Assembly: GCA_002269645.1 (NCBI GenBank)
Contig: NIVC01001751.1
Span: 62,001 to 126,000, forward strand
Length of the DNA: 64,000 nucleotides
Reading direction: 5' to 3'
Source: Macrostomum lignano
Taxonomy: Eukaryota
Part shown: piece by piece, positions 1 through 64,000 of the stretch
Layout of the letters: the number at the start of each line of letters is the position of its first letter
Position numbering within the stretch: the stretch's first letter is position 1
The notes under the pieces: model-generated
The model's input: only the letters and a program-made list of their open reading frames with translations
Database searches by the model: none
What the model was told of the DNA's origin: nothing
Program-made: the position numbers and the translations under genes

Positions 1-686
1 CAATACGCACAATTCTATTAATAGCAGAATGGCATGTCGTCAGTGCCAAGAGAATCATACTGTGTTACATTCATCAGAATATTAAAAATAATTGGCAACT
101 GACTAAACAATAGACAGGCAACATAATGTACTTTTAATTGCAAACCAGTCAGGGCAGTCCTTGGCACGGTGGATCTGCCAGCTAATAATTTGCATACAAA
201 TAAAGTTCATTACTTTACCTAGTGAGTCATTAAAATTGCTTATTAAATCAGAACTACACGGCGAAATTCTAGATGAATAGAAATCTGCGTTAATGTAAGA
301 CTATTATAAAAGAACTTTTCTCTCTAGCGAATGTACTATTATCTGTACTATAGATAAAATATTAAATATAGAAATTCATTCATTATTACAGCATTAAACA
401 GACAATAGTTTGTATTCATGAAACAGAATCCGAATAACGGTAAGCTACTCGTGTCATATCGAGCTTAGACAATTAATACAAGCTTGCTTAGCATTTCAAA
501 TTTTTATGACTAAATAAATAACCAGGGCTTTCTCCGAGCAATGCTATAAAGCAATGCAAAAGGACTAGTATCATCATCGCATTACTGAGCCCAAATATCA
601 TAATCATCTGTGAAGTAAGATAATTTAAAATTTAACTGTTGTATAGGTGAAAATGTCACAACACATTTCATCAGTCTGCCTAAGTA

Positions 687-1053
687 TTATCAGAGGCAGG
701 GGCTGTGCGCACTCTGGCGCACTTCAAGCGACATTGTCACACAACCGGCGAGAGGCATTGCTGCCCATTCCGCCGACTCCCCTGAGCAGGCACACAAGCG
801 CGCGGATACGTACGCAGTCATACGCACAGGCACACACTCACACAGGAGTGTACAGCGGCCCTAACTTTATTTATCGCTAGGCATGTACACTTCACTGTGC
901 CTTGGGGGTTGGCCCTCAAGCTGGGCGTTAATTGCACGAGCAGAGCCAAGCCGAGATTCCAATTCAGCCCCAAATTCGTGTGACTGCACTTGGAATCGAG
1001 CCTGGGTCGCTGGCACATCAGAGCGCCGCGCCAGACCACTGCACTACGGCTCC
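687..1053 (-). mobile_element. tRNA-derived SINE (family 1, copy 1)
   Basis: The minus strand begins GGAGCCGTAGTGCAGTGG (A-box-like) and later has GGCTCGATTCC (B-box-like). A highly similar ~365-bp copy lies in opposite orientation at 19514-19879, and both copies end at ...CCTGCCTCTGATAA. Confidence 0.8.
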
Positions 1054-1492
1054 TGTATTTTTGTGTAACAGTCGCACACTACGCTCGAAATAACTGGATG
1101 GGCCGCTCAGGCACACTGGCTGGCTGAAACAGTGTCTCTACTTTCAGCTCAGTAGCAAGGCGGGATGCGTCATCTTTTTTATGATACTAAAATAGATTAA
1201 TATTAATGTAACAGCCGTAATGACATTAGCCATCCACAGCCACTGACAATGTACATGCTAGCTTTAGGCTGCAACACCGAGTAGGGCAATAAAAATCGAG
1301 CGGCTGGGGGAGAGTAAGAGGGCCAATAAATGAGTCTCGTCTTAAAAAATACACCAAAAATGCTTCTATTTAAACTGCCTACTGAACTGAAAGTAGCTTA
1401 TGCGCAAATGTGCTGAGTGGCGTCCATTTCGGTTATTATTTACCTTAGCAGTAGCAGTTTCTAATTGATTTCTAGGTCTGTGCATACTTTTA

Positions 1493-4179
1493 TTAAGCGC
1501 CGTAGAAGAGCCTGGCAACCGGATAGCGAACGGCAAAGGCGAGCGCAGTGCAGGCGATCTGCAGAGCAAGCAGCAGCCTGGTTAACTTGGCCTCGTGCAT
1601 CGGGCCGAACAGAACCAGAGCGGCGTTGATGAGGGTGAGGTTGGTCATGCTGGCCCGTTCTTCGCCGTCGCGCAGTTCAACTTTGCATGCGACCAGTCGC
1701 AGCGGCGCGAGAATCCTGCTAGCAACCAGGTAGCAAAGCCGGCCGAGCAGGCTGAGCCGGGCGGGACAGAATTCCACCGTGCTCGGCTGCAGCTGATCTT
1801 TGGCCGGGTCGAATCTGCATCAATTATTTTGGTTTTGTTGCCAGTCTGGACTGAATAAAGGTGTGCATTTGAGCCATTTTGATCGCTCAAATCCTTGATT
1901 TATAAAATTAAATTTATAAAACTTAAATTTATAAAGCCCTCAGGTTGCTAGGATAGAAATACCGGTTGCTAGAATGCAAATACCGGTTGCTAGAATGGAA
2001 ATAGCGGTTCCTTTGGTGGAAATACCGGTTGCTAGAATTGAAATACCGGTTGCTGGGTGGAAATACCGGTTGCTAGGATGGAAATACCGGTTGCTGGGGT
2101 GGAAATACCGGTTGCTGGGGTGGAAATACCGGTTACTAGAATGGAAATACCGGGTGCTAGAATGGAAATACCGGTGGCTAGAATGGAAATACCGGTTGCT
2201 ATGATGAAAATACCCCGGTTGGTAGGATGGAAATACTGGTTGCTAGAATGGAAATATCGGTAGCTAACATGGAAATACCGGTTGCTAGGATGGAAATACC
2301 GGTTGCTAGAATGGAAATACCGGTTGCTAGAATGAAAATATCGGTTGCTAGATTGGAAATGCCGGTTGCTAACATGGAAATACCGCGTTGCTAGAATGGA
2401 AATACTGGTTGCTAGAATGGAAATACCGGTTCCTTTGGTGGAAATACCGGTTGCTAGGATGAAAATACCGGTTGCTAGGATGAAAATACCGGTTAGTAGG
2501 ATGAAAATACCGGTTGCTAGAATGGAAATACCGGTTGCTAGAATGAAAATATCTGTTGCTAACATGGAAATACCGGTTGCTAGGATAGAAATACCGGTTG
2601 CTAACATGGAAATACCGGTTGCTAGGATAGAAATACCGGTTGCTAATATGGAAATAACGGTTGCTAGAATAAAAATATATCGGTTGCTAACATGGAAAAA
2701 CCGGTTGCTAGGATGGAAATACCGGTTGCTAGGATGGAAATACCGGTTGCTAGAATGGAAATACCAGTTGCTAGGATGAAAATACCGGTTGCTAGGATGA
2801 AAATACCGGTTGCTAGGATGAAAATACCGGTTAGTAGGATGAAAATACCGGTTGCTAGAATGGAAATACCGGTTGCTAGAATGAAAATATCTGTTGCTAA
2901 CATGGAAATACCGGTTGCTAGGATAGAAATACCGGTTGCTAACATGGAAATACCGGTTGCTAGGATAGAAATACCGGTTGCTAATATGGAAATAACGGTT
3001 GCTAGAATAAAAATAGATCGGTTGCTAACATGGAAAAACCGGTTGCTAGGATGGAAATACCGGTTGCTAGAATGGAAATACCAGTTGCTATGATGAAAAT
3101 ATCGGTAGCTAACATGGAAATACTGGTTGCTAGAATGGAAATATCGGTAGCTAACGTGGAAATACCGGTTGCTAGAATAATAGAAACCTAAGTTTCCAGG
3201 ATGGTTGGAAATTCCGGTTGCTCTTGAGCAAAGCACCGGTTATGACAGATTGAAGCAAAGCCGAGACTAACCTGGGCAGGCGGTGCCTCGGACACGGCAC
3301 CAGGCGGAACAGCTGCGGTATTGACAGGGCAAAATTGGCCACCTGAGGCAGCTGGAACAGCAGCAAAGTCTTGCTGTAGTGCCCGAGAATGCCAGCAACG
3401 GCGAACAGCATGCCGGAGAAATAGCAGAATGTATCGCCAACAAACACTTGGGCCGGGTAGCGATTGAATCTGTACAGCGCGGCGCACACACCAACATAGG
3501 GCAGCAGCAGGTGCAGCGACAGCCGGTGCCAGTAGGCGAACTCGCCGCCAGCCTCGAGAGCGTTGAAAACAACGAGGGAGCCGGCAATCAGCAAGCTCTG
3601 GCCGGATTCCAGGCCGTTAACTCCGGCATAGATATTAATAGCATTAGTGCAGAATACGGCCAGCATGCCCATGTAGGCGTAGTACAGCGGCCCAAGCTCG
3701 CAGCTCTCAACGCCTAGCAGAGGCCGAAGCGGTAGAGGCACAACAACCCGAGTCCAGCCACGATTGACATAATACACCATCAACAGAGGCAGGGAGGCCA
3801 CGCAGGGTAGTACTAGTTTTACTAGCCAGCGCAGATTCAATGCGTCATCGGCGAAGCCTAGAAATAGCATGCAACAGACGCAGAGCAATGCGGTGATGAA
3901 TAGTACAAAATCGGCGTGCGGAAAATCCACAGGATTGTTTAGCATAGCGTCGGCGAATGGCAGCGGAATGAAGGCGAAAAGCAGGCAGAGATACACTGCG
4001 CCGGCCAGCACACCCTGCGCTTCCGGAATCACCCGGCCGTCCTTCTTGGCCATGTCCCGGCCAGACAGGCCGGCGTCCAGGAACAGCTGACGGCAGCGGG
4101 GCATCAGCCAGGTCAGGCTGGCGAATCCGACGGCGCACAGGCCGGCTGAGACGCCAATCAGCCAATCGGAGTAGGCCAT
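1493..4179 (-). CDS. DPAGT1: UDP-GlcNAc:dolichyl-phosphate GlcNAc-1-phosphate transferase; exons 4179-3272 and 1814-1493 (409 aa)
   Basis: Motifs include FLGFADD, FCTNAINIYAGVNGLE, YPAQVFVGDTFCYFSG, CPRHRLPR and C-terminal NLTLIN...GPMHE...RY...RLFY. A phase-2 GT-AG intron (donor AG|GTTAGT at 3271, acceptor TGCAG|A at 1815) joins PR to FDPAKD in frame. AATAAA overlaps the stop codon. Confidence 0.96.
1942..3223. repeat. 21-bp minisatellite (GAAATACCGGTTGCTAGAATG) filling the DPAGT1 intron
   Basis: About 60 tandem units. Variant units recur 338 bp apart (TTAGTAGG at 2493 and 2831; ATCTGTTGCT at 2551 and 2889), indicating a higher-order duplication. Confidence 0.97.
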
Positions 4180-4199
4180 GAACAATCAACGGCAGAGTG

Positions 4200-4880
4200 G
4201 GAGAAATTGAACCAAATCAGCCAATTAGAGAAGAGCTAGAACAGGGTGGGTAGGATGGGTGGAAATTGGACCAAATTAGCCAATTAGAGAAGAGCTAGAA
4301 CAGGGTAAGTAGGATGGGTGGAAATTGAACCAAATCAGCCAATTAGAGAAGAGCTAGAACAGGGTGGGTAGGATGGGTGGAAATTGAACCAAATTAGCCA
4401 ATCAGAGAAGAGCTAGAACAGGGTGAGTAGGATGGGTGGAAATTGAACCAAATCAGCCAATTAGAGAAGAGCTAGAACAGGGTGGGTACGATAGGCAGAA
4501 ATTGGACCAAATCAGCCAATTATAGAAGAGCTAGAACAGGGTGGGTAGGAAAGGTGGAAATTGGACCAAGTCAGCCAATTAGAGGAGCTAGAACAGGGTG
4601 GGGATATAATGGGGTTGGACTAAATCAACCAATTAGAAAAGGCCTAGGACAGAAAGATAGACCATATTAGCCAATCAGGGAAAGCCTCAATGGATGCAAA
4701 TAGACCAAGTCAGCCAATTAGAGAAGACCTATAGTAGGGTGGGGATAGAGTAGAATTGGACTAAATCAATAAATTAGATGCTTAAGACAAGGTATAGGTA
4801 AGGGTACATAGATACTAGACCAGAAAAATCAACTAAAGTATAAATTTGAGTTAACCAAATCAGCCAATTAAAGAAGGCTT
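4200..4880. repeat. 59-bp tandem repeat, each unit containing AGCCAATTAG/AGCCAATCAG, directly upstream of the DPAGT1 ATG
   Basis: GAAATTG recurs at 4203, 4262, 4321, 4380 and 4439. Units degenerate towards ~4880. Confidence 0.9.
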
Positions 4881-7800
4881 TGAAAAGGATAAGGCAAGGG
4901 TAGAGTAAGTAAAAATCAAACCAAATTATCATTGTCAAAATATAAATGGAAAATAAGCTTATCTATTGGATACACATTAAACAATAACAAAGCAATTAGC
5001 AAGACATTAAGTCTTTTATGGCAGTTAAAATATGGAATATACATGCATCCATATCCACTCTTTGATTGCTCATTTAGTAAAATCTTTAATGCTGTTTGAG
5101 TTGAGTCTTGTTTAAATAATTTAACATTAATTTCAATTTTTGAACTCATTGTGTATATTGTGACAACCTTGACAATATGAATGCCCACTGCCTAGGCAGT
5201 AGTAGATTGTGAATGTAATATATTATATATTATATGTAATATATTCATATTGCTTTGCATAATAACCAATCATGACAGTGATACATGTATACATAATATA
5301 CAATAATATAAGCCACACTTAGAGATACAGCTGCTATTTTCATAAGTTTTTGGATTACAAACATTGCCGTGTCTCTAATAGTGCCAAAGTCTATACTTAC
5401 AGACATGGCCAGCTCTAATATTATAGACTATGTCTCTAAACAATATACTAAATCTTAGTGCCTAAGTCTATACTAATAGACATAGCTAAGCCACTATGTC
5501 TATTATAATATTAGAGCTTATAGACATGGCAAGTTGGCAAAAATGTCTATAATACCTGCAGTGCCAGCAGCTATGTCATTAATATTTAATAGCAAATAAA
5601 TTTATTGCTACAATTTATAACCTATGGACAGCAGCTATGCCTATAGGCTATAATATTTATGCATATATTACAATATTTATATTATAAGTATTAATATACT
5701 ACTATAATAATTTATTACAATCATTGTTATAATGTTATACATTACATTACCATTTACTAGCCTAGCATTACCCCTTTAGCTCCTAACATAATTATATGCA
5801 TTATAAAAATGTCATTTGTAGCATTTTTATAACATTATAACAATGTTATGACAATGATAGTGTTATAGGGGCCGTGAGAGAGGAAAGTTTATCCTATTGC
5901 TGACACCAAATTTGTTGTAGGGGTCGGGGATTACTGGGGATCTTCAGAGCATTTCTTAGGATTTGGGGAGGAAAATCAAATGCAATTTATTCTACTAACA
6001 GGAGTAAGCCTTAGGTTGCTCCTAGTGACGTGGTGTGTCCGAGCGGCAATTCACTGTCTATATTAACTTAAACTAATCCGAGGGAGGGCTACGCAATGGA
6101 TCGGAGTTGCCTGGGAAACAAGGCACACTATAGGGGAATTTTAATAGCTAATAGGGAATGCTGACATGAAGGGGATGCACTTAATAGGGAATTAGATAAG
6201 TGCAGAGTGCCTAATGGTTGCCTAATAGTTGGGAGCTAAATGGTTAGGGAATGCCTAATGGGATAGGGAGACAGAGTAAATGATATTAAGGGAAGAGTCT
6301 GTAGATATGCCAAGGCCTGAGCAAACAGTGCATCTGGATGAAGGGTTAGCAGATCGCCAGGTTAAACTAGAGATCTGGGAAAGAGGGGGGGGGGGGCAAC
6401 ACGCCTGTCCAACTGATAAAGGGAAGGGGGGTTTAGGATAATTGCTTGGGAAGAGACTGTACGTTCTCTTGGGGAGAAGGGGAAAGGCTGTACGCTTATA
6501 GCTGAACAAGACCTTTGGGGGAGAGAGAAGGCAGGGCGCCTTCAAAGGAATGACACAGAGATTAATCTATTTTTAGAACAACTGTTCATTTTGGCTGAAA
6601 GGCAAAGCCTAATACAAAGAGGCAGCCACAGAAGTTGGGCTCTCTACTGATTTATTTGCTTGTATTTATACTAATTTTAGTGAAAATGGCAGACAATTTT
6701 TAACAAATTTATACGATATAATATGTGTTGTATGCAGATTATGGCAAGATACATTATTAAGACAGTTCTTAATAGACAAAAGAAAATATAATACTTTGGT
6801 TAAGAGAGAGCATACAATTTGTGTAACGAGCTTAATGAGTACTAAGGCATTTAAGATAAGGCAATGATTTACTGCTACATCAATAGTATTGGAAAATATT
6901 AGTGTTCTACCGCCGCACCTTTGTACCTCCGTAGCCATAGCTATAGGCTATATAGGCCTATTGAATTTTATCATGCTATCTCCATAGTCACAATTCATTA
7001 TGTTTTAGATAGCCAAATCTCTGTATTCCAAATTTTCCCATAGGCCCTAGCCATATTAAAAATTAACAAAATTAACAAAAACCACTAATTTCCAAAGTTA
7101 AAAGCAAAAATGTAAAGCCAAAGACAAAGTGAAAGCAAGGTCAAGCAAAAAGCAAAAATTTCAAATTTAGTAATTTATAGAGATTTTAGTATAATAGATT
7201 TTAGTTTGGTACAATAAATATAAATGCATTTTATATGAGATAGCCAGTAATATATCTATTTATTTAGCCAAGATTATAAAAATTTAAATTAAAATAACTT
7301 TTCTTTACAAAAAAGATACTTTGTATTTAATTTATATTGTTACAGGAAATTACAAATGGTGCTTCATATCTCTATAATACATAACCATAGCTACCAATTG
7401 CCAATTGGCAAGATCTCCATAGCCACAAGCTATAACCAAATTTTGCTCAAAAAAGTGCCGCCTGAATTTTCCTGTGACCATAGCCATAATTATGGTAGAT
7501 TTGGTAGAAAACTAGAAAATATCCATCCCAGGATCCTAGGATTTGACATTTCTTAATCCTGGGATCCTGGGATTAATAAAATACAAGATTTTGTGACCTC
7601 TAGCCAAAACCAAGGTAGCTTGCTGAATAAATGGGATGACTTGTATGTTGTATACTATAGATTAGTGTTTAATGTAGATTATTCAACATTGAATTAGCTA
7701 CAAAGTTGTCGCATTGACAAACTAAATATGGCCTAATTTAACTAAAACCAATTTTCGAGTGTTTGATATCTATTAGTTCTTAGACTTAGTCCTCTCGTAT

Positions 7801-8739
7801 CCTCTAGTATTTTTTTAAAAAAACGAATGAGTATGAATAGGCTTAGATTTCCTAGAATAAATGTTTCACTAGCCGAAATTCTCTTAGCCATCTCTTAGAC
7901 TTAGCAATTAGCATAATTAGAAAAAAATAACTTAAATTCAGCTAGTAAGTATCCCACTAATGAAAAACGAGAAAGAAAGTAAATAGCTAGGTTCTTCTAG
8001 CAGCTCTTGCTGCAGATTATTTAGCAGTCTTCGAAGATTGATCAAATAGCTGGTGAGCTGGCTGGAGGAGTAAAAATGTAGTAGTAGTAGTAATTTGGCT
8101 CAGGCAAGAAGCCTGTTTGGCCAGTATATGTCAGTGTATTTAATATTAATATTATTTCGATAGCAGGGGCGGATTTAAGGGGGGGGGCGGGGGGGGCGGC
8201 CGCCCCCCCCCCCAAAAGTTTGGTCATGGGTTTATGGCGCCCCCCACTGACGCCCACACCGCCCACATGAAAGGATTCAACCAGGTCCCCAAAGCCTGAC
8301 ATCTCCTGCGCGACCCCCTTTCCGTCATTGGCCCACCCCATATAAAGATTTTCAGCGCCCGCCCCTCCCTCCCAACCAAGACTAGACAGAAGACAGCAGA
8401 GGGTAATAAAATTGTTTTTGCAGGAAATCTAACACTCGTATCAATATGTACGGCCAGAGGACCCAAAGTCTGAGTGCTGAATCACTGCCACACTCCTAGC
8501 TCACAAGTTCTTAACGTACATGCACCCCGCCCCAGTAAGCTAGCATATAGCACTAATGTACTGTCACCCGCCAGGATCCAGACAATGATTAAACCGAATA
8601 TAAGAGGACAACACTGGAGTCTCGGATCATTAAGACAGACACCGGTAGAGAAAAATAAACGTGCCTACAGCTTCAAAAGCAACTGACAGTCACGGTCTTT
8701 ATATTACTGTATATTTAAGCCGCTTCAGGCCTTCAGTAA

Positions 8740-11700
8740 ATGAAGCGAAAAAGCTCAGGCGCAGAAAATCGACGCAAGAAGCGCGTCAAGCTGCTTGAAG
8801 GGAGCGCTGCACAATGCGACAGCATTTCAAAATTTTTAATTACAACTGCAAAAGTAAAGGAGACCTCTGCTGCGACCGCTGGCGCCCTTCCTGCGACCGC
8901 TGGCGCCCATGCTGCGACCGCTGGCGCCCCTGCTGCGACTGCTGCAATCGCTGGCGCCCCTGTTCCAGCCGTTGACGCCCCTGCTGCGTCTGCTGGCGCC
9001 CCTGCTGCGACTGCTGGCGCCCCTGTTCCAGCCGTTGACGCCCCTGCTGCGTCTGCTGGCGCCCCTGCTGCGACTGCTGGCGCCCCTGCTGCGTCTGCTG
9101 GCGCCCCTGCTGCAATCGCTGGCGCCCCTGTTCCAGCCGTTGACGCCCCTGCTGCGACTGCTGGCGCCCCTGCTGCAATCGCTGGCGCCCCTGTTCCAGC
9201 CGTTGATGCCCCTGCTGCGTCTGCTGGCGCCCCTGCCGCGACTGCTGCAATCGCTGGCGCTCCTGTTCCAGCCGTTGACGCCCCTGCTGCGACCGCTGGT
9301 GCCCCTGCTGCGACTGCTGGCGCCCCTGCTGCGTCTGCTGGCGCCCCTGCTGCAATCGCTGGCGCCCCTGTTCCAGCCGTTGACGCCCCTGCTGCGACTG
9401 CTGGCGCCCCTGCTGCAATCGCTGGCGCCCCTGTTCCAGCCGTTGATGCCCCTGCTGCGTCTGCTGGCGCCCCTGCTGCAATCGCTGGCGCTCCTGTTCC
9501 AGCCGTTGACGCCCCTGCTGCGGCGGCTGGCGCCCCTGCTGCGACTGCTGGCGCCCCTACTGCGTCTGCTGGCGCCCCTGCTGCAACCGCTGGCGCCCCT
9601 GCTGCGACTGCTGGCGCCCCTGCTGCGGCGGCTGGCGCTGGCGTGGCAATTTCTGATGATCAAAAATTCCAAAGTCACCATGGACCTGTACTTGATCTTG
9701 GTCTATACGTTGCCGGAGGTCGCTTGTCTGGTACACTGCGAGATGATCTGCGCTATCAGCTTCTGGTTGCTTCATGGACACCACCACTCAACTACACAAT
9801 GCCGCATACTGTTCGGGTGATCAATGGAAAGGCAGAGAAACGCTTCCTGAGGCATGAGCATCTACAGAAGTATCAATTTCTCTGCTATTCTGAAGTTCGT
9901 TCCGGCCTCTTCTGTCGCGTCTGCACGCTGTTCGGGCCTCCTGCTGAGTCTGTACGATGCCAGAAGCTTGGCTGCCTTGTGACGGAGCCCCTAAGTCGGT
10001 ATGATCGGCTTTTTGGATCCAATGGCTACATCACTTCCCACGAGGCGACAGATTATCACAAAACGGCCACAGTTCGAGCGGCTGCCTTTAAACTGCATCT
10101 GACAGCTCGCACCAATGTTGTCAAACAACTGGACAGCAACAGGAAGCGACAGGCAGAGGAGAATCGCGAGCGTTTGCGGCCAATCGTGAAAACCATTCTG
10201 CTGTGTGGCAGGCAGAACATTCCGCTTCGTGGACATCGGGATAATGGACCACTTCTTGCTGAAGACTACAGCAAGTCACTGACAGCAGCAAGTTCAGGAA
10301 ATTTTCGTGCTCTGCTGCAGTTCCGCATCGAGGCTGGCGACAAAGCGCTGCAGTGCCATCTGGAGAACACAGCTGCCAATGCGACGTACATTAGCAAAAC
10401 AACTCAAAATGACCTCATTGAAGCCGCTGGCTGCGTCATTCAGGAGACTCTGGCAGCTAGGGTGAACGCAGCAAAATATTTCTCTGTGCTAGTAGACGAA
10501 ACATGCGACATCTCCAAGAAAGAACAGATGGCAGTCGCTGCGCGGTATGTGGATGCAGACAACATCATCCGAGAAGATTTTCTTGGATTTGTGCACGTCA
10601 CAGACCAATCTGGTGCAGCTATTGCTGCCTCGATTTTTGAATTCTTGGAGAAGCTGGGCATCGATCATCACCAGCTTGTCGGCCAAGGTTACGACGGCGC
10701 CGCTGCTATGCGGGGCCAGTTCAATGGTGCGCAAGCGCATGTGCAGCAGAAGTGTCCGTCAGCCCGCTACGTTCACTGTGCCAGCCATTGCCTGAATCTT
10801 GTGCTCGTCCACGCCTGCCAAGTTCCCAATGTTCGCAATGCTCTCGGCGTTGTGACAGAAGTTGTCAATTTTGTCGACGCATCACCAAAGCGCCTGAAGC
10901 TATTTGAGGACATTGCAAGCCAAAATGCTGGGACTGGTCGCCAGCGTAGATTGCAGGCTCTGTGTGAAACACGATGGGTCGAACGACACGATGCTGTGCT
11001 GGTCTTCTTCCAGCACTTCGCCTCCATCGTCGAGTTCCTCGCGTTCTGCGAGTCCAGCTCGACACTTGACGCGCGAACAACAGCAAAGGCGCACATTCTG
11101 AAGGCAGCCTGCTCAACCCCGAATTTCATTGTGGCATTGAGCGTCATGCGTGAAGTTATGAGCGTAACGAAGCCGCTCTCCAGCTATCTACAGAAAGTTG
11201 GCATTGATCTCTTCATGGCTGACAAGCACATCCGAAGCGTTCGCAACGCATTGCAGAAGCGTCAGGAGGAGGCCGAGCAATCTTTCAAAAGTGTGTGGTC
11301 GGCTGCGTGCGAAGCATCAGCTGCAGCAGGCGTTGAGTTGTGCGTTCCACGCTCACGCTGTGTTGCACGAGGCCGAGGTGGGCAGCCACATCACAGCGAA
11401 ACACCTGAAGATCACTTTCGGCTCAGCACTTACTGTCCATTTCTGCAGCAGATCCTGGCTCAGTTCGACTGCCGCTTCAATGAACAGAATTCCATGCTTC
11501 TGCGACTGACGTGTCTGCTTCCAAGGTTCATCCAGCTGTACGATTTTGAAGATCTGAAGCCCGTTGTTGAGCAGTTTGGCAGCTTTTTGGAAGGCAGCGA
11601 CATTGTTGCTGGTGAGTTCGACTGCTGGAGGAACCTGTGGAAGGGCCAAAAATCAAGCCCGAAGGCAGACACGGCGATCAGTGCCCTGGCCGACTGCGAC

Positions 11701-11946
11701 GCAAATTTCTTTCCAAACATTTTTGCACTGCTGAAAATTGCCGCAACACTGCCAATCACGACTGCCACCGTGGAGAGATCATTCTCCAGCCTTCGCTTGC
11801 TGAAAACGTACCTGCGAGCCACAATGGACCAATCAAGGCTAGTGGGCTTGGCTCTGCTGTACATCCATTCCGACGTTGCAGTCGATCCAGATCGGGTCAT
11901 CGATCGATTTTGTATGAGTAACCGCCGCACGGATTTTGCAGTGTAA
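8740..11946 (+). CDS. hAT transposase (ZMYM1/PRKRIR-like: TTF-type Zn finger, DUF4371, hAT dimerization domain), 1068 aa
   Basis: Motifs are FCRVC, PLRGH, YFSVLVDETCDISKKEQM (D), GQGYDGAAAM (D), HCASHCLNL (CxxH), CETRW and TTATVERSFSSLRLLKTYLR (E). There are no stops or frameshifts. Confidence 0.94.
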   Translation: MKRKSSGAENRRKKRVKLLEGSAAQCDSISKFLITTAKVKETSAATAGALPATAGAHAATAGAPAATAAIAGAPVPAVDAPAASAGAPAATAGAPVPAVDAPAASAGAPAATAGAPAASAGAPAAIAGAPVPAVDAPAATAGAPAAIAGAPVPAVDAPAASAGAPAATAAIAGAPVPAVDAPAATAGAPAATAGAPAASAGAPAAIAGAPVPAVDAPAATAGAPAAIAGAPVPAVDAPAASAGAPAAIAGAPVPAVDAPAAAAGAPAATAGAPTASAGAPAATAGAPAATAGAPAAAAGAGVAISDDQKFQSHHGPVLDLGLYVAGGRLSGTLRDDLRYQLLVASWTPPLNYTMPHTVRVINGKAEKRFLRHEHLQKYQFLCYSEVRSGLFCRVCTLFGPPAESVRCQKLGCLVTEPLSRYDRLFGSNGYITSHEATDYHKTATVRAAAFKLHLTARTNVVKQLDSNRKRQAEENRERLRPIVKTILLCGRQNIPLRGHRDNGPLLAEDYSKSLTAASSGNFRALLQFRIEAGDKALQCHLENTAANATYISKTTQNDLIEAAGCVIQETLAARVNAAKYFSVLVDETCDISKKEQMAVAARYVDADNIIREDFLGFVHVTDQSGAAIAASIFEFLEKLGIDHHQLVGQGYDGAAAMRGQFNGAQAHVQQKCPSARYVHCASHCLNLVLVHACQVPNVRNALGVVTEVVNFVDASPKRLKLFEDIASQNAGTGRQRRLQALCETRWVERHDAVLVFFQHFASIVEFLAFCESSSTLDARTTAKAHILKAACSTPNFIVALSVMREVMSVTKPLSSYLQKVGIDLFMADKHIRSVRNALQKRQEEAEQSFKSVWSAACEASAAAGVELCVPRSRCVARGRGGQPHHSETPEDHFRLSTYCPFLQQILAQFDCRFNEQNSMLLRLTCLLPRFIQLYDFEDLKPVVEQFGSFLEGSDIVAGEFDCWRNLWKGQKSSPKADTAISALADCDANFFPNIFALLKIAATLPITTATVERSFSSLRLLKTYLRATMDQSRLVGLALLYIHSDVAVDPDRVIDRFCMSNRRTDFAV
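8866..9640 (+). repeat. In-frame coding minisatellite (AGAPAAT / AGAPVPAVDAP units) inside the transposase N-terminus
   Basis: Repeated GCTGGCGCCCCTGCTGCG units, all multiples of 3 nt, giving about 255 Ala/Gly/Pro-rich residues. Confidence 0.95.
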
Positions 11947-13139
11947 ATTTTGCCACCCTTGCGTGACTCTGTAACTGTAATTGACTCTGACTCTCAGTTT
12001 CTCTTCCATGTGCGCTGAATTACTTTTCCTCTCTCCCCTTTTCCTGGTTGATCCGGCCATTAAGCAACCAGAGGACCCATTTGGATGGACCATTGACTAA
12101 GTTGTCGAAGCTGTAGTTTGGAGTTGGTAGAAGCTAGCGCAAAATTGTCTCTTAGGATTTGTCTAAAGTTATGAGCGCTGTAATTCTTTGTTTGTTTCAC
12201 TTTACCTACTTTACCGTTTGAATTCCTGTCCATCTGTCATCAAAATCATGCATTGGTAAGTCCAAAGTGCGAAATATACATTACTCGTAATGTATATTGG
12301 TAATTATACGAGCGCACTAAATTCTATGCTGCAGTATACACTTGAAAAATTACTTTGTTTTATAGAAAGCTCTCGTTTGGGTCGTTTGGATTTTAACAAA
12401 ATGCCAGTCGCTTGGACTCCTTGGATTTTAGGTTAGGTTCTAGGACCTTAGGACCTTAGGTTCTAGGTTAGACGCCAGCATGCGTAACTCTAACAGGCTT
12501 AGTTGCATCTTCTGGCGGCCCTGGCGCCCCTATCTGTGATTGTCATTGGCGCCCCCCTGACAGTCCGCCCCCCCCCCCAAACAGAATTCCTAGATCCGCC
12601 ACTGTTCGATAGAATGGGATCTGTGCGGCGAGTTTTACAATAATATAGTATTTGAAAGGGCGCCAATTTTTTTTTACGAAACTTCAAAAATCTTTAACGG
12701 CAAACAAAGCAAAAAGTATTTAAGTAAGGAGTTAAAAGACAAGTATGGTGTCACTTGAATTCGTAGGTGATAAAAATAAGTTTATATGTATTAATCAGAC
12801 AAAAAAATCAGATGAAAGGATTGCTGGCAATTATTAGGCATTAAATATGAAGGGTATTTTTGAAGCAAATATGTAAGAAAGAAATAACCAAAAATAGAGT
12901 GCTTAAATAAAAATAAGGCGCGATTAGAAAAAGAAAATTTTTACATAAATAAACGCATAATACGGGATAGATTGCACCGGTATTGTTTACTCGAAGAGGG
13001 GTAGGGACTTAATAGCAAGAGATGCATAGTAGCAAGAGGGAATAGCAAGTAAAGTATCAAGGTAACCAGGGATTCAATTGGTGTAAGACGGTCAGCAACA
13101 GCGTGGTACACATGGTGTTCTCTATAATTTTCATGTCGG

Positions 13140-15190
13140 TTAAGGAGGGAGATTTGCTATGAGTTTATAGATCTTCTCGATAGCTAGCAAATCTTTTTTA
13201 TTTTTGTTTTCGTTTGTAGCATAGCCTAAACTGTAAAAGTGTCTTGTGCTCAGGTGGCTTTGGTTAAAGTATTTTTTCCTGACATCTAGTATACCGACAC
13301 ATTCAGTTGTATAGTGTAAGATATTATTGCCTGAATCTCTGCCACAAAGTTTGCATTTTCTTGGGTGTATTTGCTTGGTAAGAACTCAGTTTTAAGCTTA
13401 AGCAGAATTTCTAGGAGTTTTTTATTTCTAAAAATACTGGGAAAGTAGTTTTTTAAGTTAGGCTTGAAAATATTCTTATAGATGAAGCAATTTTTGTAAT
13501 GCATGACTTTCGCGTGGTTTTCTATTTTTTTGAAGATTTCACGCTCCCAGGAGATGAGTAGTTGTGTGGTCATTGTTGTTTTATCTTTGTTGTAGCTGTC
13601 ACCAGGGTCCGATGTTTGTAAATTAAGCAGGTGAGATAAACCAAGGTTTTGTAGTTTTTTAGTGATGTTGGTTTTCCATGGGTTGTTTGGGCAGTTGTTT
13701 GATTCGAAGATGCCTATAGTGGTACTATTCAGTTTTTTATGTTTGATTTTGAGCCAGTATGTAAGAAAAAAGTTCGAGATGGTAAGTGAGATAGGTGTTA
13801 AATTAAGTTCTGCGTATAAAACAGAGTTGCAGGTACTTTTAGGTAGGTTAAGGAGGTATTTGTAGAAATTTGTTTGGATTTTGTCGATGTTCTTGAGTTC
13901 AGTACAGGTTGCTAGAGGTCCCCAGATTTCACAACCATACGTTATAACTGGTGTGACCAAAGAATTAAATAGTCTACTGATAAGTATAATATCCAGCGTG
14001 GTGTCTTTTACTTTGTGTAGCAGTGAAAACATGGCGGAGTTACCTTGTTTCATCTGATAAGCAATGCATTTTTTAAAACTATTATTGGGTTCAAAGATGA
14101 TTCCCAGGTATTTAAATTCATTTACTTCTTCTATCTGTTGCATTTCGTAAAGAATTTCGGTGTCGTTTTGCATTTGCTTGTTTTTACCCTTGCAGGCTTG
14201 CATGTATTTTGTTTTGCTGGCATTTATTTTGAGGTAGTTCTGTCTACAGTAGGTTTCCATTGTGTGGAACATGTGTTGGAGGTCAGTTTTGTTTTTGTTT
14301 AGTATGGCTTGATCATCTGCGAAGAGTAGTATATGTGGATAAGGGGGTGCGACGAAAAAATTTCGATAAGTAGAGGTTTCAAGGTATTCAACTAAGTCAT
14401 TGATATAGATCTCAAAGAGAACGGTAGATAGTGGGTTACCTTGAAGTACACCTTTGTTGATTGGGATGGGCTCAGATAAGTCGCCGTTTTTTTGCAGGAG
14501 GAAGCATGCATTTTCATGCATGTTCTCGATTAGGTTCATCATCTTTCCTTTGATACCTTGGTTGGCTGTTTTGTACCAGAGTGTTGGTTGGTTAATACTA
14601 TCAAATGCTTTTTCATAGTCAATGAAGCCGATAAAAAGGGTCTCCTTTTCACCGCAGGTTTTATTAATAATGTTGTATAGATTAAAGCACTGGTCAATTG
14701 TGCTATGATTCTGTTTGAAGCCATACTGGTATTTAGAAATGAGGTTGTTCGAATGGGCGAGGTTTTCAAGGCGCGTTTTGATGAGCGAGCAGAGAAGCTT
14801 ACCTAGAATGGGTTGAACGCAGATGCCTCTGTAGTTGTTTGGGTCAGAGGGACAACCTTTGTTTTTTGTAAATGGGGTGCAGGATGTTAGTGATCCAGTC
14901 GGAGGGGAAGGTTCCTCTATCTAGGATCTTGTTAAATAGCTGGCATAGAGCTTCTGATAAGTCTACTCCGAAATGTAACAATGTTTCAGCGTATAATTTG
15001 TCTTTGCCAGATGCTTTGTTTGCTTTAAGTTTTTTGATGTGTTTCCTAATTTCATCAGGTATGAAGGGATAGTTGAAGTCATCAAGGTTGAGAAGCTTAG
15101 AGTTGTCAAGGTGGAAGTTGTATGTAATTTTGATTTCATTGTTTTGTTCAGTTGATAGGTTCTGCCTATGTGAATGACTCTTAACACGTT
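13140..15190 (-). pseudogene. Reverse transcriptase plus C-terminal CCHC remnant with two frameshifts and no endonuclease domain
   Basis: Reads KASGKD, FPSDWITNILHPIYK, then a frameshift in the A6 run near 14865. It continues NYRGI, QYGFKQ, FIGFIDYEKAFDS, GVLQGNPLS, LLFADD and FKYLG. After a second shift near 13370 it reads CKLCGRDSGNNILHYTTEC, with the stop at 13140-13142. Confidence 0.88.
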
Positions 15191-17093
15191 AAATAGGTGC
15201 GTATACCTGACAGCGTGTTAAACCAAATAAAACTCGTATGAAATCAAGAATACTGAAATTTATTACTTATTTAATTTCGCATTAAAAATTTAAACTTATA
15301 AGAGAAAATTTTTGTTACCGTCTATTATGGTAAAGGTTTTTGCCACATCAATATTAAAAACGTTTTGCGGAAGATTTGTTCGTTTCGACAATTAGTTTTC
15401 GGCAGTGGCATTGTATTGTAACAGTATAAGTTAGCATAACCACTGAATTTAATTTTCATCATAGTCAAGAATAAAACCATTCGGCTCTTTTAGTACATAC
15501 TTATTGCCATTTACTTAATACGAATTACATGCAAATTGTTATTGTAACATATAGCAAAGTATTCCTACAACTACTGCGATAACATACTACACTCTACATT
15601 TCCATAATATTCGCATATAGTGATAATACAGTTATCATTCATGCATGCAAGGTATAGGCCCACCTGGTAAGCCCACCAAAAGTAATGCAACCAGAAATGT
15701 TAAGGTACGTTGGATTCTGTGGAAAGGTATAAAAGACGCAAAAGTAGTGGGTGCAGAAGGGTGTCTCTGTGTTTTATCGAAAATGCGCTTGGTTCCCCCC
15801 TTTCACTTTTTCAGGTCTCCGCCGAATAGGGGGCGACCATCCCTCCCGCGCCCCTTCCCCCTGTGTGTCGCTCCCTACCACGAGTGTATAAACTTAAATT
15901 TAAATTTGGATACTTTTGCGATATAGAATCGGCGAATACATGTTGTACAAAGCGTACATATGTATATTATGTTATAGGTATTGATTTGTATATATAATGC
16001 ATCTATTCTTATTTATGTAGTATAGATTATGAAATGTTAAACATGCGTCATGTACATGTACATGCAAAAATATAAGACCACCGATTAATTACATGTACAT
16101 GTATCACGCGTCCAAATTCATATACTTGTACATATGTTGTATAGTTTTATGCTTTGTGTTAAGAGGAACCAAACCATCAAATTAGTTTTTTCGTTAGGCT
16201 CCGTAATGAGATGCTGTTTTATTCGCTTGAAGGTGACATAAAGCTGCAAATTATTCAGCCCAATAGGCTATCACGGCTATCTGCAATTATTGCTACTCTA
16301 CATGCACATTCATCCATACTTATGTACTTTATAGCTCGTACGTTATTGAATTAAGAGAGGTTTTGGCTTTCTTGAAATCTTATCTGTCAAAAATGCTTCG
16401 TTGTATGGTAGCTGGTCATTGAAGTTTGAGCATGGTGAACGATTCTTATGATTCTCTGCAATTTGAAATATGCTAAATGCACTAGCGATACTACTCTCAG
16501 AGGTTCCTACCGCCCGACCAGCAGCACATTTCTAAGAAAATCAAGTGTATAGCGTACGTCTTTCAGCTTGAGCAGTTCATGTGTGAGTAAATGAGAGAAA
16601 TTTCTATAATTTTTGTTAAAAAATTTATTCAGAAAATTTTCAACGAATTTTTTTTATTAAAGCTAGTAAATTAATTAGGTTATAATATTTAACATTACGT
16701 TAAGCATAAAAGCAGGTGTAAGCGCAGCTTGAACAGAATTTAAACATATGGTTTTTGTAAAAAATTATACTTTGTAATCCTAATTACAAATTAGTTTTAA
16801 TTACGTTTCAAGTGTTACAGACCAAACCTTAAGGAAAATCTGATGTATGTAAGCTGGTGCATGTGTGCATTACTGTTAGTAGTACATATCGTCACAGACG
16901 ATTCTGTCGTGTGGCATTATAGACAATAATTCATGCTCGTGATGTCTGTAGCCCATTCTTAGCTGCGTTAACCTTAACTCGCATAAAAATTTAACAAATT
17001 ATTATCATAGATGCTCTTCAGGGTGCATGCAGAACACAATTTACTCGTAGCTGCAATTCATCACCAATCCTCAGGCTCAAACTGACTCCGCAT

Positions 17094-29102
<12,009 letters not shown>

Positions 29103-29448
29103 TTTTACTAAAAATGTACGAGCCGGCGAAAGTAGTATCTGAAAAACTTTGAATATTTGCGGGCATTAAAAGACAAAAAAAGTTGAAAGTAAAGCAAGTC
29201 AAATTATTTTAGCGTCAGTGTATCAGTTGTCTATGCTAAGAAAAAATCATTAATTTTAGCAAAAGTACAAATAAAATACTTATAAAATTACTTTTAACTT
29301 ATTTTTAGCGTATTTTGTCAACAGGTCAACAAACTTTGTTTTACTTAGTAACTAAGCCAAGCAATTACAAAAATGATATCAGATTTTTTTGCATTTTTTT
29401 TTGTCTAATCCCAGGGCTTGGTTGCATGGTAGCACCTTCCAAGCTTCA
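29103..29448. promoter_or_regulatory. Putative bidirectional promoter between NPHP1 and Tectonic
   Basis: There are 346 bp between divergent ATGs. Tandem GTCAACA motifs (forkhead RYMAAYA match) lie at 29317 and 29325, and an imperfect X-box-like GTTGCATGGTAGC lies at 29421-29433. Motif function is unproven. Confidence 0.55.
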
Positions 29449-32400
29449 ATGATGGTTTCCTCTTGGATTGCACTTTTTATTTTGTCCTCAGTTTTATGTG
29501 GAGTCCTGTCACAATCAGAAGGTAGTAAGATTTTCTTAGTTAATTTCGTATTACGATTGCATTATCTTCTTGACAATTCTCGCATATCCCTAACCGTGTA
29601 ATGTAATCGATTATTTTTTAAATCAGGTGAATTTTAGTTTATTCCTCTGGGCTCTCGATTCATCAACTAGAATGATGGGCTATCTGGATTCTGGCATATG
29701 AAGATCCGAGGCTTTTAACATCGGGTGAAGCGTAGTGCAGTGGCTGTCAAAGTCTACAAAATTTATGTATTCTCAATATAGTCTCCAAGTACTTTTGATT
29801 GAGTACTTTGGTAACATTGCATCTGAATTTTTTATGCATTTTTTATATTCACTTAAATATTGGGCTCTATTTTTTGCTCCCTCTGTCAACAGCTTGAATA
29901 TTTCCAGTTTGTTTTAATAAAAATAGTCAATAATTTACACTTCTATATTTTGCTCTTTTTTGTTATGAATAGGCAAAATAGTTTTTATAGACATCTGAAT
30001 TAAGGCCAGTTGTGCAATTTTGTATATATATTGCTCGATGGTTGTTCAGCATCTCACTGGGTATTCAGCAGCAACCATTTTTTGCTCAATTATTTCACAG
30101 TATAACACTTCACATTTAGGCATCTACCTAAATATATATAAGCTATTTGAGAAGTATCTATTTAGGAATAGATACGAGCTATCAAGGAAATAAATAAATT
30201 GCCCCATTTCATATTTTTACTCCAATTACTATTTATGCTAACTCTCTTATACCAATAGCAATATTGATACCATGGCTCTAACAAGCATTAAAATAGCAAT
30301 TGTCACATGCAAAAAACATATATTGTAGGTTTTCTTGGATCTTGCACGTGTGACCTAACCAGCAATGCGTGCGACACAAACTGTTGCTGTGATCCAGACT
30401 GCCCGCTGGCTATAAAGGAAAGCTTTTCAACCTGCATCTCCACCTATAAGTAGTGAGTGTTACTGCTGATGTCTGATACCTAAATTGCCCACCCCAATCT
30501 ATTACAGCTGAGCTATAACCGAAATTTGAACCCGATATTTAATTTCAGCGAAAATGCACTGTCATGCGATCAGTCCGAAGTGATTTATCGCAATTTCACG
30601 TCCTACACATCGAATACGACGAGTGACAATTTTTTCTGCGTTTATTTTGACCGCTGTAAGTCCTCCTTATTTGAATTTTCTAAATGCTTGCCGGCGTAAA
30701 AAATGCTTGCTCAGCCCAGCTGTCACTGATTTTCATATCTATCTGCAGACACGTCCAGAAATTATTATGTCGACACTTCAATTGACGCAACCAGCGACTC
30801 GAGCGTCTCAACCGCCGTTAGCAACTACGGCACATCGAGTGCGTTCACCAACGTTACCTCTGGTCTCGATCCCGCGTCCTTGAGGACTAGTTACCGGGTG
30901 AGGACAGGAAACTAGGCAACACATTTTGACCCTCCGTTGCCCTCCAGTGCTGAGTCTAACCCTCCAGTACTACCCTCCAGTGCTGAGTCTAACCCTCCAG
31001 TACTACCCTCCAGTGCTGAGTCTAACCCTCCAGTATTACCCTCCAGTGCTGAGTCTGACCCTCCAGTACTACCCTCCAGTGCTGAGTCTGACCCTCCAGT
31101 ACTACCCTCCAGTGCTGAGTCTAACCCTCCAGTACTACCCTCCAGTGCTAAGTCTAACCCTCCAGTACTATACCCTCCAGTGCTGAGTCTAACCCTCCAA
31201 TACTATACCCTCCAGTGCTGAGTCTACCTTCCAGTACTGAGTCTACCCTCCAGTGCTGAGTCTACATTCCAGTGCTGAGTCTACCTTCCAGTGCTGAGTC
31301 TACCCTCCAGTGCTGAGTCTACATTCCAGTACTGAGTCTACCCTTCAGTGCTGAGTCCACTCTCCAGTGCTGAGTCTTTCCTCTAGTGCTGAGTCTACAT
31401 TCCAGTGCTGAGTCTACATTCCAGTGCTGAGTCTACATTCCAGTGCTGAGTCTACATTCCAGTACTGAGTCTAACCTCCAGTACTACCCTCCAGTGCTGA
31501 GTCTAACCCTCCAGTACTACCCTCCAGTGCTGAGTCTAACCCTCCAGTACTACCCTCCAGTGCTGAGTCTAACCCTCCAGTACTACCCTCCAGTGCTGAG
31601 TCTAACCCTCCAGTACTACCTTCCAGTGCTGATTCTACCCTCTAGTCTACCCCTTGCCCGCAGACCAATGTCCCGGTGCAGGCGCTCTACTCCATCGGCA
31701 GCGGAGTCCTCCCGGGCTTCCTGCTGCAGCCTCGATCGCTAGGCGGTCCCGCCTGCAGCTACGCCAGCCCGGCACTGTTCCTTGACTCGTCCAACAGCAG
31801 CTGCGCCAGGCAGGTGACGGGCGCCTCCTGCACCACAGACTCCGTTGTCCGTCTGGACAGCTTTGTGTCCAACTTTCGTGTGGCCAGGTAAATCTGGGGC
31901 AATTATTACTGTAATAGACTAGTGCGTTTCAACAGAACTTGCGTAACTAGCGATATCGATGACTAATTTACCATAGAATATAGACCGGAGATCTCATCAC
32001 TAGTGGCGGGAGTGAGGCCCAAATTGGAAGGGAAAAGGCCCGAATGCCCGATACCTCATGCAGGACTGCGGGCCAGAGGATGGGGAGAGAGGACAGAGAA
32101 TGGAAAAGAGAGATAGCTAAGAGAAAGGCGAGGTGAGAAAATAAGGGAGGAAAGGCGATGAGAGGAGAAGAGAGGAGAGGAAAGGAGAGAAAGGGATTAG
32201 AGAGGATATTAGAGAGCAGAGAGGTGAGATTAGACAACAAAATTTGAGCGGACCAGATTGCTTTGTGAAGTTTCAAAGGGCCCGAGGGCCCAAAGGCCGA
32301 AGTTTGCTGAACACTGCTTTAGGTGAAAGAAGATACGAGAGAAGTGAGCCTGAGACTTGTTTAGTAAATATTTATGCTAGTAGTTGTTTATTACTCATAT

Positions 32401-35400
32401 GTTTAGTTTTGAGCCTGCAAAAAAACAATTTTACAATGTGATTCCTCAATTCGCAGAATCAAAAAATTTAGGAATTTGTGTCTATAATTAAAAATTTCTA
32501 GGGCCCGAAAAAAGGCTACTCCTCACTCCCACCTGCTCATCACCCTGGAATACAAATCTGGAATCTCATCCCTATTGAAACACAGGCCGCTAGCTGGTAA
32601 ATTGCTAGCAAAGCATCTTGAATCCCACGCCTTAGCGTATAACCCTTGGAATATTTCCCAATGCAAGACTCAAACACCATTGACTCAGACACCATAGACT
32701 CAGACACCATAGACTCAGACACCATAGACTCAGACACCATAGACTCAGACACCATAGACTCAGACACCATAGACTCAGACACCATAGACTCAGACACCAT
32801 AGACTCAGACACCATAGACTCAGACACCATAGACTCAGACACCATAGACTCAGACACCATAGACTCAGACACCATAGACTCAGACACCATAGACTCAGAC
32901 ACCATAGACTCAGACACCATAGACTCAGACACCATAGACTCAGACACCATAGACTCAGACACCATAGACTCAGACACCATAGACTCAGACACCATAGACT
33001 CAGACACCATAGACTCAGACACCATAGACTCAGACACCATAGACTCAGACACCATAGACTCAGACACCATAGACTCAGACACCATAGACTCAGACACCAT
33101 AGACTCAGACACCATAGACTCAGACACCATAGACTCAGACACCATAGACTCAGACACCATAGACTCAGACACCATAGACTCAGACACCATAGACTCAGAC
33201 ACCATAGACTCAGACACCATAGACTCAGACACCATAGACTCAGACACCATAGACTCAGACACCATAGACTCAGACACCATAGACTCAGACACCATAGACT
33301 CAGACACCATAGACTCAGACACCATAGACTCAGACACCATAGACTCAGACACCATAGACTCAGACACCATAGACTCAGACACCATAGACTCAGACACCAG
33401 ACCACAATGGCCAGTCCAGCTCACCTTGAACTCATCCAGCAAAGCGAATACGCACGCAGGCAGCCAACCCTGTTAAACGCCGCCACAGCCTACGACGGAC
33501 CGGAGCTGGTCAGCGTGACGCAGGCCTCGATTCTCTGCCTTGACTCTGCCGGAGCCAACCTCAGCTGCACAGGGGTGCCAGCGCCCAGTCTGGATAAAAC
33601 CGACTGCGTCAATGTGCTGAGCGAGGTTCGAATTGATTTTTGGCTGCTGTGTGACCGCATGGTCCCGCACTCCTGTTTATCATGGCTAATTCCGCTCCTT
33701 TCAATTTCCGCCCCTACTTCTAATTTCTGCCCCTTACTTCCAATTTCCGCCCCCTACTTTCAATTTCCGCCCCTACTTTCAATTTCCGCCCCTACTTTCA
33801 ATTTCCGCCCTGCGAATTTCCCTTTCCGCCCACCCTAACTTCACTTTCCGCCCTCTACTTTCACTTTCCGCCCACCCTAACTTCACTTTCCACCCCCTAC
33901 TTTCAATTTCCGCCCCCTAATTTCACTTTCCGCCCACCCTAACTTCACTTTTTGCTGCCCCCTTCCCCTACGGAAATCGCCGAAATTGGCCGGGGGTTGC
34001 CAAGCGATTCAGAGCCATGAGGGCCAACCCCCCCCCCCAGGCACAGAGACTGTACATACCTGACGATTAGAAAGTCAGGGCTGATGTACACCCTGTGTGA
34101 GCGTGTGCATGAGTGCGTGCCTGCGTACAGCGTACAGTATTGTCAGTTTGTAAGTATAGAATGCTGCAGACATGCCCCAGGGTGCCCGCAGCCCTCCTTA
34201 CGCTGATCTTCATTCAGACTGAAGAACCAGTTCTAAATTGGCAATAAAATCCGCTACACTGCAGCTGAGGTACAACATTATCTACACCCACGGCAGCGGA
34301 ATCACGGAGGTCACCTATGACGCGGTGCTTCGAACAATTCCCGTCGACACGGCCGTTCTGCAGAAGTTTCAGTTGAGCTATAATTTTGTGAGTTGACAAT
34401 TGCAGAATCATGAGTATCCAGCATTAAAGTATATAGCATATTTTTGTCCAATATTTTGCCAGCCAATGAGTAGCAATTCACGAGCTTCTCATGACTCATG
34501 ACTTCCGCTATCTACTGTACCCTCGCCTCAGCTACCCTCTCAGCTATCCTCGCCTCAGCTACCCTCTCAGCTACCCTCGCCTCAGCTACCCTCTCAGCTA
34601 CCTTCTCCTCAGCTATCCTCGCCTCAGCTACCTTCTCCTCAGCTACCCTCGCCTCAGCTACCCTCGCCTCAGCTACTCTCTCAGCTACCTTCTCCTCAGC
34701 TACCCTCGCCTCAGCTACCCTCGCCTCAGCTACTCTCTCAGCTACCTTCTCCTCAACTACCCTCTCCTCAGCTACCCTTCCCCAGATATCACACCCCTGA
34801 GCTACAATACCCTTAAGCTACCGCACTCCTAAGCTACCGCACCCCTAATCTACCGCACCCCTAAGCTACCGCACCCCTAAGCTACCGCACCCCTAAGCTA
34901 CCGCACCCCTAAGCTACCGCACCCCTAAGCTACCGCACCCCTAAGCTACCGCACCCCTAAGCTACCGCACCCCTAAGCTACCGCACCCCTAAGCTACCGC
35001 ACCCCTAAGCTACCGCACCCCTAAGCTACCGCACCCCTAAGCTACCGCACCCCTAAGCTACCGCACCCCTAAGGTACCGCACCCCTAAGCTACCGCACCC
35101 CTAAGCTACCGCACCCCTAAGCTACCGCACCCCTAAGCTACCGCACCCCTAAGCTACCGCACCCCTAAGCTACCGCACCCCTAAGCTACCGCACCCCTAA
35201 GCTACCGCACCCCTAAGCTACCGCACCCCTAAGCTACCGCACCCCTAAGCTACCGCACCCCTAAGCTACCGCACCCCTAAGCTACCGCACCCCTAAGCTA
35301 CCGCACCCCTAAGCTACCGCACCCCTAAGCTACCGCACCCTTAAGCTACCGCACCCCTAAGCTACCGCACCCCTAAGCTACCGCACCCCTAAGCTACCGC

Positions 35401-37490
35401 ACCCCTAAGCTACCGCACCACTAAGCTACCGCACCCCTAAGCTACCCTCCCAGCTTAGCAGCTTCAAGCAGCCATGAGCGCCAGCACCCATCGCTGAACC
35501 GCAGAGTGGCAGCGCTTCGGCTGACCTATTTGCCAGAAGCGGAAATCCGGGCTACCTGACCGGCCAGCCGCTCCTTGCCGGAGTGGCAAATTCCACATCT
35601 CGGACAGTCGGCCCGGTGTCCGGCCCGGACCGTTGGCGCCTCAACCTGCCGCCGGTGGATGCCAACGGCGCCTGCAACGACGCTGCCGTGGGCAGCTCGG
35701 TGGGCCAGGCGGTGCTGTTCGGGGAGAACATCCGGGCCAGCTGCCGGCGGACCCTGTCCTGGAATGCCACCAGAAACCAGCTGATCAGCTCGTGCAGCTC
35801 GGTGAATTCCGCAATCCAGCGCTCTCTGATCGGCCTGGGCTTCGGCGGCAACATCTCCCTGGCCGCGTTCGGCAACGCCAGCGCCGCCAACTCCAGCGAC
35901 TGGCTGACGGTCAGCGTGGATCCGACATCGTGCGTGCAGCCCAGCCCGGGCCAGGCGGCCACGGCCTGCACCAACATGATCCTGGGCGGCCGGCTGGAGC
36001 TGCTGATGGCCCGGGCTGGCTCGCTGTCCAATGCGCAGAGCAAACTGGTGGCCGCCAGACTGTCCTGCGATGTTGGCACGATCGCGTTTCCGGCAAGTAC
36101 CTCGCTTTGATGGCCTGGGTCGGGGTCCGCTAGCAGTTTATTGTCTAAGGTTTCACTACTGATTTTGAGACATGGTGCCACCCGCTGAAGGTGACGAAAG
36201 CGTCGGAGTGATGTCGGAATGCTTGAGAGACTACTTGCGGGTAACCCAGCAGTTGAGGCTTGCCCATTGTCGAGGTTTGATCAGAGACATCAGTGAAATT
36301 CCTAATAGGGTATCCATAGTCACCTATATAGTCCACCTGGATGAAGGCCAGTGATCAACAAAGTCAGACCTGATGCAGACATACAGTATGTGGTCGACGT
36401 GCTGATGAAATTTGGAGGCTCGGCGCAGTGCTGATTGGCGCACAGGGGTGTATTCAATACACCAGCGCTTGTATGAAAAATCCGACCTGTTGAATATCTC
36501 GACGTTTCAGAGGTCTAGCGACTTAATTCTTGTTTGAGAAGGTGCTCAACAAAAATTAAGCCCGTGTTCTGAAATTTCGTGTGCCTGCGTTGCTCCGTTC
36601 AGGCGCAGCAAAAAAATTTCAGAGGGATCCCCCTTTAGTAGTTCCACTGCTAATATTGGTTCCGCCTAGGTGAAGGATCAACGCGTAGAAACTGAGGGTC
36701 CACCGCGGGTACCTCAATTTCGGACGAATGATCGACTCAGCTGTAGGGGGTTCCGGGCATCCGGATACAGCGGGGAGGCGTCGCCGCCCATTCCGCTAAT
36801 CCCTGGCGACCGTGGGCAGCTGGTGCTGCGGTGTCGCGCACGCAGATCCGGTGGTTCCGTTTTTTGCAGCGCGGTCCCCTCCGGGAGAGTCCAGAAGGTG
36901 GATGGTCGCTCGCCCGGTAGCCTTAAGGTAGCAGACGAGCTGGCAGAGGTTCTCGTGCCTGAAAAAAATCGGAGAGGTCCGGGTTTGGGCCGAGATAGGC
37001 GAGCCTGTCCTGAGTAAAGGCGAGATATTCGCAGATGAAGTCTTCCGCATTCTCGACACCCTGATGTTTCTGCGGTTGACTAATGAGAATTGACTGGGTA
37101 ATGAATTAAAGGTAATTGTAATTAAGGAGCTAACTATCCGGAATTCAACCGAATAGGCTTCCATTCGAAGGGATTCTGTTGATTTAGCTATAAACTTCTA
37201 ATTCGCCGACCACCCTGTCCGTCGTGCAGTGCGCCGCCGGGTCCTGCACCGCCGTCAGCGACGCCAGCACAATCAACTTTCTAACCTCCTACACCGTGTC
37301 CTTCATCGATGTCACTGGCGAATCGCTTGAAGGCGCTAAGCAGCGCCCAGTGTACCTGCTCCGGCTGCCCACCGACTTCTTCTATCCGCTCTACACCAGC
37401 CGCGGCGGCCGGGTGGCAGGCGGCTCGATCTCCATGCCGCTGTGTCTGCTGCTCCTGCTACTGCTGGTGCCTCCCAGCCCCGTGGCCTGA
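29449..37490 (+). CDS. TCTN1: Tectonic-family transition-zone protein (co-ortholog of TCTN1-3), 9 exons (~604 aa): 29449-29521, 30329-30452, 30549-30655, 30749-30897, 31664-31887, 33460-33625, 34265-34387, 35505-36092, 37230-37490
   Basis: Signal peptide MMVSSWIALFILSSVLCGVLS followed by the Cys motif CTCDLTSNACDTNCCCDPDC. Further motifs are FFCVYFD, DCVNVLSE.LRY, SGNPGYLTGQPLLAG, VLFGENIRASC, AAFGNA and VSFIDVT..LPTDFFYPL, with a hydrophobic tail. Splice phases are consistent (1815 nt). Confidence 0.92.
30930..31640. repeat. 36-bp/18-bp minisatellite (CCCTCCAGTGCTGAGTCTAACCCTCCAGTACTA) in a Tectonic intron
   Basis: Blocks of 36-mers flank a central block of 18-mers. Confidence 0.95.
32668..33398. 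repeat. Perfect 15-bp array (ACTCAGACACCATAG) x ~48 in a Tectonic intron
   Basis: No interior variants seen. It explains the IDSDT, SESMV and WCLSL ORFs. Confidence 0.99.
33690..33960. repeat. ~20-bp C-rich degenerate array (TTTCAATTTCCGCCCCCTAC)
   Basis: Direct reading. Confidence 0.88.
34000..34205 (+). mobile_element. Headless fragment of a second SINE family sharing the central domain and terminus of SINE family 1
   Basis: GAGGGCCAACCCC..GCACAGAGACTGTACATACCTGACGATTAGAAAGTCAGGGCTGATGTACACCCTGTGTGAG aligns with 19648-19730. The end CCAGGGTGCCCGCAGCCCTCC resembles 19847-19870. Confidence 0.6.
34515..35445. repeat. Two adjacent arrays: degenerate CTCAGCTACCCTC(G) (34515-34790) and near-perfect 16-mer TAAGCTACCGCACCCC x ~39 (34810-35445)
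   Basis: Direct reading. Both arrays share the AGCTACC core. Confidence 0.96.
36735..37085 (-). mobile_element. Diverged 3' fragment of a LOA/R1-like LINE inside the last Tectonic intron
   Basis: Translates ENAEDFICEYLAFTQDRLAYLGPNP and LVCYLKATGRA, matching EDAQHFVCHCPFFNRDRLRYLGPNP and LIQFLRATRRA of the 55.7-61.5 kb LINE. It has the same 3' UTR hairpin and a CCTACAGCTGAGTC tail. Confidence 0.78.
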
Positions 37491-38849
37491 TGACCGCCGG
37501 CCCCAAAGGTAATTGCTGCTGGAAGTTGCTTTCTTTGCTGCATCATTAAGAAAAGAAACGCCAACAGAAACATATAGTAAAAGTTTGTTGCCAACGCATT
37601 TCGTCTATCATAGACGTCGTCAGGCCCAATTCAATTGAAGTGATCTTCGCACACCAGTATATTTAAGAACAAGCTGTACTATCCGAAATCGGGTTAGAAC
37701 AATCTGGTAGAGTTTCAAAACGAGCATAAGTACAGAACGAAGGGAGAGAGAGAATAGACACGGTACTGCTCACAGTACTCTGAGCTCACGCTCCACCCCA
37801 TTGCCAGCTAGCTGCACATTCAAGTTGGGTTTGTGCATTCTGATACACGAAGCTACAATAATCTGAGGCTTATGGCCAAATTTGGACCCATCTAACACTT
37901 TGAATAGCTGAATCGGCTTCCTGTCGCAACACAAACTCCGGCCCGCGAAGTCTCTCTAATCCGGCCCTCGGTTACTTTGAAACTTCACAATAGCAACCAG
38001 GGCCCACTCTCGCCTCTATCTTCTGTCCTCTCATCTTATCGTTTCTCTTCTCTCTACTGTTGAGGTATAAAAAGTCTGCCGATAAAAAAAATTTCGCGGA
38101 TGCTTTGTGCGCCTGCGGTGCTCCAACTCTGATTACATTTTGCATACAACCCGTTAACTTTCAGAGGTCGGTTCTGTAAGGTCAAGATCTGCATGGCAGC
38201 CAGTCACGTGACTGCTGGGACTTGCTTCGATCTAAAATGGTATTTTACTCTCTGGCGGAGCGCTGGCGTTCCTGCTGCCACGAGCTGTTGAATTTCAACA
38301 ACGCGTATTTGCATGTACTCGCTTTCGCCCCGGATGTACTTTGAGTCTTTTCGGCTGTTATGTACTAAGTATGTTATATCATGCCATGTTACAGTTATGT
38401 TATATCAACAAGAGATTTACTAGCTCGTATAGTTGATAGCAGTTTTCACTTTTTTCACGCAGCGTCTGTCTGTCACCAGTTTGTATTATTGATATAAATT
38501 TATTCATTACTGAGATATAAGACTATGCACAGCGAATAGGCATGTGCATGCAATTCTGAAACTATTACGGGTAATTGCAAACGTAACGAAAATAAAAAGA
38601 ATTATTTTTAAACTCAATCTTATCGTATATGTCCTGAAATGACTGACTGAATGACTGAAATGACCAAAAACAGACTTTTTTATGACCGAGATGTCAACTT
38701 TTTATGACCGGATCATCAAAATAACTGAATTCTAATTCAATCAATTCGATATTAACTCATTTTGCATTACACAGGCATCAACTAAATTGCAAAACAAAGT
38801 CTGTCAAAGGCACAATAGTTAGGCCTGATGGAAACCGAAGCTCGATTGT

Positions 38850-39629
38850 TTAAGACTCAGCCGGCCAATTCTTTGGATGGTTCTTCACTCTAACATTGAT
38901 GATGTAGTCATCCGGACTCGGCCGTTTTGGGAACAGCGCTTCGTTCTTTGACGCCTTCTTTGCGACTTTCTTTGCGATCCTTTTCACTCGCTTTCTCTCC
39001 CGCTTGGCCTGCTTCCTCTGCTGCTTCTCCTCCTCCTTCAGCTTCTTCTTCTCCTCGTCAGTTAATGCGGCTTCCGGCTTTCCCTGCTCCGACTTCGCAT
39101 CCTCGGTGGCAGCGGCTTCAGACTTTGTATCTGTTTGAGCTGCAGACTCCTCCTGATCCTCTTCCGCCTGCTCCAGCTCGCCTTCCTCATATTCGCCCTC
39201 TTCGACTTCATCCCTTGTGTCGCTGTCCGTGACTTCGACTTCAATTTGCGAATTACTGTCCTCTGCAGTTGCCAGCAGAATACAGGTTTCGTCCGACGAG
39301 ACTTCCCCTGGACTGCCTTCAATGACTTCCTGCTTCTTCTTTGCCGATATCTCACCAGCTTCTGCGTCATCCGAAGGCTGCGATTCTTTGGTTTCACTCT
39401 CGGCGGCGGCAGTCGGTTCATTTGTCGAAGCTGCTGAATCCTTGGCGTCGTTAGCGTTTTCGCCACTGGTGCTAGTAGCATCCGCAAGTTCAGCAGAATG
39501 ATCGGCATTGTGATGCATCATTGCTTCTTGAAGGCCCTCGTCGCAATCGACATCATCCGCCGCAAAGCTTGTTGTAGCGCTGCTGACGTTCAACTCTCTG
39601 GGATTTACCGTCATGGCTTGCCGCACCAT
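38850..39629 (-). CDS. Intronless hypothetical protein (259 aa), acidic N-terminal part and basic coiled-coil-like C-terminus
   Basis: A GC-rich ORF in AT-rich flanks, with ATG context CACAATGG and an AATAAA about 350 nt downstream. No recognised domain. Confidence 0.55.
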   Translation of the reverse strand: MVRQAMTVNPRELNVSSATTSFAADDVDCDEGLQEAMMHHNADHSAELADATSTSGENANDAKDSAASTNEPTAAAESETKESQPSDDAEAGEISAKKKQEVIEGSPGEVSSDETCILLATAEDSNSQIEVEVTDSDTRDEVEEGEYEEGELEQAEEDQEESAAQTDTKSEAAATEDAKSEQGKPEAALTDEEKKKLKEEEKQQRKQAKRERKRVKRIAKKVAKKASKNEALFPKRPSPDDYIINVRVKNHPKNWPAES

Positions 39630-39842
39630 TGTGAAACCCGCTTTGATTTATCTGATCAGCTCAAGAATGACTCTGAACGAGAAAAGCTCCTACGTCATCC
39701 GGAATTTAGTGTAATCCGTGGTTATTAGGAAAATTATTCTAGAAAATATTCTTCTGTAATAATTTGAGATATGCACGTGGCTTTGGCCATAGAAATTAAA
39801 GATTTTTGGTGCAACATTATATTAGATATAAATTACAGCTAG

Positions 39843-40040
39843 CACTGATAAACTCAGGATGCGGAACTTAAACTTGGTAGGAATTTTTTCAAGGCCCGCC
39901 TGAAAGCATTTTCTATGGTCATAAGTCTCTAACTAATTGGAGTGCAACACTAATAACTATTCAAAGCCAGCAGTATGGCTGATTTTAGAATGGTACAAAT
40001 TCCTACCAAGTTTAAGTTCTGCGTCGTGAGTTTTTCAGTA
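39843..40040. mobile_element. ~200-bp MITE-like element with ~45-bp inverted termini
   Basis: CACTGATAAACTCAGGATGCGGAACTTAAACTTGGTAGGAATTT versus (rc) TACTGAAAAACTCACGACGCAGAACTTAAACTTGGTAGGAATTT. Confidence 0.7.
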
Positions 40041-40112
40041 GTAACAATAAGCAATTAAGCGACGAAAATATTTATGCGAATCTTAGCTACAAGTATTTAA
40101 CTTGACTCCAAA

Positions 40113-41040
40113 TTAAGCAGTAAGCCTTGACATCTCAGAAATCCCCCAGTAAGCCTTGGCATTCGACACGTTTGACGTGACGCAACTTTTAAGTTAACTT
40201 TTAGCTTAATATTTTTAATTTAATCATTTTCTTTGCTAGTGCAATAATCCTTGTCTCGTCCAGTGCAATAATCATTTTCTTATTTGGTGCAATAATAATC
40301 CCTTTCTAAGCATAAGTGCAATAATCTCTTTTTCAGCCGCTACATTCAGATCGCTGCATTAGCAGTTCAGTCTGTTCACATACAGGCTATATAAGCTCTC
40401 ATCGAATTTTAAAATGAATTTTGGCGCTTATAAGTCAACAGTCGACACACCAAAACAGTTAAATTAAAGTCATACAGTATCAGTTTCAACTAAAGTTAAA
40501 ACAAATGGTTGCGAAATCTGCATGTACATGTAAATCAAGTCTGGTGCTACTGTATGCTTCCAGATTGTGTTTTCTGGATATAGCTATAGCTATATATTAT
40601 AGTATATGGACAGTGGTCCTTGATTGCGTCATGAGCTCTGATTTAGCCAGTATACAGACGATAAATAAAAAGCCTAGTATGATGCAATCAGAATCTGAAT
40701 CTGAATTCAACCAGTCAGTTTTTTCTCTACATGCAGCATTCTTACAAATAATGCATTTCAAGCCGAAAAGTCTGCTTGACTTTGCAAAAAGCATGGTGTT
40801 TTACGAATATTTAATCCCTTTACCATTGAGCAATTTCTTAGCCAAGACACATGGGCCGTCATGGGAAAATCGGTTGAGCCGCGCTTCTCTCTGAAATCAA
40901 TCGGCGACAATCGCATAATGGATGTAACGACAAACAACTCTATCATTTTTAGTTTAGTTAGCTAGTAGGATAGGATTTAGTATATTTTAGTATATTTTAG
41001 GATTTAGTAGATAGAAATATTAGAGATTTAGTATATTTTG
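40113..41040 (-). mobile_element. Partial copy of the non-autonomous Helitron family, homologous to 48360-51621
   Basis: 40330-40880 aligns with 51020-51555 (e.g. GATCGCTGCATTAGCAG, GATGCAATC..GAATTCAACCAG, GAAAATCGGTTGAGCCG). It has only ~4 degenerate AGTGCAATAATC units, and its CCTTGACATCTCAG repeat is shared with 17470-17580. Confidence 0.68.
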
Positions 41041-42719
41041 ATTTATTTTGAGCTTTAGAATAACGCTAAACATTATTTCACCGGTACCGGACAAATAACG
41101 AGGGCCTTAGAATATATATGTACAACGCCAAAAAGTTTGCAAATGCGTGTGTTTAAAAATTTACTTATTGCAGCTACTGTAAGAATAGATAGATAGTCAA
41201 ATATTTTTTATTATTTGTGTCTTGCAATTTGTTGTAATGATAAAAAAGCATTTTCGAACTTTTCTTTTTCTTAGAAATACCCAATATCAATTTACTGGCG
41301 TGGAACTTATAATATGCTTACTTATGCTTACTATGCTTAACTTATAGTATGCCACAAATGAAAAAAAAACTCAGAAAAGAGCTCTCCGGAGCTGCTAAAA
41401 TTTACGATGTCATGTACAGTTAAATTTATTTACCTGAATATTCAGCATGTTTTATATACATGTATAGCAGTAAAGTACTGAGTCCGCGTTTTCTTATTCC
41501 CACCATCACGATTCACGTCCTTGGTACCGTTGCTTGGCGCATTTCTGCAGAGAAGTTTCTATTTCTATAGAAAAAAATTCTATTTTATGACCATAAGTCG
41601 TTAGATGGTTTTTAAGGCCTTCAAACAGTATATTTACATGTATACAATAATCGCCAAATATTATGAGCAATCCTTATACTCAATATTTTTCATTGACAGA
41701 TGAATGCATACAATCTATTGCATTTTGGATGAACCCTTGTTTGCATCAAAGCCATACGGTACCTGTTTTTAGTCCATCTGTAAAAACTGCAAAAAACCCT
41801 ATGTGCTCTTTCAAATTTTATATTTTATACAATTTTGTTGTCATCTAATTAATATCTATATAATTTACTTTTATAACGTAAGGACTAAGCTGTTTTGTGC
41901 AATACCGCCAACTACATGCATAAATTTCACGCAATACTTTTTTAACTCCTTGCTTTTTCTTTCGCTTCGTTATGTACTAGTGCTATGCCTTTATCATAGT
42001 ATACTCGAATGTTCTTTCAATGTAATAACTGTATATTCGAATCTTTCTTAGAAACTGAATCTACGCGAACGCCAAATAATAGTTTGTTTTAATGCGCGAA
42101 ATAAATTGGAGAATTATTTTTTTGTTTTAATCGTATGTGGGGAAAATCACTATATATAGGAGCGGTTTTGCGACAAATATACTCTAACTGTCTTTTACTC
42201 GTGAGCAAATAATTGCGAACAGAATAAGCAGTTCAATCTAAACCATTTCAAAGTCTTTGAGCTAAATAGCGACTTATTTATTTGCAAAACCTGTGAAACG
42301 ATTCTAAGAAATTTGCTAAGAGAAGGGAATTGGGACTAATTCTTGGAGATATACCAAGAGAGGCGCCGTGACCCTCTAGTCTCGGTGAACGCCCGATTAG
42401 GACTATACACTAATACATATACCAGTACTAGACCGCTCAGGCCATAAGCTACCAGAAACGCTACTAAGAACGCTACCCAGAAATATTTAAATGAAATTCT
42501 AAGAAATAGTTAGGGAGTAAAAGCAAGTATAATCAGGATAACTGTAGTTGGCAAATCGGTGGGATTAAAATTCATAAAGTAAGAGGTGAAAGGCCTGTAA
42601 CAACTTTGGTGGCAGCTCGTAGGATATTTAATAAACACTAATAGTTAGAAGTTTAGAAAGACAGAGCCAAAAGGCCTGTCACAGTTAATTGTGCAAGTTT
42701 TGTTAATAACATTTCCGCA

Positions 42720-42860
42720 TTTTTTTTTCAAATACTATATTGCAAAACTGGTACTAATCATAATTAAATAACTAATGCTAAAATATTGTATCCTATTCCT
42801 GAAGTAATCTTAAATACACAGAAATATATTGGCCAAACAGGCTTCTTGCCTGAGCCAAAA
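42720..42860 (+). mobile_element. 3' tail of a LINE/SINE related to the 8-15 kb LINE
   Basis: TTCAAATACTATATTGCAAAACT and GGCCAAACAGGCTTCTTGCCTGAGCCAAA(A)n match the rejoined 3' UTR of the 8078-15190 element. Confidence 0.62.
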
Positions 42861-42884
42861 AAAATAATAATATGTGCGACATGA

Positions 42885-43071
42885 CTAGTGGCATACATGC
42901 GTAACCTTGGGAATCACTTGGCCATTTCTATTGGCAATACACATATGTAAGTCGCTATTGGCTGAGAGTAGTCACGTGACTACTATTCCGGCCAATAGTG
43001 ACTTACATGTGTGTGTTGCCAATCAATAGAAATGGTCGGGTGAATCCCTAGGTTGCGCCCAAGTATGCTAG
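42885..43071. mobile_element. Spacerless foldback (palindromic MITE-like) element centred on GTCACGTGAC
   Basis: About 90-bp imperfect arms around the axis at 42975/42976. Confidence 0.78.
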
Positions 43072-43091
43072 TGACCACTGACCAGCAGGCA

Positions 43092-43437
43092 GCTTGCTCC
43101 ATCAATATTCATAAAGCTTTTTGTTCAAAGAATTAGGATTTTATGTTAATTTTTTATTTTACTATACATTTTCTATATCCAACAATCATAAAAATGCATG
43201 GCACAGCTCCAATCTTTGGTTTTATGAATCTATTTTATCATCTCTGTTACAAATATTTGTTACACAGTCAGCTAAGAATGATTAAAATAGACTCATAAAA
43301 CCAAACAGCACAGTGTGCCATTTTAATGGTTTTTAGGCACAAGATACATGCAAATGTACATAGAATAAAAATTAGGCCTAATATAAAATCTAATTCTTTG
43401 AACAAAAAGCTTAATGAATATCAATAGAGCAATAAGA
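43092..43437. mobile_element. Second foldback/MITE-like element with long imperfect inverted arms
   Basis: AATATTCATAAAGCTTTTTGTTCAAAGAATTAG versus (rc) GATATTCATTAAGCTTTTTGTTCAAAGAATTAG. An inner arm pair TTTGGTTTTATGA(A/G)TCTATTTTA is also present. Confidence 0.72.
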
Positions 43438-44378
43438 AAGGCACAACATATCAAAAGATGAACACTGGATCTGCCTCCAATCAAAAGCAATAACATTTTT
43501 GTGCTAAAAAATGAAAACTTCCTATCTCCATAGTGTATTTTTTGAAAATGCTTGCCTTCATAAATTTTCTAAGAAACAAGGTTCCTCATCCTTCTAAAGT
43601 CGTCCTTGGCAATACCATTGGGGACCAAACATTTCTATGAAAATTTGCTTCCAAGAACTATGCACATTTTAAATAAATTTGACATTGCATTACCACTTCT
43701 CATATTCTCTGGCTGGTTCAGCTAAAATTTGCAGAGTTGCCATAATGTCTGGTTGACGAAATGCAGGTTGACAAAATGCCAGTTGACAAAATGTCCAGTA
43801 ATGAGTAAATTATGTATGTTTGTTTTAACTCTAAAAAGTGCATTCACTGCAGACCACAAAATTCTAGGACCCGCATCTAATTTGTCTACTAGAAAAAGTT
43901 GTTTTGTTTGCCCCTTTGCCAGCAGATGAAATCACTGCATATCCTTCAATTGACCCCCTTAATGTGGCCTCCTTAATAGAAAATCCTAGATATGCCATTG
44001 CCATATATAGGCATATAAGTTAATATATTCCTTATTAGGATTAGTATTCTACAAAAACTATAGATATATAAAAAAAGCTTTTAGATGTGCCACACTATGC
44101 AAGCAATTTTTTTCAAGATTGTAACATTACTATACTATACTACCACTATTTGTGCTTTTTTATGCTAGTACTTAATACTAGGCTAGTACTAGTAGTAGGC
44201 CTACATGGTATTTTATTTTCATATTGTATCAACACTAAAGTTGAAAACTATATTAGATAACATTTGCAAAAAAGACTAGTTAGTCCAATATGGTTAATAA
44301 CTTAATATATAAGTATACTTACCATATAGAGGCACATAACTCAAAAAATGCTATACTTAAGGAAAACTCTTATTTGTA

Positions 44379-45366
44379 AAAGGGGTGTCCAAAAAGTAGT
44401 GGTACTTTTAACCGTAGCTCTTGTTCTATAGCTTCCTGTGATTTAAAATTTTATGAACTGATAGTGGCAAATCTCTTCTACAGACTGCTTTTTGAATTTA
44501 AAAAATTGATATTAGAGAACAAAAGTTATACCCACAAAAGTAACAGTACCTGTACCATAGAGTTACACAAACTATATTGAAATTTATAATAGTCAACTTC
44601 TGCACTCATTCATTAAGAAGGCATCAATAAATGTCTTGTTTAAGCAATACCAAAGCCCAATTGCAAAATGATACTCACTGTGACTGACTGAAATTTGTCT
44701 ATGGATAAGATCATACGCAGAAAAATAAAGCATTAAATTCATTAATTTACTTGCAAACAGAGGAGCTTGCATTTTGTGATTTGTTCATGATTTCATTGCC
44801 CATACTCAACAACACACATGGATGTGCACTCAGTTGTTGCTTAGCAAAGTACCATCTTCACTCTTTGGGGCGCTGGCCATAGTGCCTTAGAAATTCATGC
44901 AATCTTTGCTCTGCACATGGATCCTCTGCGGTCAGCAAAATGATAGTTTATCTATGGATTGAGCAGTTCAGCGAGGGAAGGACTGACTTGGCAGATCAGC
45001 ATCAGACGGGGTGGCCATACATTCATCAACCTGATGTACTGGTAGACTCCATTCTGGATCTTCTTGACAAGGACTCCCAAATGACCATTAGAGAGATTGC
45101 TGACAGGTTGGACAAGCCAAAATCAACAATTCATTGAAGCTTACTCAGCATGGATCTTGTGAAGCTCAGCCTATAATTTGTACTATATGGTATAGGTACT
45201 GTTACTTTCATGGGTATAACTTTTGTTCTCTGGTATCAATTTTAAAAATTCAAAAAGCAGTCTGTAGAAGAGATTTGCCGCTATCAGTTCAAAAAATTTT
45301 AAATCACAGGAAGCTATAGAACAAGAGCTACGGTTAAAAGTATCACTACTTTTTGGATACCCCTCA
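44379..45366 (+). mobile_element. Internally deleted mariner-like element with ~180-bp TIRs, retaining a decayed HTH coding segment
   Basis: TA-flanked, with arms at 44379-44560 and 45184-45366. The internal translation VYLWIEQFSEGRTDLADQHQTGWP..MTIREIADRL resembles the mariner N-terminal DNA-binding region. Confidence 0.78.
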
Positions 45367-47150
45367 TAATAAGGTGTCTTAGGCAATCATGTGTCATATG
45401 CACATATTATGTAGCAAGGGGCTTACCAATCTTTTTTGATTGGCCTATATGTTGCTACATATACTAATTACTAATATATTAATTACTAATTATTTAATTA
45501 ATTAATTACTAATATACTAATACTTGGTACTAATTACTAATGCCATTATGCTATAGCAAAGAAGTTTTTTAGGCCTTGCCTAGAAGGGGTATGGTCTTGC
45601 CTAAAAGGGGTATTAATAGGAGATACTAATATCGATACTATACAATTTTATCCCCTTTTTCTATTTTATTCTTTAGACATCTCTTAGTTTATTGGCATAC
45701 AAGATTTAGATATAATCTAATCTGTCTAGCAATGGCATATAAAGCAAAACATTCTAGGGACTATAGTATATAAATAGGCTAATTAACTTTATATGAATAT
45801 ATTATAATTATATTATAGGTTAGATGGCCCAATTGCAATGCATAGACATTTTGGCAAATAGTATCTAGCAAAAATTATCTTGGTAATGCATAATAACATC
45901 GCATAGAATGAGATAGTTAAGTCTATATTGTAAGGAATACAAAATCCTATTTTGCCAATCCCAGATTTCTTGTGATTAGTATATCTTGGACTTCAAAAAT
46001 CTTTCAATAAACCTAACTTCAATGAATTAGGCCAGTATCCTGGGATTAAAAAAGCTTCTAATCTTTGTTAGTGCAATTTTGGTTTATAAAGCTGTGTAAT
46101 CTGATTCTATCTTTTCTAATTTCAATAATAAAATTAGAATCAAAATAAATTATTTTTCAAACAAGAAACTAACAGTGAGATTTAAATTGAGTGTGATATA
46201 TAGGCTGGCATAATAGATATGTTTTTATAGCTTAGGAAGATCACATTTGATTGTGATATAACCTGGGGAATGATAGCTTATGTTACAGAGCTATGGCCTG
46301 AAATACTAATATCAGGGTAAAAGGGGATTAGATCTCATCCTCCCAGGGCACCTGCCCTAGATAAAGAATTGGTAGCTTCAGTTTTGGTCCAATAACAAGG
46401 TTCTACCTGTCCAACCCATCCAAACTAGATAGGTAAAATGGCCACCAGCCAAGGTAAGTCACGAAATTGAAAATGCAGAAAACAAAAAAATGGGGGAAGA
46501 AAGAAAAGAGAGGAAGAGAAAAGGAAAAGAAAGGAGGAAAAAGAGAGAGAGGGAAAAGAGGAAAGATAAAGAGGAAGAGAAGAAAAGAGAAAAGGCAAGA
46601 AAAGTCATATACAAAGTGAAAATTAAGTTGCAATTGGGGGAATTAAGTTGCAATTGGGAGGAACTAAGTTGCTATATGTATACAAAACACATTATTACAT
46701 CTTAAAATTCTTTACAATCTGCTAATAGTTTCTGTTTCATATCCTTGCAGCCCTAGCATTCTACTCAGTAGCTTGCATAATTGAAAGGTTAATAAATTAA
46801 AGCAGGACAACTAGGTTATTATTTTTACCTGACAAGTATCTTAGCTTCAGATAATGCTACTTGAGAATGAATTATTGAATTATTGCAAAGCAGGATTGCA
46901 ATCCTAGTGGTCAATCCCAGGATTTGATTGACCAATAAAGATATTTGTCAATCAATAATATTGACCAATAAAACAATCAATATTCAATAAAGATATTGAT
47001 TTTGACTTTTTTAAACAAAAATTGGAATAGGTGATAAATTTTAAAAGTAATTTTATAACAATCTTTCTATCTAAATAAAGATAGGCTTGTATGTTGGTTT
47101 CCCAATTTCAACTTCAATTTCAATCCTGGCTAAATATTGCTGAATCACAG

Positions 47151-47621
47151 ATGAGCCACCAATTTGTTCACCTCAAAGACCTGCGCCCAATGCAGAAAAA
47201 TGTTAATGTGCACTTCATAGTACTAGAAGTATACGATCCAACGCGTACCAAGGATGGCAACGAGGTTCGCAATGTCAGCATCGCCGACCGGACTGGCCGG
47301 ATGACCCTGGCCCTTTGGAATGACCATGGCCGCCAAGTTCATCCTGGCGACATCTGCCGCGTATTGAACGGCCTCACCACCGTGTTCAAACAGGAGATGA
47401 CGCTCAATGTTGGAAAGAATGGCGAATTGCAGAAAACTGGCGACTTTATGATGGTGTTCTCTGAGAAGCCGAACCTTAGCGAGATGACGCCAGACATGCT
47501 GGCCAAGATGCAGGAGATGAACGCGGCCAAGGCTGCGCCGCAGTCCGGCTCCGGCGGCGCTCCGTCAGCTGGCCGAGCCCGGGGCGGGCCGTCATTTAGC
47601 AGCGGCTGGGGCAAGACTTGA
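47151..47621 (+). CDS. NABP2: SOSS complex subunit B / nucleic-acid-binding OB-fold protein (hSSB1/2 homolog), intronless, 156 aa
   Basis: Reads KDLRP..KNVNVHFIVLE..TRTKDGNEVR..IADRTG..LWND..VHPGDI..VFK..GELQKTGDFMMVFSEKPNLSE, followed by a Gly/Arg-rich tail. NABP1 versus NABP2 cannot be resolved. Confidence 0.93.
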   Translation: MSHQFVHLKDLRPMQKNVNVHFIVLEVYDPTRTKDGNEVRNVSIADRTGRMTLALWNDHGRQVHPGDICRVLNGLTTVFKQEMTLNVGKNGELQKTGDFMMVFSEKPNLSEMTPDMLAKMQEMNAAKAAPQSGSGGAPSAGRARGGPSFSSGWGKT

Positions 47622-48639
47622 AGCTTGTACTATTAATAATTCTGCTGTTCAACATTGCGAATGCCTGCTAAATGTGACCTAATAGGAGTAGAGAAATTGA
47701 AAGTCATCACAAGGAAAAGCTGTAACTCCCGAACCTCCTGGCTAACCCGGCTAGCATTCAATGCAAATCTTGGTTTCATAGACTGCGTATTGAGCATTTA
47801 TATAATATCTAAAATTTTGACTGGCTTAAACTTGTGACTTCCCCGATACATTAACATACTGTCTTACCATTTAAATCAGAAAAAGCAGAAAGATTTAGTA
47901 GTTTGGGCTTGTCTTTCGACTGTAAATAGTGCACCCTGTTATCTTCTTATGAGCCAAAAAACAGCTTAATGTAAAGGAAAAGTGCGTACACAAAGGTTGC
48001 TGTCTCTTGTAGCAATTCAGATAAAAAGTCTTCTTTCCGCGCTGAGTACAATTTTTTATTTAGTTATTCGTTGCATTTAGGTCTGGCTACCTTTTCTGGG
48101 TCGTTAATTATGTTTTAATTGCTAAGTCTGATGTGACGATAATTACTTCAATAATTTCTTTGCTTCGGTGTTTTTGTGCGCTTTCTGCTCTCCTGTGCCA
48201 CGCGCCACATGTAGTTAATACAACATAAAAAAATAATGCATTTTCGATGCGTTATCCGTGCTTTGCTGCTCATAAAACTGCACTGCATATGTCTTTAAGT
48301 TTTTTGCGTTTACTTAAAGTATTTTTTTATTCCAAAACTCAACCCCAATTAGTTAAAAACTAGCAATCTAGTGCGGCCCCCCTTCGGGGCGCCCAATAAG
48401 AAAGGAGCAAAAATAGTTCATGGAAAACAATAAAAAAACACATTTTCTTAAACACTAATTCCTTCTTCACATTTTAAAAATCACCTTATTCGTGTAAAAT
48501 TGTCACGGACTAAGATGTTTGCAAAATTAAAAAATCACTTTTTCTCTAAAATTAACAAACAGTCAACAAAATATCGTTTCCCTAAATAGAAAATATTCCC
48601 AAGACAGCAAGCAACCCCCTCCAAAAGTGAACAATCGCA

Positions 48640-49130
48640 GATAGCAAGCATCCTCTAATGCTCATAGCAAGAATCACCACTGATAGCAAGCATCTGCAGA
48701 TTAGCAAGCACCCCCCAGATATTATAGAAGCATCCACCCAGATAGCAAGCATTCTGCAGATAGCAAGCACCCCCAGATATTATAGAAGCATTCTGCAGAT
48801 AGCAAGCACCCCCAGATATTATAGAAGCATTCTGCAGATAGCAAGCACCCCCAGATATTATAGAAGCATTCTGCAGATAGCAAGCACCCCCAGATATTAT
48901 AGAAGCATCCTGCAGATAGCAAGCACCCCCAGATATTATAGAAGCATCCACCCAGATAGCAAGCATCCTGCAGATAGCAAGAATCCCTAAATAGCAAGCA
49001 TCCTGCAGATAGCAAGAATCCCTGAATAGCAAGCATCCCTGGATAGAAAGAATCCCATGCATGTAGCCAGTACCCCCTCTCCCAAATAGCAAGTATCCCC
49101 CTCGAGAGCAAGCATCCACGAGACAGCAAG
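48640..49130. repeat. 39-bp minisatellite (GCAGATAGCAAGCACCCCCAGATATTATAGAAGCATTCT) inside the Helitron
   Basis: Direct reading. Confidence 0.92.
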
Positions 49131-49139
49131 TAGCTAGTG

Positions 49140-50940
49140 CAAATGTTACTTCCGCTAATGCAATAATCGCTTTCTCAGGTTGTGCAACAATCCACGTCTC
49201 AGCGAGCGCAATAATCTCTTTTTTAGACAGCGCAGTAATCAGCTTCTCAGCTAGTGCAATAATCCTTGGTTTATTAATAGCAATAATCCTTGATTAATCA
49301 AGTGCAATAATCCTTGGTTTATCAAGTGCAATAATCCTTGGTTTATCAAGTGCAGTAATCTTTGGCTTATAAAGTGCAATAATCCTTGGTTTATCAAGTG
49401 CAATAATCCTTTGTTTATCAAGTGCAATAATCCTTGGTTTATCAAGTGCAATAATCCTTGGTTTATTAAGTGCAATAATCCTTGGTTTATTAAGTGCAAT
49501 AATCCTTGGTTTATCTAGCGCAGTAATCCTTGGCTTATCAGGTGCAATAATCCTTGGTTTATCAAGTGCAATATTTGTTTATCAAGTGCAATAATCCTTG
49601 GTTTATCAAGTGAAATAATCCTTGGTTTATCAAGTGCAATAATCCTTGGCTTATCAAGTGCAATAATCCTTGGCTTATCAACTGCAATAATCCTTGGTTT
49701 ATCAAGTGCAATAATCCTTGGTTTATCAAGCGCAGTAATCCTTGGCCTATCAAGTGCAATAATCCTTGGCTTATCAAGTGCAATAATCCTTGGTTTATCA
49801 AGTGCAATAATCCTTGGTTTATCAAGCGCAGTAATTTTTGGCCTATCAAGTGCAATAATCCTTGGTTTATCAAGTGCAGTAATCCTTGGCCTATCAAGTG
49901 CAATAATCCTTGGTTTATCAAGTGCAATAGTCTTTGGTTTATCGAGTGCAGTAATCCTTAGTTTTCCAAGTGCAGTAATCCTTGGTTTATTAAGAGCAAT
50001 AATCCTTGGTTTATCGAGTGGAGTAGTCCTTGGTTTATTAATATCAATAATCCTTGAATAATCCAGTGCATTAATCCTTGGCTTATCAAGTGCAACATTC
50101 TTTACTATCAAGTGCAATAATCCATGGCTTATCAAGTGCAATAATCCTTGGCTTATCAAGTGCAATAATCCTTGGTTTATCAAGTGCAATAATCCTTTGT
50201 TTATCAAGTGCAATAATCCTTTGTTTATCAAGTGCAATAATCCTTTGTTTATCAAGTGCAATAATCCTTGGTTTATCAAGCGCAGTAATCCTTGGCTTAT
50301 CAAGTGCAATAATCCTTGGTTTATCAAGTGCAATAATCCTTGGTTTATCAAGCGCAGTAATCTTTGGCCTATCAAGTGCAATAATCCTTGGTTTATCAAG
50401 TGCAGTAATCCTTGGCCTATCAAGTGCAATATTCCTTGGTTTATCAAGTGCAATAGTCCTTGGTTTATCGAGTGCAGTAATCCTTGGTTTTCCAAGTGCA
50501 ATAATCCTTGGCTTCTTGAGTGCAGTAATCCTTGGTTTGCCAAGAGCAATAGTCCTTGGTTTATCGAGTGCAGTAATCCTTGGTTTTCCAAGTGCAGTAA
50601 TCCTTGGTTTATTAATAGCAATAATCCTTGGCTTCTTGAGTGCAGTAATCCTTGGTTTGCCAAGAGCAATAGTCCTTGGTTTATCGAGTGCAGTAATCCT
50701 TGGTTTTCCAAGTGCAATAATCCTTGGCTTCCTGAGTGCAGTAATCCTTGGTTTGCCAAGAGCAATAGTCCTTGGTTTATCGAGTGCAGTAATCCTTGGT
50801 TTATTAATAGCAATAATCCTTGGCTTCTTGAGTGCAGTAATCCTTGGTTTGCCAAGAGCAATAGTCCTTGGTTTATCGAGTGCAGTAGTCCTTGGTTTAT
50901 TAATAGCAATAATCCTTGGCTTATCGAGTGCAGTAATCTA
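49140..50940. repeat. 21-bp minisatellite (AAGTGCAATAATCCTTGGTTTATC-like) x ~80 inside the Helitron
   Basis: Direct reading, with higher-order variant blocks at 50450-50940. It explains the LHLINQG and LSSAIILG ORFs. Confidence 0.97.
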
Positions 50941-53354
50941 AGTGTTTTTATTTAGTCCTTTAATAAAACCTTTTAATAAAAAAATTTACACTACTACTTT
51001 TAAACTACTTAGATTCGAACCTAGGTCGCTGCATTAGCAGTCTGGTCTGTTCAGCTCTAGGCTAGCTCTCATCGAAGTTATCAGTGATGTTGTACCACTT
51101 ATATAATTCAACACTCACACCAAGTCAGGTAGAGTAAAAAGTCTCACGAAGCAGTTATGACATAATCAATTTCTTAGGCAAGTCAGTACCAGTGTCTATG
51201 AAAGTTTACAATATGGTTACGTAATATAAATTCAGTACTGCGCTATGCTTTCACACTCAAAGCTGTGACGCAATTCAATTGAGTGTCAAATTCAGCCAGT
51301 ACACAGACGATAAATAAAGTGTATTGTGATGCAATCTATTTCAGAATCAGAATTCAACCAGTGAGTTTTTCTGCTAGCATTCTTACGATGCATTTCAAGT
51401 CAAAAGAGCTGCTTGACCTTTGCAAAAAAGCATGTTTTTCGAATATTTAATCCCTTTAGCATCAAGCAATTTCTTAGCCACGATGCATGTACTGTCACGG
51501 GAAAATTTCTGATCGAACAGTGCAAGTTCGAAGAAAATCGGTTGAGCCGTTTTTGCTAAAATCGATCACACACACACATACACACACACACATACCGACA
51601 GACCATTTTTAGTATATTGGATGGAGGATGGAGGATGGAGGATGGAGGATGGAGGAATTAACATTCTTAAAAGAATTGCATCTGAATCACATTATTTTTC
51701 AAGTACATTATTGATAAAACTAGCTGCTGTCGTGTTTATAATCTCTTTTACGATACGTTAAAACTAAGATTGGCGAACGAAAGTGTATTTTTTTCGATCC
51801 TTCGTCAAGATTATTCGTCAGCAAGCAAGATATTCGCTAGCCGAAGTTTGCCAGTCTATATTGTTTACACGAGTGTCAATTCACAGGTACAAGGTGGCAT
51901 GCACATGTACCAATGCAATACAGTATAAAAATCAAGGTGCATACACATTTACTAGGCACACCCAAGGACCACTGGACTGAAGTCACTTTGTTAAACTTCT
52001 TACTTCTTCTTAAGTCTTCTTAAGTAGTCCTTAAGCACACCATGTCTACTACTGGCTCTATGCTCGCTTAGGTCAAAATATTTAGCGAACTGTACCAATA
52101 ATTTACAATGTGATATTAAAAGAAATTATTACAAAAAATGAGCAGAGATGACACTGCAGTAGTTTTTTTTCTACACGTCGTGCACCGTACAGTTGACGGC
52201 GCAAACAGTGTAAAAGCTGCAAAGCATAAAAACTCTTACAAAAAATGCATTTATATCATTATGGGGATACAGTTTTTACATAAATTTTCATTTATTTGTA
52301 CGTCGGCCGCCTAGAGTGATGTCTCATTCGACGGGTGCGAACTGCATATGAACCCTTACCTAAAGAGTACATGCTCTTGCATAAGTTGTGGTGTAATAAA
52401 CAATACAGTACATGTAACACTTGATTTATTTATGAATTCCTGTGATGAAATCTGCTGGCGAACGTGCGGCTAGCTAACGGCTGGGATCGTCTTTTGATTG
52501 GTCGGTGTGAAAGCCTGAAACGTCGACTCGTACAAGTGTTGCATTTTATTTTAATAAATGGTTACTGCACTATTTAAGCTTCAAAGTTTTTAAAGGCTAA
52601 CAAAAGCTGACGACTTATTGTTAGTTTTGTTTAGATTTGTTTTATTTACAGCGACTCATTATCATTTCTTACGATTTTTAAAATTTAATTTGTTGTCAAG
52701 AATATTATACTCATCGTATAGTATAGTATAGGTCGGCTTTATAGTCTGTAATTGACTGAATTACGAGGAAACTGCACTTTTGACGTTATCAAGGCTTTTT
52801 TAGTCTTCTTGTAAAAAAATTCGCGCAACTATTTTATCAATTAAGTTATTTTGCGTAGCTAATATTAATAATAATATAATATTACTGTTTAGTTTAACAG
52901 AGTGAAAGAAATCATTACGAAATGGAAAATGCATTTTCAGATGAAGATGATGGCAAGCATTTATGGTAAGCTGTTTAAGAATTTGTTTAATTTTGACAAT
53001 CAGCATAATCGAATTTGTTGTGCCATTTGTAAGATCAAATAATGATAGTGGATAGCCCTAGGCCTTGAACAACTGGCACCACAGGTACAAAAAACCAAAG
53101 ATTTTTTAATCTTTAAAAATAAAGATTATTGTTAATTGTGTTTCAAGCAATAAATTAGCAGTGCGAAATTTTTATCCCTAACTGTTTCTACTCTATTTCA
53201 AAAACAATTTTTATGTATGCAATTTTGGTTCCATGCATGCAGTAAAAACTGCATTAAATACTAAGTTGATATGTGTTGCACATTTAAATGCAGAATTTAA
53301 ATGTAGGATTCAATGTCGAATTTTCTGTGTTAAACTAATTAAGGCATTAATGTA

Positions 53355-54647
53355 CGAGGGGCACTATTAAAGTTCTGAGCCTGACCAAGATCTTATAGTG
53401 GCAAAGTGTTGAAACTTTAGGCTCTAAAAGCGCCACATGTTAATAGTCTATTGTTAACTTTTCAGAATTTTCTGCATTCCCTAAGTCCCACTGCACCATT
53501 TTATTTCCAGCACCCCATGGCATTTTCTCAAGAATTGAAGCTTGAGCACAGGGCAGTGAATAAATTTCTGACTCTGGAGGGCTCAAAGCCTGCTGAAATT
53601 CAAAGCCGCATGGCTAGTGTGTACGCTGACGCTGCCCCCTCATACGCCACCATAAAGTGCTGGGCAGCCAAGTTCAAGCGTGGCCGCGACTCGCTCGAAG
53701 ATGACCCCCGATGTGGACAACCCCGGACTGCTGTCACTGCCGACAACATCCAGCGCATCCAGGCTCTGGTTGACAGTGACCAGTGGGTGAAAGTCAGGGA
53801 ACTTGCGGCAGACACTGGACTCTCTGACCCGTAAGTCATTGAGATCCTGCACCAGCATCTTCATCTGTCCAAGGTTTCTGCCAGATGGATCCCACGAATC
53901 TTGACAAGGGACCAAAAGACAGCACGGGTGCAGTACTCAAAGCTTGTCCTGGACTCCTACAATCCAGACCCTGCCAACTTTCTGTCCTGCTGCGTGACCG
54001 GGGATGAGACGTGGATCCATCACCACAATCCCGAGTCCAATCAGGAGTCCAAGCAGTGGCTGCCAGTTGGTTCACCTGCACCACTGAAGGCACAGACTGC
54101 ATGCAGTGTGGGCAAGATTATGCTCACCGTCTTCTGGGATGCCAAGGGCCCGCTGCTGCTGGACTTTCTACCGCACAAGCAGACAGTCACAGGCGCCTAC
54201 TACGCTGACCTGATCGCCCGTCTGCGCGAGGCAATCAAGGAAAATAGGCGAGGGATGCTGAGCCGAGGTGTTGTGCTCCTGCACGACAATGCACCGGCCC
54301 ACACTAGCAGGATTGCCAAGGCTGCTGTCAGTGTCGCAGGGTTTCGAGAGCTGCCGCACCCAGCCTATTCACCAGACCTGGCCCCAAGCGACTTCCACCT
54401 GTTTCCACATCTCAAGCGGGCACTCCGTGGACAGCGATTTGACACTGATGATGCGCTGAAGGATGCTGCAACTGCTTGGTTTGAGGGCTGCTTGGTGCAA
54501 TTCTTCCAGAGTGGCATTGAGGCGCTGCGATCAAGATGCCATAAGTGCATCTTGGTTGGGGGAGACTATGTTGAGAAAAGCTGATCTCACTTTGCCCATA
54601 TCTCCTCTCTTTCATATTAAGGCTCAGAACTTTAATAGTGCCCCTCG
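53355..54647 (+). mobile_element. Full-length mariner element (1293 bp)
   Basis: Perfect 28-bp TIRs CGAGGGGCACTATTAAAGTTCTGAGCCT, with TA duplication at 53353-53354 and 54648-54649. Confidence 0.97.
53517..54584 (+). pseudogene. Mariner D,D34D transposase (355 codons) with one in-frame TAA at 53832-53834
   Basis: Contains EHRAVNKFL, an HTH region, WIPRIL, VTGDETW, LLHDNAPAH and YSPDLAPSDF, with 34 residues between D2 and D3. The two ORF-track pieces are in the same frame. Confidence 0.93.
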
Positions 54648-55826
54648 TATTATATATTCTAAACAAACTTAACTGTATCCTTTTTTACTTTATTTGTTAA
54701 TAATTAATATTCTTAAGCCTATTTAATGCAGAGCTCAATGCAGGATTTCTTACACTAAGTTAAAATTAAGTTCTTAAGCCTAGGCTTATTCAATGTGGAA
54801 TTCAATGTGGGATCCAATATGGGATTTCCTATACCTCACTGAAGCTTAGACCCTATTCAATCCAGAATTCAATATTGAAACTTACACCAGAGAATGAGGC
54901 AGTTTAACTAGTAGTAGTACATTTGATAATCAGCAGAATTTTAGCCCTTTGACTATAGGTATACCCAACATTATATATAATGAGCTTCCTTTTAATAAAT
55001 GCATATACTATGTCTTGATTTGTATACATTTATAATCAATGTTATTGTATCTCATAGTTTAGAAGGCAACATATATGCTAGGATTTCCCAGTGTACAATA
55101 AGGGTGCTAGTTATGTAGCAGCTGCTATTTTAGTTTCAAAATTAGTGAATTTAGTGCCACTAAATATGAAATTCACTAAAATTCAAAACTTCCTAAAAAA
55201 CATGAAAAAAGATTTATTTTTACTGTTTCTTTTCCTTAGTTAAAGCAGTGTGAAAATTAAAAAGATTCTACTTTATATTTAATAAAATAAAACCCAAATT
55301 AGTTAAAATTTGTCAAATTGAAAAAAGTTAACTGTTGTACTTATATACTGCACAAAGCCAAAGGATAAGGTAAGGTAACCGGTATAGTAATATTAACACT
55401 AACAGACAGTAGTACCATAGTAAGTTTAGTAACTTCACTTAGTAAGTTGCCATTGCCAGTCGCCAAGTTGGTTACCATTGCCAGTCGGTGGTCAGTAAGG
55501 GTAATTGGGCATTCTTTTGTTTTACAATCACTTAGCACTGTCCCTATGGGAGTTGGGACTTTCGTTATACAACCCCCCCCACAGAGGATGGCAAAATTGC
55601 TCTTAAAATCAAACTTCAAAATGGGACCAATTTCAAGCGCATCATTTTAACATCAAATCTTGTGTCTTATAGAAGTTAGAAGCTTGTCCTTATATTCACT
55701 TTCGTTATATGATCTTGACTTACTTTGACTTAGCTGCAGGGTGGTCCGTAGACACAGCGGGGAGGCGAGGGTCGCCCATTCCGCTAGCCCCTGAAGGCCC
55801 GCAGACAGGCAGAGGCGTGGGGCCGG

Positions 55827-58800
55827 TCAGGGTGGTCCGCCGGTCCGTCCTGCAGCGTGATCTTCTGTTGGGAAGAAACTGGCTCGTCTAGTCGCCCGAA
55901 GGAACTGGATGAGCCGTGGGATGCTGTCGGGCTGGCAAACCTCGTCAATGGACGGGTTCGGCCCGAGGTAGCGTAGCCGGTCTCTGTTAAAGAAAGGGCA
56001 GTGACAGACAAAGTGCTGAGCATCTTCATTGTCGCACTCGCAAAAGGGGCAAATTTCGCTCTCGAGGTCGCCTCGGAGGAAGCAGTGCCTGGCGAGGTAG
56101 CCATGGCCGGTAAGGGTCATGACAAGGGCTCGAATATCCTTCCGATTCTGGTTCAGAAGGATGTTTCTGAGCCTGTGAGACGGGCAAGGAACTGCGGCAC
56201 GAGATTGCCGGCAGTTTTGGGTGCCCGCCCATCTGTCCCTGTGGAGGGAGTCAGCCCAGTCGTCGATCTGACGATTGATGACTGTCAAGGGCATAGGGAC
56301 CAGGGGGGCAGGGCCGAAAAAAGAGCCAGAGCCGCCCCTCTTGGCGAGGGTGTCTGCCAGCTCGTTCCCCGGAAACCCTGCGTGCCCTGGGATCCACTTC
56401 AGCCTGACAGTATTGCTTCTGGCCAGGAGGTTGAGCTGCCGGGCGCAGTCGGCGACTGTCCGGGAGTTCGTTGTGGTGTGGCAAAGGGCCTGTAAGGCCG
56501 CTTGGCTGTCGGAGTGGATGACAATAGTCTTTCCTCTCGTAACCTTGGCGTTTAGCTCTGCAGCGCAAGAGCTGATGGCAAGGACTTCGTTCTGGAAGAC
56601 TGTGGAGAGTCTACCAGTGTGCTGGGCATGCGTGGCAATTACGCGGCCGTTGATGATGATGCAGACCCCAAAGCCGGCGCGACCGTCTTTGATGGATCCG
56701 TCCGTGTAGCAATGGACCTCCTGGAAATTCCAGTGGTCATTGGCAGCATCCCTAGAGGGGATGGTGACCTTGTAGCGCTGAAAGAGGTTGAGAGTGCGGG
56801 GTTCGCCGTCAGATAGGACGTGGAGCCCGCCGCTGTCTCTCAAGTCCTTGAGGCAGAGGTCAGCGTGGGGCAGAAGCTTGCGCTTAGCCATGGCCCTATG
56901 GGGCTGGATTCGAATGCCAGCGTCAGCTAGACGGCGGGCAGTCTTAGCCGCTTCCCTGCGGACAAAGATGTCCAGCGGAGGAATGTTGAGGAAGGCGTTG
57001 AGGCCATCGTAAGGAGCAGACGGAGGGGCGCTCATGATCGTGCGACAAGCGCGCCCTTGCGCTCTCCTGAGAGCCTCTAGACAGGTCTTTATCTGCAGGG
57101 CGCTAGCCCAGATCAGGCCGCCATACGAGATAGCGGGCCTAACCATTGCAGTGTAGATCCACCAGAGGCGCTTGGGGTGAGCCCCCAGGTGGTGCCGACG
57201 GCCCTGCGCAATTGCGCGAGGACTGCGAAGGCCTTTTTGGCTTTTGTTTGAACGTGGGGAGACCAGTTCAGCCTGTGGTCCAGGGTAATACCCAGACATT
57301 TAGTCTGCTTGCAGAAGGGGATTTCCCTTCCGTAAAGCGTGAGCGGCCGAATCTGCCACTTGGTCCTGCTGGTGAACATGATCGCTGCGGTCTTAGTCTC
57401 AGAGAGCCTTAAACCACAGCGGTCCGCCCATTGCTCAGCAGCGTAGATGAAGTTCTGAAGAAGGTCCCTGAGGGTATCAGGGGACGGACCAGATGCCACC
57501 GCGGTGACATCGTCCGCATATCCAACTTTCAGAATGGGGTCAGGCCGAACATCCCGGAGGAGCTCATCGATGACCATATTCCAGAGAACTGGAGACAGCA
57601 CCCCACCTTGCGGGCTACCTTTGCAGACGGGGACCGTCCTCTGGTAGCCCAGCAGACTGGCGGTGGCCGTGCGATGGCTGATCATGTACATGATCCATCT
57701 GGTGAGATGTGAGTGCGTTAGCCTCTCACAAAGAGCTCTTCGGAACGCCTCAAAGAGGACGTTATCGAAGGCGCCAATGATGTCCAGGAAGATCCCCAGA
57801 GCAAAGCCACTACCAAGCACGGCCTTCTCGAGTTTATCGACCAGGACGTGCAGCGCGCTTTCAGTGGAGCGACCCGCCCGAAAAGCGTGCTGGTTCTCGC
57901 TGAGAGGTTTGTTCTTCAGCTCAACAGAGAGAAGGCGCCAAAGCACCAGTCTCTCCATCAGCTTGACCAGGGAGGAGGTCAAGCTGATCGGTCTGAAGGA
58001 TTTGATAGAATGGTAGTCCGGGCGGCCTGGCTTAGGGATAAAGATCACCTTTGCCTCGGTCCATGCCTGCGGGACATAACCAAGCGTGATGCATGCCCGA
58101 AGAAGGCTGCAAAGTTTGCGCAGGAAGCCTGGGCATTTAACCGCCTCTCTTAGAAGGGCCGGTACAATGCCGTCGGGTCCTGGGGCTTTGAAAGGCTTGA
58201 AGGAATTTGCCGCTCTCACAATGCGGTCCTCCGTGATGATAGATGCAGCCAGCGCGTGACCTCCCTCCGAGTGATCCGGAGTGGTCTGGTTAGCTGGCTC
58301 GTTAGGGAAAAACGCAGTGAGCATTACATCAAGCGTTTCCCCTGGGTTGTCCGTGGACGTACCGTCGGTGCGTTTGACCGAGGAGAGCTTAGACATTTTG
58401 TCCAGCGTGAGCGCTTTCACAACTCTGGAGGTGGGGTGTGAGCCCTCTAGCTCCTCACAGTATTGTCGCCATTTTTGAGCCTTTGCATTCCTAACCTGCC
58501 TTTTAAACTCATGAATTGCTTCATGATAGGCGGTTTGGTCTGCAGGGCTCTTAGTTTTAGTTGCTCTGCGGTGGAGTCTCTTAGCCCTGCGACGGAGGTT
58601 GCCGAGCTCGGGATTCCACCACGGCGCCGATTTTTTCCCTTTATAGGCTTTTAAAGGGCAGGACGCCTCAAAGGCGGCGGTTAGCGTCTCTGTCAAAACA
58701 GTCGCGCACTCATCCGCCTCTCGGCACGACGTGATCGTGGATGGTTGGCCAGGAGACCGATGGAATTCCTTCAGGGCGAGCCCAAAGGTTTCCCAATCCG

Positions 58801-59530
58801 TATTTCTGGCGTTCCGTCTCCACGTAACACGAGTTGCGCTACGCGCGGCCATTAGGTTGAAGGAGATGAACTTGTGATCCGATAGTGAGGACACTGGAAG
58901 CACCCGCCACGCCCCAATACTCTGGTAGAGTCTGGGCGTTGCGAGCGTAGCGTCGATCACCTCCGACCACCGTCCGTTGTCAAAGGTAGGGGTGGACCCA
59001 GAGTTGCAGAACTCGAGGGTCGTAGAGGCAACGTAGGCTAGGAGGTCTTCGCCTCTCTGATTAATGCCAGTGCTGCCCCAGTGAGTGTGGTGGGCGTTGA
59101 TGTCGCCGGCAACCATGAGCTCGTAGTTTTTGGCAGAGCAGAGCTCTACCAGCGTAGCGAGGGCTCTGGGGACGACCGCAGCATCGCCTGGTAGGTAAAC
59201 CGAGGCAATGAGGGTGGTCTTCCCAGGAAGAAGGTCCTCGGATTGGATGACGCAGATGTCCCTGTTGGACAGGTCCGATCTGAGCCACGCACTGAGCGTT
59301 TTGCTCGCAAAGATGCAAGCTCTGGGAGGCTGGTTGGCCTCGCGAGGGTAAGTATAAAAACAATTGTAGCCAGCAGGGGCGTTTTGAGGCTTACCTCTGA
59401 GAGTCCAGGGTTCCTGGACGAGGATGAGCCCCGGCTTGTCGAGCTCGGCGTAACGCATAAGGTTGACCGAGGCTGCGACGCAGTGCTGCAGATTAATCTG
59501 CAGGCAATGGATTCCCTGGTTGCTGATCAT
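55827..59530 (-). CDS. LINE ORF2: APE endonuclease, RT, RNase H and CCHC knuckle, with a single 1-nt frameshift at the G4 run 57174-57177
   Basis: Motifs are QINLQH, VQEPW, GDINAH, TFD, IDAT, SDH (APE); KAPGPDG, FRPISL, QHAFRAG, DIIGAFD, GSPQGGVLSP, YADD (RT); YTDGS, EVLAI, SDSQAAL, WIPGH, GNELAD (RNase H); and CPFC..HFVCHC. Adding one C restores WGLTPKRLWW. Confidence 0.9.
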
Positions 59531-60998
59531 TATCACGCAGTTGGGGAATCGTTGAGCAGGTCATCTCCTCCTTTTCAGTGGTGGGTGACCCGCAGACCTC
59601 CATGGGAGTTTCAGCGTCCTCAGCAGTTAGGGTGGCTGTGGAGTCCTCCGCGGACGTGAGCCCAGCGTGGACGTTACCGTCGCCTCTCCTGCGTGCTTCG
59701 GTGCTGTCACTGCCCGTCCCCTCTGCCTCGTCGGTCAGGTCGATGCGGGTGGCGCCAGCCTCCTGGTGAGTCACAGACTCGAACCAGTCGGTCGGAGCCT
59801 CCCCGCTTAGAGTCTGGCCTTCTGGCTGTTGGGGTAGAGCGCGAGAAGCGCGGGCCCGCTCACGATGCGCACGAAGGTTCTTGGCCTGGTCCAGCGCGCG
59901 CTGGATCAGGCCGGACCTCCGGGTGCTCCTGGCGGGTCTGCGATTGCGATTTCCGGTTTCAGCAGCGCGAACTGCCTTACCGGGCATAGGATCGGCCGTT
60001 TGCCTCGGCTTCTTTGCCGGAGGAGCCTGGGCCCCAGTTCCGGTTTCGGAAGCTTTGGCATTCTTGGCTTCATCAGCTTTCCGCTCCTCGCAACGGAGGA
60101 TGGTCAGCTGAGTCAGACCAATATGAATTGTGGACTTAGGCGGCAAGCGCTTAGCCCAGTCATCAGAGAGCCCTAGGATCACCGTAGCCCCCTTCTCCTT
60201 GCGGGAAGTGGCGTGGTGTAGGAGCCCGTTGACCTTAAGGTCGGGGTGCAGCTTTAGCAATATTTGCCTAAGCTGATCTCCGGACTTAATGGCACTGCCG
60301 GCCGGGATCCAGACGCAAAAGCGCTGGGTCTTCTGTCGTTCGCCCTCGCTGGCGAAGACGAGCTTGCCGAGCTTCTTGGGCCAGTTCAGCTTTGGCAGAA
60401 GCTCGCGTAGATTGCGGCTGCTCTCCTCCGAGCTGCACCAGATGAAGATGCAGCCGTCGGTCTTGGCAGACTTGACCACGCTCACAGGGCGGCCCGCCAG
60501 GAGCTGGTCGATGAGCGCAGCATCGATGGTGCGCCAGGCACTGTCGAGCTCGTCGGCCGTGAGGTCCTGCTCTTCCCCGAAGACGATGACCGCCGGTTGG
60601 AGCTTGACCTTTGAGGCGTAGTTGGTGGCGGCGGTTCCCGAAGGCCCGGCCGCGCTTGTAGCAGGTATACTGGGTGGCACACCAGCGGGGGTTGTATCCT
60701 GGGGGGCAGGGGTTGCTGTGGTTCCTTTCGGCCCAACAGCAGCCTCGCCCTCCCTAGGTTCCCCTTCCGCCGGTGGCCGGCCCGCAGTACCCCGTAGTCG
60801 CCGTCGCCGCTCGTTGCGGCGTTGGTTGCGGGTGCGTCGGGCTTCAGCGGAGGGCCCGGTTGCGCGTGCGGGCATGTCACCAGCCGAGCCGGCGGCAAGC
60901 CCATCTGCCCCCGGTGGGGCGGCGCTGGTGCCAGAGTCACCGGCCGGAGTTGCCGGGGCCCCGGCTTCAGCGGGGGTTAAAGAGGCGGATGACGCCAT
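59493..60998 (-). CDS. LINE ORF1 (501 aa), DUF4780-like nucleic-acid-binding protein
   Basis: Intact ORF upstream of and slightly overlapping ORF2. It has an Arg-rich patch, NYASKV and a GCIFIWC..LNW..VWIP..GATVILGL pattern recalled from LOA-type ORF1s. No CCHC knuckle. Confidence 0.8.
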   Translation of the reverse strand: MASSASLTPAEAGAPATPAGDSGTSAAPPGADGLAAGSAGDMPARATGPSAEARRTRNQRRNERRRRLRGTAGRPPAEGEPREGEAAVGPKGTTATPAPQDTTPAGVPPSIPATSAAGPSGTAATNYASKVKLQPAVIVFGEEQDLTADELDSAWRTIDAALIDQLLAGRPVSVVKSAKTDGCIFIWCSSEESSRNLRELLPKLNWPKKLGKLVFASEGERQKTQRFCVWIPAGSAIKSGDQLRQILLKLHPDLKVNGLLHHATSRKEKGATVILGLSDDWAKRLPPKSTIHIGLTQLTILRCEERKADEAKNAKASETGTGAQAPPAKKPRQTADPMPGKAVRAAETGNRNRRPARSTRRSGLIQRALDQAKNLRAHRERARASRALPQQPEGQTLSGEAPTDWFESVTHQEAGATRIDLTDEAEGTGSDSTEARRRGDGNVHAGLTSAEDSTATLTAEDAETPMEVCGSPTTEKEEMTCSTIPQLRDNDQQPGNPLPAD

Positions 60999-63900
60999 AG
61001 CTGAAAGCGGGAAGGAGTGAGCTGAGTCACAAAAGAAAGAGGAAAGAAGAAAAAGAAAAGGACCGCTAGCGACCGGACAACCCCCCGGCCTTCCAGCCCA
61101 TCGGCACGGTCAAACACCTTAGGCATTAGGGGGTACGTTAAGCAGTACCACGGCCTGCAGGCTGGCAAGCCAGACCCGCATACCCAAATTCGGCCGAAGC
61201 CACTGGATGGGTCGCCAGCGTCGGAGCCCAGTCTGTCCAGCAGCCCTAGGGTCTGCCTTGAACACACGCGGGGACGAGTACCCTGGGTCGACTTGTGAAA
61301 CAGCGTGAGGGGGGGTCTGCGGCTGCCAGTGGCAAATAGCGGGTGCAGACCTCCCTCTCCAGCCTTGACCTGCTGAATATAGGGGCAGGCGTGAAGCATC
61401 GCAGACCGTAGCCCTTAGGCCTGGTCTGTCTCATACTTCACTGGCGTGCTGAATACACCTTCGCGTGCCATTATATGATCATTTAAATGGTGAATTTATA
61501 TGCAAATGATTGCAAGACAAAACCAAAAGAGCTTGTAGGTTTTGAATTACGATCACTGCATTAGTAGAATTGTATTGAAGGGATTGTATGATGAAAGTGA
61601 ATGGATTGCTACGTATATTAACTGATTAATATATTAACTGATCATCGTCACTCTACGGACTGTATCTTAAAACTGTATTTGTTATAAACTCGCATGCCAC
61701 GTCCCCCCTCTCACTTTTGTCATACGATCACCCCTTGGTATAACACATAGGTCCAATGAACTGGGGGGATCGTAAGACAAAAGTGAGGGGGGCCGCGCGC
61801 CCAAAAAGGTTGTAATATAGTTTGAGTAAAAAAGCACTTCTCATGTGCACCACAGGGACTCGGCTTTCTGCCCGCGGACATATATCGTAGAGGCTAGCTG
61901 CAATTGATTGTTTAGTTGAAACAACGTCTATTATAGCAACAACTTCCTACTATTTCGTCATACAATTCCTCCAATACAATTTTAACATTAATGTGATTGT
62001 AATTCGAAACTTACAAGATCTTTTGGTTTCGTCTTGCAATCATCTACATATAATTTTACCATTTAAATGATCGCATGACGAAAGTGAATATAAGCTACGT
62101 GCTTTCATAACTATGCTATGCCCACTGCACGATCCTCAAGTTGACTGAAAAGTGAGTTGCAGTGATGAATTAGGTTGACTGGAAAGTGAGTTGCAATGAT
62201 TTTGTTCTTGAAATATAAATGTGAAACATACTTTTTGATAAACTATAGTGTCTCTTCGACTCTTTTTTAATAGGGATCGTAAGACAAAACTTGACCTGCT
62301 CAGGGATCATAAAATGAAAGAATACCGGTAATTGATATGACTATTTAAATTCTACTATCAGAATTGATTGAATTACTGATTTATGGAATTGTATTATACT
62401 TAGGGCACTTGCAATTAAATCAATTGAATAAATGAAAAATTAAAATGAAAATTTATAGATTTTTTAGGAGATAAAATAATTATTCAGACAAAAAACAAAC
62501 AGCAAGAACAACAGCAGCAAAAAATGAGACAAGTAGCAAAAACAAAAAAGAAAAGTTAGACTCATCACTTATCAGTTATCAGTCATCACTATTGTCTATC
62601 AGGCATCAGCATAAGTCTATGATCTATCTATGAGTCCTATGACTATCAGTATGACTGACTATCAATTTATTTTATTTCTATCCCTATCAGTATGACAATA
62701 TCAGTATAGTATACATGACTTGATTGTAAATTCTAAATACTGTTACATTATGTACATTTAAAAAGATTTAAAAAATTGAAATCAGTAAAACAAAATTGTT
62801 TAAAAGACTGAGAACCCTAAAAAACAATGTAAAAAATTAGATGCCTAAAATTTAGCAAATTCCAATTTTTAGCAAATTTGAGCAAAATGTAGCAGCACTT
62901 TTGTAGTGTACGCTAAGTCAAAATTCAATTTAGCAATATTAGCAAATTTCAAATTTAGTGCCCGCTATGCCCATCACTAAGTATAAGATAATTGTACTTA
63001 GGAAAATAAATAAAAATGACTGCTTCTTCCACAGACTGCCAAGAAATTTCCCACAATTTGTTAAGTCTGCTATATCTTCCCACTTTTGCTTGTCCAAGAG
63101 CCTTGAAGGCCTTCAACCATGTGCGTATGCAATCCAGATTGGTCAAGTCCAAACTGTCTAGTTGCAATCCTATTGTTGTGACTTAAAAAAGAGTATTTGA
63201 ACTTCCTATTAAACTTTAATTATTTGAGGTTAGGCTTGTAACTGACAGCTGCTTAGAATTGCATTTTATTTTGTACAACAAAGAGAAGGGAGAATACTTT
63301 AGGGTGGGTGTTATTTGATATTATTGAGTATGGTCATAGATAAATGAAGTATTGCACTCACAGACCCAACTATTTTTTCTCTTGTCTCACTTAAAGCACA
63401 TGTATATATCCTCATCTTAAACACAAAATATAGAAACAGAAATATGAGACAACATGAGCATGGAAAATGTGAAGCAGACATCATCAAGTAGCCTTTTAAT
63501 TCCAATCAGAAGCCCAAATTGATAGTAGCTATCTGGATCTACACATTTCACTCTTGATACAGCCTTAGGAGAATCTTACTCAGTGTTCTTGGATCAATAA
63601 GAAGGGATGGATCTTTCTTGTGCAAAGCAGCCATGAGACACTGCTAAAAGGCTTATTTTGTTGCATATAGACACTGGGCAAGTTGCACTGGGCAATTGTT
63701 GCATATTGCCCCCTATTCTAAGGCCTTACTCAGATCTACATCGGATTCTTGATAGCTGTCAGTTTCTGAATTTGAGGAGTCTGAATTAAATGGAAAATTA
63801 TCACCTTCCTCAACTCTTTCCTTAAGTTGATTACCCAATATCCCTTCATGACAACCTGTTCTATTGGGCAAGGATGATGTCATCATTGGAATTATCTCTT

Positions 63901-64000
63901 CTTCATAATGAGAGCTGGAACTAGTATCATTGATGGCATCTAGTAGTTACCTCTCTTGTCCTCTTTACCCAAGTGGCCATCTGAAATTGGCAGAGAAAGG

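What the first reader, a model, noticed from the sequence alone, without database searches (positions are those of the whole stretch)
687..1053. tRNA-SINE shares a covarying 3' hairpin with the resident LOA-like LINE (candidate SINE-LINE partnership)
Sense-strand hairpins occur in three different elements. SINE (746-775 rc; also ~19790-19820): CGGCGG-AAT-GGGC-agcaat-GCCT-c-TCGCCG. Full-length LINE 3' UTR (55756-55785 rc): AGCGG-AAT-GGGCGA-ccc-TCGCCT-cc-CCGCT. Diverged LINE fragment (36769-36797 rc): AGCGG-AAT-GGGCG-gcga-CGCCT-cc-CCGCT. The stems and loop change sequence but pairing and the AAU bulge are kept. It is established that SINEs borrowing a LINE 3' tail are mobilised by that LINE's RT. 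The inference is that this hairpin is the ORF2 recognition element, and that this is a SINE partner of an RNase H-bearing LOA/R1-like LINE.
Basis: partly seen in the sequence, partly recalled or inferred. Interest (0 to 1): 0.78.

Follow-up and report, generated by a model that had tools for sequence, protein, structure and literature searches.

The report
Flatworm SINE carrying its LINE's hairpin
A 367-base non-coding mobile element in the flatworm Macrostomum lignano carries, near its 3' end, the same bulged RNA hairpin module that closes the 3' UTR of an RNase H-bearing LINE family. This is the usual signature of a SINE that borrows a LINE's copying enzyme: a sound example, but of a well-known kind.

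Summary
The window is Macrostomum lignano. Two independent copies of a 367-bp SINE lie at 687-1053(-) and 19514-19879(+). A full-length LINE with a 10-bp TSD lies at 55715-61470(-), and a 5'-truncated fragment of a second LINE subfamily lies at 36735-37060(-). All carry the same bulged hairpin.

Six further LINE relatives (39-62% ORF2 identity) were retrieved by protein similarity alone, and all have the hairpin. Across 9 distinct sequences, 97% of cells pair and 7 of 11 pairs show two-sided compensatory changes (0/500 shuffles).

A covariance model built from LINEs only finds the SINE hairpins at E~4e-5. The next hit in the window is E~1.5.

The shared element is larger than reported. A conserved CAGGGG/CCCCUG helix encloses the bulged hairpin and a variable second hairpin.

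- The SINE is closest to the second LINE subfamily, not the resident full-length copy, which has an ORF2 frameshift.
- The AAU bulge becomes UAU or UCU in distant relatives.
- LOA/R1 membership is unsupported, since ORF1 has no zinc knuckles.
- The SINE and LINE 3' termini differ.
- No SINE TSD was found.

Recognition by ORF2p is inferred. This is a new member of a known kind.

The parts
687..1053 (-). SINE copy 1, complete, 367 nt. It begins GGAGCCGUAG and ends ...CCCCUGCCUCUGAUAA, with no poly(A).
   Evidence: Boundaries come from alignment with copy 2 and with the head in L033. It is present at 99.5-99.7% identity in three homeologous or allelic M. lignano loci, L031-L033.
1036..1046 (-). 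Pol III A-box-like motif UAGUGCAGUGG, at SINE position +8.
   Evidence: Read from the sequence. The L033 copy has UAGCCCAGUGG, a perfect match to TRGCNNAGTGG.
992..1002 (-). Pol III B-box-like motif GGCUCGAUUCC, at SINE position +52.
   Evidence: Read from the sequence. Differs at one position from GGTTCGANNCC. The spacing matches canonical tRNA positions.
779..784 (-). CAGGGG, the 5' strand of the closing helix P1 in SINE1.
   Evidence: Pairs with CCCCUG in the minimum-free-energy folds and in the RNAalifold consensus.
746..775 (-). Bulged hairpin in SINE1: CGGCGG-AAU-GGGCA-gcaa-UGCCU-c-UCGCCG.
705..722 (-). Second hairpin in SINE1 (GUGCGC-cagagu-GCGCAC). It sits where LINE relatives have a short, variable hairpin.
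   Evidence: Folds. LINE relatives have short hairpins of unrelated sequence at this position.
695..702 (-). CCCCUGCC box in SINE1: the 3' strand of P1 and the conserved terminal box of the LINE family.
19514..19879 (+). SINE copy 2, 366 nt, 94% identical to copy 1. Hairpin at 19789-19818, CAGGGG at 19780-19785, CCCCUGCC at 19864-19871.
   Evidence: Orthologues at L031 2564-2928 and L032 1844-2196.
55715..61470 (-). LINE1, full length (about 5.76 kb). 5' UTR 472 nt. ORF1 at 59493-60998. ORF2 is split by a frameshift into 57113-59536 (APE and RT) and 55827-57299 (RNase H and CCHC). The 3' UTR is about 112 nt and ends (UAAGUCA)n.
   Evidence: Pfam domains. Frameshift located at 57173-57236 by tblastn. 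Ends defined by the TSD.
55705..55714 (-). 3' copy of the LINE1 target-site duplication, GATCATATAA. The 5' copy is at 61471-61480.
55734..55793 (-). LINE1 3' module: CAGGGG (55788-55793), hairpin UAGCGG-AAU-GGGCGA-ccc-UCGCCU-cc-CCGCUG (55755-55786), small hairpin GUC-uacg-GAC, and CCCUGCAG (55734-55741).
36735..37060 (-). 5'-truncated fragment of a second LINE subfamily (LINE2), 83% identical to L001. Hairpin at 36768-36798. The P1 strands are decayed (CAGGGA ... CCCUACAG).
33975..34215 (+). Diverged SINE-like copy. It shares the SINE body and the 3' terminus (...CAGCCCUCCUUACGCUGAU) but lacks the head, the CAGGGG and the bulged hairpin.

Best explanation
The window is from Macrostomum lignano. 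[quoted passage not shown] The 3' ~100 nt of this SINE carry the conserved 3'-UTR RNA module of a resident RNase H-bearing LINE family.

The module is a small three-way junction with three parts:
- a closing helix, CAGGGG/CCCCUG;
- a hairpin with a 6-bp outer stem, a 3-nt 5' bulge (AAU here), a 5-6-bp inner stem that opens with an invariant G.U pair, a 3-8-nt loop and a 1-2-nt 3' bulge;
- a short variable second hairpin.

A few bases and a fast-evolving tail follow. The tail is (UAAGUCA)n, (UAAUC)n or poly(A) in the LINEs and CUCUGAUAA in the SINE.

Proposed mechanism, inferred by analogy with stringent-type LINEs:
1. Pol III transcribes the SINE.
2. ORF2p of the partner LINE normally binds this module in cis on its own mRNA. 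It binds the SINE copy in trans.
3. ORF2p then reverse-transcribes the SINE at a nicked target.

Shown here: homology of the module, its conservation with compensatory changes across the LINE family, and its strand specificity. Inferred: that it is the ORF2p binding site, and that the L001/LINE2-type subfamily is the actual partner.
For: Organism: the DPAGT1 exon at 3172-4185(-) is 100% identical to M. lignano BOX15_Mlig005701g4. Three paralogous loci from GCA_002269645.1 align to the window.

LINE domains: APE, RT and RNase H. LINE1 has a 10-bp TSD.

Relatives found by protein search only all have the module just after the stop codon:
- L001
- L034, 62% identity
- L035, 49%
- L036, 47%, and L037, 45%
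- L038, 39%

Pair counts:
- With the SINE, 9 sequences: 97.0% of cells paired, 7 of 11 pairs changed on both sides, covariation score 0.51 against 0.17 for shuffles, 0/500 shuffles as high. Partners slid by 1-3 columns give 44-64% paired.
- LINEs only: 96.6% paired and 7 of 11 pairs.

The LINE-only covariance model hits the SINE at 28.1 bits, E 4e-5. The next hit in the window is at E 1.5. It also finds L036, which was not used to build it, at 20.1 bits.

The SINE tail against the L001 3' UTR gives local-alignment z 8.4, 0/500 shuffles.

All five stem substitutions between the SINE and L001 preserve pairing: two compensatory pairs, plus one U.G changed to C-G. Randomly placed substitutions do this in 0.3% of trials.

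P1 appears in the minimum-free-energy fold of 8 of the 9 distinct tails. In L001 it costs only 0.9 kcal/mol. RNAalifold recovers it from an unguided alignment.

The invariant G.U pair (9/9) and the frequent U.G and G.U pairs would be A.C mismatches on the other strand, so the structure belongs to the sense RNA.

Literature: stringent-type LINEs need their 3' UTR stem-loop, and SINEs sharing it are mobilised (PMC3747384, PMC4176376).
Against: - No functional test was done.
- The extreme 3' ends differ: the SINE lacks the AAGUCA repeats. In the best-studied stringent pairs the terminal repeat is shared.
- No TSD was found for either SINE copy, so insertion signatures cannot be compared with LINE1's 10-bp TSD.
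- Only two independent full-length SINE insertions were available. No empty site exists in the three paralogous loci.
- A diverged SINE-like copy at 33975-34215 has the same 3' terminus but no bulged hairpin. The module may therefore be a secondary acquisition inside an older SINE tail, or it may have been lost in that copy.
- The pair-count alignment was made by hand, with N padding, to fit the structure. Four of the LINE sequences are close relatives.
- The source organisms of L001 and L034-L038 are unknown.
- The only full-length LINE in the window is frameshifted and is not the closest subfamily.
Confidence: 0.68

Rival explanations
1. The module is homologous but no longer in use. The SINE once took the hairpin from this LINE family, but it now spreads, or last spread, through a different LINE that recognises its distinct 3' terminus (...CUCUGAUAA).
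For: - The SINE terminus is unlike the LINE tail.
- The diverged copy at 33975-34215 keeps the terminus but not the hairpin.
- No SINE TSD is comparable with LINE1's.
- Another, AT-rich RT-bearing element is present at 13286-14542.
Against: - Every stem difference between the SINE and its nearest LINE preserves pairing (p about 0.003). The SINE also has two pair types seen in no LINE. Both points suggest selection on the SINE's own hairpin after it was acquired.
- Tails differ widely within the LINE family itself, from repeats to poly(A), while the module is constant. An identical tail therefore does not appear to be required.
- The 3' region of the other RT element shows no resemblance to the SINE tail.
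Confidence: 0.15
2. The conserved module serves another RNA function, such as stability, 3'-end formation, export or translation control, rather than RT recognition. The SINE benefits from that function.
For: Nothing here addresses protein binding. The module fills almost the whole of a very short (about 100-nt) 3' UTR, so other 3'-UTR functions would have to lie within it.
Against: - A Pol III SINE has no use for mRNA translation or polyadenylation signals. What it shares with the LINE is the need to be reverse-transcribed.
- There are precedents for 3' stem-loops as RT recognition sites in stringent LINEs (PMC4176376, PMC3747384).
Confidence: 0.12
3. The SINE and LINE hairpins resemble each other by chance or by convergence.
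For: The hairpins are short and GC-rich. Single-sequence folding z-scores are weak. Similarity to LINE1 alone is marginal (z 2.1).
Against: - LINE-only covariance model E 4e-5, with a clean gap to the background.
- z 8.4 against L001.
- An exact shared 11-mer, an identical GCAA loop, and both flanking boxes (CAGGGG and CCCCUGC) in the same order.
Confidence: 0.03

Closest known systems
Eel UnaL2/UnaSINE1 and zebrafish ZfL2 (L2 clade): stringent-type 3'-tail recognition (PMC4176376; reviewed in PMC3747384)
   Same: A tRNA-promoter SINE shares the LINE's 3' UTR stem-loop. The stem sequence varies while pairing is kept. ORF2p recognises the stem-loop.
   Different: - A different LINE group: this one has RNase H and belongs to the I/R1-like supergroup.
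- The element here is a bulged two-stem hairpin inside a closing helix, not a simple stem-loop.
- The terminal repeats are not shared between SINE and LINE.
- No experimental evidence exists here.
Bombyx SART1 (R1 clade) 3' UTR stem-loop, required for retrotransposition (as summarised in PMC3747384)
   Same: An APE-type LINE of the I/R1 supergroup that depends on a structured 3' UTR. The APE domain here is closest to TRAS1 EN among solved structures.
   Different: SART1 is telomere-specific, ends in poly(A), has CCHC knuckles in ORF1 and has no known SINE partner.
Meta and V SINEs paired with Nimb LINEs (I superfamily) in bivalves (PMC11481361)
   Same: tRNA-derived SINEs whose 35-61-bp tails are homologous to the 3' end of an I-superfamily LINE. 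They show mosaic evolution, with tails swapped between SINE bodies.
   Different: A different phylum. Those pairs were defined by sequence similarity only. Whether the M. lignano LINE is a Nimb element, and whether the SINE body holds a known central domain, could not be tested here.
Aedes aegypti gecko SINE and the MosquI (I-clade) LINE.
   Same: A tRNA-related SINE whose 3' end resembles that of an RNase H-bearing I-clade LINE.
   Different: An insect host. The tails are short tandem repeats or poly(A). No covarying bulged hairpin has been described, as far as I recall.

Membership tests
Stringent-type SINE/LINE pair (shared 3' tail) | The SINE 3' region is homologous to the 3' UTR of a co-resident LINE. 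| tested here: met
   LINE-only covariance model hits the SINE at 28.1 bits, E 4e-5. Local alignment to the L001-type UTR gives z 8.4. A fragment of that subfamily lies in the window at 36735-37060.
Stringent-type SINE/LINE pair (shared 3' tail) | A conserved stem-loop in the LINE 3' UTR, supported by compensatory changes. | tested here: met
   8 LINE lineages: 96.6% of cells paired, 7 of 11 pairs changed on both sides, 0/500 shuffles.
Stringent-type SINE/LINE pair (shared 3' tail) | Identical terminal repeat or extreme 3' end in SINE and LINE. | tested here: not met
   The SINE ends CCCCUGCCUCUGAUAA. The LINEs end CCCUGCAGCUAAGUCA(AAGUAAGUCA)n. Only the CCCCUGC box and a few further bases align.
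Stringent-type SINE/LINE pair (shared 3' tail) | The same TSD length and target preference in SINE and LINE. | tested here: inconclusive
   LINE1 has a 10-bp TSD, GATCATATAA. No TSD of 6 nt or more, allowing one mismatch, was found at either SINE copy or at the LINE2 fragment. No empty sites were available.
Stringent-type SINE/LINE pair (shared 3' tail) | Trans-mobilisation of the SINE by the LINE's ORF2p, dependent on the tail. | not testable with these tools
   Needs a retrotransposition or binding assay.
tRNA-derived SINE | [quoted passage not shown] | tested here: met
   A box at +8 (UAGUGCAGUGG; UAGCCCAGUGG in L033) and B box at +52 (GGCUCGAUUCC).
tRNA-derived SINE | Detectable tRNA homology or a cloverleaf in the head. 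| tested here: inconclusive
   - No hit with ARAGORN at default settings.
- No tRNA hit in Rfam, even at E up to 10.
- ARAGORN at 80% thresholds reports a 72-nt cloverleaf in register in 2 of 3 heads. The false-positive rate at that setting is 0.8-2%.
- The anticodon loop is 6 nt.
tRNA-derived SINE | Dispersed, multi-copy, with defined ends. | tested here: met
   Two independent full-length copies in 64 kb with the same ends. A separate head fragment in L033. A diverged copy at 33975-34215. Genome-wide copy number was not measurable.
LOA clade LINE | ORF2 with APE, RT and RNase H. | tested here: met
   Pfam Exo_endo_phos_2, RVT_1 and RNase_H. These domains are also shared by the I, Nimb, Ingi/Vingi, Tad1 and Outcast clades.
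LOA clade LINE | The RT domain groups with LOA references in a phylogeny. | not tested
   No reference LINE sequences (Repbase or RTclass1) were available. The database hits carry no clade names.
LOA clade LINE | A gag-like ORF1 with CCHC zinc knuckles. | tested here: not met
   ORF1 (501 aa) has no CCHC motif. Its only Pfam match is a sub-threshold DUF4780 hit, which is strong in the L038 relative.
R1 clade LINE | Site-specific insertion (28S rDNA, or telomeric repeats for SART/TRAS). | tested here: not met
   LINE1 sits in an AT-rich arm of an inverted-repeat element, with a 10-bp TSD.

The most novel reading that the evidence does not exclude
The three-way-junction module consists of the CAGGGG/CCCCUG closing helix and a hairpin with a 3-nt bulge ending in U, next to an invariant G.U pair. 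It may be the clade-wide ORF2p recognition element of a widespread, so far undescribed RNase H-bearing LINE lineage with a knuckle-less, DUF4780-type ORF1. This lineage was found here in M. lignano and in several marine and metagenomic sources. The M. lignano SINE would have captured the module and then maintained it through its own compensatory substitutions. That would make the pair a tractable system, in a transgenesis-capable flatworm, for studying stringent RNA recognition outside the L2 and R1 clades.
Probability: 0.45. Interest if true: 0.5.

Novelty: new member of a known kind. Interest (0 to 1): 0.4.

Why it matters
SINE/LINE pairs that share a structured 3' tail are the main natural evidence for how stringent LINE reverse transcriptases choose their template. 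Experimentally studied cases come from only a few clades.

This pair adds a well-defined example from a flatworm and from an RNase H-bearing LINE lineage. The RNA element is richer than usual: a closing helix, a bulged hairpin and an invariant G.U pair. Its covariation is already visible across eight LINE lineages.

No SINE is mentioned in the M. lignano genome paper (PMC5730564), nor in the other M. lignano TE paper I checked (PMC12801592). M. lignano has working transgenesis (PMC5730564), so stem-breaking and compensatory tests are feasible in the native host. The module also gives an annotation handle for SINEs and truncated LINE tails in a very repeat-rich genome. The principle itself is textbook.

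Tried and rejected
- The metagenome-wide pattern scan CAGGGN{3,7}GCGGAATGGGCN{3,10}GCCTC returned 26 hits. All lie in GC-rich, apparently bacterial contigs with no 3' arm or tail, so they are chance matches.
- A SINE-specific 20-mer in genome contigs gave one chance hit, in Thioalkalivibrio. It gave none in viral contigs.
- The search for related loci with ORF2 C-terminal alignments found no relatives in viral or prokaryotic genome collections.
- Exact look-up of six window ORFs found none in the protein collection. One of the six was mis-specified by me and lacked its Met.
- UniRef M. lignano LINE proteins have no DNA on record.
- Distant relatives with about 30% identity (L002, L029, L030) have AT-rich 3' flanks without the module. 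The element is therefore specific to the family and does not extend to this whole group of LINE relatives.
- MAFFT misaligned the stems. I imposed the structural alignment by N padding. This biases the pair counts towards the structure, which is why the LINE-only covariance-model test and the unguided RNAalifold run are also reported.
- TSD searches for the SINE copies and the LINE2 fragment found nothing.
- Rfam found no tRNA or any other family in the SINE.
- I considered that the SINE might be an internally deleted LINE. This was rejected, because the only similarity to the whole of LINE1 is in the tail.
- I considered the other RT element (13286-14542) as the partner. Its 3' region is unlike the SINE tail.
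- LINE clade assignment could not be resolved. The PDB search shows only that the EN domain is nearer to TRAS1 than to L1.

Full report
**What is at the coordinates.**
The interval 687-1053(-) is one complete copy of a 367-nt non-coding repeat. A second copy lies at 19514-19879(+) and is 94% identical. Both copies end at the same base...CCCCUGCCUCUGAUAA, and neither has a poly(A) tail.

The 5' end carries an A-box-like motif at +8 and a B-box-like motif at +52, which are the canonical tRNA positions. ARAGORN at default settings finds no tRNA, and Rfam finds none even at E up to 10. With ARAGORN thresholds lowered to 80%, two of three heads give a 72-nt cloverleaf in the expected register. At that setting, 0.8-2% of shuffled or random genomic pieces also give a hit. 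The head is therefore plausibly tRNA-derived but degenerate.

**Organism and context.**
The exon at 3172-4185(-) encodes DPAGT1 and is 100% identical to a Macrostomum lignano protein. Three paralogous loci from assembly GCA_002269645.1 align to the window. This fits the duplicated karyotype reported for this species (PMC5730564).

Both SINE insertions are present in those loci. No empty site was therefore available.

**The LINEs.**
LINE1 occupies 55715-61470(-) and is flanked by a 10-bp target-site duplication, GATCATATAA. Its features are:
- a 472-nt 5' UTR;
- an ORF1 without zinc knuckles, whose only Pfam match is a sub-threshold DUF4780 hit;
- an ORF2 with APE, RT, RNase H and a C-terminal CCHC motif, broken by one frameshift near 57173-57236.

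The second hairpin site belongs to a roughly 300-bp, 5'-truncated fragment at 36735-37060(-). This fragment comes from a different subfamily. It is 83% identical to a metagenomic contig, L001, whose ORF2 is 57% identical to that of LINE1.

**Is the hairpin real and shared?**
Folding energies alone are not remarkable.

To get evidence independent of the hairpin, I collected LINE relatives by protein similarity only and then read their 3' flanks. The relatives were L001, L034 (62% ORF2 identity), L035 (49%), L036 (47%), L037 (45%) and L038 (39%). All have the same architecture just after the stop codon.

L035 changes six of the eleven pairs and still pairs throughout. L036-L038 replace AAU with UAU or UCU. 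More distant relatives, at about 30% identity, lack the element.

Pair counts were made on a hand-made, N-padded alignment:

| Measure | 9 hairpins (with SINE) | 8 LINEs only |
|---|---|---|
| Cells paired | 97.0% | 96.6% |
| Pairs changed on both sides | 7 of 11 | 7 of 11 |
| Shuffles reaching the observed values | 0/500 | 0/500 (3/500 for further pair types) |
| Cells paired with partners slid 1-3 columns | 44-64% | 44-63% |

The first pair of the inner stem is G.U in all nine sequences.

**SINE membership.**
A covariance model built from five LINE hairpins only finds LINE1, LINE2 and both SINE copies in a filter-free scan of the window. The SINE copies score 28.1 bits (rough E 4e-5), and nothing else scores above 11.6 bits. 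The model also recovers L036, which was not used to build it.

By plain local alignment, the SINE tail is significantly similar to the L001-type 3' UTR (z 8.4, 0/500). It is only marginally similar to LINE1's (z 2.1, 20/500). The likely source and partner is therefore the second subfamily.

Between the SINE and L001, the loop (GCAA) and the bulge (AAU) are identical. The five stem substitutions form two compensatory pairs plus one U.G changed to C-G. Random placement of five substitutions preserves all pairs in 0.3% of trials. The SINE also shows two pair types seen in no LINE.

**A larger module than reported.**
The conserved CAGGGG lies just upstream of the hairpin. It pairs with the conserved CCCCUG box a few bases before the tail. 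This helix appears in the minimum-free-energy folds of 8 of 9 distinct tails, including both SINE copies. In L001 it costs only 0.9 kcal/mol. RNAalifold recovers it from an unguided MAFFT alignment.

Between the bulged hairpin and the CCCCUG box, most sequences have a second short hairpin of unrelated sequence. The SINE has a longer one.

Downstream, the tails diverge: (UAAGUCA)n, (UAAUC)n or poly(A) in the LINEs and CUCUGAUAA in the SINE. The constant part is therefore the structured module, not the terminus.

**What argues for caution.**
- The SINE and LINE termini are not the same.
- No TSD was found for either SINE copy.
- Only two independent full-length SINE insertions could be examined.
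- A diverged SINE-like copy at 33975-34215 keeps the SINE body and terminus but lacks CAGGGG and the bulged hairpin. The module may have been inserted into an older SINE tail, or lost from that copy.
- The clade label 'LOA/R1-like' is unsupported. RNase H occurs in several clades, ORF1 lacks CCHC knuckles, the element is not site-specific, and no reference phylogeny was possible. The only pointer is that the endonuclease domain matches TRAS1 EN (R1 clade) better than L1 EN among solved structures.

**Comparison with what is known.**
This is the classical stringent-type arrangement of a SINE that shares its LINE's 3' stem-loop (PMC3747384, PMC4176376). Partnerships between tRNA-derived SINEs and I-superfamily (Nimb) LINEs are already described in bivalves (PMC11481361).

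I found no description of SINEs in M. lignano. The genome paper does not mention them, and the other searches found nothing relevant.

**Verdict.**
The finding is a new member of a known kind. Its interest is moderate, and lies mainly in a clean, covariation-supported and experimentally tractable RNA element.

Noticed in passing
window 8079-15168: About 7 kb is present in the window but absent from all three paralogous M. lignano loci (L031-L033). It contains a hAT-type transposase ORF (8740-11946, with DUF4371 and a hAT dimerisation domain, after a long Ala/Pro-rich repeat) and an AT-rich RT fragment (13286-14542, minus strand). It is probably a haplotype- or subgenome-specific insertion.
   Followed up: partly
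window 61477-61596 and 61953-62072: These form 120-bp inverted repeats (84% identity). LINE1 is inserted into one arm, and its TSD GATCATATAA lies inside that arm. The host sequence looks like a foldback or MITE-like element.
   Followed up: partly
L033 15171-15273 (minus strand): A SINE head (91% identity, perfect A box) runs for only about 100 nt and then continues into unrelated sequence. This is either a second SINE family with the same head or a truncated or rearranged copy.
   Followed up: no
window 33975-34215 (+), preceded by 33780-33960: An older SINE-like copy shares the SINE body (77% identity) and 3' terminus but lacks the LINE-type hairpin. It abuts a short-period satellite (CTTTCCGCCC-like units). 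The shared central part might be a conserved SINE core domain. I could not compare it with the known Meta, V, CORE, Deu or Nin domains.
   Followed up: partly
window about 1943-3180: The DPAGT1 intron or downstream region holds a long tandem array, seen as a ladder of self-matches at roughly 21-bp offsets. The array differs in length between the window and L031-L033.
   Followed up: no
window 20058-21221, 22535-23413, 32540-33442, 49515-50909: Several long open frames are artefacts of short-period tandem repeats. They translate as repeating peptides such as CLSV, MVSES and LINQGLLH. They are satellites, not genes.
   Followed up: no
SINE1 orthologues: L032 12157-12190 and L031 13154-13184: The otherwise 99.5%-identical paralogous copies of SINE1 each carry a private mutation inside the hairpin: a C-to-U change in one and a 1-nt deletion in the other. 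This is as expected for neutral decay after insertion.
   Followed up: yes
L038 (NCBI GCA_024206455.1, labelled as a Gammaproteobacteria MAG): A complete eukaryotic LINE (DUF4780 ORF1, then APE-RT-RNase H ORF2, then the 3' module with a (TAATC)n tail) sits on a contig deposited as part of a bacterial MAG. This is probably eukaryotic contamination of the bin.
   Followed up: no
window 26673-28151(-) and 38850-39629(-): Two ORFs encode highly charged, low-complexity proteins (Lys/Asp/Glu-rich) with no Pfam match. They may be host genes and were not examined.
   Followed up: no
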